Below, one piece after another: positions 1-64,000 of a DNA stretch of 64,000 nt (position 1 is its first letter; the number at the start of each line of letters is the position of its first letter). The notes below the pieces were generated by a model that had not been told where the DNA came from, ran no database searches, and saw nothing but the letters and a program-made list of their open reading frames with translations. The stretch is from Nemertoderma westbladi (lineage: Eukaryota > Animalia > Xenacoelomorpha). Where the stretch lies: contig JAUCBJ010007513.1 in assembly GCA_032718475.1 (NCBI GenBank), positions 66,515 to 130,514 of the forward strand, read 5' to 3'. A program made the translations under genes and the position numbers.

Positions 1-319
1 GGCTCAAGCCAAACAAAGAACCATGCGTCCAATGGCTGTTTCCATGCCAGCAACCAGCTGCTAGATGTCGCAATCTGAATCATCAAGGCTAAGCTGTGTA
101 AAGGTATTTGGTGCATTGCAGGTTTTTTGCCTTACCATGTCCGCCAAAACACGTATATAGCAGAATGACTTTTATGTCCGTTAAAACACCTATAACGGTA
201 CCTTGCGGGCGAGGGGAATATATATATAGTTATAGAGCCTTTTAGAGTATTCCAGCGCCTAGGGGGGAAACTGGATTGCGAAGCAAAGGCGCCAGTTATA
301 TCCCACAGAAGCTTTTACA
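1..319 (-). repeat. Partial 3' LTR of Bel/Pao copy A
   Basis: Begins TGTAAAAGC on the minus strand at 319, preceded by CTGGGAGCGG as in copy B. About 3 substitutions versus the 5' LTR over this stretch. Confidence 0.95.
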
Positions 320-397
320 CCGCTCCCAGAAAATGGGATTTGAGTCTATAAAATATACAAAATCACAGTTTCTAATATACGTAAATACTCTAAACAG

Positions 398-1814
398 TTA
401 GTCTTTCTTGCGCGGACGGCGTTTACGCAGTTTCTTAAAGCTAGCCAGAGTCCTTTTCTCTTTGGGGCGAGCCACTTTACAAGGAGGGCTATAACTCCTG
501 GGTGAAGGGTGCAATATGATTGCATCAGAGGGTGTAGGATTATGGTCGGTGTATCCGCCAGTCGAAGTACCGGGTTGATTGACATCAACGTCCGGGGAGA
601 GGGGTCTAACGGCTTTGAGAGCTCGTTTCAAGACAGCCGCTCTTACGGGTCCTTTACGAGTGGTCTGAACGAGGGCCGTGGGTGGACCATAGGCAGTTAG
701 AAACCTCCGGGGTTTAATGGTCCTTTCCAACTCGCGTTCGCGGGCTCGGTATTCGTAAGGCCGTCGATATACTTCCTGTAACTCGGGGTGTGAGTTAACA
801 AACAAGTCTCCATAGTCCGGATCCTGACGGATATAATTGATTAAGTTATAGGAATGAAGGTCGCTAGGATTAACACTCCTGAGAAATTTGCGTACGAATT
901 TGGTTGAAATACATTCTCCAACGCGCTTCAGTAGCTCGTAACTTGATATGCGTGATTTCTGTTCAACCGAAGCGAATAGATAAGGATGGAACGCATAAAC
1001 TCCTTCGTAAGCGCGTCCGGGATAATAGCGATGGCGCGAATCACAATGTAAATCAGCGTTCGCTTCCCAAGCTCTGATGTAACGTAGTGTGATCATTTCA
1101 TCTACGCTTTCCAAATCGTGATTAAAAGGGCAATCGAAACTGGCATGTCCCTTTAGTTGACAATGGTGACATTGAGTCATTAATTGAGGGCAAACCGCAA
1201 AGATATGCAAGTTATTGAGTCTGCAATATGCGCAATAAATTTCCATAGTCGGTTGTTCTTGGAAATAGGAACAGCGGACGTTGGTGTCCATGGGCGTATC
1301 GTGGTCTCTCGATGCGCATAACCGACAACGTTGCCGAGAAACATAGTTGGCATGGCGATAATCATACGCAGTGAGACACTGTGGACCTTGATACCATTCT
1401 AGGATGTAATCGTTGTCGCTGTTCCGGGCGCGATAGGCTGAATCTCCTCAGATTCTAGGCATATTGGTTCGTCTTCCCAGTCTGTTACGAATAGGATTTT
1501 CGTAATCTATTCTCGGTTTATCGTTACGACTCCGCTGGGTATGATATTTAAATAGAACCATTTCCCTTTTGGTGTCTATATCGTCCGTATCATGTAAATC
1601 GATAGGATGGCCGGTAGTTAGGAAGTCCATATACGTACGATTACGATGCGTATAGCGAGCGGTGAATTTTCGATAGTCCAATTCACGCGTAAGTTGCTCT
1701 TGGGACATCGGCGGTTCGATATAACGACTATCGTCCTCCGTAATGGTTGGATCGGCTTCACCGCGTATTAAGCTATCCACAAATACCAAGATCATCTTCT
1801 ATCAACTCCGTCAT
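398..1814 (-). pseudogene. Deleted remnant of the Bel/Pao accessory ORF(s): N-terminal MTELIEDDLG part fused to the C-terminal Zn-knuckle/basic-tail part
   Basis: Matches copy B 57186-~57555 and ~60350-61431. It has a ~32-bp deletion near 1783 and a ~2.8-kb deletion near 1475. The C-terminal 297 aa are open here (GGA where B has TGA at 61177). Confidence 0.9.
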
Positions 1815-2464
1815 ATCTGCTATCTGAGTTTATTAATATCAAATAAGTTTATATTTAGGCGAGCGGGCGTCGCTGCCTACTTCTCTTTGCCCCCAGACAG
1901 TGGGATTCTCAGCGCCGATGTACCGTCGTCGCGGTGTTTACGCCAACATGTAGCAACAGCACGACAATGATAACCGGCACAAGTCACTCCACTGTCCGTC
2001 CCAAAGGCTTGGATCCACTTAGGTTCTTTCTATAGGAGAGTTGGGCTACTTTTACAATTGCGACTAGCTACTGTAAACATACTTTAGCAGTAACATTCAC
2101 CTATAAACGCACAAATTCCACACAACTGTCACCAACTGCACACATACAGGCCATTTGTCCGTTAGTCAGTGCCTTCCAGAATGTCACGTTATTCCTGTGT
2201 ATCCTTGGATACTAGCAGTGTGCTATGTATTCTCTATGCTATGCAATGGGACAAGCTTTCTATTGTTCTTTTAACTTGCTTCTAATTCTAGCGTGGGTGT
2301 TGCTATGGTGACATTATGGAAAGCTAGCGGTAGAATTAGGGTAATTCCAATGCATACAGATCTGGAATGCTATTTAATAGTAATTCTTTAATTGTCAATA
2401 TCCTCTTTATGTATGATTTTATTAATTTTATCGGCTATTGACTATATGTTGGAGATATCCCACC

Positions 2465-2582
2465 TTAGAGGTAACCAAGGCGACTTTGATTCCATCCGGG
2501 GTTTCGACTCGCAGATATGCTACTATACCTATTCCCATGTCGCTGGCGTCTCCAAACACATGGAGTTGATAAGAATACGTAG
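2465..2582 (-). pseudogene. Continuation of copy A pol (start of RNase H, YSYQLHVFGDASDMGIG) beyond the Gypsy insertion, truncated by a ~3.2-kb deletion
   Basis: Matches B ~53173-53291, then jumps to B ~56543 through a short filler. The rest of RNase H and the integrase are missing. Confidence 0.9.
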
Positions 2583-2836
2583 TGTGGTGATAATATATGG
2601 CTCGCCCCACGGATACCCTGGGACGAGGGGGGGGGGGGGAGACCTACCGGTGTTGGACAGTCAGTATGTCGGTGTTAGTCAGAGCACTGCAGTACATATT
2701 CTTTTATCTAGGCCACTTGTTACATGCCGTGACCGGTCCCCGGAGGACCCTATTATACATATCTATCTGACAGTATCTGCTATAGACAAAGGTTTTATTC
2801 GTCTGCTGCCTCGCAGCAATAGTAGATACGCCCACA
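2583..2836 (+). repeat. 5' LTR of Gypsy D
   Basis: TGTGGTG...CCCACA. Differs from the 3' LTR by one substitution and one G in a homopolymer. Confidence 0.97.
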
Positions 2837-2854
2837 TGGCGCAGTGTGTAGGAT
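2837..2854 (+). promoter_or_regulatory. Primer-binding site of Gypsy D, probably tRNA-Ser
   Basis: TGGCGCAGTGTGTAGGAT directly after the LTR, complementary to a ...ATCCTAC...CTGCG-CCA 3' end like those of invertebrate tRNA-Ser. Confidence 0.8.
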
Positions 2855-2865
2855 AGTTTGGGCCC

Positions 2866-5800
2866 ATGCCGCCTAAATCCAAAGGGAAGATCACGTCCCC
2901 GCCCACGGCGGACAGCAGCGACGGCGACGAAACTCTAGAAGCCCGAGGCGGCAGTCGCGCCCCTATCCGAATGGACGACCTCGTGCGAATCCTCGCCCAA
3001 CAGCAGACTGCTATGGCTCAGCTGCTGGCGCAACAGCAGGAGGACGCCAACCGTCGCCAGGAGGCTGCGGATGACCGCCTACTTCAACAACAGGCGGCCG
3101 CGGACGACCGCATCGCTAAACTCCTCGCAGCTTTACAACCCGGCGTGGCGGCGGCCGCCACACCGGAACTACCGACGACCCAACCCACGTACGCGGGGGC
3201 CGTCACGAACCCGGTTCCCCGACGCCGGGTAATCGACATCTCGACGATGGAGAAGATCGACGTGGACGTCGAGTTCTCCATGTTCCGCCGGTGGAGACAG
3301 GCGTGGCGGGTCCACGCCCACCGACAACAGGTCGCTACGTTCCCGCGAGCCGAGCAGGTTTAAGCTCTCGTTGCTGCCCTCGGTAGCGGCCTACAGGAGA
3401 CCATCCGCGTCACCCTGCACGTGGACATCGACGCGGACGATACAACCACAGAGACGGTCCTCGATGCACTCCAGGGCCACCTCCGCGCCAAGAGGAGTAT
3501 CGCGATCGACGCGATCAAGTTCCACGAGCGCCGGCAAGGCGCAACCGAGGGATTCGATTCCTTCCGGGTGGCCCTGGAGGATCTCGCAGACACTGCGGAG
3601 CTCTGTGGGAACTGCCGCGACCGGCAGATCGTTACCCAGATCCTAGTGGGTCTCCGATGTTCAGAGACCCGGACGGAACTCCTCAAGGTTCTTCCTCAAC
3701 CGACCCTCGAGGACTGCGTGAGGATTGCGCAGAGCGTGGAAGCCAGCGAACGGAACGACTCGATCCTCGCGAGCGGGAAACCAGTAAACAAACTCTCCGC
3801 GTACAAACGCGAATGCTCGACCTCCCGCAACCCCGCTATCTCCCGCTCCCCGATGGGCACCCGGAACTCATCACCCGACCCCACGTGGCGGAACCCTAGC
3901 GGCCGCAGTTGCGGCAACTGCGGCCGGGAACCCCATGAGGCGGGCTCGGAATGCCCCGCCAAGGGGGTCAAGTGCCACGGCTGTGGCAGGACGGGGCATA
4001 TCAAGCGGATGTGCCGGTCCCGATCCGCCACCAAGAAGAGGGTGTCCACAGTGTACCACTGCCAGAGTATTAGCAGCGTTGCCAACAATCAGGAAACAGC
4101 CTGCAAACTCTCTTATATCGCGGTGGGCCTGACGGACTCCGGGATCGGGAACCTCAAGGGGACGGTTCGTCACTCCCTCCCGGACAGCGGTGCGGCCGCT
4201 AACATCTTCAACCAGGGACTGTTTCTCCGGTTCGGAGGGCGACTCGACGACCTCCTCCCGCTTCGAGATGACGACAAGTTCGAGGCGGCCAACCGACTCC
4301 CCATGGCGGCCGTGGGGAGGTACCCAGTGGAGATCAACTACTGCGGGACGACGGCGACCACCGAGCTGGTCATCTCTCCCGAGTCCGACGGACTGATCCT
4401 CTCGAAGAAGACCATCCAGGACCTGGACATCCTCCCGCGCACCTTCCCGGCTCCCCTACACAGCCGAAGAACCGTCGCTTCTGTCGCTCCGTCCCCGGCG
4501 ATCCGCTCCCGGGACAATCTCCTCCGCGAGTTCAGCGACGTGTTTGACAATGACTCCGCGCCTCTTCCGACGATGCATGGCCCGCCCATGCGTATCCAGC
4601 TAAAGGATGGGGCCAAGCCGTTCCACGTCAACGGCGCGCGACCTGTCCCATTCGCCATGCGGGACGAGGTGAAAGAACTCCTCGACAAGCTAGAGCGACG
4701 GGAAGTCATCGCCCGGGTCGAAGAACCTACGGATTGGGCCCATCCGATGACGGTGGCGCCTAAACCCAACGGAGGACTGCGACTCTGCGTGGACCTCCGC
4801 CACCTAAACTCGCAGGTCCAACGCCCCTATTACCCAACGCCGAATCCACGGACCGCTGTCGCCGGAGTCTCCACGACTGCAAAGATTTTCTCCGTGTTCG
4901 ACGCAGCCAGTGGCTACTGGCAGGTTCCCCTCGACGAGGACTCCCAACTCCTCACCACCTTCGCGACTCCCTGGGGCCGGTACTGTCACACTCGTAGCGT
5001 GATGGGGCTGATCTCGTCCGGCGACGAGTTTAACCGTCGAGGCGACGACGCCATCCAGGGACTTCCTAACCTCATCAAGGTTGTAGACGATGTACTCCTC
5101 TACAACGATACAATGGAGGAACACATGGAGAACATCGCGAGGTTTATGGAGCGGTGCCGGACCTACGGGATCACGTTACACCCGGGGAAGGTTCAGTTTG
5201 CCCAGACCGAGGTTCGGTTCGCTGGGTACCTCGTCGGCGCCTCCGGGATAAAGGCCGACCCCGAGAAACTGAAGGCGATTGCCGCCTTCCCCCGCCCTGG
5301 GAACATCACCGATCTCCGGAGCTTCCTCGGACTGGTGGAGCAACTCGCTCCGTTCTCAGCAGACATCGCTGCCGCGATGTCCCCGCTACGTCCCCTCCTA
5401 AGCACGAAGGCGACCTTCATCTGGACGGTGGACCACGAACGGGCCTTCGAGGCCACCAAGCTGGCTCTGACGTCACCGCCGGCCCTCGTCCCGTTCGACA
5501 CGACCCGGGAGACCCGCCTAGTGACAGATGCGTCCCGGCTGAAGGGCCTCGGCTACGCCCTCCTCCAACTTCACGGGGAGGACTGGAAGCTGGTCGAGTG
5601 CGGCTCGAGGTTCACCACCGAGACCGAGTCCCGGTATGCCATGGTAGAACTCGAGCTGCTCGCCGTCGTATGGGCAGTGCAGAAGTGCCGTATGTACCTT
5701 CTCGGCCTCCCACACTTCAACCTAATCGTTGACCACCAGCCGTTGGTGACGATTATCGACAAGTACACGGTGGACGCGACCGACAACACGCGCCTCCAGC

Positions 5801-7314
5801 GGCTCAAAACGAAACTGGCTCCCTACCAGTTTACCACCACGTGGACAAAGGGGAAGGACCACGCCATAGCCGACGCGTTGTCCCGCGCCCCCGTCGACGA
5901 CCCGACACCGGATGACATCGTGGACGACGGCGAAATGGCGACGTACATCCGGGCCGTCACCCGCCAGACCGCTGCCGACATAACCGGCTCCGATTCCGCC
6001 CACCTTGCGGATCCAGTCCTCAATGAACTCGCCCGACTGGCTCGGAACGATCCGGACTACAAAGCCCTACTCGCGGCTATCGAGGCTGGGTTTCCGGAAT
6101 CCACCCGGACGAACCCAGCGGTGAACATCTTCTGGTCTGTCCGGGACCAGTTAACCACGGACGGGGACCTGGCCCTGCTGGGCCATCGCATTGTGGTCCC
6201 CACAGCGTCGCGGAAATCTACCCTTACGCGCCTCCACGCATCGCACCAGGGGGTGGAGAAGACGCTACGACGTGCCCGGCAGTGTGTCTACTGGCCGGGC
6301 ATAACTAACGATATCCGGACGACCGTGGGCGCTTGCAGCGAATGTCTGACCGGCCGATCGAGCCAGACAAAGGAGTCGTTCCAGTCGGAACCTCCACCCA
6401 CTCGACCCTTCGAGGACATTTCGGGAGACTTCTTCTCCCTTGGGGCGAAGCACTTCCTGGCCGCCGCCGACCGATATTCCGGATGGCCGGAAGTGTACTC
6501 GTTTTCCGCCCCACCCACTGCCGACCGGACAATCACAGCCCTGCGAGACTGGTTCATCCGGTACGGGGTGCCGACCCGCTTTCGCTCGGATGGCGGGACC
6601 CCATTCACCGCGGCAGCGACGACGAAATTCCTGAAGGAATGGGGGGTCACACCGGTCACGTCGTCACCGGAATACCCCCAGAGTAACGGGCACGCCGAGT
6701 CGGCAGTAAAGGCCCTGAAGAGCCTTCTGGTAAAGACCGGGGGCTCAACTACGTCCGAAGTGTTCCTGGAGGGGCTCCTGGAACTCCGCAACAGCCCCAG
6801 GGAGAGCGGCTCTTCCCCAGCGGACATTGTCTTCGGACACCCAATGCGCACGCGTGTCCCAGCTCACCACACCGCCTTCGCCCGGACTATACAAGAGACC
6901 CGGACGGAGCTAGACCGGGTGGCGCCAGCCATCAAATCGGCCCGGACCACCCAGTACAACCGCGGCGCCAAAGATTTGGAACCTCTCACGGTAGGCGCCC
7001 GGGTAAGGGTTCAACACCCGACCACCAAGTGATGGGATCGCGCTGGAACCGTCGTAGAGACTGGTTCCCACCGGAAGTATACAGTCCGGATGCCGTCCGG
7101 ACGCACCCTTGTCCGGAACAGACGCTTACTAATCCCGGACACCGCCCACCAGGCGACACCAACGGGCCCTCCGCCACCGGATGCGGCCCCAACGGGACCC
7201 ACACCCACCAAGAAACTGCGCTGGCGTGAACCCCTAATGGAAACTCAGACCTTCGATAAACTTTCAGTTTCGAGGTATCCAAAACGGACGCGTCAGCAAC
7301 CCGACAGACTGTAG
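2866..7314 (+). pseudogene. Gypsy D single gag-pol polyprotein (~1480 codons) with two in-frame stops (TAA 3361-3363, TGA 7030-7032)
   Basis: ORFs 2866, 3421 and 7090 share one frame. Motifs: CGNC..H..C and CHGCGRTGHIKRMC knuckles, PDSGA protease, VVDD RT, TDAS RNase H, HASH..CSEC and D-D-E (RSDGG, HAES) integrase. Confidence 0.93.
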
Positions 7315-7381
7315 GACAGAACGGTTGATAGCTCGGCACAGCCTTAGACAGTTAGACGGCTAATCCGAGCTCGTAAGGGGG

Positions 7382-7634
7382 TGTGGTGATAATATATGGC
7401 TCGCCCCACGGATACCCTGGGACGAGGGGGGGGGGGGAGACCTACCGGTGTTGGACAGTCAGTATGTCGGTGTTAGTCAGAGCACTGCAGTACATATTCT
7501 TTTATCTAGGCCACTTGTTACATGCCGTGACCGGTCCCCGGAGGACCCTATTATACATATCTATCTGACAGTATCTGCTATAGACAAAGGTTTTATTTGT
7601 CTGCTGCCTCGCAGCAATAGTAGATACGCCCACA
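7382..7634 (+). repeat. 3' LTR of Gypsy D, preceded by the PPT AAGGGGG
   Basis: Direct repeat of 2583-2836. Confidence 0.97.
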
Positions 7635-10600
7635 CGTAGGAAGAACATGGCCAAAATATGCACGGGAAATTATAAAGTTCTCGATGGCAGGTAGAGAATC
7701 TTCCCATTTCATCCATTTCTTTAACAATTCTCCCTTAAGCGGATCGTCCCATGAGTGGTTTTCAAGCCACATTTGTTGTACTAAACTCCGAGCAATCAAT
7801 ATAGCTGGGCTAATAAATCCCAATGGGTCGAAATAAGTGCTCAGGATACTTAAACAAATCCGTTTGGTCCGAACTGGATTATCTCGCTGTTTTAACTGAA
7901 AAAACAGGATGTCTCTTTCAGTGTCCCACTTCAAGCCTAGCGTCTTGGTTTCAGGAAGATCGTCCTTTATTAAGTCTAGGTCTTTCGTTCCTCGGTCTTC
8001 TACCGGTATGGCTTCCAGAAACTCCCGGGAGTTGCTAGTGAATTTCGTCAGTCGAAATCCACCTCTTTTCAAACACTCTACCGTTCCTTTCGCGACAGCT
8101 ATGGCTTCTTCTACTGATGGAAGGGACCTTAAATTGTCGTCCATGTATATATTGCGTTTTATGTTGTCTATCACTTCTTTTGAGAAGGAGTCTCGGTTGT
8201 CATTCGCAGTGGTTCGCACCACGGAGCAGGCGTTGGAAGGGCTTGATATGATTCCAAAAGCCTGGATGGTCATCCAGTACTCTACAGGTTTCTGATTGAG
8301 GTCTCCTTCAGGCCACCACAGAAATCTCAGGCTGTCTCTATCTCTATCCAGCGCCTTGACTTGTAAGAACATTCCTTCTATATCTGAGGCGAACGCGATG
8401 GAATATTGTCTTAATCTTAAAAGTATTCCCAACAAAGATTGGAGTAAGTTGGGTCCTGGTAACAACTCGGAATTGAGGGATTGGCCCATATATAGGGCGG
8501 AGCCATCGAATACGACTCGTACTTCGTGGGGTTTACCGGGTTTGGGAACGTAATGATGTGTTAAGTAATACGTTCTCTCAGTCACTGGTGTTCCTTCCGG
8601 TACTCGCTCCGCGTATCCCTTTGTTATAAATTTCTTCAGCTGAGTTTGGTACATTTCTTTCGCTGAAGCATTAGCTGTAAGGCATCGATGTAATTGAGCG
8701 ATTCTTTTCTCTGCCAAGGGTCTGTTATTTATAAATCTAGGTTCTCGTTTTCGAAATGGTAGGCCGATTTCATATCTACCTTGATCCTTTAAAAAACGTG
8801 TAGTTGTTTCCTGGATTTGCTTGGCTCTTTCTTCTTCTATCGATAGAGCCTTATCATATGAATTGGGCTCTACCAGTTCCTGAGTAAAGAATCGTACGGC
8901 TAGTTCGTCCCGAGTTCTAGCGTTGTAGCGCTCTATCTCATCGTTTAGTTCGTCATTGTAAGCGATGGGTTCCGATGGGCGAATCAGTTGACATAGGTTC
9001 ACCTGATTTTTCCAAGTGTGGTTTTCTGTAAGTAGGTCGATTGTGTTCTCTTCATCGAAGAGTTGGTAGATGTCGCCATTATCTGAGGAGTATGGTGTTC
9101 CCTCAGTTAGTTCGTCCACCTCACTGCTCTCCACTTCCCAATCGTTTACTTGGTATATTTGTTCTTGTGGCATTCTCTCTTCGAGAGTCCTGCGGGAAGG
9201 GCCAGTAAAGTACCAACCTACTCTAGTTCTTACCGCATAGGTTTGCAGTGGCTGTGGTTGAGCAGGCCGTTTCTCCAATGTTTCGAGCGCCTCATGCGCG
9301 TTTTGGCCGATGAGTATTTGCACTCCAGGATAATCTGTCTGGAATCGAGGTATCTTAAGATGTTGGATGCTCTCATCCTCGTCCCAATTATAAAGATCTG
9401 CTTGAGTAGTAGCGAAGTTCTTTATAGCCACCATTTTTACCGACCTTATACCTTGTGCTCCTAACTTATCCTGGGGGGTGGACAACACACCTACATAGTA
9501 ATCTGCCGTTAGGGTAGATTTCCAAACCTGCATAATTCCTGACATATTCAATTTAGTCCGGAATTTGGGTTGTCCAGCAAAGATATCTTCGGCTAATTCT
9601 TGATCGATGAATGTTCCTGTGCTGCCGGAGTCAAGGAGTGCGTTCACTATGTAACTTTTGTTAGGACCGTGAACTCTTACCTGCACTACAGGAAATTCTC
9701 TGATTCCTACGTTGGAAGTTGGAGCTTTCCAAGATGGTTGTTTGGCAAAAGTAGTTGGGGGAAACTCATTGTTGGTGTCCTTTTCATAAGTAAGTGCTCG
9801 ATACAATGCGGTATTGATTAGATAACAGGATTCGTTGGCGTCGGAGAATTCGTCAGTATAGAATCCTTCCATCTCAGATTCTTGATCAGTGTCGTTTACA
9901 TCACTGAATTGGACATGTAGTTCGGGCTCACTTACCTGGCTCGGGTTGTCTCGGTCGAACTCACTGTGTAACAAGATGTGATGTTTCGCGCCACACTTTG
10001 CACACTTTACGTCGGAGTAACAGGTTCGCCGTTGGTGTCCTGATCTGAGGCAATTATAGCATAACCGCTTATTCCACAGGACTGTACGTCTGTCTACAAG
10101 AGATTTCTTTAGAAATTCAGCACACGCACTCAAACGGTGGGGCCAGTCGCACAGCGCACATTTTGGTTTGATGTTACTCACCTTACCTTGGGTAACGTTA
10201 TGCACTCTCATTTTTTCTTCGGGTTTTCTTCGGTGCATTCTGTTAGGAGACTGAGGAGGGGTCTTGGCAGCCTGTTCTCTCCTATCGTTGTTTCGAGCCT
10301 TGTATTTACTTACGTCTTTTGAGGTTTTGTCAACATAGTAAGATCGATCTGTGTCTTTCCCGCTGTCCTCTTCTTGAGAAGCTTGGCTTTCGCCGTCGTC
10401 AGTGTAACACACCGGTGTTACTCTTCTCCTAGAAGCGGGTTTCTCACTTACCTTATTTTCCGATGTTTTCTCTCTGGACTGCTTGATGAGTTGTAGTTTT
10501 ACTTCACCATCTAAGAAGGACATGAGATCAGCCATGGTAGGACTTCGTCGTTGTTGTTCATTCATGTACAACACTTTCTTGTCCCAGCGTGTACATACTC

Positions 10601-13340
10601 CACCCTTTGGTAAAGTAGAGACTACGGCTCCAATAACCATGGAACTCTGATATTCATGCGACTTACCTAACCAGTCCAATTGTCTACAGATCTCTTGAAT
10701 CTCATCGGAAAACTCTATAATCCCGCTACTAAGGAAGTGTCGGGGGGCTACTAATTTTGCATACAAATACTTAGCTATGTTATCTTTGTTACCATACCTG
10801 ATGTTTAATGTATCCCATACTTGTCTTAATCTTTCTGGATGTCCAATAAACTTTAACGCCATTAACCTGGGAGGTCCTTCCAAGCATTTGATGAGGAACC
10901 TAAGTTTCTCTCCGTTAGATAGTACAGAGTTTTGTATGCTATCTTTGTAGTATTCATTGAAAGGTAGCCATTTCATCTCATCTCCATTGAATTTGACGAT
11001 CTCTCCCACTTTAACCGCTTGGCGGGCTTCTGTTCTAGCCATCTGACGCGTAAAGCTTTCTTGGGCCATCGTGTTATTTAATATCGAATTATCGGTATAT
11101 AAATTTCTCGGATCATTATCAGGTCTATAGGGAATATCATTAATAACAGGTCTATAATCACCCTTAATAGGGTTTGCTATAGGAGTTTCTACTTCACTAG
11201 CAGTATAGATGCGTGTAGGCTCCACACCTTGCGCATGTAATACTTCAGACCTAACAGGTTGACACAATGTTACAGGGGGTATTGGTATGCCTTTTTGTAT
11301 ATTGACTAACTTGTCGCGTTCTAGCGCGATACTTTGCTGCACTTCTTGCAATTCTGCCCTACCTTCCCTTATGGTTCCCTTAAGTTGGTGGACAGTCTCC
11401 TGCATCTGTCCGAGCAGGAGATTCATCCCCCGCCGTCCCTCCTCAACACACTCGACCGCCAAAGCGGGAGTCGCCAACATTGTAGCGGGCTGACGCGGGA
11501 CGACGGGAGACAAATCTTTGATTTCTCTCTCTGCTTCCAGGACAGGGATATTCTCATGGACTGTTCTACCGGGTACAGGCAGTGTAGTACTGTGTAAAGG
11601 GAATTTAGAGTTAAGCTCTGGAAGTACAGGGGTCTCTAGCACAGAAGTGACCTTGGGAACGACAGACCCAATTATTTCAGGCTCATCAACTATTGTAGGG
11701 AGTCTTTTGACCTGAATAATTTGTTCTGTGGGTTCTGTACTGCCTAAGTCTGCGCTAGTTAGTTGTCTTCTAACCGCCGGGGGCAAATTAGGCAATTTGT
11801 GGCGGTGAGATGTTTTTCTACGCCTGCTTAGACGAGATCTATTTCCTCTGCCTTCAGGATCGGTGGTTTCGCTTTCCTCCGATGATGTGTATCCCTGGCG
11901 TTTTGGAGTAGATCTTCTCATCATCTGCATTCGACTAGCAGTTAACTGTTTATTTATGTTGTCTTGCGTCTCTTGCAGATTTTCCAACTCCAGTTGGGTA
12001 GTCTGCTCAGACGCTCTCCGTTCTGCTTCTGCCACTGCCTTTGCCGCCTTTCTTTGTGCTTCTGCTTTTGCCATTGCCACTGCCTCCTTTCTTTCCGCTT
12101 CTGCTTCTGCGATTGCCGCTGCCTCCTTTATTTCCGCTTCTGCTTCTGCGATTGCCGCTGCTTTTCGGTCCTCTATCCGCCTTTTCTTTACTTCTTCTTC
12201 CTGGACTCTAGCGAGGCAAAGTTTTTCATCAAATTCAGCTTGGTTTGCAGCAAACATTTCAGCATCGATTGAGTCCAACACAAGCTGGGTTCCTTCACTA
12301 TTAGGGGAAAGTCCAGACAGCCGTCTCCTCAACTCTTCGTCTCCTAGGAATCGCTGATAGTCGGATAGATAAATGTCGATGGCGTCTCTCGTTCGTGGTC
12401 TCTCTGCGGTCTCTTCGCCTTCCACTTGAGAAAGGGTGGCATCGGTTGGTTCTTCATAGGTTAGTCTCTCAGACAGCTGGGATTTCCACTGGTCCGTTTC
12501 TTGTACTTTGAGGCCTACCCACTGGAACCAAGTTTTGACAGCAACCTGCAGCGACGTGTCCTGTCTTCTTTTGGAAGTTTCCTCAAAAGCTGATAGGATT
12601 AGTCGAATGCGTAGGGTTCTTTCGCGTTTTTGATATAGCAGTTCTTCCTGCTCTTGAGGTCCTTGGGGTTGTCGAAACAGTTGTTCTTCTAATCGCTCTA
12701 AGGAGCCGAAGAACCCCTGCACATATCCTGCTGCCGACCTCTTCCAAACAGCTGGATCCATCGTATCTTTAACCACTCCCATCCTGTGTATATCTTCCCA
12801 AGTAGCCTCGGACAGATCTAACGGGAGTCCGGGTCCGGGAAAGTTCCATTGTGACTCGACAATAGACATCAATTCTTCCCTGGCGTATCCCGCATAATTA
12901 TCTTGTGTCGTTCGCTTATTTCTCGCCCAGTCGGCTTGATGTTCCTCCACCGCAATCAATATAGTAGTTAGCACTGCAGCAGGAAGGGTGAGAAGGGGGT
13001 CCGAGTAGGCTTTAGCCGCCATCTGCAATCCGCGTTCGGGGGTCAGCTCGACAGTATCCGAACTACTGGAGCTATCGGATCGCTGGGAACAAGTTTCTTG
13101 ACTAGGCTGTTGCTGCTGTGGGACAGCTGCTTCCTGGTTCCGTTTGACTTGGGCCCGAGTGCCGATAATAGACCTACGGTGTTGGATTAGCTTAGGGTCT
13201 GATACTTCTACTGGAGGGATGACCTTTCTTTCAGTAGGAGGTGAGCTGAACTCCTTTCTTAATCGCTCCACACTCCTATCTGTGTCACAGATGGTTGTAT
13301 CGATTAGACTGTCTGACAGGTTTTGCTGGGTGTCAGACAT
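7635..13340 (-). CDS. Bel/Pao copy A gag-pol (long N-terminal coiled-coil region, Gag, 3 Cys/His knuckles, aspartic protease, RT), open up to the Gypsy insertion
   Basis: KFNGDEMKW Gag motif; CALCDWPH..C, CYNCLRSGH..C, CAKCGAKHH; LLDSGSTGTF; VRVVFDGS; DIEGMFLQV; YMDD; YFDPLG. The last 14 aa of the listed ORF come from the Gypsy LTR. Confidence 0.93.
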
Positions 13341-13417
13341 GTTTAGCTATACAGTTGAATGCTTACTGCTATAGTTACAGTTAAAGCAAGTCTAGTAATT
13401 CAGTATGACCGTTGGCC

Positions 13418-13695
13418 TAGTACCGGTAATTTATTGCAGTATATTAGAATACCGGTATACACTTATAATATATATAAGTATTGTAAACTAGTTTTGTCAC
13501 AGAGTACCGGTATATAAATTTAGCACAAATATATATAAATATATAATAGGCCTATCGTGAATACCGGTATACAGCTTACACTTATAGTATATATAAGTAT
13601 AATTATGAACTAGAATTAATTACAGAATACCGGTATGATTTCAGCTCAAATTTGTAGAAATAAATATAATAAGCCTATGGTAAATACCGGTATGT
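13418..13695. repeat. Cluster of about six TACCGGTA palindromes in the 5' UTR of A (equivalent to B ~47980-48250)
   Basis: (G/A)TACCGGTA near 13420, 13449, 13503, 13561, 13627 and 13685 in AT-rich degenerate repeats. Confidence 0.75.
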
Positions 13696-14679
13696 CAATT
13701 ATTTTAGAATAATTGAATTTCTGAATATTTTAGGGTTACTTGGTTACTTTAACTTACTTTGTTACCGTTATTTAAGCAGTAGTCCAACTGATTTTGAGAC
13801 CTAGTTGTTGTATGGCAGGCCTACTATTTATAAATCGTTTGAGTTGATTTATAATATTTATATACCCGTTTAAAATGGGTTTTGTCAATATTTGAAATAA
13901 ATGTTATTATTTCTGGGGGAGTCACTACACAGAAGCTGTGCGCTCTCAGTGAAGTGCTACTTATTTGACACTAAAACAGATAATTCTAATTTACCTAAGT
14001 TACTTAATACTACAAATTACTTACGATACGGATGAGATTAAATCTCTAAGTAAACACAACAAAATATTACGTACGAAATTTTAGGGTAATTTTACAGGAA
14101 GTCTACAAACCAGCCTAACAAAGGGTTAGAATTCTGGTTATTACAACGGACAGGGTACTACGGTATTTGAAATAATAAGTAGTAGTAAATATATTGCACT
14201 GTCCAGAGAGGAAAATACCACCGCCTGACGACCTATAACCGTATCGCTATAGGTACTACGTTATGTATCACGGAGTGTTCCTACCTAGAAGCTAATTACC
14301 GCGGACTACCAGATCCAGCGTGCCTATTAACCACTTTACAACACAAAATATACTGCCTACACACTAATTACCTCGGAAAGCACTGTACACTAAACCCTAA
14401 ATTAGGTACAAGTACTGGTACAACAAATAATCAGTAGTTAAATATACTTGAACAGTTAAAAGAACCACGGCATCTGCTGGAGTGACCGAAGCACAAAGTC
14501 ACCAGTCTTTTCCTACGCCAAGCAGCCCGTGTAGTACCGGGGTTAATTTAACTATAACGGTATGTGTAACAAACACAATTACTGTAGGAATAAACTTGGG
14601 GACATGAATGTTGCGAATAATCGCATAAACTCTGAATAATATATATTACGCTACCCGTACAGAATACTCAAACAAAATA

Positions 14680-15210
14680 CAAACCAAACGCTGGCAGACT
14701 ACCACCAAGCCTAAATAAACTACAGTATGTGTAGATTCCAAAATGGTTAGTTAGTATGCGTTCTAACATGGTAGTACGACTTATTCTTTAAGAGGGGATT
14801 GACCTTACAGCTATGGCTGCCCCAACTTACTAACTGGCACTCTAACGGACAAACTCTACACACGCAGCAATCTCTTCAGACCTAATAATAGCTAGACAAC
14901 AATCCAGCCTACAAAATATCTGAGTAATAACTATTACGGTACCTGAACAGACCACACAAACAAACACAGGCCAAAACGTTGGCAGAATACTGTCAAGCCT
15001 AAATAAACTACAGTATGTGCAGATTCCAAAATGGTTAGTTAGTATGCGTTCTAACACGGTAGTACGACTTATTCTTTAAGAGGGGATTGACCTTACAGTT
15101 ATGACTGCCCCAACTTACTAACTGGCACTTTATCAGACAAACTCAACACTCGCCGTAATCTCTCCAAACCCAACAACAATCCGACAACAGTCCGGCCTAC
15201 AATTATCTGA
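14680..15210. repeat. ~300-bp tandem duplication in the 5' UTR of A (equivalent to B ~46460-46990)
   Basis: The block AAGCCTAAATAAACTACAGTATGTG...TTACTAACTGGCAC occurs twice (~14707 and ~14995). Confidence 0.85.
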
Positions 15211-15382
15211 ACAATCTGAGCAGACTTACACGTCTTCAGCTCAATATTAACTTACATGTAAATAAAACCGACAGAAATAAGTAAAATCTCAATAAAAAAC
15301 CAGGGCTGCAGTCCCTGATTAAATACTAAGACCTACCGGTATACAATAATCAAAATCGAATAATACTAATGTACTTATACTG

Positions 15383-15530
15383 GAAGTACCGGTTAGGACA
15401 GTTGGGCCTACGGACCTACAGAAATACCGGTTCTGACAGTTGGACCTACGGACCTACAGCAGTACCGGTTCTGGCAGTTGGGCCTACGGACCTACAGAAG
15501 TACCGGTTCAGGTTTACCGGTCGACCGGTA
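15383..15530. repeat. ~38-bp tandem repeats just inside the 5' LTR (equivalent to B ~46140-46290)
   Basis: Unit like GTACCGGTTCTGGCAGTTGGGCCTACGGACCTACAGAA, three to four copies. Confidence 0.85.
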
Positions 15531-15574
15531 CTTTCAACTTTATTGCTTACTGCAATAAAGACAATAACTGTTAT

Positions 15575-16812
15575 TGTACGCGCTTTTGAAGACCTTTAGC
15601 AGTTTAACCTGCCAAAATTTATATGTCTTTTGGTTTATAAATAGACTTTAGAAGATGACAAATATTTAATACCAATGAACACAACATTAGCAGAAGCCAG
15701 CCTAGTGCGCGTCCATTCACCCGCTGGATATACCCGGGAGACTGGATTCTGAGGGCTTAGATTATTATTGCAGTGTAAGCTTACTGTATTGTATTATTCG
15801 ATTGATCGTTAATAAATAATTTCTGACTAATATTATTCACTTTCGGGAAATATTAACAGTTCCTTTAGGACGTGGCGCTCTATCTAAGTAAACAGAGATA
15901 TGACTTATACTAATCACAACGGTAAGTCGGTAAGGCTTATGATTCACGTATGAGGCGCATTCTTTAGGAAATGCTTAGTTATCAGTCACAATCATGCACA
16001 CTACCGGTAACACACAATACTGCTCACTAATTTGCCGACCGTCAATGAATTTTATCATATATAAAGCGAACAGCAACGGACTCATGTAGGGCTTATCAAA
16101 TAGCATTAAATTCACTACAAACCACAATAATATAAGTCGCAATCGCTATATATAACCCGTCTCTCTAACCTGTAGTGTATCAAGAAAATTGGGAAATTTG
16201 GGTTCTTTATATATGTTCTCCAAATAATATTCAACCAAAACACAACAGTAAACAGCATTAAGACGGTAGGTTAAGATATGATATGACAAGATGTGACAAG
16301 ATAACAGTTATACGCTCTATAATCTTAAGCCTACTAATGTTTTTTCTAAAGTATGAAAACGAATTGACTCTAGAGCCGGTGTTCCTGGCCTAGATAGCAA
16401 CAACACAACGGTATCACTAAAAACAGTAAGACTGAACACTCCTAGTATGATCGGCCGAATATCTACACGTCGACAGAAAAAATCGCTCTGATTGGCTCAA
16501 GCCAAACAAAGAACCATGCGTCCAATGGCTGTTTCCATGCCAGCAACCAGCTGCTAGATGTCGCAATCTGAATCATCAAGGCTAAGCTGTGTAAAGGTAT
16601 TTGGTGCATTGCAGGTTTTTTGCCTTACCATGTCCGCCAAAACACGTATATAGCAGAATGACTTTTATGTCCGTTAAAACACCTATAACGGTACCTTGCG
16701 GGCGAGGGGAATATATATATAGTTATTGAGCCTTTTAGAGTATTCCAGCGCCTAGGGGGGTAACTGGATTGCGAAGCAAAGGGGCCAGTTATATCCCACA
16801 GAAGCTTTTACA
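15575..16812 (-). repeat. 5' LTR of Bel/Pao copy A (~1.24 kb)
   Basis: Minus strand TGTAAAAG...CGCGTACA. The boundary is fixed by comparison with B, whose 3' LTR ends at the TSD. Confidence 0.93.
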
Positions 16813-17343
16813 AAATGTGAGCACTGACTCACATAAATGAGCACATAACTTCAGCAATTTAATATCAATATATCATCATATCACTAAAAATATCAATTTT
16901 TTTTATACTAATATTGTTTTGATGGAGTCTACAACTACTAAATCGACCATTGCGGTTCAAATAAGCATATTCCCTAAGTCTGTTATTTATGTCGAAGTCT
17001 GATTTTTAGTGATATATTGCATTAACTTGCTTACCTTACCTTATAATTTGGTCTGGGAATTTTTTATAATATACATAGCATTATTATAAATAGTATTACT
17101 AATTTATTTAGTAATTTTAACAAAAAGACACCGGCAAAAGATTTTGAAAATATCATTTTTGGAATCAGGGCGTTGAAGTGCCCCACGAAATGAAATCAGT
17201 TTGGCCGGGCATTTTTCTTTTATAAAAAGTTGGTTCAGCCCCACCGTGTCCAGCCTGCACAGCGCTCCGTCCCACCCCCCCGTACCCCCAACAGAGAAAG
17301 TATGTCTATTAATTCCCATGTATTTGATTAGAGTAAAGTCTCA

Positions 17344-17562
<219 letters not shown>

Positions 17563-17929
17563 TTAGACGGATTGTATTGAAAGGTCTAGTTGACCTGCCC
17601 ATGAAACAAGAAGTCATCACAACTATATATCTAATGAAACTTCTCAAAGACTTTTTTACTGCTGCTAAGGGTTTGGTTATCATCAACATAACACATTCCC
17701 ACGTGCAGTGGGGTGCACTGGGTACATTATGAAACATTTCATTTCCTTAGCAACGCTGCCAATGGACAGTACCCTATATTTTTCCAGGCCTTCAGTAGTA
17801 AATGTATAACTTTTATGAATTTTTACTATTTTAATGATCACAACTGCATTTAATTTTCAGTAATAAAATATAAACCATTGCATAATACGTGTTACATCGA
17901 AATAACACTTGTGACGAAAAATTACCAAC

Positions 17930-18049
17930 CTCTTACATCCCCCCATCCTGCAGCATAACAATCGTTAATAACAAATGTCTCATTGTAATCCGGGATGCAT
18001 ATTGAGCTGGTATGTGCATTGTACTCCGCTTCTCTGTCTAATATCAAAA
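17930..18049 (-). CDS. Serine protease internal exon
   Basis: TTTAG|(F)LILDREAEYNAHTSSICIPDYNETFVINDCYAAGWGDVR|GT. Phase 1 at both ends, compatible with the neighbouring exons. Confidence 0.88.
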
Positions 18050-20418
18050 CTAAATATAGAAATCATTATGATTAATAATGTTGTAGAAATGAAAAATAAG
18101 GTTAAGGTTATAGAAAATCTCACCAGTCGCCAGCCGGCGAATGTAATACGGGTCTCTATATCTATCAATAATCGGCCTGCTGCATTGCAGCTGCATATTG
18201 AGATGCTATACTGAATACTGGCTAACAAATTATGTGTACCACCCGCCACCACCACCATGCAACACTTGGCTTGTTGTGATGCAGCTTTGAGTAAGAATGT
18301 TATGCCGGCTCATCGACAAAATTGCACCGCCACAACTCGCTATCCCTTTATACGCGAGATTATCCGCATCTTTCTCGTGTGCAGCGTAGCTGGGCTCAGT
18401 GACTCAGATCCGGTTCTAGGAAGAGCGCCAATAGGAATCTGTCTTACCGACACATGTTTTAGAACCATATTAATATTTAACATTAGAATGGTTAGAAATA
18501 GAGCGTATCGAGCCCGGGAGATTTCCTATAATTATTGTATACTATGTATTTATTTTCATTGGTACTGTATTAAATAAGAGCATGGCGATTGGTTGTTACT
18601 GTCAGTCAGCGGTTGAGAGGTGTAAATTAGTTAATACGAAATAATACCAATAATTCTTGAATATCAATTTGTTCTAAATTCACCCAGTTGCACATACAGA
18701 GGAACATACAGTCCTCCTTAACAGCCACACTCATGCATTAAAAAGCAATTGGCTTTGGCTGTATAGTTTTGAATTAAAAAGATAAATATATAAGGGGAGT
18801 GAGGGACTTTCGAGACAATCGAATTGGGAAAATCGACGAAAATAACAGATGATCACCATCAACAATGAAACTGTGACCAGTGATATTGACTAACCGTATA
18901 TTGTTTTGGTTTCAATAACATGTCACTGCAACCTGCTCCTTTTTCTTAATTGATAATAAACATTAGTAAATTGCCGAGACAAGATAATAATTCGCGGTGA
19001 TGTGATTTGTGTCAATTCCAAAATTGAAATAAAGACAGTAACAACAGAATAACACGTTCATAGGGCCTTCGCGCAGGACGAGGCCCAGTTATGAGATACA
19101 AATTAAAATTGCGCGACTGTATCACAAAATCAGTATTTGAGAAATTTAACCATACCGACAATCAATCAAAGAAAGGGGGACAGTACGTGTTCAGCCCTTT
19201 TAATCTGCCCCCCCCCCCCCCCCCCTTCCTACCAACTAATACATAACCGCGACATCTACCACCCAAGGGGCGGAAGGGTAGCACAAACTTATTTCCAATC
19301 ACACGTTCAATATGCGAAGCCATGCGGTTTGTAGGAAATATCGAGAATTCGAGAAAATCGAGAATACGAGAAACTCGTTTGAAATACCTGCTCATCCCAG
19401 TATCCGTCCGTAGTCACCGGACAGCTGCGGTTTAATCCCGTAGAACAGTAGAATTCCCGCAGCTTCCGACCCAATTCGACAACGAATTCGCCTCACACTT
19501 TCGTGTGGCAGAGAATGTAATCTGGTGCGATACACGTCTGCCCGACTTTCAACAATTTCCCCCAGGGATCCGGCTGTCTGGGCCGCCGCTAAACCCAAAT
19601 CGCAATCCTCGTCGATTCGTCCAGTCGTCAACGTAAGTCGGAATCTTCCCACCGCACTCCAAGGTGGGTGGCCTGAGTGAGGCATGAGGAACTTGGCAGT
19701 GGCCCGTATTACGATCCGACTAACCGCCGTATTCCCAGTGTAGTAAATAGAATCTTACTGACAAGCAAGCAATTCCGTAGTATTTATTCCTCAGTTAATC
19801 GCATCTTGATCCCACTCGGCTGCTCGGGTCCAGACACATCGGACTGTTGGAAGCTGTTTAGATGAAGAAGTTGTTTAGATGGCCTTGCCAACGACCAACG
19901 ACCTGAAGACGGTACCGGTAACTCTGTACCACTGTAACAGTTAACAGTACCGGTACCGTACTGATGCCAAGCCTAATAATTTTTGGGTAGATTAATTTAA
20001 TATAAATGTAAGACAGTTACACAGATGCTGCACGAAGACCCCACGCAAATTCAACTTGGAAAATTTCTAAACTTTTGCCAGACTACAGTTTTACAGTTTG
20101 GATATATTTTATCGAGATTTGACTGAGTTATTAATGTTTAAAATTGGACACAACAGAACAACAGATCAACAGAACGACAGACACACCGATTGAGTTAGTG
20201 GTACCTGTATGCTAAGCTCGCTTACTTTCGTCGCTCGCCCCACAACAAATGAGATAGTTTTATACAACATTGCTACCACGCTTATAGAATAAATGACCGG
20301 AAGAATTTGGTAATAATTTTTATATTTTGTTAAAACTGAACGCATAAAACGCAACCGCGGAACACAGGATTATACTTTCTCGATTTTATTCTATATTTCA
20401 GTAAGTTGCGCAACTCAC

Positions 20419-20638
20419 ACGCAATGTCATTATCGTAGATATTGTAATTAGGATGTATGTAGAAAGTAACGTTGAAGTATTGCTCCGCAGAATCTTGTTC
20501 CAATAGACTATGTTGCCCAAGAATTAGTTGAATATCTATTGGCGAATATCTTTTCAAGCAATGTGCCGCAGTTATTGCCAGTCTGGGGTGTACCAAACTG
20601 GCACCACAAATGTGATGACCATCATATCTGACGTCGCC
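20419..20638 (-). CDS. Serine protease exon with the catalytic His and Asp
   Basis: TTTTAG|GDVRYDGHHICGASLVHPRLAITAAHC...HPNYNIYDNDIA|GTGAGT. Confidence 0.92.
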
Positions 20639-21161
20639 CTAAAATACAGTTAGGTAGTTTTATTCCAGCTATCTATTTTCTTACACTAAATTTTAAGGCA
20701 TTCATTTCGATGTTCTCAGTTTTTTTTTTTGGAAAAAAAATATGTTTTCCCACTGTATGGGAAAAAATGTAGAGCGAAGTAATAGTAACCATATGACGAT
20801 TTATATTCGTAATTACATCTCATCCGACTAAGCTCAACCTACCTACCATTTCATTTCATTTCATTGCTTTTAATCAAATAAATTGATATATTTTTAATTA
20901 TTAAAACAGACCACAGTGACACGTTATAACATATTAAAAATCAATTAAAAAGCACTTTGTGCGGTAGAGGGCATTCAGTGCTAAAAGTTCTATATTTGAT
21001 ATAGATTATTAGACCCTAACCGAGTCCGAATCGAGTCAGTTCTCAAGATAGAAGGGTTGTTACGGCGATCATGCAGCAAACCTGGGGACCTCTTAGTACC
21101 ATATCGCGAAGAGAGTTCTAAAGTTCAGTGGTTCATCATCCCGGAGCATATTCGATTTCCT

Positions 21162-24100
21162 TTACACATTAAAATATTCACGTATCCGATGATGTTTGAC
21201 GCTAAATGTTGAGTATCTTAGGCTGTAGACGTCCTCCACAAAATTTGCGTTCATAATATCCATCCAATTAGGAACGTTGGTTATTGAACCACGAATTACA
21301 TCCTTTGAGTATTCATGGTTAAGTAGGGAAATTGGCTGTGGGACTGGATAACACTGGACGCATTTTGAGTATGCTGAGCCAGCACTCATAATATGTCGGT
21401 TCCTAGAACCATCATTTCCCTTATGCCAGATTAGACTCCGTATAATGTAGTGGAGAGGGATAATAGGGCAGTTTTTAATGCGCATAATCAGACCGGCGGC
21501 TGCTCTATAACTTTCTGCACTTATAGAATTTGTTTTCACCAGATGGTAGATACATCCATTCGAGACATAGTTTCCAACCATGAATAAGCCACGTAAAGTT
21601 TTCCTATAATAAGCATCAAGTTGAGCAGAGTGTTTGTCACTTAATCCACCAGTCAGGGAGACGAAAGTATATAGTATCGATGGCAGTGCATATGTATTCC
21701 ATAGTTTTGAAATTTCTTCAGCATTACACCAGCGCGAGTTCCATCCCAGCTTGTGGAATCTTTCTGACATAATGGTTATGGCTTTCAGGCATTCTCTGAA
21801 GCAGTTGACGGAGGAGCTTGATGCAAATAGCTTATGACCTAGAAAAGTGATAATGTTTTTAGATGTTATCAGGGACCCTAGAATGCAAAGAAATGTCCGT
21901 TTATGTTGTATTCTTCCATTTGATTCTGTTTTCATCCAGTGCATTTTTGAATTTTCTATTCGTAGACCTATGGAGGTTAGACCAGTTTCGATGGTTCCAA
22001 CCATGTGTTCTATTGAAGAGGGCATGGTACTCAACAGTAAAATGTCATTGGCAAAGGATATGCACCCTGCCCACATCCCATATACAGTACAGCCCAACTG
22101 TTGTTGCTTTACAGCACAGAATACATCCTTCATATAGTAATTGAATAATAGGGGTGATAACAATGACCCCTGTTCTATACCGTTAGTCATTATCAATCCA
22201 TCTATGTCGATTTCTGTCCCGAACTTTAAATACGCAAGACCAATGGAATAGTAGTCCAGCAAGAGTAATGATATGTAGGGATTGAGCGTATTGGCCAGTT
22301 TGCTGATGAGGGTAACATGATTCATATTGTCGAAGGCTCCTTCTATATCCATTTGACAGACATATAATCATGATCCTTGCTGGTGATAGTAATCCATTAT
22401 TTCTAGCACCGTTGCTATTACCATATCAGGCCCTGTTCTTTGCTTATAAGCCAACTGTAGGTCATCACTATCCACATTGCCCATATAGTGCTGTACGATG
22501 ATTGACTCAAAAATCTTCGCAAAAATACATATTGAACTAACAGGTCGGTATGAGGTGGGATCCTTTCTCTGTTTACCCTTACCCTTATATATGCTGCTAA
22601 TTACGGTGTTGCCGAACAATAGTGGTAGGCGGCCCAAGTGAAGAGCTGCTGCTAGCACTTTCTCCATTGATTGACATATCGTGGTTGGCTGCAAGTGGAT
22701 GATATGGTCAACTGTCAATGAGTCTAAGTCTGGGCTCTTCCCTAATGGCAGAGATAGGAATGCAGATTTTATCCAACTTTCAGAGATCGATGGAGCTGTT
22801 GCATTATATTTCCATTCATTGAGCTTTGTTCGTAGGTTATTTCGTTCCTGTCTGTCATTGCCAGAGCTTAACTTTCCTTCCATTTGTTTTCATATGTCTT
22901 CCTGCAAGATTGGGGGGATTGCTTGAGGATACTTCTTGCCAAAAAACTTCCAGAACTTGTATGGCGCCTGATGAGTGTTAGTGGACCCGTGAATAAGATT
23001 GTTAATCACCTTCTTCGTTGCCAACCAGTTTCTTAATCGTCGCGTAGACCTTTTTGACTGTAGGTAAGACTCATGTATCGGGTCATTCATATCTTTGCCT
23101 TGGTTACACCAGATGGTATACAAATTCTTTGTTACCTTTGACTTCTCTTTTAGGCTGGAGTCCCTAACTCTAAGATTTCTACATTGTTTGCGTGGACGTA
23201 TCATCGGAATATGCCTGTTTGCTGAACCAAAAATAATTTCTTTAATGCAGTCCATGTAACAGTTCATCGTTTCAAAATCCCAAGTTAAAGGGTTTGCTGT
23301 AATTCGCTTATTCAGGTTGTCCAATCTATCTTCAATGCATTTGGCATATTTTTCTAGCTCCTCGGATGCACATTTCTTCCAATTAAAGCGTAAGTGTCTT
23401 TTGCGGCATTTAAAATAGTTTTCCGCTGTGTTATTTTTATTTGGAGTGTTGCTGTGTTTCCTAATTTTTATGGTACCAGTAACAGGAACGTGGTCCGAGC
23501 TGTTAGAGTCAATCTCCTGGCAGCTAACTTTTCCGTCAATAAATGTGGTGCAGCCACTCGTGTTAGTTAAGATATGGTCTATGTATGTGTTTCCATGTCC
23601 ATAGAAGGTTATACATGGGCCATCAAATATATTTGTGGTGTCAATCGCAGTCAAACCTGAGTCTCCCATATAGTTCAATAGTAGCTTCCCTCTCTTAGTT
23701 GGCTTTATACGATCACAGCAATACCTTGGCCCTTGGCCTGCGCCGATGTCTGCATTACTATCCATTAGTATGTATGGGACAGCATTGGAGTATATTGATT
23801 TTAGAGATTCTATTCTGCTCAGAAATTCCGTATACGGTGTGTCTCCCTTACTGCAATCGGGAGCATATCCAGATAAGACGAGTATTTCCTGATTTGTGTG
23901 ATTGGGTAGAAGTTTGAATCCAACAATATCATCTCCCGAGTCTATGCGATGCACTTCATTTATGATTGATTTCCTAACAAACATTGCGACCCCTCCTGAA
24001 CCCCGTTTCCTATTAGGATTTGACATTCCATTACCAATTAAGTAGTCGCATTGAAATTCTTTGTGAAAGTCCTTTAGGTGTACACGAGCCTCTAAGCCAT

Positions 24101-24206
24101 CTAGCCAATGTTCTTGGATGCCCAGTATATCACATGTGTCTAGCAGAGACATTATATACTCCTCATTGTTAATAAATCCTCGGCAGTTATATGTTGCGAG
24201 TTTCAA
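21162..24206 (-). pseudogene. LINE ORF2 (AP endonuclease + reverse transcriptase) with two in-frame stops
   Basis: TYNCRG, IQEHWL, GGVAMFV, MDSNAD, IDHI, SDHVP (APE); SYRPVS, DIEGAFD, GIEQGSLLSPLLF, FAND (altered YADD). The three listed ORFs share one frame, with stops at 22890 and 22368. Confidence 0.92.
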
Positions 24207-24366
24207 ATGTACTGATTCACTTATCCTATCCTGGTTATCCTTAATTCCCGAGGTCCCTGGTCCACTACCATGATCTCCAGTGTTAAACCCGCTGTTTGTA
24301 GTTGTTCCTCATTAGAATTCTACTCGGTCTACTAGAAAACGAGTCAGCGACAACTTTGTTGTCTCT

Positions 24367-26655
24367 CTATCCTTCGCAGATTAGATGTTTGGGCCAAAAA
24401 CCTGGTTGTAGTACTGTATATTTGTCCGCTGGTTTAAGAATAACCTTCATGTTTTTCCCATCTCGCCTGGCATTTATTTTATAGGCGTGAATCCCTCTTG
24501 ATGCTAAGTATTCCTCAATATCCTCTTCAAAGTTAGAGAGATGAATTCCTTGTAGAAGCACAACCTCAGATCTAGATGATTCCATATACGTAGTATTGTT
24601 TGATATATTAATACCTGCATTGTTTGGCTCACTAGCCATTAGGGGGGTGCTGGTATGTGTTATCTTACAATTGTTGGTCTGTGTAGTCTTCTGAGACGCA
24701 AAGGGGACCGATGGGGCTGATATAGTATGGTGATATCGCGGTGAGGCACGTTGTTGTGTGGATTCGTTAGTTGTTGTGTCGTCAGCATCAATCAGAATGC
24801 TATAGATATTGTTTCTAGTTATCCTACTGTAGGAAGCATCCTCCTTTTTATCATTTGCCTTGCTAGTAGGCCTACTTTTATTGTTGATTGTCTTGTTCTT
24901 TGAGTGTTGCTTGGAATACTTGTTCATATTCATTGCATTCAAGGTGTTGATGATATTGAAGCCATTCTTCAATTCCACGCAAGGAGTTTCATGAATGGGC
25001 TCTGGTCCAACTGAGTCGATTACTACCATGCTTTCCATATCAATGCTTCTATCCGATCGGATTTCCAATAAATGATCGTTGCTGTTGTCATTGCTTGCCC
25101 TGGTTATAATATTCCCAGACAACTTGTTGGGGATATTGTTGCTGTTTGGATTGCTATGATGACAAGCTTGGTGGCTAAGGGATATGCTTTTAAGTGTTGT
25201 TTTTACTTCTTGCAGTGAGACTTCTGTTACCAGTCGCGCATGTCGTTCGTGTTGTAGATCCTCAGATAGTTTATCGTTATGTTCTTTTATAATGGCATTC
25301 TCATTTTCCATCTTACAGATTCGAGTTTGTAGTAGGGTTACAGCATTGATCATTTCCATTCTAAAAGATTCCAAGGTTACTGGAGTGTTCACTTTATTAT
25401 TGTCCTTACGCAGTCTCTTTAGGCAGCTGTCTGTGACCATTCCATTAAATTTAGAATATGCAAGTTCATAAATATCGGTACCCATCTCAAAGGATGCATT
25501 CCTAAGTCTCAGATGGAGAGTTAATACCTGTATGGGTGTTAAGAGTTCTTTAATATCCTCAAATAAACATCTCTGAGTTGCGTCAATTGGCCATTATTGT
25601 TAGTTGATATCAATTTAATTGCAATTTTCCGAGGATTTTCCATAGCTGCACGAAGATCAAAATCGGTTGTGTTATAGGTTGACATGTTCCCTGGGTTTGT
25701 ATATGGACTCGACTCGATTTGGACTTTGTATTGGGACAACTAATTTAATTTCTGACAGACATGCAGTTAGCCATTCCCGCAGTTGAAAACTATTTTTATG
25801 TTCAGGGATAAGATATCTATCCCCCCTTGCTAGTGCCAGTCCATAAAGGCACACAAATGCTCCACAATCCACAGAATCTGGTGGTTGCCTTGCGAAGGGT
25901 CTGAGTGTCTTGGAAATGGACCATGTGCTGTCTTCCCCTTTAATCACTTTGAAGATAAGGTTTAGCAGATCACATATTATGGTTGTATTAGGTGTGACTC
26001 TTGTAGTCGATAGACTGTCCAATGTGTATACGTTGAGATTTTCTAAGCAAGCAACATGTAGAATAAAGTGTCCACTGCTACACTCCGGGAATAATATAAG
26101 CGGTGTTTTTGTGACGTCACAATGGCAGGTGATATAACTAATAGCACTCGCTATATCAAAGGATGAACTTTGTAGCTTCTCGCAGAAAGCCGAGTCGATA
26201 CAGGCCACATTATTATGGTTCCTCTGTAAGATTGATAGGAATGAGTCCACAATTGTAGTACTGAGAAATTTATTGGGTTTGAGAAATGTCCAATCATCAT
26301 CTCCTGGTTTAAGTATAACCAGCCCTTGGTTTTCGTGTGGTCGTGATGTTGCAGCCAATATGACGGATTCCTCGTTAAATCCATTTGTAATATCTGGGTA
26401 GAAAGGTATATTTTCGACAAATCTCACTTCATTATCCATTGAAACTCTTGGCATCCAGGTTCCGTCTTCTTGTAAGTCTTCGATGATCACAGAAGAGTTG
26501 ATATTGGTTATGGGGTCAATCCATTCATTCATCTTATTATCTGTTTGAGCATTAGAGTAATTTAATTCCATAAATGGAGTATTATCAAATCCTTCATTGT
26601 CTAGATCTATTATTTCACAGGTTTTTATTCTCTTTGTGATTGGATCCCGTATCCT
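24367..26655 (-). pseudogene. LINE ORF1 region: Ulp1/SENP-like C48 cysteine protease domain, then coiled coil and C-terminal ORF1-like domain (frameshifted)
   Basis: LKPNKFLSTTIVDSFL...GHFILHV...YTLDSL...RQPPDSVDCGAFVC gives the His-Asp-Gln-Cys order of clan CE/C48 proteases. Coiled coil RICKMENENAIIKE...; C-terminal FWPKHL. Confidence 0.75.
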
Positions 26656-27197
26656 TGTGACGGGATCCAGGAGGGATCCCGGTTTATCCGGTGTTAGTTC
26701 ACGCGTCCCCGCCGTGTGTGAAGAGTAAATGAAAATGAGTAAATGAGTTCGCGTCCTTCGTTGTATATAATGATCGGTATAAAGATATAGATATAGGTTG
26801 TTGTACACGGAAGGCGGGATACGGTAACTAAAGTCCCGGTCCTTCCCTAGCTAAACTATCTAACCTAAACTGGCACTAATATTGCACTGAGATAACTGAA
26901 CTGATATGATTACTGCCAAGTGGCTATATTGCACGGTTGGCCTTGTTACTCTACCTAATCGATGCCTTTCCCCCCGCTGATTGGTTGATACCCTTGTTGG
27001 CGCCCTTTGGAGTGTTCCCGTTCACTCCACCTGTTCTCTCTGGGTTAGGGGTTTGGCCCCTGACCCTCATTGTGTGCTTCTCCTTCCCATTCTCATTGGG
27101 ATGGCACGAGTTGGTTAATTACCCAATCTCGTGGCTCCCAATATTGCTTATCGGCTTATAACTTTATGGGGTGTTAGCGGGATTGAATAAGCTAACA
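26656..27197 (-). repeat. 3' LTR of element C
   Basis: Direct repeat of 38627-39167 with a few substitutions and small indels. Confidence 0.95.
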
Positions 27198-27849
27198 CTC
27201 CCCCCCATGCTATCTTCCCGGTAAGAAGATAGCATCAACCAAAAAAGTGCGCTACAATCCCGCTGGATCCCGATCTAGTATCGGGTGTGGGGTGGAATTC
27301 TTTTCTCTCGGAGCCGGCTTTCCAGGCCGCTCCCTATGGGTATGATAACGCTACCCTATATGCCTGGCGTCCCGTGTCGGGCCGATCGCGCTCACCTCTC
27401 ACGCGACTTTTGTTTCCCCAACACTTTCGCCCTATCTCTTCTCCACTCTCACCCTAACTCTCGCATACCCTCGGACCTCCTCGTCCCTCACTCAGCCTCT
27501 TATTCCTCCCCCTCCACACTAGAATTGCATCCGCACTCTCTCCGCGCTTCGCACTATCACTCCGTCCCTCAACCCCACTTTTACTATCTCATCCCTTCTG
27601 ACGAATCTCACCCCCCTCCCATGCCGTCGCACTCAAGAAGTGTGAAATCGTCTGGTGTCTCGTCCATAGTGCCATAGTCAGTTTACCCCTCAGTCCCAGT
27701 AGCTAATTGAGAAAGGTTGTATGACTATAGTACTTACTCCGAACGTATATATTTGTAGATTACTGATTGCTACGTACGTACATACAAATTGTACTTATAT
27801 GATTATTCACATTAATTAAATTTGTACATAGTTCGCACGTCTCACGTGG

Positions 27850-28775
27850 CGCCTTCCAGGCGCACTACATCAAATCCTCAGTCCATCCCTCCTTGGCGTC
27901 CGTGGTGTCCCCGAAAGTTGCACTTCGGACATCGGTTCTGCAACCGTGGACACGCTCCCATCATGTGGCTCGTCTCGTGGCAGTAGAGACAGCTGGTCCC
28001 TTTCTGGAACCGGTACAAGCAGCTCCTTTCCTGGTGGGTCTGTCTCCCACAGTAGCCGCAACCGAGTACCAATGTCTCCAATGTACCAATGTCTCCCGCC
28101 CCATGTCGTCTTTCATCCCAAGCGATCTCCGCGGTCTGTGGAGTCGCTGATAGGCGAACTTCTAGACGTTAGCGTCCCTGTCTACGTCGATCTCCTCGCC
28201 CCTCCCGGGCATCGTCTCTCCGAATACTACCCGTGGTGCCGTCCCCGGTTGCTTGCCCAACCTGATAGTGCTCCCCGCGAAATCCATCGCCGGCTCCTCG
28301 TGCACCCAGGCCCGCTTGCCGGGTTTGTCCCAGAAGGCTCTCGCCCCACTGGCCGTCACCACCCTCCCGCCAACCCAGTCCGTGTCCGAGTGGCCTATCC
28401 TCTCGATGGGCGGCATCTCTCCGAACTCGTCGTCGTCCTCGTCCTCCTCTCGCAGTGGTCCCAACCCCGGTATCCCGGTGGACCCACTATGTCCCTTCCC
28501 GCCTTGGCTCTCGCCCGTAGCTCTCCATCCCTCTAGCTCCCTTAACTTCCTTTGCGGTTGTTCGCCCTCGGCGCCCGCTGGTATGGGCATCGCTTGGGTT
28601 TCGGTGATCCCACCGTCCACCCCAGTTCTTTCCCTAGAGACTCCCCCGAACTCCCTGACGAAGCCCAACGAAGTTCGTCTAAGGCTGCTTATTCCTCGAA
28701 GCCTTAGCTCTGCGCCCTAGCTTCCTCCTCCCTCTCCTCTGCTTCTCTCCTCTCTCACAAGTTTGCCTGCCATCT
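27850..28775 (-). pseudogene. Element C accessory ORF downstream of pol (acidic/Gly-rich region plus triple Zn-knuckle), disrupted
   Basis: Removing a 17-bp tandem duplication (~28066-28096) and reading through the TAG at 28162 joins ORF 28162-28668 to CGYCGRQTHQERSC..CLYCHETSHMMGACPRLQNRCPKCNFRGH. A further frameshift is likely near 28715. Confidence 0.7.
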
Positions 28776-29204
28776 CGAACTCTGCCCGATCGCTCACCCG
28801 TAGGTGGTGCCTTGCCAAGGCGCAAACCTGATGAGTGATGGGTTTAGGTGGTTTAAGAGTTCAGTTCGATGGCCTATCTCTTTCTGAATTTCTGAGTTAT
28901 TGCCTATTCTTACTACTGTTACCATAATTTGTTCCCCTTCTTAGCCCTATTCTTATTCTAATTTTTATTTTGATTTAATTTCAATCCTACTACCTTACTG
29001 TTTCCTATTACTTGCTACTGCCTATGGATTATTCTATCTCCTAATCCACATTCTGGCCTACTCTGTGGGCCTGTGCAGTACAGCAGTATATGTCGCGCGG
29101 CCTACACGATCTATCCAACTGTACTCATATGCCCCCCTCTCGCTACTAACTGCTAACTAATATCTATATCTTATATACCCCTTTTACCTCTTACTCTCTC
29201 TCTT

Positions 29205-29700
29205 CTAACTAACGGTACTACGTACCCTCTAACTCTCCTCTAACTAACGGTACTACGTACCCTCTAACTCTCCTCTAACTAACAGTACTACGTACCCTCT
29301 AACTCTCTAACTAACTAGCGGTACTATGTACCCTCTAACTAACTCTCTAACTGACTAGCGGTACTACGTACCCTCTAACTAACTCTCTAACTGACTAGCG
29401 GTACTACGTACCCTCTAACTAACTCTCTAACTAACGGTACTACGTACCCTCTAACTTTCTAACTAACGGTACTACGTACCCTCTAACTCTCTAACTAACG
29501 GTACTACGTACCCTCTAACTAACTCTCTAACTGACTAGCGGTACTACGTACCTTCTAACTCTCTAACTAACTATCGGTACTACGTACCTTTTAACTCTCT
29601 AACTAACTATCGGTACTACGTACCTCCTAACTAATTAACTAACTAGGTACTACGTACCTCTTAACTAACTTCTGCCTACTAACTGCGTACCTACTATGTA
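29205..29700. repeat. Minisatellite of about 13 units (~32-40 bp) between pol and the accessory ORF of element C
   Basis: Unit like CTAACTAAC-GGTACTACGTACC-CTCTAACTCT. The core GGTAC-TAC-GTACC is an inverted repeat. Confidence 0.93.
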
Positions 29701-29815
29701 CTTATTATTTTGTTTTCTATTTTTTTTATATTTTTATGTGTGGGAAGGGCGTCTCGCCCTCAATCCCACCCCCCTCAGTCCAAATCTTGGACGACTAAAC
29801 TCTTCCCTAACTCCA

Positions 29816-32800
29816 CTAAGGTGCTCCTTCTAGCAGACAGCATTTCCCTACAGCTCTCCTGTAGGTTTTTCTGTCCTTCGCACCTATCTTACCACCTATC
29901 CGCACTTCTACCGATCGGACTCTTCCGTCCTCGTCGGAATAAGTGCCTACAACTCTTGCCAACCGCCACTGGTTGTTGATGATAGTATCATCCGTAACGA
30001 TTACGAGATCTCCTTCTCTTAACTCCCTATTTGGCTTCCTCCACTTACTCCTTTTATGGAGTGTGGGTAGGTATTCCACGACCCACCTCCTCCAATACTC
30101 TGCGCTTATTGCTTTAGCGACTTTCCAACTCTGGCGGGAGTGTATGTCATCTGGGTCTACACCCCGCATATCGATGGTCGCTGGCCTTTCCATCAGGAAA
30201 TGGCTAGGCGTCAGCACGTCTAATGACTCAGGGTCATCATTCTCCGGGTATAGCGGTCTGCTATTAATGATCCCCTCGCACTTCGCAAGTACTGTCCGTA
30301 AGACGTCTTCAGTGACCATGTGGGTGTTCATCAGCTTCGTCATTAGATGCTTTGAACTGCCCACCAGTCTCTCGACGCATCCTAGTGTATGAGGTGCATA
30401 CGGCGTCCTTCTCTCCCACTTTACTTGTCGTCGTCTCATGGCCGCCCTGACTTCTTCTCCCTCCAAGATGTCCAAGGCCTCTGCCATCTCACTCTCTGCG
30501 CCCACAAAGTTGGTGCCGTTGTCGCTGTATATCACCGCGATCGTCCCACCTTTGCGGTCTCTAAACCTTTCTAAGGCATTAATGAATGCTGATGCGGTTG
30601 CATCTTGGGCGAGTTCTATCCCCACCGCCCGTGTGTTGTTGCATACGAAGATAATGCCGTAGCGTTTCTCCGTGTGTCGCATCACTTTGATCTTTATCGG
30701 CCCGAACATGTCCACACCGCAATGCGTAAATGGCGGGTCGTGCTGTCTTACCCTACTCGCCGGTAGTGGCGCCATCTCCTGTACGGCTCGCTCCTTCTTC
30801 GCTCGTCGGCAGGTCTGGCACTGCCCCACTACCGCTTTTACCTTCTTCCTCAATTGTTTGACCCAATAGGTCCTCCTTATCTCTGTGAGGGTTCGGTTGG
30901 TGCCCCCATGCAATATCGACTTGTGGGAGTCCCAGATAATCTGGTGGACTATTGGCGATCCTGTGGGAATGATGATGGGTTTCGGTGGTACGACTATGCT
31001 GTTGTTGTATCCCACCCTAGAATTCATTACTAGAATCCCGTCGTCATTGAGTTGTGGCGACAGCGTAATCAGCTCGCTGTCCCGTCGGAGGTGCTGTTGG
31101 TTACCGACACGTTCCACCTCGTCGCCATAGTTCTTCCGTTGTTCATAGCGGATGATTGCCTTAGCCGCTCCTTCCAGATCTATGTATGTCTTGATCTTCT
31201 TGTCCTTGCCAACTCCCGCGAGGAAATTCCCGAAGGCTCTCCAGTACGCCACTAGTTTCTTGGTCTTATACCAACTAGAACTGTAGCTGAGGAGTTTATC
31301 CGTCGGGTTATCGCACAGTTCTCGTCTTGGTTGCACGTCCCTAATCTCCCTCACCATCTGGGAGTATATCTCTTCTCCCTCTGAATCTCCCTCTTCTCCC
31401 TGTGATACCACTTCTGAGCCCGGATCCACCTTTCTCATCGGCGGCCAGGCCTCCTTATCGCTCAGAAATCGTGGCCCATGCTGCCACAATACTTCCTTCT
31501 TCAAGAAAGTGTGGCGTTCCACGCCCCTCGACAGCAAGTCCGCTGGGTTCTCGTCTGTTGGGCAGTAGTGCCACCTTCCCAGTTCTGTGGTCGCCCTTAT
31601 TTCGTCCACTCTATTTGCGACGAATATCGGGTATCTCGTCCTTTCGTTATGTAGCCAACCAAGCACTACCATGGAGTCCGTCCAATAGTGTGTCTCCACT
31701 ATGTTGGGAATAGTATCCACTAGGTAGGCTGTGGCTCTAACTCCTAGTCTCGCAGCTGTCAATTCTAACTTGGGAACTGATGCTGAATCTGGCGGCGTCG
31801 ACTTTGCTTTGCTAAAGGCTAGTCTGGGCTTTTGAGCCCCCTCTCGTTGTACTAAATAAAGTGCCGCTCCGTACGCCTCCAACGACGCATCGGAGAACAT
31901 GTGTAGGTCCAGATTCGTCATGTTCCCATCCGGGAAATACACTCGTGGCATGTTGTATGTTCCCATCTTCTCCAAGTCTCCTGTCCACTTACTCCACTGT
32001 TTCTTGATTTCCTCTGGTACCTCTACGTCCCACTCATCTTTCAATTTGTATACTCTCTTGAGTATCTGTTTTCCCGTGACTAATAATGGGGATGCTAGGC
32101 CTAGGGGATCGTATATCCTTGCTATATACGATACATAGCCCCTCTTCGTGTGGATGTCTGCGCCCTCTTGGCTCAGCTGATACTTCAGTTCGTCTGTCTC
32201 TCTATCCCACACGATTCCCAATGCCTTCTGTTGAGATTCTGTTCTCTTAATCGCCATGTCCTGCCCTTTGGCTGTTGTGGGATTATCCATGGTCGATTCT
32301 GGCCTCTTGTCCTCTATCGCCTTGATAAATTCTTCCGAACTGGATTGGAATTTGGTCAGGTTAAAGCCGGATCCTTTTAGGATGTCGCGAACCTCGCGCC
32401 CCGTGTCCAGTATCTCCTTAACCGTATTTCCAGACTCCATTCCGTCGTCTACGTAGAAGCCGCGTCGAATCATATCGACGGCCCTAGTGCTGTATCTATC
32501 TTCCTTCCCCTTCACTGTGTCTCTCACTGCCATAGTCGTCGTAAATGAAGACGACTTGGCCCCCATGTTTTGTACTACCATCTTATATGCTGGTATTATC
32601 GGCGGTTCTTCCTCGCCGTTATACCATAAGAAGCGCTGACTGTCGCTATCTTCTTCCGTTACACGGACTTGGTTGAACATGCCTTCTATGTCACACGTGA
32701 AGGCGTGTTTCCCATTCCTAAATCTAAGTAGGACCTCTATGCCCGAGTTGTATATGTTTGGGCCTTCTAACAGGTAGTCGTTTAAGCATTTTCCGTCGGT

Positions 32801-35800
32801 CTTTGCCGATGCGTCGACTACCATCCGTAGTTTACCTTTCTTTGGATCTAAAGCCACGTGTAGTGGCAGGTAATATGTCCTGTCCGTGTTCGGTTCGTCG
32901 ACCGGTAACTCCACGGCCCATCCTTTCTCGACGTACTTCTTAATCGTTCTGTGGATGTACTCATTCTTCTCGGGGCTCCGTTTTAGTGTTTGTTTCAGCT
33001 TGCGGAGTCTCGTGAGTACCATCCCTCTATTATCGGGCAGCGGTATCTTCGGTAGTTTCCATACCATTCCTATAGTATACCGCCCCTCATCGCATGTCAT
33101 CGATTCCTCCACGCTTTGTAAAGCCTGCTTGTCTTCTACCGAGGTCCCGACCCCGGTTTCTTTCAGTCCCTCGAAATCCTGTCTGAGCAGTCTTTTAAGC
33201 TGCTCTTCTGCTCCCTCGTCACCCATTTCCTGCATTGTTCCCGCAAACATGCATCCTGATGTCTCCGACATCCTAAATGGTATCTTGCTCTTGATTGGAC
33301 CACTCAGCGTCCACCCGAATGGTGTTAATATGGCCACCGGGTCACTCTGCTTGTCTTCGCCGAAGACCGTTTGCATTCTTTCATGGGCCGTTGGGCAGTC
33401 CATACCTACTATGATGGACACCTTCCTAACGTCCACGTCTGGGATTGAGAAGTCAATGTCGTCCAGGAATTTATACTGCTCGACCTCGATGTTGGTTGGC
33501 CGCCTGGCATTGATATTAATTGACTCTATCACTTGGATGGGGTCGATGGTTGCCCCGTAGTCGCATCCCGGTGCCACTGCTGCAATTGCGCACCGTCCTG
33601 TTCTCATCTCCAGGATCTCATCTTTGCTAGAGATGGTTGTTACCGCCATTCTGCTTGGCCTCGTTCTCAATCCTATCTCTTCGGCCACCCATTCCTCGAC
33701 TAATGTGAAGGCAGCTCCACTGTCAACCAGCATTAGTGTTGTTACTGATCGATTGCCTTCCCCAATCACTCGTACGGGTACTACTCCAAGTAACACCGTT
33801 CCTCTCTTCTTCGCCCCTACTGTGCTCGTTGCCATCGTTTGGCCTCTCCTCTGACCGAACTTTACCGGCTTCTCTTTGCATTCCCTAGCTCTATGTCCAC
33901 TCATCACACACCGTGAGCAGATTTTATTGCTCAACGCGTAATCTATCTGATCTTGCCTAGGTAGCGCCTGCCAGTACCTGCAGTTCATGGTTTGATGAAG
34001 CGCATTTGCGTGTAGCTGGCATTTGCTCTTTGGGTCGTAGCCCTCCTTATACAGCGCATTGCGTATCGCAGTTGCGTTTGTACCAAAGTCCCTACTATTC
34101 TTATTGTTTGGATTCGGCCTACTGGACGTACTGGGGTTATATTTATTTGTGTTGTTATTGTTCCCCTGTCCGTTCCATGGTGTGATCTCATCTTCGGCTA
34201 GCTGTGGACTTGCAGTCCCCTGCGTCGCTGCGTATGGCAATGATTGCCTGAGCCTCGGTAATGCGTTTGATGTATTGTGCTCTGGCTTCGGTCTATGGTA
34301 ATCCGTCTTCGGTCCCTTTCCCAGGCTATCTTCGCTATAGACTGGGTCAGTTATTAGTTCAGCCTCGTAGTTTAAGAAGCTTGACATTTCTTCTAAACCC
34401 GGTTCCGCACCCTTCCTATCTCGAGTGGAGAAAGCGATTTTCCTCCACTTGTTGCGCAGCCAGTTCGGTAGTGCCTGCGCTATCGTTGTGATGTTGTTGG
34501 ACGCGTTGAGCTCGTATGGCGCGTCTAGCGTCTTCAGCACGATTAGCGCCTTTTCAACTTTGTTAGCAAATGTCTTAATGCTAACGGGATTATCCTGTAG
34601 GCCACCCGATGTTATGCCCCTCAGTGTCTGTCTGATGATCTTGGCCGGGTGCCCGTATTCCCTGTCCAGTGCCCGCCATGCTGTCGTGAAGCCGCCCTCT
34701 ATTCCTTGATATTGCCTCACGATATCGTATGCTGGGCCTCCCGTGTATACTTGCAGATACTTTAGGCACTCCGCCTGCGTCAAGTTCTTTGTTAGTATTT
34801 CGTTACTATACATGCGCCGAAACTGTAAATATTCTTCCGGCCTACTCCCATCGAATTTGAATGGTTCCACGGGTGGTAACTCGATCCTCGTTTTCAACGC
34901 ATCGATCAACGTGGCCATCCCCATCGCCTGCGCTTCCAATGGATTCGATGGGTGCTGCATAGTTTCTCCTGTCTGGTGCGGTTCGTCCGTCCTATTTCTT
35001 GACTTTCTTTGACTTGGGTATGTCATCGGGGGTAGCGGCCCCCTCCATATTTCTGTGTCACACGACCTATTCTCATCCAAGGGTCTCGTTGTTCTTGCTC
35101 CTATCGGGGTATATTGTTGATATTGTGATGGGGGAATGTCACCCTGTCCCCCCCCCCCCCCCACCGGTATGTTTGGTACTGGGGTTGATGTTAATATATT
35201 GGGGCCCATACACCTATCCGCAATAATTCCCCCCTCCCCTGGGTATATGTTATGTCCCTGCATGCTGTAGTCATACTGCTGTACTGGTACCGGTATAGGC
35301 CTATCAGCTTCTGGCCTACTCGCCGGTATGTATTCCGCGACTTCCGGGTTTAATCCCGTTGTCCACGCTATCCTATCGCCTACATTGCCTCTCTCAGTAT
35401 GGCCTATGGTATGTGCAGTAAGGCCTACAGTATGTCCTACAGTCTGCATGTGTCGCTCGGGATCGAAGTTTATTCTTCTCGAATAGTCCTCCCCGCGGCT
35501 ACCGTATTCTCGATCGGTAGGTATATTCCGTCGGAAAGTTTCTCTTCGACCCCCCTCTCTACTGTTCTCATCTTCGTACCGGTACATCGCGTACCCCTCT
35601 CTCGGCGCGTAGTGCGCCTCGCCGGGTCGCATCTCTCCGGGGCGACGGCAATCTCCCGGAGTCCGACCCCACTGACTCTCTGTTCTCATCTCGACTACCG
35701 ACGGCTCGCTATCCGTCCTCGCTCTTCTATCGTTCGCGGCGATACTTCTACTACTGTCTTCTCTTCTTCTCCTTTCAGTGGAGTATTCCCGCTCGTGAGA

Positions 35801-38520
35801 TCTCTCGTCGACCTCCCGGTTAAATCCCACTGTTCTTCTTCCCTCTTCTGATCGGGCTCGACGCTTCGTCCGCCCTCTCACGACGTCAACCTCTCTCTCT
35901 CTGCTCGGTCGCACGCCGCTGGGGATACTCGCAATCCCCCTATTACTCTCCGTCGCCGGGTGTTGCGGTTTACCTATTTCGGCCCGCGCATTATCCGCTG
36001 ACGGCTGTGGGACACTCTCTGCCCCCCCCCCCCTTTCGCCGCTAACTCGCTGTTGTGGGGCCCCTGTAGCCCCCCCCCACTCGCCACATCTAACTTCGCT
36101 ATCCCTCACCCCGCTACTATATCCCTCTCTAGTCGACACATCAACCCTACCGCGGTCGGGTCTATTCACCCCCGCCTCTCCCTCTGCTATTGCGTGGCCT
36201 ACCAGGCCCTCTGCTCCCTGCCTACCAGTTATGTGGCCTACCAGGCCCTCGCTGGGTCTATCCAACCCAGCCACTCCCTGCCTACCAACTACGTGGCCTA
36301 CCAGGCCCTCGCCGGGTCTACCTAACCCAGCTACTCCCTGCCTACCAACTATGTGGCCTACCAGGCCCTCGCTGGGTCTATTCAACCCAGCCACTCCCTG
36401 CCTACCAACTACGTGGCCTACCAGGCCCTCGCTGGGTCTATCCAACCCAGCCACTCCCTGCCTACCAACTACGTGGCCTACCAGGCCCTCGCCGGGTCTA
36501 CCTAACCCAGCTACTCCCTGCCTACCAACTACATGGCCTACCAGGCCCTCGTCGGGTCTACCTAACCCAGCCACTTCCGGCCTACTAACTCTACGACCTA
36601 CCAGGCCCTCGTCTGTCTGGCCATACACGCCCGACGTGTTTACGTTAATAGCACCCATATCGGAAACGGAATCAATTTGTTCGTTCGAAACAAAATCATT
36701 TGAATTACTTTGCGCGACTACACTATTTGAATTATTTTGTAAATTCGGGCTCGGATCATTATTTAAATTATTTGGATTATTTTGTGTAATTGCGTTACTT
36801 AAATTATTTTGTAGGTTCGAATTTGGGTTATTATTTTGATTATTTGGATTATTTTGTGTAGCTACATTAATATTAGAATTATTTTCTACATTAATATTAG
36901 GATTGTTCTGATTTAAATTTAAATTACTATCACTAGGCAAAGTATTTCCTGCAATAAAGGTTTGATTAGAATTATCCCATACGGTACTATTAATATTAAC
37001 CACGTCTACTGTACCATTATCATTATTACCCCCCCCCCCCCGCCCGTACGGTCACACCAGTTTTGGGTCTGTCGTGCGGTCCCTGTAAGTGGGGTATTAA
37101 TAAATGTATCCACGGCCCCTGGCTCCCCTAAAATACTCGAGCCAGTCTCGCTCTCAGACGCCCCCGCCCGCACCAGTTGCAGCTCGTGCGTGCGTCTAAT
37201 CCTATGTTCCGCTAGCTCACTTTGGCGTCTCTTTAATTCCTTATGTTCTCGCTCAGCTTCTACCATTCTCCTCTCACACTCCCGCGCGTCCCGCTCAGCC
37301 AACTCTGCTACTCTCCTAGCGCTCTCCCTTCGCCTCGCTTCACGCTCCTTGCGTTCACTTTCCCGTCTCGCCTCACGCTCCTTGCGTTCCTTTTCCTCTC
37401 TCGCCTCACGCTCCCTACACTCCCTTTCCTCTATTTCATCACACTCCCTAAGGCCTCTCAAAGCCCTTTCAGCCCTCTCTCCGGTTTCTCTAATCAATGT
37501 CGCTTCCCTCTCTAGCCGCATTCTCCCCTCCTCTAGCTGTTTATCCATTTCCCTCTGGCCTTGCTTTATCAGGTCGAGACGGCACGCGGCACCTATCTCT
37601 CTCACCAGTCTTTCTTTTACGGAGGATGTAGCAGACTTATCGGTTGTGACGGATTCCCTCCGCCTTCCCGTCCTACTAACTTTCCCCCGCCTCCCGGAAC
37701 TTCCTCCGACCGACGAGGCCGAATCCTCGGGGTTAACCTCGGATTCGCCCCCTTCAGGTCCCCTCCAACCCACTAATTTTACTCCCCGGGCATCGACCAA
37801 GTATGGCCCTATGTACACTGACGCTACGCTAGGTTCCATACTCCCACATTCCCATAGTTCAAACAGTTCGCTGGCAACCCCTTTTGCTCTCTCCTCGGCT
37901 AGTTCTCTCTGCCCGAAGCGCATTAGATAATATAAATGTCTGTCCGACTTACCTAGTCCTGACTTTAGTTTTACCTCGTCTATCGTTTTCCCCTTCCTGG
38001 CCTCCTCTAGTAGTCTCCGGGTCGCGTTGTAGGCCCGTCGAAGTCGATCGGAGACCCCGACGTCCTCGTCGCCGACCTCTCCTCCGTCTCTCCGGGTTCG
38101 ACGTCGTACCGTCGGCCCCACCGTCGCCGTTCCGGTGGGCCGTCCGTCGCCCTCGGCCTGTGCCTGGCCGGCGACATCGGTATCGACATCTCCGTCGTCT
38201 CTCCGGGTCCGGCGTCGTACCGTCGGCCCCACCGTCGCCGTCTCGGTGGGCCGTCCGTCGCCCTCGGCCTGTGGCTGGCCCGCGACATCGGTACCGACGT
38301 CCGTGTCTCGTGTCGACTCGTCTCCGTCTCCCTCCGTCTCGCTCTCTCCTCCTCTCGGCTCGACCTCAGGTTCCAGGCGGCCCCCCTCATCCTCAGCTGC
38401 CGGATGACCCGTTACCGATGGGTCCGGCGTTGTGGGCCTGTACCGCCTGGTTGCGGCCTCGCGGATCGTTAGTTCTTCGTCCGGGGTCCGCGTCGGTGTC
38501 GTCTCACCTGACCGACTCAT
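29816..38520 (-). CDS. Element C gag-pol polyprotein (~2900 aa when joined across a frameshift at the G13 run ~37029-37041)
   Basis: FKFDGSRPEEY Gag, CQLH..C and CSRC..H..C knuckles, LVDSGA protease, YVDD RT, FSDAS RNase H, H..H..CQTC and VDMFGP/SDNGTNF/VERLV integrase, ending CLLE. The 504-aa and 2395-aa ORFs join by a -1 shift. Confidence 0.9.
36190..36612 (-). repeat. Coding tandem repeat, 60 bp (20 aa) x ~7, in the N-terminal Gag region of C
   Basis: EGLVGHVVGRQGVAGL(G/D/N)RP(G/S) repeated in the protein, with near-identical 60-bp DNA units. Confidence 0.95.
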
Positions 38521-38626
38521 CTTCTTTACCTCTAGATTGGTGGCTGGTAGTCGCTGTTTATCTAGGGCGGCAGCTGGTTTTAGTTACTGTTACAGTTTAA
38601 CTAGGGCGGCAGCTCGATTTAGTTAC

Positions 38627-39167
38627 TGTGACGGGATCCAGGAGGGATCCCGGTTTATCCGGTGTTAGTTCACGCGTCCCCGCCGTGTGTGAAGAGTAAA
38701 TGAAAATGAGTAAATGAGTTCGCTGTCCTTCGTTGTATATAATGATCGGTATAAAGATATAGATATAGGTTGTTGTACACGGAAGGCGGGATACGGTAAC
38801 TAAAGTCCCGGTCCTTCCCTAGCTAAACTATCTAACCTAAACTGGCACTAATATTGCACTGAGATAACTGAACTGATATGATTACTGCCAAGTGGCTATA
38901 TTGCACGGTTGGCCTTGTTACTCTACCTAATCGATGCCTTTCCCCCCTCTGATTGGTTGATACCCTTGTTGGCGCCCTTTGGAGTGTTCCCGTTCACTCC
39001 ACCTGTTCTCTCTGGGTTAGGGGTTTGGCCCCTGACCCTCATTGTGTGCTTCTCCTTCCCATTCTTATTGGGGTGGCACGAGTTGGTTGATTACCCAATC
39101 TCGTGGCCCCCAATATTGCTTATCGGCTTAACTTTATGGGGTGTTAGCGGGATTGAATAAGCTAACA
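38627..39167 (-). repeat. 5' LTR of element C
   Basis: Minus strand TGTTAGC...CCCGTCACA. Contains CCAAT (~38951), a TATA-like AATATA (~38897) and TCAGT initiator-like motifs (~38858-38877). Confidence 0.95.
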
Positions 39168-39324
39168 GGGGGTCCTAGTTACAGGTCCAGATTTGCCCTA
39201 GTAAGAGGGTCTATGCAGCTACAGGTGGCACCTCCTTTATGCTGCATGGAGGTGGCAAGTTTTCTTGATCAATGACCTAGAATACCTGACCTGACCATAA
39301 AAATAAGTCATAATCATTAAGTCA

Positions 39325-39767
39325 TAAAAATAAAAGATCATCTCCTGGATCCGATATTCTTAAAACTTTTGTTACCTGGTTTTACCAGACTTTCTGACAC
39401 TTTTCTACTGAAGCGGTGCATTGCTGGATTTACTCAAAACCAGTCTGAGAGTATAAACTCTCTAGTTTGGAAGAGATTACCAAAACATAGGTTTCATGGG
39501 ATATCGCGTATAAATTTGGGGGTTTCTAGTGCTATTTTATATTTTAAATCGGGGTCTATAACACGTTCACGCGTTCTAGAACAACTTGGTGAAGAAGTCT
39601 GGCACACCTCAACCTTCAAGTCTCTCCATATTCAAAAAGATAGAAAACGAGTAAGACAGTCACTTCTCAAGGTCAAAGACGCAAAGCGCAGAAGAGCTTC
39701 AAAGATGGCTGAAGCACGACAGACAGGTGAAATTACCTATGGACCAGGAGCATTTGGAACAACATAA
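39325..39767 (+). pseudogene. C-terminal fragment of a DDE transposase (Kolobok-like / 'Mutator-like transposase' type)
   Basis: LLKRCIAGFTQNQSESINSLVWKRLPK matches the TQNxNESxNxxIWxxxPK motif; ends YGPGAF. The 5' part is missing. AT-rich presumed subterminal sequence follows to ~40.5 kb. Confidence 0.7.
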
Positions 39768-41448
39768 TTATTTAGTGTTATTCCACTTTTGAGGTTTGAC
39801 CATATTTTTGTGGCAATTGTTCCAAATTAATGTAATGAAACAAGTGATTAATTAACATTTCATATTTTTAAAAAATTTATAATTCTAAAAAAATTTTTTA
39901 ATTTAAATTTTTTTACTATTCCGCCTTTTTCAATTGTAATTTCTGTATAAAAATAATAAAAATTACAATTCTAAAAAAAATTTAAATTAAAAAAAATTTT
40001 AGATTAATAATTTTAAATTCAAAATAAATTTTAAAATTTTAATTTATATAATTCCATATGTAGTGGTAAACTTACATATAAATAAAATGCTGTTTTTAGA
40101 ATGTACTTCTCAGAATTTTTTTTTCACAAAAAAGCCACTACTCGGTCAATTTTTAATGAATTTACTTGAAATTTTCACACAATGTTCAACAAGCACTACT
40201 CTACTCAGTGAAATGTGTGGTCAAATTTTTGATATACTATGCTGTTCGCGTTTTATCGTCTTAGAAGTGATAAAAAATGGTGCAATTTTTTAAAATTTAT
40301 TTTACAATCATTACTTTTCATCCTAATAGCTAAAAATTAAAAAAATTAAAAAATTTGAACACACATTCTTATTTACATTAGTTTATGTACCAACATAGTA
40401 AGTTTCAGCCGAAAACAGTAATATATGAGGGAGGAGTAGCGTTTTGTAATATTAGTTAATAATTATTAAGACTAATTAGTTAATATCTATTACTAATAAA
40501 ATAAATTTGAAATATTTAATTTGAAAGTGTGGGTAAGCTAAGTAGCAATGTACATGCAAAAAATCAGGTCCAAATAATGAAAATTAAAGGCTGTAGACCT
40601 CAAAATGTAACTGTTAATTTTTTCACCATGTACAATGTACACACAGCTCAAACTATATGGCATTGGAGGAGTCTCATTAGTTGATTTAGTATTTAATGTG
40701 ATGATAGACCAGTGGTCCCCGGCCAAGTTTGGCTTTTTACACTATCAATTATTACATTATTTACAAAATTGCACGTAGCGGTAATAAAACAATAGATGAA
40801 ATGTGATTCGGATTAATACTAATATAAACACCCAAGTAGTTGGCCCTTTAATTATTTAATTTTTCCTGTCTAGTGTCGCACATTAGTATATATCTTTAGC
40901 TATATAGGCATTATGAGTATTAATGTAATAATTTGTCACTTTATCTGTAAGCATGGTCTTGTGTGCAACTAATAATAATCTAAATAATAATAATGAAAGT
41001 TAATAATTGGAATACTGCTGAATCATTTTATACTAAAATTCAACCTGTAAATCATTTCAGATTTGACCTTTGATATTGCGCTGTCACGGACATGTTTGTA
41101 TTCTGATAGATTGATGTAAAAACTTATCTTATATAAATGATTAATTTCTATATAGGTAATTACGGGGGGAGGGGGGGGGGGGGGTACTGGCTTGGAAATC
41201 AATATTTTGAAAATGCTTACTGTACCAAAGAGCGATTAAGTAGAAAAAATAAAAAAATTCATTTTTTACGCCCCTTAGCGGCCAGAGCCTAAATTCACGT
41301 TTTTGACTTCAGCACTACTACCTAGGCGCCAGTGACGTATTTAGAAATCTGCAAGGGGGGGGGGGGGGGGGGGGGGGCACATGAATTATTATATTATTAT
41401 TAAGGATTTACATAGTGATAATAATCGACATACTGTTCATGTACAGTG

Positions 41449-41628
41449 TTACTCAACCAGCACTACCTGGCCCTACTCAACCTGCACTACCTGGTAGTGG
41501 GGTAACGTTACTCAACCAGCACTACCCGGGCGTGGGGTCACGTTACTCAACGAGCACTACTACCCGGGTGCGGGGTCATGTTACTCAACATGCACTACAA
41601 CCCGGGCACGAGGTCACGTTACTTAACT
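41449..41628. repeat. GC-rich minisatellite (~35-38 bp units)
   Basis: TTACTCAACCAGCACTACCCGGG..GGGGTCACG, five to six degenerate copies. Confidence 0.8.
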
Positions 41629-42355
41629 TTAAGTACAACCTCAGTACGGGACCACCATAATTACAACATCTTGCGTTCTGCATCTACATCACCAACTACA
41701 CCTTGATGTTTGTTACTTCCTTGTATTCTATACTTTTATATTCTAACTCAAAACTAAAATAAAAAATTATTACATTTGATTGATACCAATCTATTCGATT
41801 AAAAATGAATGATAATGAATGAAATAACTATTTTGGAATGTATAATATATTGAACTATATATTATAATATATATATTGGAATATATTGAAATCTATTGAT
41901 TCTCCTTATATAAGTCTATTAATAATTTGGTTTTATCACAAGATAAAAAAGTTAATATATTTGATTTGATTTGACGATGTAAAAGGCAGAAACGATCCGA
42001 TAACACGAAAATTGCCACAGACTCAATGATAGAAACACCAGATGGAGCTCATGTGGGCCTAGTAAGTAATGCTACTACTATTGAATGGATAGGCCCAAAC
42101 TGCAGGAGAAGTAGATCTATCACTTGCCAAGTTTTAGTAAGGTTGTGTTTATTTATTACTCTCTCACCATATCCTAGACAGTAAGCAAACATCATGGAGG
42201 TTTTCCTCGGAGAAGGAAAGCCCCGGCTTCGCCTCGGCTAGTTCCTACTCCTCGGGTAAAAACAACCAGAAAAACAACAAAACAACCGGGAAATAATTCT
42301 GTTGTTGAATATTTATTCAGGCAAAACAACACAGTGATAGAAAATCAATGCCAAT

Positions 42356-42800
<445 letters not shown>

Positions 42801-44223
42801 AACTTGCTCAAGTTCACGTTCTGCGCGACGCCCCAAGAACGTGTTTATTACAAGCTAAATTGTTAGATGCATTAACAGATTCTAAAGAGGTTAGTTTGGG
42901 GGCCCAGTATAGAAATTGGGGCTTGGTTAAACAAATTGGGGGTTGGGGTGGGGGGGGGGGGGGGGGAATCAGCTTGTCACAAGGCGCCAGAAACCTCGGT
43001 ACGCCTCTGATTGGACGTGGTCGAAGCTTTCTCACGGGCGAAGTTTGCTGCGTACCGATTTGCGTCCAGTTTCACTCTGTCTGGTTTAGCTATGAAAGTT
43101 CCTTCGTACAAAGTACTGCCATTGCTAAGAGTAATACCACCCATTCTGAGACAGATAGCGGGCACTTTCGTCACAAACAAAGTGTCAAGCTAGGGCAGAC
43201 TAATGGAACACCTCCAATGTTGTATAGTCTGATTGGAGATGTGTTTATTGTACTTGACACAATGAACCTAGGCGCAGCATTCTTGTGAATGTGCCATCCA
43301 GAGATTTGGTATCATCTGTAGTTAGAGCCCAGTATGGACTCCCATATGAGTACTGGTACTACAACTGCCATAAATAATCGAACCTTAAGGTACAGTTTTA
43401 TTCTATGGGACTTCCAAATCCTGGACAGACTATTTAATGCTGCCCATGCCTTCCCCTTACGCATCCGAAGGTCTTCACCTGACTTTCTGATCCATGATCC
43501 TAACCCAAGTAGCAGAAGTCATCCACGTGCTCAGGCAAGCTGTCCTTAGGCCTACCTCAGTACTAACTGGTAAGTGATATCTTCGAACTGTCTGAATGAT
43601 GAATAATGATAGAGAATGACTGTCAAACTATACCGCTATAGCAGCAGTTGGTGTTTAGAGCGTATTTCAGTACAGCAATAGCTCTGTACCAGGGTACAAG
43701 AATTTCAAAAGGATACTTTACTCACTGCTATGTAAGGTGGGAGGCCAGCTGATTGAATTTTAAGCACTGGGCCGTTCAAATGTTTTATAGGTTAATAATG
43801 ACATTTAGGGGCTGGGATTACTCTCTCTCAGACTGTAAGTAAAGCTGGGAAGAGACCCAACTAACTACACTATGTTTGTCTATGGACGGCACGTCACTAG
43901 GACTGGTAGCCGTTCAAGAGTGAGGGGGAAAAATTGAATAAAAAATTACTAAGGCTAACTAGACTGCTACTGTACTAGGACAATATACTGTACTGTACTG
44001 TGCTACTGTACTGTAGTAGGCCTACAAGGACTACAAAGAAAAGACTTAAATTTTATCGGTAAACTGAAAGTATGCAGTTCAAAGGCCTAGGCCTATGGTA
44101 CATCGTGTGGGCCTACCTTCATATATACCGTATCTAGTAATTCCTAACCATTTCATTAATGATGACCTTAAAGTCGATTACTGATAAAAATAAATTAAGC
44201 TTGTACAAAAGAGTTCAGAGTTT

Positions 44224-44821
44224 TGTTAATACACAGTCGGTATAATATCTAATATAACGTAAATATAAATTTTTTTCTAATATAAGTATATAACGAACAA
44301 ATAATATATAAATATACAGTATTACAACTCTACGATAAATGTCACCAGTATCTTTCTACTCCTACTCAATATCCCTCACCACTCTAAACCCCCATCCACC
44401 TTACAGTGCAATACCTTCTCCTTTACTCATACTACTGACCCACCTTACATTCACAATATAACTATCGTATACTCTCGATTCCTAATTAACTAATTATTGG
44501 TAAACTACAGTAATAATGTTTTCATCACATTCCCCCATGATAGACACGACATGGCTATCAATAAAACGATAATACATTCTCCATTTTAACCACATTCCCC
44601 CAAGCAAAATCTTACCTTTCCTCAAGCACAAATCACTCCAAGTCACTTAATCCAGATAAATCAGTTATAGGATTTCCGTATCTTTCGACAGGATTACGAA
44701 TTCTCCTGGAACGGCGCGGCACTTCCCTTTCCTCCAGAGCTTCTACAAATCCCGCTTCGTGCGACTCGCCATCGGACAACTGTTCAACCAAGAACGAATC
44801 TTCCAATTCTGGGGTACCTCC
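44224..44821 (-). mobile_element. 3' end of Gypsy E: integrase C-terminus, PPT and probable 3' LTR (limits uncertain)
   Basis: The reading frame continues across element B to EVPRRSRRIRNPVERYG. GGGGGAA|TGTG occurs at 44594 and again at 44529. Candidate ...TTAACA end at 44224. Confidence 0.6.
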
Positions 44822-46095
44822 TGTAAAAGCTTCTGTGGGATATAACTGGCCCTTTTGCTTCGCAATCCAGTTTCCCCCCTAGGCGCTGGAATACTCTAAA
44901 AGGCTCTATAACTATATATATATTCCCCTCGCCCGCAAGGTACCGTTATAGGTGTTTTAACGGACATAAAAGTCATTCTGCTATATACGTGTTTTGGCGG
45001 ACATGGTAAGGCAAAAAACCTGCAATGCACCAAATACCTTTACACAGCTTAGCCTTGATGATTCAGATTACGACATCTAACAGCTGGTTGCTGACATGGG
45101 AACAGCCATTGGACACGTAGTTCTTTGTTTAGCTTAAGCCAATCAGAGCGATTTTTTCTGTCGATGTGGAGATATTCAGCAGATCGTGCTAGTAGTGTTC
45201 AGTCTTACTGTTTTTTCTTGATACTGTTGTGTTGTTGCTATCTAGGCCAGGAACACCGGCTCTAGAGTCAATTCGTTTTCATACTTTAGAAGAAACATTA
45301 GTAGGCTTAAATTATAGAGCGTATAACTGTTATCAATTCATCACATATCTTATCTAATCATATCAACTGATCGCAATTCAGTCTTACATTATCGGTTCAA
45401 TATACATTATTATACTGCTATTTACTATTGTTTGGTTGAATATTATTTGGAGAATATTTATAAAGAACCGAAATTTCCCAATTTTCTTGATACACTACAG
45501 GTTAGAGAGACGGGTTATATATAGCGATTGCGACTTATATTATTGTGGTTTGTAGTGAATTTAATGCTATTTGATAAGCACTACATGAATCCGTTGCTGT
45601 CTTCTTTATATATGATAAAATTCATTGACGGTCGGCAAATTAGTGAGCAGTATTGTGTGTTACCGGTAGTGTGCATGATTGTGACTGATAACTAAGCATT
45701 TCCTAAAGAATGCGCCTCATACGTGAATCATAAGCCTTACCGACTTACCGTTGTGATTAGTATAAGTCATATCTCTGTTTACCTAGATAGAGCGCCACGT
45801 CCTAAAGGAACTGTTAATATTTCCCGAAAGTAAATAATATTAGTCAGAAATTATTTATTAACGATCAATCGAATAATACAATACAGTAAGCTTACACTGC
45901 AATAATAATCTAAGCCCTCAGAATCCAGTCTCCCGGGTATATCCAGCGGGTGAATGGACGCGCACTAGGCTGGCTTCTGCTAATGTTGTGTTTATTGGTA
46001 TTAAATATTTGTCATCTTCTAAAGTCTATTTATAAACCAAAAGACATATAAATTTTGGCGGGTTAAACTGCTAAAGGTCTTCAAAAGCGCGTACA
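44822..46095 (+). repeat. 5' LTR of copy B (1274 bp)
   Basis: TGTAAAAG...CGCGTACA. About six differences from the 3' LTR by eye. Confidence 0.96.
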
Positions 46096-48331
46096 ATAAC
46101 AGTTATTGACTTTATTGCAGTAAGCAATAAAGTTGAAAGTACCGGTCGACCGGTAAACCTGAACCGGTACTTCTGTAGGTCAGTAGGCCCAACTGCCAGA
46201 ACCGGTACTGCTGTAGGTCTGTAGGTCCAACTGCCAGAACCGGTACTTCTGTAGGTCCGTAGGCCCAACTGTCCTAACCGGTACTTCCAGTATAAGTACA
46301 TTAGTATTATTCGATTTTGATTATTGTATACCGGTAGGTCTCGATATTAAATCGGGGACGCCTGGTTTTTATTGAGATTTTACTTAGGTCTATTTCTGTC
46401 AGTTTTATTTCCTAGTAAGTTAATATTGAGCTGAAGACGTGTAAGTCTGCTCAGATTGTTCGGATAACTGTAGGCCGGACTGTTGTCGGATTGTTGTTGG
46501 GTTTGGAGAGATTACGGCGTGTGTAGAGTTTGTCCGATAGAGTGCCAGTTAGTAAGTTGGGGCAGCCATAGCTGTAAGGTCAATCCCCTCTTAAAGAATA
46601 AGTCGTACTACCGTGTTAGAACGCATACTAACTAACCATTTTGGAATCTGCACATACTGTAGTTTATTTAGGCTTGACAGTATTCTGCCAGCGTTTTGGT
46701 CTGTGTTTGTTTGTGTGGTCTGTTCAGGTACCGTAATAGTTATTACTCAGATATTTTGTAGGCTGGATTGTTGTCTAGCTATTATTAGGTCTGAAGATAT
46801 TGCTGCGTGTGTAGAGTTTGTCTGATAAAGTGCCAGTTAGTAAGTTGGGGCAGCCATAGCTGTAAGGTCAATCCCCTCTTAAAGAATAAGTCGTACTACC
46901 GTGTTAGAACGCATACTAACTAACCATTTTGGAATCTGCACATACAGTAGTTTATTTAGGCTTGGTGGTAGTCTGCCAGCGTTTTGGTTTGTATTTTGTT
47001 TGAGTATTCTGTACGGGTAGCGTAATATTTATTATTCAGAGTTTATGCGATTATTCGCAACATTCATGTCCCCAAGTTTATTCCTACAGTAATTGTGTTT
47101 GTTATACATACCGTTATAGTTAAATTAACCCCGGTACTACACGGGCTGCTTGGCGTAGGACAAGACTGGTGATTTTGTGCACCGGTCACTCCAGCAGATG
47201 CCGTGGTTCTTTTAACTGTTCAAGTATATTTAACTACTGATTATTTGTTGTACCAGTACTTGTACCTAATTTAGGGTTTAGTGTACAGTGCTTTCCGAGG
47301 TAATTAGTGTGTAGGCAGTATATTTGTGTTGTAAAGTAGTTAATAGGCACGCTGGATCTGGTAGTCCGCGGTAATTAACTTCTAGGTAGGAACACTCCGT
47401 GATACATAACGTAGTACCTATAGCAATACGGTTATAGGTCGTCAGGCGGTGGTATTTTCCTATCTGGACAGTGCAATATATTTACTACTACTTATTATTT
47501 CAAATACCGTAGTACCCTGTCCGTTGTAATAACCAGAATTCTAACCCTTTGTTAGGCTGGTTTGTAGACTTCCTGTAAAATTACCCTAAAATTTCGTACG
47601 TTATATTTTTGTTGTGTTTAATTAGAGATTTAATCTCACCCGTATCGTAAGTAATTTGTAGTATTAAGTAACTTAGGTAAATTAGAATTATCTGTTTTAG
47701 TGTCCCATAGGTAGCACTTCACTGAGATCGCACAGCTTCTGTGTAGTGACTCCCCCAGAAATAATAACATTTATTTCAAATATTGACAAAACCCCTTTTA
47801 AACGGGTATATATATATTATAAATCAACTCAAACGATTTATAAATAGTAGGCCTGCCATACAACAACTAGGTCTCAATATCAGTTGGACTACTGCTTAAA
47901 TAACGGTAATAAAGTAAGTTAAAGTAACTAAGTAACCCTAAAAATATTCAGAAATTCAATTATTCTAAAATAATTGACATACCGGTATTTACCATAGGCT
48001 TATTATATTTATTTCTATAAATTTGAGCTGAAATCATACCGGTACTCTGTAATTAATTCTAGTCCATAATTATACTTATATATACTATCAGTGTAAGCTG
48101 TATACCGGTATTCACGATAGGCCTATTATATATTTATATATATTTGTGCTAAAATTATATACCGGTACTCTGTGACAAACCTAGTTTACAATACTTATAT
48201 ATACTATAAGTGTATACCGGTATTCTAATATACTGCAATAAATTACCGGTACTAGGCCAACGGGCATACTGAATTACTAGACTTGCTTTAACTGTAACTA
48301 TAGCAGTAAGCATTCAACTGTATAGCTAAAC

Positions 48332-51300
48332 ATGTCTGACACCCAGCAAAACCTGTCAGACAGTCTAATCGATACAACCATCTGTGACACAGATAGGAGT
48401 GTGGAGCGATTAAGAAAGGAGTTCAGCTCACCTCCTACTGAAAGAAAGGTCATCCCTCCAGTAGTAGTATCAGACCCTAAGCTAATCCAACACCGTAGGT
48501 CTATCATCGGCACTCGGGCCCAAGTCAAACGGAACCAGGAAGCAGCTGTCCCACAGCAGCAACAGCCTAGTCAAGAAACTTGTTCCCAGCGATCCGATAG
48601 CTCCAGTAATTCGGATACTGTCGAGCTGACCCCCGAACGCGGATTGCAGATGGCGGCTAAAGCCTACTCGGACCCCCTTCTCACCCTTCCTGCCGCAGTG
48701 CTAACTACTATATTGATTGCGGTGGAGGAACATCAAGCCGATTGGGCGAGAAGTAAACGAGCGACCCAAGATAATTATGCGGGATACGCCAGGGAAGAAT
48801 TGATGTCTATTGTCGAGTCACAATGGAACTTTCCCGGACCCGGACTCCCGTTAGATTTGTCCGAAGCTACTTGGGAAGATATACACAGGATGGGAGTGAC
48901 TAAAGATACAATGGATCCAGCTGTTTGGAAGAGGTCGGCAGCAGGATATGTGCAGGGATTCTTCGGCTCCTTGGAGCGATCAGAAGAACAACTGTTTCGA
49001 CAACCCCAAGGACCTCAAGAGCAGGAAGAGCTGCTATATCAAGTACGCGAAAGAACCCTACGCATTAGACTAATCCTATCAGCCTTTGAGGAAACTTCCA
49101 AAAGAAGACAGGACACGTCGCTGCAGGTTGCTGTCAAAACTTGGTTCCAGCGGGTAGGTCTCAAAGTACAAGAAACGGACCAGTGGAAATCCCAGCTGTC
49201 TGAGAGACTAACCTATGAAGAACCAACCGATGCCACCCTTTCTCAAGTGGAAGGCGAAGAGACCGCAGAGAGACCACGAACGAGAGACGCCATCGACATA
49301 TATCTGTCCGACTATCAGCGATTCCTAGGAGACGAAGAGTTGAGGAGACGGCTGTCTGGACTTTCCCCTAATAGTGAAGGAACCCAGCGTGTGTTAGACT
49401 CAATCGATGCTGAAATGTTAGCTGCTAACCAAGCTGAGTTTGATGAAAAACTCCGCCTCACTAGAGTCCAAGAAGAACTAGTAAAGAAAAGACGGATAGA
49501 GGACCGAAAGGCAGCTGAAGTAACAGCGGCAATGGCAGAAGTAGAAGCAGAAAGAAAGGCAGCGGCGGCAGAAGCAGAAGCAGAAAGAAAGGTAACAGCG
49601 GCAATGGCAGAAGTAGAAGCAGAAAGAAAAGTAACAGCGGCAATGGCAGAAGTAGAAGCAGAAAGAAATATTCCCTATTCCCTATAGACCTGATAATGAT
49701 CCGAGAAATTTATATACCGATAATTCGATATTAAATAACACGATGGCCCAAGAAAGCTTTTCGCGTCAGATGGCTAGAACAGAAGCCCGCCAAGCGGTCA
49801 AAGTGGGAGAGATCGTCAAATTCAATGGAGATGAGATGAAATGGTTACCTTTCAACGAATATTACAAAGATAGCATACAAAACTCTGTACTATCTAACGG
49901 AGAGAAACTTAGGTTCCTCATCAAGTGCTTGGAAGGACCTCCCAGGTTAATGGCGTTAAAGTTTATTGGACATCCAGAAGGATTAAGACAAGTATGGGAT
50001 ACATTAAACATCAGGTATGGTAACAAGGATAACATAGCTAAGTATTTGTATGCAAAATTAGTAGCCCCCCGACACTTCCTTAGTAGCGGGATTATAGAGT
50101 TTTCCGATGAAATTCAGGAGATCTGTAGACAATTGGACTGGTTAGGTAAGTCTCATGAATATCAGAATTCAATGGTTATTGGAGCCGTAGTCTCTACTTT
50201 ACCAAAGGGTGGAGTATGTACACGCTGGGACAAGAAAGTGTTGTACATGAATGAATAACAACGACGAAGTCCTACCATGGCTGATCTCATGTCCTTCTTA
50301 GATGGTGAAGTAAAACTACAACTCATCAAGCAGTCCAGAGAGAAAACATCGGAAAATAAGGTAAGTGAGAAACCCGCTTCTAGGAGAAGAGTAACACCGG
50401 TGTGTTACACTGATGATGGCGAAAGCCAGGCTTCTCAAGAAGAGGACAGCGGGAAAGACACAGATCGATCTTACTATGTTGACAAAACCTCAAAAGATGT
50501 AAGTAAATACAAGGCTCGAAACAATGATAGGAGAGAACAGGTTGCCAAGACCCCTCCTCAGTCTCCTAACAGAATGCACCGAAGAAAACCCGAAGAAAAA
50601 ACGAGAGTGCATCAAGTTACCCAAGGTAAAGTGAGTAACATAAAACCTAACTGTGCGCTGTGCGACGGGACCCACCGTTTGAGTGCGTGTGCTGAATTTC
50701 TAAAGAAATCCCTTGTAGACAGACGTGCAGTCGTATGGGATAAGCGGTTATGCTATAATTGCCTCAGACCAGGACACCAACGGCGAACCTGTTACTCCGA
50801 CATAAAGTGTGCAAAGTGTGGCGCGAAACATCACATCTTGTTACACAGTGAGTTCGAACGAGACAAACAGAGTCAGGTAAGTGAGCCCGAACTACATGTC
50901 CAATTCAGTGATGTAAATGACACTGACCAGGAGTCTGAGATGGAAGGATTTTATACTGACGAATTCTCCGACGCCAACGAATCCTGTTATCTAATCAATA
51001 CCGCAGTGTATCGAGCACTTACTTATGAAAAGGACACTAACAATGAGTTTCCCCCAACTACTTTTGCCAAACAACCATCTTGGAAAGCTCCAACTTCCAA
51101 CGTAGGAATCAGAGAATTTCCTGTAGTGCAGGTAAGAGTTCACGGTCCTAACAAAAGTTACATAGTGAACGACTCCTTGACTCCGGCAGCACAGGAACAT
51201 TCATCGATCAAGAATTAGCCGAAGATATCTTTGCTGGACAACCCAAATTCCGGACTAAATTGAATATGTCAGGAATTATGCAGGTTTGGAAATCTACCCT

Positions 51301-54300
51301 AACGGCAGATTACTATGTAGGTGTGTTGTCCACCCCCCAGGATAAGTTAGGAGCACAAGGTATAAGGTCGGTAAAAATGGTGGCTATAAAGAACTTCGCT
51401 ACTACTCAAGCAGACCTTTATAATTGGGACGAGGATGAGAGCATCCAACATCTTAAGATACCTCGATTCCAGACAGATTATCCTGGAGTGCAAATACTCA
51501 TCGGCCAAAACGCGCATGAGGCGCTCGAAACATTGGAGAAACGGCCTGCTCAACCACAGCCACTGCAAACCTATGCGGTAAGAACTAGAGTAGGTTGGTA
51601 CTTTACTGGCCCTTCCCGCAGGACTCTCGAAGAGAGAATGCCACAAGAACAAACATACCAAGTAAACGATTGGGAAGTGGAGAGCAGTGAGGTGGACGAA
51701 CTAACTGAGGGAACACCATACTCCTCAGATAATGACGACATCTACCAACTCTTCGATGAAGAGAACACAATCGACCTACTTACAGAAAACCAAACTTGGA
51801 AAAATCAGGTGAACCTATGTCAACTGATTCGCCCATCGGAACCCATCGCTTACAATGACGAACTAAACGATGAGATAGAGCGCTACAACGCTAGAACTCG
51901 GGACGAACTAGCCGTACGATTCTTTACTCAAGAACTGGTAGAGCCTAATTCATATGATAAGGCCCTATCGATAGAAGAAGAAAGAGCCAAGCAAATCCAG
52001 GAAACAACTACACGTTTTTTAAAGGACCAAGGTAGATATGAAATCGGCCTACCATTTCGAAAACGAGAACCTAGATTTATAAATAACAGACCCTTGGCAG
52101 AGAAAATAATCGCTCAATTACATCGACGCCTTACGGCTAATGCTTCAGCTAAAGAAATGTACCAAACTCAGCTGAAGAAATTTATAACAAAGGGATACGC
52201 GGAGCGAGTACCGGAAGGAACACCAGTGACTGAGAGAACGTATTACTTAACACATCATTACGTTCCCAAACCCGGTAAACCCCACGAAGTACGAGTCGTA
52301 TTCGATGGCTCCGCCCTATATATGGGCCAATCCCTCAATTCCGAGTTGTTACCAGGACCCAACTTACTCCAATCTTTGTTGGGAATACTTTTAAGATTAA
52401 GACAATATTCCATCGCGTTCGCCTCAGATATAGAAGGAATGTTCTTACAAGTCAAGGCGCTGGATAGAGATAGAGACAGCCTGAGATTTCTGTGGTGGCC
52501 TGAAGGAGACCTCAATCAGAAACCGGTAGAGTACTGGATGACCATCCAGGCTTTTGGAATCATATCAAGCCCTTCCAACGCCTGCTCCGTGGTGCGAACC
52601 ACTGCGAATGACAACTGAGACTCCTTCTCAAAAGAAGTGATAGACAACATAAAACGCAATATATACATGGACGACAATTTAAGGTCCCTTCCATCAGTAG
52701 AAGAAGCCATAGCTGTCGCGAAAGGAACGGTAGAGTGTTTGAAAAGAGGTGGATTTCGACTGACGAAATTCACTAGCAACTCCCGTGAGTTTCTGGAAGC
52801 CATACCGGTAGAAGACCGAGGAACGAAAGACCTAGACTTAATAAAGGACGATCTTCCTGAAACCAAGACGCTAGGCTTGAAGTGGGACACTGAAAGATAC
52901 ATCCTGTTTTTTCAGTTAAAACAGCGAGATAATCCAGTTCAGACCAAACGGATTTGTTTAAGTATCCTGAGCACTTATTTCGACCCATTGGGATTTATTA
53001 GCCCAGTTATATTTATTGCTCGGAGTTTAGTACAACAAATGTGGCTTGAAAACCACTCATGGGACGATCCGCTTAAGGGAGAATTGTTAAAGAAATGGAT
53101 GAAATGGGAAGATTCTCTACCTGCCATCGAGAACTTTATAATTTCCCGTGCATATTTTGGCCATGTTCTTCCTACGTATTCTTATCAACTCCATGTGTTT
53201 GGAGACGCCAGCGACATGGGAATAGGTATAGTAGCATATCTGCGAGTCGAAACCCCGGATGGAATCAAAGTCGCCTTGGTTACCTCTAAGGCATTGATTA
53301 ACAACAAGTTAAAGGTTCCTCGAGCGGAGTTAAAGGCGGCTATATACGCTACAGCCATCGGCCGGAACGTAACGGAACAAATCGACTATCCACTGGAGAA
53401 AACGGTTTATTGGACCGACGCTTTACTCGTGTTGGAGTATCTAACCAATGAAGTCTGTCAGTTCAGCGTTTTTGTTACTAACAGAGTAGCTATTATTCTT
53501 AGTCGCACAAAGATAGATCAATGGAGACATTGCCCTGGTACGATTAATCCAGCCGATATCGCCTCCAGGGGAGCAACTCCACAGGAACTGATAGATACTC
53601 CAGATTGGTTGGGTGGACCCGACTTCCTGAGCAAGGAAGAGGATGAATGGCCTCCTCACCTTACTACGGCAGAGATTAGACAAGCCAAGGGAGTGGAGAC
53701 AGTCAAACCTAAAACCTGGGCGAGTAAATCGAAGTTATTTAAACCGACTATCGATCTATCTGTATTACACACTTCCGGGAATGATGCTTCGGATCCACAA
53801 TCCCTCAACACAAATAAGTCTGTTGTGGAAATTAGAGATAGAGATTGGAAATCTGGAATACCAGACGTCTCGCAAGGAATCTCACCCATGCTGCAGAGAG
53901 CAATGCATCATTACAGTTCCTGGAATCGGCTCTGTAAAGCCGTCACATATTTAAGACGATGTTTTCATCATCACTACTCCAGGACGAAGACCACTAGTGA
54001 TAACGCTCCATTGACATCTGCACAAGTTCATGTTATTAAAAATTTACCCAAATATAAGACATCTGACCGTTTTCTAAAGGAGAAAATTAGTCACCAGGAG
54101 CATGAAGAAACCAATAAGCAGATACTGAGACTCCTGCAATGCTATGAGGATTCCGAAAAGTATTTCCTGTTGTTGAGAAATCCGCAGATGCGCTTAAGGG
54201 ATCGATTCTCGAGCACAATGATAGATGGGCTAATACGTGTTGGAGGAAGACTCACCAATGCGCCCTTATCCTTTGACACCAAATTCCCCATACTTATTAG

Positions 54301-55561
54301 AAATCTTGAAGTACAAATCAAGATGATTGTAGATGTTCACAGTAAACTTTATCATGCTGGTAGAGAACGAATTCTTAGCGAAATTCGAACTCGCTATTAT
54401 TTTGATAAACCCCGTAGAGCTCTGAACCAAGTTCTTAGGAACTGCATACCCTGTAGGAAAGCATTCAGTAGGCCTTTAACACAGCGAGAGGCAGAATTAC
54501 CTAGGGAACGAGTAAGCTTCTATGAACCACCTTTTACTAATACTGGTGTAGATTTATTTGGCCCTATTGAAGTATATCGTGCTAGGACTATAGTCAAGAG
54601 ATGATGTGTCATCTTCGTGTGCATGACTTGTAGAGCCATCCATCTCGATATGGTGAACGATCTATCTACCAACAGCTTCGTCTTAAGTTTACGACGACAG
54701 ATCGCTCGCTTCGGGACGAGTAATACCATGAGATCGGATAAGGGAACGAACTTCATTGGTGCCAACAACGAAATACAGGCTTACGTGAAGGACTGGAACC
54801 AAAGACAGGTGGACGACCAGCTAAGGATAACAGCGTCTAGCTGGACCTTCAATGCCGCCGGCGCCCCTTGGTGGGGAGGAAGTTGGGAGAGATTAATTCG
54901 AAGTGTCAAAACCGCATTTCACTTTATAGTGCCATGCCGCGCGTATCTCACCGACGAACTTTTGCGGACATTAATGGAGGAAATCGCTGCCTATCTCAAC
55001 GAGAGACCGCTTATGCCAGTCTCATCGAGTCCCGATTCCCTGGAAGCGCTAACACCCGCGCACTTCCTACTGAAGAAACCTGTAGCCATGCTCCCACGAT
55101 CGGAGATTGCCGACGGAGACGAATACTGCCGTCGAACTTGGCAACTTATGCAGTTGCTATCCCGTCGTTTCGCTGACCATTTCAAGAAACATTATCTGCC
55201 CACGCTACAACTTCGAACTAAGTGGTTTGCGCAGCAAGAAAACGTCAGCGCCGGAGATATGGTGCTTATTGTAGATCCAGACCTTGGCATACGGTGATCT
55301 GACAAACGGTGGCAGACAGGTCGTATCATCGAGACCCACATCTCGGACGATGGTTTAGTACGCTCGGTAGAACTCATCGTCATGCGGCGTAACTTCAAGA
55401 AGCCAGGCATAATCTTTGAGACGCAACAACTCAATCGCCCAGTTGGTCGTTTATGTTTACTGGAAAGAGACAGAGAACTCTCCGGAAACTATGGAAGGCA
55501 AGACACTCTTCCCACGACCACCTCCCTAATTCCTCAAACATCTAGGGACTCCCCAACGTGA
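48332..55561 (+). pseudogene. Copy B gag-pol, including the RNase H and integrase missing from A; disabled
   Basis: ~0.9-kb gag deletion at ~49668 relative to A, stops at 50256, 52616, 54602 and 55295, and a frameshift in the protease motif at ~51171. Integrase motifs HSKLYH..CIPC, VDLFGP, SDKGTNF, WERLI. Confidence 0.93.
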
Positions 55562-56104
55562 TACGTCTGGAGTGGGTGTATGATTACATTATTTTACCTA
55601 TTTTATTATATTTTTATATGCGAACTTTATTATGTACTTTATTATAATCGTTTTTATTCAATTTTATTTAGTAGAATGTTATTTTAGTGATTATTTAGTA
55701 GATTAGTGCAATATATTAGTGTTTATTACGTACGTAATTACTTATAATATATATTTAGTGCGACGGCGAGAAATAATTTTTCTCTTTCCTTACTGTCCGT
55801 ATCACATTATAAATACGTGACTACAGTAAGATGAAATGTCCGTACTTCTTAAAGTACAATAAAGCCACTACTATATTCAAGTGTTATTGGTAGGCAGAGT
55901 ATTAGGAATGCAAAGTTCAGATCCTCGTGTCTCGGCTAAACCAAGCTCTGGGTAGACCTTGGAAACGACTTGCCTCTTCACACTGACATTGCTTCGTGCG
56001 ATATTGCTCTTCTACCTTATATTAAATAATACTTATAGTAGCGTGATGTCCTTCTAACAGTAGCGTAAAACGCAAATAAACCTGTTAAACCTTTTGACCA
56101 TCTG

Positions 56105-56390
56105 TAATTCTAGTCGATTAAGATATCGCGGCACCCACCGATATACTTGAAAGACCAATTCTAGAATCAGTGGTTAACGTCCCCAGACAAGCTCTGGAAT
56201 AAATCGGTGCCCATCTTAAATATTAATTTAATATTTATTAAAATCTGTAAAATTCAGATCCGTTAACAATTCTAGTCGATTAAGATGTCGTAGCACTTAC
56301 CGATACTCTTAAAAGACAAATTTCATAGAATTAAGGATCCTATGTCCCCAGACCTGCTCTGGAATCAAATTGTGTCAATTATTAACATCA
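56105..56390. repeat. ~160-bp degenerate tandem duplication in the pol/accessory spacer of B
   Basis: AATTCTAGTCGATTAAGAT...GTCCCCAGAC..GCTCTGGAAT occurs at ~56106 and ~56268. Confidence 0.75.
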
Positions 56391-57185
56391 AATAATAAAA
56401 TTCACGGGAATAAATTTAAATTCATATTTTAAATGAATTTCATAAATTGTCATTTTGTACAATTTATAACATTCCCAAAATTCCATTAATTAATAGATCA
56501 TGGGAGCGGAGATTCATCTTATTGAGTGTATTAGAGTGCGAGAATCTCCAACATATAGTCAATAGCCGATAAAATTAATAAAATCATGCATAAAGAGGAT
56601 ATTGACAATTAAAGAATTATTATTAAATAGCATCCCAGATCTGTATGCATGAGAATTACCCTAATTCTACCCCTAGCATTCCATAATGTCACCATAGCAA
56701 CACCCACGCTAGAATTAGAAGCAAGTTAAAAGAACAATAGAAAGCTTGTCCCATTGCCTAGCATAGAGAATATAGCACACTGCTAGTATCCAAGGATACA
56801 CAGTAATAACGTGACATTCTGGAAGGCACTGACTAACGGACAAATGGCCTGTATGTGTGCAGTTGGTGACAGTTGTGTGGAATTTGTGCGTTTATAGGTG
56901 AATGTTACTGCTAAAGTATGTTTACAGTAGCTAGTCGCAATTGTAAAAGTAGCCCAACTCTCCTATAGAAAGAACCTAAGTGGATCCAAGCCTTTGGGAC
57001 GGACAGTGGAGTGACTTGTGCCGGTTATCGTTGTCGTGCTGTTGCTACATGTTGGCGTAAACACCGCGACGACGGTACATCGGCGCTGAGAATCCCACTG
57101 TCCGGGGGCAAAGAGAAGTAGGCAGCGACGCCCGCTCGCCTAAAATATAAACTTAGTTGGATATTAATAAACTCAGATAGCAGAT

Positions 57186-59597
57186 ATGACGGAGTTGATA
57201 GAAGATGATCTTGGTATTAGGGAGCGATATACTCTACCTTTACAAGCATTTGTGGATAGCTTAATACGCGGTGAAGCCGATCCAACCATTACGGAGGACG
57301 ATGGTCGTTATATCGAACCGCCGATGTCCCAAGAGCAACTTGCGCGTGAATTGGACTATCGAAAATTCACCACTCGCTATACGAATCGTAATGGTACGTA
57401 TATGGACTTCTTAACGACCGGCCATCCTATCGATTTACATGATACGGACGATGTAGATACAGAGAGGGAAATGGTTCTATTTAAATATCATACCCAGCGG
57501 AGTCGTAACGATAAACCGAGAATAGATCACGAAAATTCTATTCGTAATAGACTGGAAAGAGAAAACGTTGAAGAACCGGATAAACGCATCGACTTCAACG
57601 AATACCTAGAATTTTTGAGAGAAACCTATCTCAACATCGCTAGTCAGCAGAACTTAGAGACTCGATATCCTCAAGGTATACATCACGACCCTGTGGTAGA
57701 ACTCAAACGGCTCTATTTCACTATGATGTATCTTACCGCCGATCGTCCACTACCTGTTATCCCGGATAGTTTTGAACAAATGGAAGAATACTGCAAAACT
57801 GGAGAACGATCACCCGCGTTTCCTCTACAGGACGTACGTCTTTGGTATTATTGTGACGAATGCCCTAGACCCAACCAACAAACTGAAAGACATAAACATC
57901 CGCGGAGACGTTGCGCTAAACACAGCTTTACGCGTTACACTTACGGGAGTTTCGAGCGAAACCTGTTCGACATACCACCTACGATCGCTCGTCTTAAACG
58001 ATCACTGAATAAACCCATGATCAGAGTTCCGGAATACTCGGTCAGGCCTCCTCATTCCCTAGTGAGACCTCAAACTCTTGATCCTAACAGTATCACTGAT
58101 CCTCCCGAACTATATTCCCTGTTCAAAGACTTAGTGTTACCCGAACAATTAATCGGTGGTGCTCCGGTAGTGGGTTCGTTAGACATCCGCCCATCCTACT
58201 TAGCCGGATTGGGACGCGGGCAGCTAATATCGCCCTTTGATCCTTACAATCGTCCAGGATTAAACCCGATGCAACCCGCCACGGAAGTCGAGGAGAGCGT
58301 TATAAGAAACGCTTTAGACGCCATTCGACAGAAAATCGGAAAGGGAACACAAGATTGTTTAGAGAAACGTAAATTACAACAACAAGTCCAATCGGTGAAG
58401 GAGTTAGCCTTGCCACAGTTCGATAGAGAAATCCAAAACCTCGAGGAAGACATCGAGCTTGGACGCACGTATTCTCTACAAGAATTTTTAGATGAACGCT
58501 TACAGAGACAAGCGGAAGAAAATCTACTCGAAGAGAAACACACGAAACTGGAAGAGAGAGAGGAAGCCGCTTTAGCCCAACCGGAAGCTCAAATCCTCAT
58601 GACGGACCTCTACTCTAAAACCGTTCGTCATCCCTCGATGATTCCACATTTCGGGGACAAGCTCTTCGCGACGATACAACCTCAACCGGTTGATATCAGT
58701 ACAGGATCGCAAAATCTTATCGCTGACGCCCCTATGTTACAGCGTCCGCCGATCGAGGCCGCTCGTGTTGACGGTATACTCGTTGAACCTCCGGACAATC
58801 GAGCGGATCTTGTCCGTCGTATGGTACACGATGTCAACATACGCGCTAGACCTTTACAGAACTCGTTTTATGGGATTAAAGACCACCCTTATTACGTTAA
58901 TCTGACTCAATATTATATGGTAAAACCAGAAGACCCGACACATAATTTAAAGTTTCTACCACTAATAAATCCTCTAGACATTGTCGAACTCGAACAATTG
59001 CAGAAACATCTGGATCAGTTAGTAAAGGTAAACTCATTCAGAAAACCATATAACATTTCTCGAATCGAGAAAGATATAGAACCTCCTTATAATCTCGATG
59101 GATTTATTAAAACTCGATTAGTCCATTGGAATCTAGATGTATTATTTGAAGAAGAGAAAATACAAAGATATGGAAATGTGGAGACGTATACCACTCGGCA
59201 CATGAAGTATAGTGATCTCCCTGACACTAACCAATGCGCCACCTTGTGGCATCCAGTAGGGATGACCCTAGAGAACGCCACCAAGGAGTGGAATGAAACT
59301 CTTAATGTTATTGAGATGTATGGAGTTGTCACCTACGATAATGAAGGTAGCGTTCCGGTCGGAGAACTAGGAACTACGCGCATGATTCACATACGCGGAT
59401 TAGCTGGTTCTACCCACGTGTTTACTCGAGCGTGTTCCGACGTGATTGATTATTCCTTTGAAACTCTCACCGAAACACAAAAGAATCTCCGACATGGACA
59501 ATTCGAACTCGCGCAGCGTTACGTCATTGACACCGAACGCAAACCGGCCATGGGCATCGATGTTACCCCAGCCCGTACTCGAGATGTTATTCAATGA
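57186..59597 (+). CDS. Bel/Pao accessory ORF X1, 803 aa, unknown function (Cys/His motif, coiled coil; no signal peptide or TM segment)
   Basis: Long open frame inside the LTR-bounded element. YYCDECPR...HKHPRRRC; coiled coil around LEKRKLQQQVQ...KLEEREE. The N-terminus is conserved in copy A. Confidence 0.85.
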   Translation: MTELIEDDLGIRERYTLPLQAFVDSLIRGEADPTITEDDGRYIEPPMSQEQLARELDYRKFTTRYTNRNGTYMDFLTTGHPIDLHDTDDVDTEREMVLFKYHTQRSRNDKPRIDHENSIRNRLERENVEEPDKRIDFNEYLEFLRETYLNIASQQNLETRYPQGIHHDPVVELKRLYFTMMYLTADRPLPVIPDSFEQMEEYCKTGERSPAFPLQDVRLWYYCDECPRPNQQTERHKHPRRRCAKHSFTRYTYGSFERNLFDIPPTIARLKRSLNKPMIRVPEYSVRPPHSLVRPQTLDPNSITDPPELYSLFKDLVLPEQLIGGAPVVGSLDIRPSYLAGLGRGQLISPFDPYNRPGLNPMQPATEVEESVIRNALDAIRQKIGKGTQDCLEKRKLQQQVQSVKELALPQFDREIQNLEEDIELGRTYSLQEFLDERLQRQAEENLLEEKHTKLEEREEAALAQPEAQILMTDLYSKTVRHPSMIPHFGDKLFATIQPQPVDISTGSQNLIADAPMLQRPPIEAARVDGILVEPPDNRADLVRRMVHDVNIRARPLQNSFYGIKDHPYYVNLTQYYMVKPEDPTHNLKFLPLINPLDIVELEQLQKHLDQLVKVNSFRKPYNISRIEKDIEPPYNLDGFIKTRLVHWNLDVLFEEEKIQRYGNVETYTTRHMKYSDLPDTNQCATLWHPVGMTLENATKEWNETLNVIEMYGVVTYDNEGSVPVGELGTTRMIHIRGLAGSTHVFTRACSDVIDYSFETLTETQKNLRHGQFELAQRYVIDTERKPAMGIDVTPARTRDVIQ

Positions 59598-61431
59598 AAG
59601 AATCCTTAAGATCGGCTCAGCTGTTTATGGAGATCTCCAAAACGACTTTCGGAATATGGAGAACATTCCATACCCTTTCGTTGATACTCAGCTGATTGCC
59701 CCCTGGGCAGTAGGTCGAGGTTTCTTCCGCACCATGTATGCTAATACGTCTAGCAACATTACAAAGGTGCAACGAACTTCCATCGGACATCTTGCCTTTC
59801 AGGAATACGGATGGAATTTCAAAGTCGGAAATCCCATTAACTATCAACAAGTATACGGAGACCATTATTCTCGATTATACTTTGATGGACCATTGACCGC
59901 ACCTGGTGCCGTGTATAGCTTCATGAGTGTTCCACTCCGTCCCTCCTTAGCTATATACACGATCTTTGAAAACACAGCACTTGCCGGTTGGCTAGCCGAT
60001 GTGTGCAGTCGTACTATACGCGCCCATCCATTAATACTTGGGACCAAACTCGCTAAGCTAGATGAACATAATAAATTCATCCATTTCGAATGTTTCCGGC
60101 GATTTTTAACCCCGTTCCGCAACGTGGATAGCCAATTTAAAGACCGCGCTTTGACCAAGCTCAGCCTAAGAAACTCAGCTGCAGAGAAGTTGGATAGCGC
60201 TGGATTCGCCGTTTTCCAAGAGATTTGTATATCGAACTTGCACTCTTCTGTTATACAAAGACCTCGAATCCCCACAGGTTATTCTGTCGTGGAAATTCAG
60301 ACAATAGGTCCACCTGAAGAGACAGACGCGCCCACTTCAGCTATGCACTTGGAAGACGAACCAATATGTCTAGAATCTGAAGAGATTCAGCCTATCGCGC
60401 CCCGGAACAGCGACAACGATTACATCATAGAATGGTATCAAGGTCCACAGTGTCTCACTGCGTACGATTATCGACATGCCAACTATGTTTCTAGGCAACG
60501 TTGTCGGTTATGCGCATCGAGAGACCACGATACGCCCATGGACACCAACGTCCGCTGTTCCTATTTCCAAGAACAACCGACTATGGAAATTTATTGCGCA
60601 TATTGCAGACTCAATAACTTGCATATCTTTGCGGTTTGCCCTCAATTTATGACTCAATGTCACCATTGTCAACTAAAGGGACATGCCAGTTTCGATTGCC
60701 CTTTTAATCACGATTTGGAAAGCGTAGATGAAATGATCATACTACGTTACATCAGAGCTTGGGAAGCGTACGCTGATTTACATTGTGATTCGCGCCATCG
60801 CTATTATCCCGGACGCGCTTACGAAGGAGTTTATGCGTTCCATCCTTATCTATTCGCTTCGGTTGAACAGAAATCACGCATATCAAGTTACGAGCTACTG
60901 AAGCGCGTTGGAGAATGTATTTCAACCAAATTCGTACGCAAATTTCTCAGGAGTGTTAATCCTAGCGACCTTCATTCCTATAACTTAATCAATTATATCC
61001 GTCAGGATCCGGACTATGGAGACTTGTTTGTTAACTCACACCCCGAGTTACAGGAAGTATATCGACGGCCTTACGAATACCGAGCCCGCGAACGCGAGTT
61101 GGAAAGGACCATTAAACCCCGGAGGTTTCTAACTGCCTATGGTCCACCCACGGCCCTCGTTCAGACCACTCGTAAATGACCCGTAAGAGCGGCTGTCTTG
61201 AAACGAGCTCTCAAAGCCGTTAGACCCCTCTCCCCGGACGTTGATGTCAATCAACCCGGTACTTCGACTGGCGGATACACCGACCATAATCCTACACCCT
61301 CTGATGCAATCATATTGCACCCTTCACCCAGGAGTTATAGCCCTCCTTGTAAAGTGGCTCGCCCCAAAGAGAAAAGGACTCTGGCTAGCTTTAAGAAACT
61401 GCGTAAACGCCGTCCGCGCAAGAAAGACTAA
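59446..61431 (+). CDS. Bel/Pao accessory ORF X2: triple Zn-knuckle and basic C-terminal tail; one premature stop at 61177 in this copy
   Basis: CRLC..H..C, CAYCRLNNLHIFAVC, CHHCQLKGHASFDC (CX2CX4HX4C); ends KKLRKRRPRKKD. In the +1 frame relative to X1, with an ATG at 59584 just before the X1 stop. Confidence 0.85.
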
Positions 61432-61506
61432 CTGTTTAGAGTATTTACGTTTAGAAACTATGATTTTGAATATTTTATAGACTCAAATCCCATTTTCTGG
61501 GAGCGG

Positions 61507-62776
61507 TGTAAAAGCTTCTGTGGGATATAACTGGCCCTTTTGCTTCGCAATCCAGTTTCCCCCCTAGGCGCTGGAATACTCTAAAAGGCTCTATAACTAT
61601 ATATATATTCCCCTCGCCCGCAAGGTACCGTTATAGGTGTTTTAACAGACATAAAAGTCATTCTGCTATATACGTGTTTTGGCGGACATGGTAAGGCAAA
61701 AAACCTGCAATGCACCAAATACCTTTACACAGCTTAGCCTTGATGACTCAGATTACGACATCTAACAGCTGGTTGCTGACATGGGAACAGCCATTGGACA
61801 CGTAGTTCTTTGTTTAGCTTAAGCCAATCAGAGCGATTTTTTCTGTCGATGTGGAGATATTCAGCAGATCGTGCTAGTAGTGTTCAGTCTTACTGTTTTT
61901 TCTTGATACTGTTGTGTTGTTGCTATCTAGGCCAGGAACACCGGCTCTAGAGTCAATTCGTTTTCATACTTTAGAAGAAACATTAGTAGGCTTAAATTAT
62001 AGAGCGTATAACTGTTATCAATTCATCACATATCTTATCTAATCATATCAACTGATCGCAATTCAGTCTTACATTATCGGTTCAATATACATTATTATAC
62101 TGCTATTTACTATTGTTTGGTTGAATATTATTTGGAGAATATTTATAAAGAACCCAAATTTCCCAATTTTCTTGATACACTACAGGTTAGAGAGACGGGT
62201 TACATATAGCGATTGCGACTTATATTATTGTGGTTTGTAGTGAATTTAATGCTATTTGATAAGCACTACATGAATCCGTTGCTGTCTTCTTTATATATGA
62301 TAAAATTCATTGACGGTCGGCAAATTAGTGAGCAGTATTGTGTGTTACCGGTAGTGTGCATGATTGTGACTGATAACTAAGCATTTCCTAAAGAATGCGC
62401 CTCATACGTGAATCATAAGCCTTACCGACTTACCGTTGTGATTACCGTCATATCTCTGTTTACCTAGATAGAGCGCCACGTCCTAAAGGAACTGTTAATA
62501 TTTCCCGAAAGTAAATAATATTAGTCAGAAATTATTTATTAACGATCAATCGAATAATACAATACAGTAAGCTTACACTGCAATAATAATCTAAGCCCTC
62601 AGAATCCAGTCTCCCGGGTATATCCAGCGGGTGAAAGGACGCGCACTAGGCTGGCTTCTGCTAATGTTGTGTTTATTGGTATTAAATATTTGTCATCTTC
62701 TAAAGTCTATTTATAAACCAAAAGACATATAAATTTTGGCGGGTTAAACTGCTAAAGGTCTTCAAAAGCGCGTACA
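61507..62776 (+). repeat. 3' LTR of copy B (1270 bp)
   Basis: Direct repeat of 44822-46095, preceded by the short purine-rich GGGAGCGG and followed by the TSD. Confidence 0.96.
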
Positions 62777-64000
62777 CCTCCACTGGGCACTTCACCCTCA
62801 CTTATTTTTGATGGAATATTTTCCTCATCAGGCACATCCATATCCCGTTTATTGTTCGAGAAATCGGAATTCGACTCCACTGGATGTTTGATTATATCAA
62901 TATTGACGATTTTATCTCTATAACAATCGTGACCAATACGAATCGTTGTTTGGTTTATGATATTATCTAGAACAGTCCATCCAGCCACCCACTTTGTCAT
63001 ATTTTTTGGAGCTCTGCCTTCTCGGAGTAAATATACTGAATCTCCAATAGTGATCACATGTGGTGGTTTTAAATCCACGTTATCAAGGGTTGACATACAC
63101 TCTTCTAAGTAGTCTATTAATTTCGGATCTCTACTGTAGTTCTTCAACGTCCATCTAGATCCGCCGTCCAATAACGAATTTTGTCTCCAGTCCCAGCCGC
63201 ACATCGCTTTAGCTGGACTTATTAGTGTTGTTGTCGTCGGCCTATGCCGATAGAAATAAAGTAACATGTTAAGTTCCTTACTCCATTCTGTATTACAGCC
63301 AACAACTTTTCGCAGTAGGGTTAAGAATGTTCTATGGAATCGTTCAACCGCTCCTTGACTTTCTGGATGTCTTATAGCTCCACGACGCACATTAATTCCA
63401 AAATTATTATAAAGAACCCTGGTCATTTGATTCAACAATTCTTTTCCAGAATCTGTTCGAATAATCTCCGGTGGGCCCCACCTCTAACATATTTTAAAGA
63501 GTGCGTTTACAATACAATTGTGGTGGTAACTTTCTATTGGCTCTACTTCTACAAACTTTGATAATACATCAAACACTACCAGAAGTCCGACGACATATGT
63601 GGCGTCACCATAAATTTTTACACTATCCATTTGTGCAACCTGCCAAGGTCTGTCTGGGATTACCATCTGTGTACTGGGCACACTTCGTATTGGTTTCTTA
63701 GGGTTGGCTAATGAGCATTTTTCACAATGTTTAATTATTTCTTCACATTCAAAAGCCATATTTGGAAAATAGCACTCTCGTCTTAACAGTTCTCTCGTCG
63801 TTTTGTAACAAGGATGTCCATTTGATTCATGAGTTATTATTGCCTTGTCCACCAGTTTGCAAGGCATTACAGGAACACACAATATGTCATCTGGTGGTAC
63901 TTTCACCTTTCGGTACAACAGAAACAGGTCTAACAGGTGTAGTTATCTTATGTTCTTGTACTACAGGCAGCAATGGCAATTAATGATTCTGAGAGTACTC
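62777..64000 (-). pseudogene. Gypsy E integrase (HHCC + DDE) with one in-frame stop at 63484; the element continues off the window
   Basis: HESNGH...CEKC, PWQVAQMD, RTDSG, HPESQGAVERFHRT, in the domain context of Ty3/Gypsy integrases. Confidence 0.88.

Follow-up and report, generated by a model that had tools for sequence, protein, structure and literature searches.

Bel/Pao retrotransposons normally prime minus-strand DNA synthesis with a tRNA, the 3' end of which pairs with a TGG site after the 5' LTR. In the 64-kb stretch of Nemertoderma westbladi DNA analyzed here (the window), Bel/Pao elements were found that lack this site, and the locus raises the question of what could prime them. The initial annotation had proposed that the RNA of one such family, represented by the copies A and B, serves as its own primer. 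Sequence comparisons within the window, with related elements, and with public host contigs suggest that A/B and a further family, C, probably use their own RNA, and not a tRNA, to start minus-strand DNA synthesis.

The LTR retrotransposons of the window comprise three Bel/Pao elements (A, B, and C) and one nested Gypsy element. Element B, on the forward strand, has a 5' LTR of 1274 bp (44822–46095, TGT...ACA) and a 3' LTR (61507–62776), which are 99% alike (1263 identical columns, 7 substitutions, and 4 gap columns). A polypurine tract lies 5' of the 3' LTR (61499–61506), and the target-site duplication CCTCC is found at 44817–44821 and again at 62777–62781. B thus shows the TG...CA LTRs, polypurine tract, and target-site duplication of Bel/Pao elements, and the LTR pair together with CCTCC places the end of its 5' LTR at 46095, as initially annotated. 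Its gag-pol region (48326–55297, forward strand) is split over several frames and matches Pao peptidase A17, an integrase zinc finger, and DUF5641. Element A lies on the reverse strand, with a 5' LTR at 15575–16812, a 3' LTR that is interrupted by the window edge, and gag-pol at 7593–13346, as far as the nested Gypsy insertion (DUF1759 and Pao peptidase A17). As A and B represent one family (1186 of 1280 LTR columns identical), they were pooled as a single observation. Element C, also on the reverse strand, belongs to a distinct Bel/Pao family with about 34% identity to A across RT-RNase H. It consists of a 5' LTR (38627–39167), a 3' LTR (26656–27197), and gag-pol (29816–37051; DUF1759, protease, Pao peptidase A17, integrase, and DUF5641), and no matching target-site duplication was found at its LTR flanks. 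The Bel/Pao assignment of A, the pieces of B, and C by Pfam rests on DUF1759, Peptidase_A17, integrase, and DUF5641 in a Gypsy-like order; none of the three carries the Ty3/gypsy chromovirus pol of the Tf1/sushi group. The nested Gypsy element (2583–7634, forward strand) has an ordinary primer site, with TGG at position 1 of its leader and no self-match, and served as internal control. Searches with ARAGORN found no tRNA genes in the window, an Rfam search of 44800–48400 gave no match, and one extra open reading frame had no match in the ESM Atlas.

As stated initially, no TGG follows the 5' LTR: the leaders of A, B, and C are free of it over their first 60 nt, so that the Bel/Pao-type site for a tRNA 3' end is missing from all three elements. 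At the primer-binding-site position of B, the 11 nt adjoining the LTR (ATAACAGTTAT, 46096–46106, forward strand) are the exact reverse complement of ATAACTGTTAT inside the LTR (45323–45333, forward strand), with the very letters that had been claimed. This candidate self-primer segment, with a predicted primer 3' end at 45333, is kept in A, in B, and in the 3' LTR of B (62008–62018). The corresponding positions of A are 16301–16311 for the candidate segment and 15564–15574 for the primer-binding site, both on the reverse strand. The motif ATAAC.GTTAT occurs five times in the 64 kb, each time at homologous places of A and B. Among dinucleotide-shuffled LTRs, an exact 11-nt complement at offset 0 was reached by 9 of 5000 for B and by 5 of 5000 for A; the 4-nt self-match of the Gypsy control was reached by 3214 of 5000. 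The complementarity at the A/B primer site is a real feature, confirmed by these data.

The 11-mer is AT-rich and nearly palindromic, as had been cautioned, and two RNAs can dimerize through it (-5.0 kcal/mol). The cognate core duplex is itself weak; at -10.1 kcal/mol, it is twice as stable as this self-dimer. Beyond the 11-mer, pairing had been said to continue in register. The strings quoted for copy A (15545–15574 and 16301–16330) read as written, but the extension is weak. In A, where the span was chosen in the initial annotation, 10 of its 19 positions pair in register, which ranks among the top 1.5% of registers; in B 7–8 of 19 do (top 10–22%, which is chance level). Furthermore, the extension duplex energies were equaled by 31/200 and 55/200 shuffles.

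Additional helices were explored in A and B. The LTR stretch 45890–45905 (forward strand) is able to pair with leader positions 46113–46126 in a pretzel-like topology, which is not significant alone (14/200 shuffles as good in B, 30/200 in A). A second helix in pretzel order can be drawn between about 45954–45964 and the LTR end, and is not rarer than chance. Flanking helices of the Tf1 pretzel type were likewise not consistently significant in relatives. Seven planar folds were computed for long RNAs comprising LTR and leader; six of them gave the helix a probability of at most 0.17, and in the remaining one, B folded from LTR position 469, it was 0.8–0.94 for most helix pairs. As the folding program is planar and a pretzel is a pseudoknot beyond its model, the low fold probabilities are weak evidence against such a structure and give no support to it.

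Family C provides a second case within the window. Its first nine leader bases (38618–38626, reverse strand), again without TGG, are the exact complement of LTR positions 38804–38796. The letters of this candidate self-primer segment (38796–38804, reverse strand) are unlike those of A/B and not palindromic. The 9-nt complement was matched by 14 of 5000 shuffles, and the core duplex amounts to -7.3 kcal/mol. A second helix arm (38817–38829, reverse strand) pairs with leader positions 38594–38606 over 13 bp including G:U. In near register this helix was equaled by 4/200 shuffles (top 0.2% of registers), and the whole 45-nt duplex by 0/200.

Relatives were collected by an RT-RNase H alignment scan, which yielded six loci in genome contigs and the best 80 of 418 in metagenome contigs, and no relative in viral contigs. 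Sixteen repeat pairs from these 86 loci were examined, 11 of which had a junction-defined 5' LTR end. The other five were excluded: one pair in L006 belongs to a nested element, two in L010 are coding repeats, and in L062 and L080 the repeat is broken off early. Two of the 11 relatives, L025 and L042, are of the tRNA type, with TGG at most 6 nt from the LTR end and self-matches of 4 nt only. The other nine lack TGG, and eight of them match their own LTR over 11–15 nt. The match is contiguous in L005 and L027 (11 nt). In six of the 11 relatives a predicted GT..AG joint outdoes the unspliced LTR, and the match is found solely across this joint: L006, L012, and L018 (11 nt), L054 (12 nt), and L021 and L026 (15 nt). 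These introns were predicted from DNA alone, and the match of L006 shrinks from 11 to 8 nt under a stricter acceptor filter. The ninth non-TGG relative, L002, has 8 nt of exact match and shows a splice-joint match with one mismatch. In cross-family pairs, 11 nt was attained in 1/208 and the 9-nt length of the C core in 4/208. The primer site adjoins the LTR in A/B, C, and four of the relatives; five others have it 2–4 nt off. Each of the 12 primers examined has AC or AT as its last two letters.

Loss of complementarity in related families had been named initially as an argument against self-priming. C and eight of the nine non-TGG relatives instead keep a cognate match in different letters, and in the light of these matches tRNA-independent self-priming is the best reading of A/B. 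A strict blind scan (loci with at least 300 nt upstream, a site starting with GT or AT, and strong splice sites demanded) was positive in 10/62 further loci versus 0/62 in each of five decoy sets. Among the ten positives, two are duplicates of L012 and L018 and three others are closely related to L018. A looser scan was unspecific (16/62 versus 2–6/62 decoys). Most relatives appear to make their primer by splicing an intron within the LTR, as judged from predicted joints, and A/B would most likely be the ready-made form of such a primer.

Separately, relaxed matches of 10–11 nt were seen in L024, L078, and L080/L082, and an 11-nt match was spotted by eye in L065; these are uncounted and without decoy control. 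In the relaxed search 11/20 loci showed no match, several of them having no LTR in the contig.

An RT-RNase H tree of 31 rows, comprising survey loci and host-labelled proteins only (LG+G4, without a mixture model), grouped 13 self-complementary loci in one clade (100/97); in earlier trees a hemichordate host-labelled protein fell within it. L027, which lacks strong splice sites, is placed with splice-type loci in a clade of 100/100 support. Neither A/B nor C is placed inside the well-supported self-complementary clade: B groups with L026, a splice-type locus (94/81), in an unresolved part of the tree that also contains both tRNA-type loci, and C forms a long branch outside. The tree and the AU test (p 0.345 with C left out, 0.34 with C included) neither establish nor reject a single origin of the self-complementary elements.

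The A and B LTRs had been reported to diverge immediately 3' of the 11-mer with the motif kept. The motif is indeed kept, but the divergence begins at 45335, the C at 45334 still being common to both copies. Identity between A and B is 58/60 at LTR positions 455–513, 34/86 at 514–597, and 663/680 beyond, which marks the G-poor segment 45335–45418 (forward strand), right after the primer, as hypervariable. A G-poor stretch at this place is found in A, B, and C and not in the nine relatives. According to public contigs from four host runs, the A/B family is high-copy, and the contigs track B to 45333–45335 and then drop off. Summed depth in consecutive 4-nt bins collapses from 88k to 20k, 6.6k, and 2.1k in run X1 and from 65k to 11k, 4.5k, and 1.6k in X3; as a sum over contigs that tapers near their edges, it serves as a boundary marker only. 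The eight longest X1 pieces over 45268–45372 all end at 45333–45335, and the wider depth profile shows a trough at 45310–45431. In the contigs over 45268–45372 no substitution of at least 2% was listed, which is not proof of identity, and run X4, the RNA type of which is only guessed, had no contig there.

The position of the primer within the transcript was judged from candidate signals. A TATA-like run (44907–44921, forward strand) that precedes the primer end by about 420 nt may act as promoter. The LTR holds no AATAAA, as noted initially, yet ATTAAA is present at 46000–46005 (forward strand, 96 nt from the LTR end) in both A and B as a putative poly(A) signal, and AATAAA follows at 46126 in the leader. 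Nine of the 12 elements have a single AATAAA or ATTAAA in the LTR, in all nine downstream of the primer end; both hexamers are absent from the LTRs of C, L005, and L026. Given this downstream position, the primer segment most likely lies inside the transcript.

It was considered whether the A/B primer, too, depends on splicing, which is a variant of self-priming and not an alternative to it. Either an intron upstream would move the primer near the cap, or intron-bearing copies would exist outside the window. The weak candidate intron at 45006–45289 (forward strand) has donor and acceptor scores in the low part of the relatives' range (5.5 versus 5.4–9.8, and 7.8 versus 7.2–14.1), and L026, the nearest relative, is of the splice type. 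However, this intron ends 44 nt before the primer end and leaves the 11-mer uncut, a search for a splice joint within the 11-mer gave none, and no GT..AG joint beats the contiguous match (10 nt spliced versus 11 nt in A/B; 8 versus 9 nt in C). Of the host-contig loose ends, none of the 16 listed (of 37) starts within the 11-mer, and there is hence no sign of host copies with an intron there. Splice dependence of A/B is possible but rather unlikely. For C, a spliced reading (8 nt with a bulged extension) was rejected, its splice sites scoring far below those of the relatives.

A host tRNA fragment or another small RNA might prime at 46096, the LTR match being a relic or a regulator such as a primer-site-hiding switch or a dimer contact. 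Priming by half-tRNAs is described for some Copia lineages (PMC6317226), and the self-dimer of the near-palindromic A/B 11-mer could provide such a contact. This explanation seems quite improbable, as the site letters vary by family, each site matching its own LTR or predicted joint and not those of other families. A fixed set of host primers would need no such match, and the cognate duplex has twice the stability of the self-dimer.

The initial annotation offered two routes to a self-primer, of which fold-back plus cleavage fits the data better than an RNA ending at 45333. The latter, an R/U5 border or a short terminated transcript with its 3' end made at 45333 and no cleavage, would agree with the halt of conservation right past the 11-mer and with an LTR lacking AATAAA. 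We regard it as highly improbable because of the ATTAAA at 46000 in A and B and the poly(A)-type hexamers of the relatives, which lie 12–80 nt downstream of the primer in seven of nine and upstream in none. Moreover, a poly(A) tail on such an RNA would block priming.

Least probable of all is that an AT-rich near-palindrome matches by chance or that a protein-binding site occurs in two places. The 11-mer does read as a direct repeat as well, with a single mismatch, and the B extensions are at chance level. In every copy, however, its central base is complementary and not identical, the A/B and C matches are jointly rare in shuffles, and the same geometry recurs in relatives with unrelated, non-palindromic letters. 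For the group as a whole, a chance match is largely refuted by the cross-family comparison and the decoy scan.

Fold-back plus cleavage, the favored route, could proceed as follows. Transcription would start upstream of 45323 and end past the ATTAAA at 46000. Positions 45323–45333 in the 5' part of the same or a co-packaged RNA molecule would pair with 46096–46106. A cut just past 45333 would then leave a free 3'-OH; it would probably be made by the RT/RNase H of the element, by analogy with Tf1, where RT/RNase H cleavage reportedly releases the primer. Reverse transcriptase would copy from 46095 back to about 45334, and the minus-strand DNA would jump to the LTR copy at the 3' end, which would then be the template for renewing the primer segment and all sequence upstream of it. 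The primer would be an internal segment ending a longer capped fragment (at least about 100 nt), in contrast to the 11-nt 5' end that serves in Tf1. In most relatives, splicing of the LTR intron would join the paired letters that A/B and C have ready-made. As the primer segment and any intron would be re-copied from the 3' LTR, an intron could be retained only where the copy there remains unspliced; where that copy is spliced, the outcome would be a primer without intron, as in A/B, C, L005, and L027. L027, placed among splice-type loci and without strong splice sites, fits this intron-loss view.

A broader scenario seems plausible, although we put it forward tentatively: a large Bel/Pao branch may have given up tRNA priming for an internal self-primer, assembled by the spliceosome and cut by the element after a conserved AC or AT end. 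The ready-made primers of A/B, C, L005, and L027 would have been derived more than once, with long-branch C maybe a second origin. If this is true, replication would depend on splicing of the 5' LTR copy while the 3' copy is spared, and the hypervariable block that follows 45334 would show where the cut had ended the template.

Gypsy elements of the Tf1/sushi type are known to self-prime, and the same is predicted for a few lineages in plants; Bel/Pao is one of the main LTR superfamilies of animals. One nematode Bel/Pao family is said to encode its own tRNA-like primer. Self-priming has so far been described in other retrotransposon groups, and in a literature search mostly outside subscription journals and Repbase notes, no paper on Bel/Pao self-priming was found. 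The accessible text of PMC6238403, on Bel/Pao clades, does not contain the words 'primer' or 'tRNA', that of PMC3118150 lacks 'primer', 'tRNA', and 'priming', and that of PMC554778 lacks 'tRNA' and 'priming'. Five 8-mers were absent from the accessible supplements of PMC13524379, as was the Gypsy control motif, hence this result is uninformative. According to PMC3601003, as far as its accessible text goes, Bel/Pao elements are reported from metazoans only, and it is an open question whether self-priming preceded tRNA priming in LTR elements. If confirmed, self-priming would be common to, or re-invented in, three superfamilies, with a bearing on the order of the two modes. Annotation pipelines that demand a tRNA site would miss such families.

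The tRNA-primed Bel/Pao relatives L025 and L042 share the gag-pol domains, TG...CA LTRs, polypurine tract, and 5-bp target duplication, but differ from A/B and C in having TGG near the LTR end and no self-match. The plant lineages Tcn1 (Gypsy) and TAR/Houba/Osr-1 (Copia) resemble A/B and C in that self-priming was predicted by sequence and neighboring lineages use tRNA (PMC6317226). In contrast, they do not belong to Bel/Pao, and splicing is not described for them in the accessible part of that paper. In Tf1-type priming, an LTR-abutting site of about 11 nt is complementary to the element's own LTR, no tRNA is involved, and the primer is the extreme 5' end of the mRNA, held in a three-duplex pretzel (PMC4600332; bioRxiv 10.1101/2022.12.06.519325). 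A/B resemble Tf1, Tf2, and Tj1 of the Tf1/sushi group (Ty3/gypsy chromoviruses) in the abutting, self-complementary site and its length, but belong, like C, to a different superfamily. Whereas the Tf1 primer is located at the mRNA's 5' end, that of A/B and C appears to be internal to the transcript; for the Tf1 pretzel, A/B offer candidate helices in the right order that 14–49/200 shuffles equal and that are not significant. Finally, in most of the Bel/Pao relatives the primer lies across a predicted splice joint.

In the LTR of the Bel/Pao family represented by copies A and B, a hypervariable, G-poor block (45335-45418) was revealed by comparison of the two copies. Its first base lies two bases past the end of the candidate self-primer (45323-45333 in B), and conservation of the two copies in the flanking parts of the LTR is 95-97%. 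Candidate causes of this hypervariability are a free linker, slippage within short repeats, and a template end. Upstream of the primer, a single contig of host sequencing run X5 omits ~297 nt of the LTR (44979-45277), a stretch that overlaps the weak candidate intron (45006-45289) without being identical to it.

The long leader of A/B contains an AATAAA motif 30 nt past the 5' LTR (46126-46131), short tandem repeats containing ACCGGT (46140-46290), and a 288-bp duplication (46469-47040). Both copies also carry a long coiled-coil-like extension ahead of DUF1759. Between pol and the 3' LTR, two additional ORFs were found on the plus strand (57171-59597 and 59446-61179), the second of which is Cys/His-rich. 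Pfam searches with both gave no match, nor did an ESM Atlas search with the first. Their counterpart in A is partial (398-2456), and the stretch equivalent to 57560-60347 is missing from that copy.

The distinct Bel/Pao family C, on the minus strand, carries a separate 525-codon ORF upstream of gag-pol and overlapping it (37006-38583), for which no Pfam match was found. Its leader (38567-38626, minus strand) holds a second, slightly altered copy of the primer-site region ~39 nt downstream of the first, both being preceded by ACA. Inspected by eye, the minus-strand ORFs of 21162-26850 include some that resemble the endonuclease and RT of a non-LTR element, as well as a cysteine-protease-like ORF beside the 3' LTR of C.

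Among related loci, L065 showed by eye an 11-nt self-match across a predicted GT..AG joint (splice-type; L065:330-570). This match, together with its tree position among tRNA-type loci and an LTR end other than ACA, suggests that the self-match trait extends beyond the main clade of 13 self-complementary loci. Bel/Pao elements were also observed on contigs assigned to bacterial MAGs in a genome collection (L001-L006), most likely as contamination from host animals. Within L006, a nested LTR element lies on the opposite strand (L006:1572-6291), and its primer site resembles the half-tRNA type.

What the first reader, a model, noticed from the sequence alone, without database searches (positions are those of the whole stretch)
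57186..61431. About 4.2 kb of non-env accessory coding sequence in a giant Bel/Pao element
Seen: after pol and a 1.6-kb spacer come ORF X1 (803 aa) and ORF X2 (~615-660 aa with the stop repaired from copy A), in sense orientation. There is no signal peptide or TM segment, but there are Cys/His motifs, a coiled coil, three Zn-knuckles and an NLS-like basic tail. Known: extra ORFs in Bel/Pao elements (roo, Tas, some Cer elements) are usually env-like. Inference: a nuclear nucleic-acid-binding accessory factor, such as an RNA chaperone for the self-primer, a transactivator or an anti-silencing protein. I recognise no family for X1.
Basis: partly seen in the sequence, partly recalled or inferred. 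Interest (0 to 1): 0.8.

Follow-up and report, generated by a model that had tools for sequence, protein, structure and literature searches.

The report
Retrotransposon carrying a giant exonuclease-like gene
An unusually large (18 kb) BEL/Pao jumping gene carries one extra 4.2-kb gene, broken in this copy but conserved across its family, that likely encodes an RNA-trimming nuclease with zinc-knuckle RNA grips, a cargo I found in print only for other retroelement groups in rotifers.

Summary
The coding sequence is real, but it is one gene, not two. X1 and X2 are halves of one ORF of about 1,415 codons, broken in this copy by a frameshift near 59,555 and a stop at 61,177. Contigs from four studies differ in length at that point, and synonymous variation switches frame exactly there. 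Family differences are 47 of 59 synonymous, against about 19 expected, which indicates purifying selection. The ORF sits inside a 17,955-bp LTR-bounded Bel/Pao-type element and is not env. A divergent DEDDy/RNase D-like exonuclease domain straddles the break (RNase D HMM E=0.0014; profile-profile E=2e-5), followed by CCHC-type knuckles. The first ~690 residues have no family. Both folds were too poor to test the domain, and no RNA evidence exists. Best reading: an accessory 3'-5' RNA exonuclease; its activity and target are inferred. DEDDy ORF3s are published for bdelloid Gypsy-like elements and Terminons; I found none for Bel/Pao. This scan noted Rrp6-like ORF3s earlier in another genome's LTR elements. 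Verdict: new variant of a known kind.

The parts
44822..46095 (+). 5' LTR of element B (TG...CA), preceded by the 5-bp target-site duplication
   Evidence: 99.1% alike to the 3' LTR over 1,274 nt; the same 5 bp flank both ends
48332..55563 (+). gag-pol of Bel/Pao type, broken by several stops and frameshifts in this copy
   Evidence: DUF1759 E=9e-14, Peptidase_A17 E=4e-36, Integrase_H2C2 E=3e-7, DUF5641 E=3e-8; pol frame ends at 55561-55563
55564..57185 (+). 1.6-kb AT-rich non-coding spacer: purine run plus TG right after pol, TATA-like box at 55808, AATAAA at 55858, a ~162-nt imperfect duplication; inferred site of the promoter or splice acceptor for the accessory gene
   Evidence: no Rfam match; 7 of the 12 indels listed fall here
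57186..59597 (+). X1: 5' part of the single accessory ORF; in the family's frame up to about 59,555
   Evidence: 28 of 35 listed differences synonymous in this frame
57852..57923 (+). CxxC...H...C-x-x-H cluster, possible zinc site; no family
   Evidence: seen in the sequence; Pfam blank
58287..58571 (+). predicted long helices / coiled coil (X1 aa 368-462)
   Evidence: pLDDT 45-77
59250..60060 (+). divergent DEDDy/RNase D-like exonuclease domain across the break: candidate ExoI D/E at 59337 and 59343, ExoII D at 59632, DTQ at 59683, ExoIII Y at 59956 and E at 59968
   Evidence: TIGR01388 E=0.0014 on the X2 fragment; own DEDDy profile; P0004 pairwise E=9e-14
59550..59560 (+). frameshift break of this copy that splits the ORF into X1 and X2
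   Evidence: bridging contigs differ in length here in 4 of 4 runs; the codon phase of variation switches here
59560..61431 (+). X2: 3' part of the single ORF, with an in-frame stop at 61177-61179 in this copy
   Evidence: other copies differ at the stop in essentially all listed depth in 4 of 4 runs; 19 of 24 listed differences synonymous
60502..60699 (+). three CCHC-type zinc knuckles (one canonical), followed by a helical motif shared with P0003 and P0004
   Evidence: profile hits to retroviral NC, Lin28 and Air2 knuckles, E 1e-4 to 0.02
61393..61428 (+). basic C-terminal tail (NLS-like, untested)
61499..61506 (+). polypurine tract abutting the 3' LTR
61507..62776 (+). 3' LTR, followed by the target-site duplication
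398..1814 (-). both ends of the same ORF in copy A, joined across a 2.8-kb internal deletion (B coordinates about 57,560 to 60,347)
   Evidence: the same joint (57554 to 60351) stands in runs X1, X4 and X5

Best explanation
X1 and X2 are two halves of one accessory gene of about 1,415 codons, broken in this copy but conserved across its Bel/Pao-type family, that likely encodes a divergent RNase D-type (DEDDy) 3'-5' exonuclease with zinc-knuckle RNA grips, predicted to trim or degrade RNA 3' ends for the element's benefit. Shown: it is a single ORF, part of the LTR-bounded unit, under purifying selection, and not a membrane protein. Supported by remote homology: the exonuclease-like domain, with acidic residues at all four catalytic positions (the last is Glu, not Asp; the first motif is placed by position only). 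Inferred: it is made from a separate subgenomic RNA started or spliced in the 1.6-kb spacer. It acts in trans, because copies lacking most of it, like copy A, are present in several samples. The knuckles hold single-stranded RNA while the nuclease chews from the 3' end. The most likely target is the host's small silencing RNAs or their precursors made against the element; the element's own RNA ends (including a self-primer) come second. The coiled coil and the unknown N-terminal 690 residues would serve oligomerisation or partner binding.
For: One ORF: the length difference at 59,555 makes up all the depth there in X4 (3 contigs) and X5 (2 contigs), with 1 contig each in X1 and X3 plus 19+12 and 10 loose ends. 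In the X1/X2 overlap, 4 of 4 differences left of the break are synonymous only in the X1 frame and 4 of 4 right of it only in the X2 frame. Selection: 28 of 35 (random mean 11.5, max 21 in 5,000) and 19 of 24 (mean 7.4, max 15) synonymous. Nuclease domain: the X2 fragment matches RNase D model positions 60-109 (TIGR01388 E=0.0014; NF008089 E=0.013), so positions 1-60 should lie upstream, in X1. Ungapped 43-column match to my 15-sequence DEDDy profile, including ExoII Asp and DTQ. Profile-profile score 41.2, E=1.9e-5, 94 columns, against a maximum of 21.4 in 100 column shuffles. ExoI block: the candidate ranks 1 of 772 windows in X1 with the 18-column block and 1 of 631 in P0004. ExoIII block: 1 of 631 in P0004, 3 of 522 in X2. 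The only two hits among 1.84 billion representatives (P0003, P0004) share the exonuclease-like N-terminal region plus knuckles layout. The ESM Atlas top hit is PF01612 plus zf-CCHC (0.77, a lead only). Precedent: PMC5408684.
Against: No hit reaches a curated cut-off (TIGR01388 18 bits against 298.95; PF01612 E=0.2 on P0004). The HHalign probability is only 77.5%. X1's C-terminus against P0004's N-terminus is not significant alone (601 of 2,000 shuffles as good). With shorter blocks a second D-x-E at aa 782-784 outranks the chosen ExoI, though it lies too close to ExoII. ExoIII is Y-x3-E, not Y-x3-D, and P0003 has lost two of the acidic residues, so dead members exist. One X4 contig (depth 23 of 463) has another length at the break that does not join the frames. 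A 1-nt frameshift near 60,400 has about 12-18% of X1 depth and is shared with copy A. Copy A versus B differences are not enriched for synonymous changes (6 of 16 and 3 of 8), as expected of a deleted derivative. The RNA target is pure inference.
Confidence: 0.5

Rival explanations
1. The gene is a catalytically dead pseudo-exonuclease that only binds RNA, like EXD1 or Maelstrom (named in PMC5408684) or Egalitarian (recalled). It would act as an adaptor for packaging, transporting or shielding element RNA, with the coiled coil linking to motors or granules.
For: ExoIII has Glu for Asp, the domain is very divergent, and P0003 lacks the ExoI Glu and ExoII Asp yet keeps a full ORF. A long coiled coil is predicted.
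Against: X and P0004, about 31% identical here, both keep acidic residues at all four positions. None of the 40 best-supported differences in 59150-60200 changes those codons (193 rows not shown).
Confidence: 0.22
2. The nuclease works on DNA: it proofreads or trims the cDNA inside the particle and so helps an 18-kb element stay intact, much as nidovirus ExoN allows large RNA genomes (recalled).
For: DEDDy members include the Pol A proofreading domains, and my profile held four of them. The element is almost twice the ICTV upper size (PMC8742986). Giant Terminons also carry DEDDy ORFs (PMC6431247).
Against: The best family hits are RNase D. The knuckles resemble RNA-binding NC, Lin28 and Air2. 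The ORF is separate from Pol. The bdelloid carriers were not described as giant in the passages I read.
Confidence: 0.1
3. The exonuclease likeness is chance, and X is a family-less nuclear nucleic-acid-binding regulator (transactivator or chaperone).
For: All single hits are sub-threshold. Pfam, PDB sequence search and both folds gave no nuclease.
Against: Motifs I, II, DTQ and III occur in the right order in both X and P0004. Three routes (NCBIfam, my own profile, the ESM features) point to the same superfamily.
Confidence: 0.13
4. X is a passenger: a captured host gene or nested element now decaying.
For: This copy has two breaks, and a deletion derivative is common.
Against: Strong synonymous excess. 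No terminal repeats flank the module. The ORF ends about 70 nt before the PPT and 3' LTR. It has no introns. All 30 bins are covered in 4 of 4 runs. gag-pol in this copy is equally broken.
Confidence: 0.05

Closest known systems
DEDDy (RNase D-like) ORF3 of bdelloid LTR retrotransposons Juno and Vesta, and of Athena/Terminon retroelements (PMC5408684: passages and Discussion read; PMC6431247: passages read)
   Same: A separate non-env ORF after pol with a DEDDy-type domain, an altered acidic motif (DEED there) and no TM segment. The paper notes a Cys-His-Cys motif in some. Function untested in both cases.
   Different: Here the carrier is Bel/Pao-type. The ORF is about 1,415 aa, with ~690 unknown N-terminal residues, a coiled coil (the bdelloid ORFs lack one), three knuckles and a basic tail. 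The substitution is in ExoIII. Purifying selection is shown here; the bdelloid study found no departure from neutrality. I did not compare the sequences directly.
RNase D / Rrp6 / WRN-exo / Mut-7 cellular DEDDy exonucleases
   Same: Order of ExoI, ExoII, DTQ and ExoIII motifs; best family hit is RNase D.
   Different: Far below the family cut-off, longer inserts between motifs, Y-x3-E, no HRDC hit, and CCHC knuckles instead.
Trypanosome RNase D with a CCHC knuckle (TbRND; name recalled, matching the euglenozoan PF01612 + zf-CCHC Atlas cluster)
   Same: Nuclease plus knuckle architecture.
   Different: A cellular gene of about 380 aa; the Atlas score of 0.77 is within the chance range.
Env-bearing Bel/Pao elements (roo, Tas, Atlas; PMC8742986 whole text, PMC13524379 passages)
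   Same: A third gene between pol and the 3' LTR.
   Different: No signal or TM stretch and no fusogen similarity; the element is 18 kb against the 4.2-10 kb of the ICTV profile.

Membership tests
DEDDy exonuclease (DnaQ-like) | ExoI D-x-E on the first strand | tested here: inconclusive
   Candidate at aa 718/720 ranks 1 of 772 with the 18-column block but 3rd with shorter blocks; clear in P0004, which aligns in register; pairwise alignment not significant
DEDDy exonuclease (DnaQ-like) | ExoII Asp in the 'L...lK.G....D' segment, followed by DTQ | tested here: met
   Ungapped 43-column match; TIGR01388 E=0.0014
DEDDy exonuclease (DnaQ-like) | ExoIII Y-x3-D | tested here: not met
   Y-x3-E in both X and P0004 at the aligned place; so filed as DEDDy-like, not canonical
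DEDDy exonuclease (DnaQ-like) | RNase H-like fold | tested here: inconclusive
   Surrogate model pLDDT 35; no Foldseek hit at E<=0.001 and no VIA-align Z>=5
DEDDy exonuclease (DnaQ-like) | Metal-dependent 3'-5' exonuclease activity | not testable with these tools
   needs an assay
RNase D / Rrp6 proper | Family score and HRDC domain | tested here: not met
   18 bits against a cut-off of 298.95; no HRDC hit in the downstream pieces
Retroelement Env | Signal peptide, TM anchor, fusogen similarity | tested here: not met
   Maximum KD19 1.21 and 1.10; no Pfam env family
Bel/Pao (Belpaoviridae), the carrier | LTRs, TSD, PPT; Gag/Pol with DUF1759, Peptidase_A17 and integrase after RT/RH | tested here: met
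Bel/Pao (Belpaoviridae), the carrier | 18-nt tRNA primer-binding site and a 4.2-10 kb genome (ICTV profile) | tested here: not met
   No TGG after the 5' LTR, 11-nt self-complementarity instead; 17,955 bp. Hence called Bel/Pao-type
Bel/Pao (Belpaoviridae), the carrier | Placement in an RT phylogeny | not tested
   no reference RT set was fetched
Bdelloid-type retroelement DEDDy ORF3 pool | Sequence clade with the Juno/Vesta/Athena DEDDy ORFs | not tested
   their sequences were not fetched

The most novel reading that the evidence does not exclude
A widespread, undescribed family of retroelement-borne exonuclease-knuckle proteins (X, P0004, P0003, a knuckle-only relic in the second Bel/Pao family of this window) is an active counter-defence enzyme that destroys piRNA/siRNA guides or proofreads the cDNA. 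It is what lets this Bel/Pao family reach 18 kb and high copy number. That would be the first enzymatic suppressor of silencing, or the first proofreader, carried by an animal LTR retrotransposon.
Probability: 0.2. Interest if true: 0.85.

Novelty: new variant of a known kind. Interest (0 to 1): 0.55.

Why it matters
It extends nuclease-type third genes from rotifer Gypsy-like and Penelope-like elements to a Bel/Pao-type element. It also gives evidence that such a gene is kept by purifying selection, which the rotifer study did not find. The family is young and abundant, has a natural deletion derivative, and has predicted catalytic residues. That makes a long-open question testable: what non-env accessory ORFs do for retrotransposons, and whether animal elements encode their own counter-silencing or RNA-processing enzymes.

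Tried and rejected
No whole genome is held, so copies could not be counted or aligned. Word-index protein searches found nothing for X1 or X2, and only P0004 itself for alignment A1; only near lengths were searched. The Atlas gave no usable hit for X1. Pfam was blank for X1, X2 and six sub-pieces, apart from DUF6076 at E=0.12. AlphaFold models of X1 (pLDDT 34.7) and of the P0004 surrogate domain (35.2) were unusable; the fold searches on the latter are no evidence either way, and an Egalitarian row at E=3.1 is not counted. PDB sequence searches with the exonuclease pieces gave only chance rows. Scans of viral contigs, the first metagenome scan and phages found no relative. No RNA holder is listed; X5 is only guessed to be RNA and shows no GT-AG joint among the 15 of 43 joints printed, so expression and splicing are untested. 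Rfam was blank over the element. A programmed frameshift or stop-restart coupling between X1 and X2 was rejected because other copies differ in length at the junction and X1's stop is not conserved. A nested element was rejected. Depth was not used as copy number. Literature searches (open-access library only) listed no paper on a DEDDy ORF in a Bel/Pao element. The supplement of PMC3118150 (element lengths per superfamily) was not read and may bear on 'unusually large'.
Full report
Setting. The finding lies in element B, 44,822-62,776 (17,955 bp, + strand). Its LTRs of about 1.27 kb are 99.1% alike, and the same 5 bp flank both ends. Pfam gives the Bel/Pao-typical DUF1759, Peptidase_A17, Integrase_H2C2 and DUF5641 in a gag-pol broken into several frames. 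Copy A of the same family lies at 1-16,812 on the minus strand, with internal deletions and a nested Gypsy-like element. The ICTV profile gives 4.2-10 kb for the family (PMC8742986, whole text).

Observation. X1 (57186-59597, 803 aa) and the X2 frame (59446-61431, one stop at 61177) exist. The longest ORF in 1,000 Markov controls was 342 aa. There is no hydrophobic segment, so this is not env.

One gene, not two. I laid contigs of four runs from four studies (X1, X3, X4, X5) on the region. All 30 bins were covered in each run. At 59,555, contigs differ in length from the window. In X4 three contigs make up all 462.6 of the depth there: two (439.4) with the common form and one (23.2) with another length that does not join the frames. 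In X5 two contigs make up all 11.9. In X1 and X3 one contig each shows it, and many short contigs end there as loose ends (19 and 12 in X1, 10 in X3), so I cannot exclude that some copies share the window's form. The only other indel listed in 1,051 bp is in frame. Independently, in the stretch where both frames are open, 4 of 4 listed differences left of the point are synonymous only in the X1 frame, and 4 of 4 right of it only in the X2 frame, one of them in X1's stop codon. At the stop at 61,177, essentially all listed depth in all four runs carries another base, and copy A is open there. The family gene therefore has about 1,415 codons and is broken twice in this copy.

Selection. The calls print only the best-supported differences: 40 of 2,005 and 40 of 233. 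Of these, 59 distinct sites fall in the ORF; the stop site and 14 rows outside the ORF were left out of the count. In X1, 28 of 35 are synonymous (random placement mean 11.5, maximum 21 in 5,000). In X2, 19 of 24 are synonymous (mean 7.4, maximum 15). This is an excess count, not a codon-model dN/dS. Against: A versus B differences are 6 of 16 and 3 of 8 synonymous, and a 1-nt frameshift near 60,400 has about 12-18% of X1 depth. Both fit the deleted lineage of copy A, whose 2.8-kb deletion joint (57554 to 60351) stands in three of four runs.

What it encodes. Pfam, two word-index searches and the Atlas gave nothing for X1 and only a 0.77 lead (PF01612 plus zf-CCHC) for X2. A full phmmer scan of 1.84 billion representatives with X2 gave two hits, P0003 and P0004 (E=7e-5 and 1e-4), both unnamed singletons. 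P0004 matches the start of X2 (31% over 150 aa, pairwise E=9e-14) and the knuckles; P0003 matches the knuckles and the helix after them (E=1e-10). The first ~50 residues of X2 match RNase D model positions 60-109 (TIGR01388, E=0.0014). I built a DEDDy profile from 15 bacterial RNase D, Pol A exonuclease and related sequences (12 plasmid-collection loci, and 3 of the 80 loci). X2 and P0004 were the top two of 7 test proteins, with an ungapped match over ExoII and DTQ (single-sequence E 5e-4 and 1e-4; the best control, a pol piece, 4e-3). Profile against profile gave score 41.2, E=1.9e-5, probability 77.5%, 94 columns covering ExoI and ExoII, against a maximum of 21.4 in 100 column shuffles. The ExoIII block ranks 1 of 631 windows in P0004 and 3 of 522 in X2, with Y-x3-E. 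ExoI in the window's gene must lie in X1: the D-x-E at aa 718/720 aligns in register with P0004 and P0003 and ranks first with the longest block. That alignment is not significant alone (601 of 2,000 shuffles), and a second D-x-E ranks higher with short blocks, though it lies only about 27 residues before the ExoII lysine, against 49 in RNase D and 60 in P0004. The folds could not test any of this. I put the DEDDy origin at about 0.8. The knuckles resemble those of retroviral NC, Lin28 and Air2. Residues 1-690 stay unexplained apart from a Cys/His cluster and a predicted coiled coil.

Context of relatives. On L001, P0003's gene is followed within about 40 nt by a purine run and TG, as at a PPT and LTR start; this is suggestive only. 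P0004's context could not be fetched. The second Bel/Pao family in the window has a short, broken 3' ORF with three similar knuckles (tblastn E 2e-7 to 3e-6 within that region) and no nuclease. A Gypsy gag knuckle in the window also scores E=2e-4 with P0003, so this link is not specific beyond doubt.

How it likely works. Shown: the gene travels with the element and is conserved. Inferred: with 1.6 kb of non-coding spacer after the pol stop, it needs its own RNA. The spacer has a PPT-like run plus TG, a TATA-like box and an AATAAA, like a relic LTR or internal promoter, but no RNA data test this. Deleted derivatives in several samples imply action in trans. RNase D-type domain plus knuckles points to single-stranded RNA 3' ends. 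I favour an active nuclease acting on silencing small RNAs or element RNA ends (0.5) over a dead RNA-binding adaptor (0.22), a cDNA proofreader (0.1), chance likeness (0.13) and a passenger (0.05).

Comparison. Rodriguez et al. describe RNase D-like DEDDy ORF3s in bdelloid Juno and Vesta elements and Terminons, motif DEED, activity untested, no departure from neutrality (PMC5408684; passages, Discussion; PMC6431247 passages). Eight searches of the open-access library listed no such ORF for Bel/Pao; the passages read in PMC3118150 and PMC13524379 mention only env-like third genes. Earlier notes of this scan report Rrp6-like exonuclease-HRDC-CCHC ORF3s in another genome; they are unchecked and came after my reading. 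No note held both 'Pao' and 'exonuclease', and none resembled X2 by sequence.

Verdict. A real, conserved, non-env accessory gene, one ORF, probably a divergent DEDDy nuclease with knuckles. It is a new variant of a known kind: new in its carrier, its size and the evidence for selection. Interest 0.55.

Noticed in passing
window 46096-46106 and 45323-45333: No TGG follows the 5' LTR. The first 11 bases after it are complementary to a site inside the LTR (11 of 5,000 Markov controls), a Tf1-like self-priming lead. This scan has noted the same in Bel/Pao elements of other genomes.
   Followed up: partly
window 55564-56060: A PPT-like purine run plus TG directly after the pol stop, then TATA-like and AATAAA motifs: a possible relic LTR or internal promoter. 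In run X5, two contigs leave the window at 55,557 and show a similar purine run plus TG, as if a related family ends there.
   Followed up: partly
window 27880-28760, minus strand: The second Bel/Pao family (26656-~39,170) has a short, broken 3' ORF with a Gly/Arg/Glu-rich part and three CCHC knuckles like those of X, P0003 and P0004.
   Followed up: partly
window 21162-26850, minus strand: A LINE-like element (APE endonuclease plus RT) with an upstream ORF holding a Ulp1/C48 peptidase domain (Pfam E=3e-5, above cut-off). The second Bel/Pao element is inserted in that ORF.
   Followed up: no
window 1-2456 (copy A): The internal-deletion derivative that keeps only the two ends of the accessory ORF recurs in three of four runs; possibly a successful non-autonomous lineage.
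   Followed up: partly
window 46096-48331: A 2.2-kb 5' leader with 38-nt and 288-nt tandem repeats.
   Followed up: no
L001:2026-3685: After the P0003 gene: a purine run plus TG, about 1.3 kb non-coding, then an acidic open frame running off the contig, as in an LTR followed by a gag start. Pfam gave nothing useful.
   Followed up: partly
window 2582-7634 and 62752-63942: A Gypsy-like element with 255-nt LTRs is nested in copy A's pol; integrase-like remains flank element B on the right.
   Followed up: no
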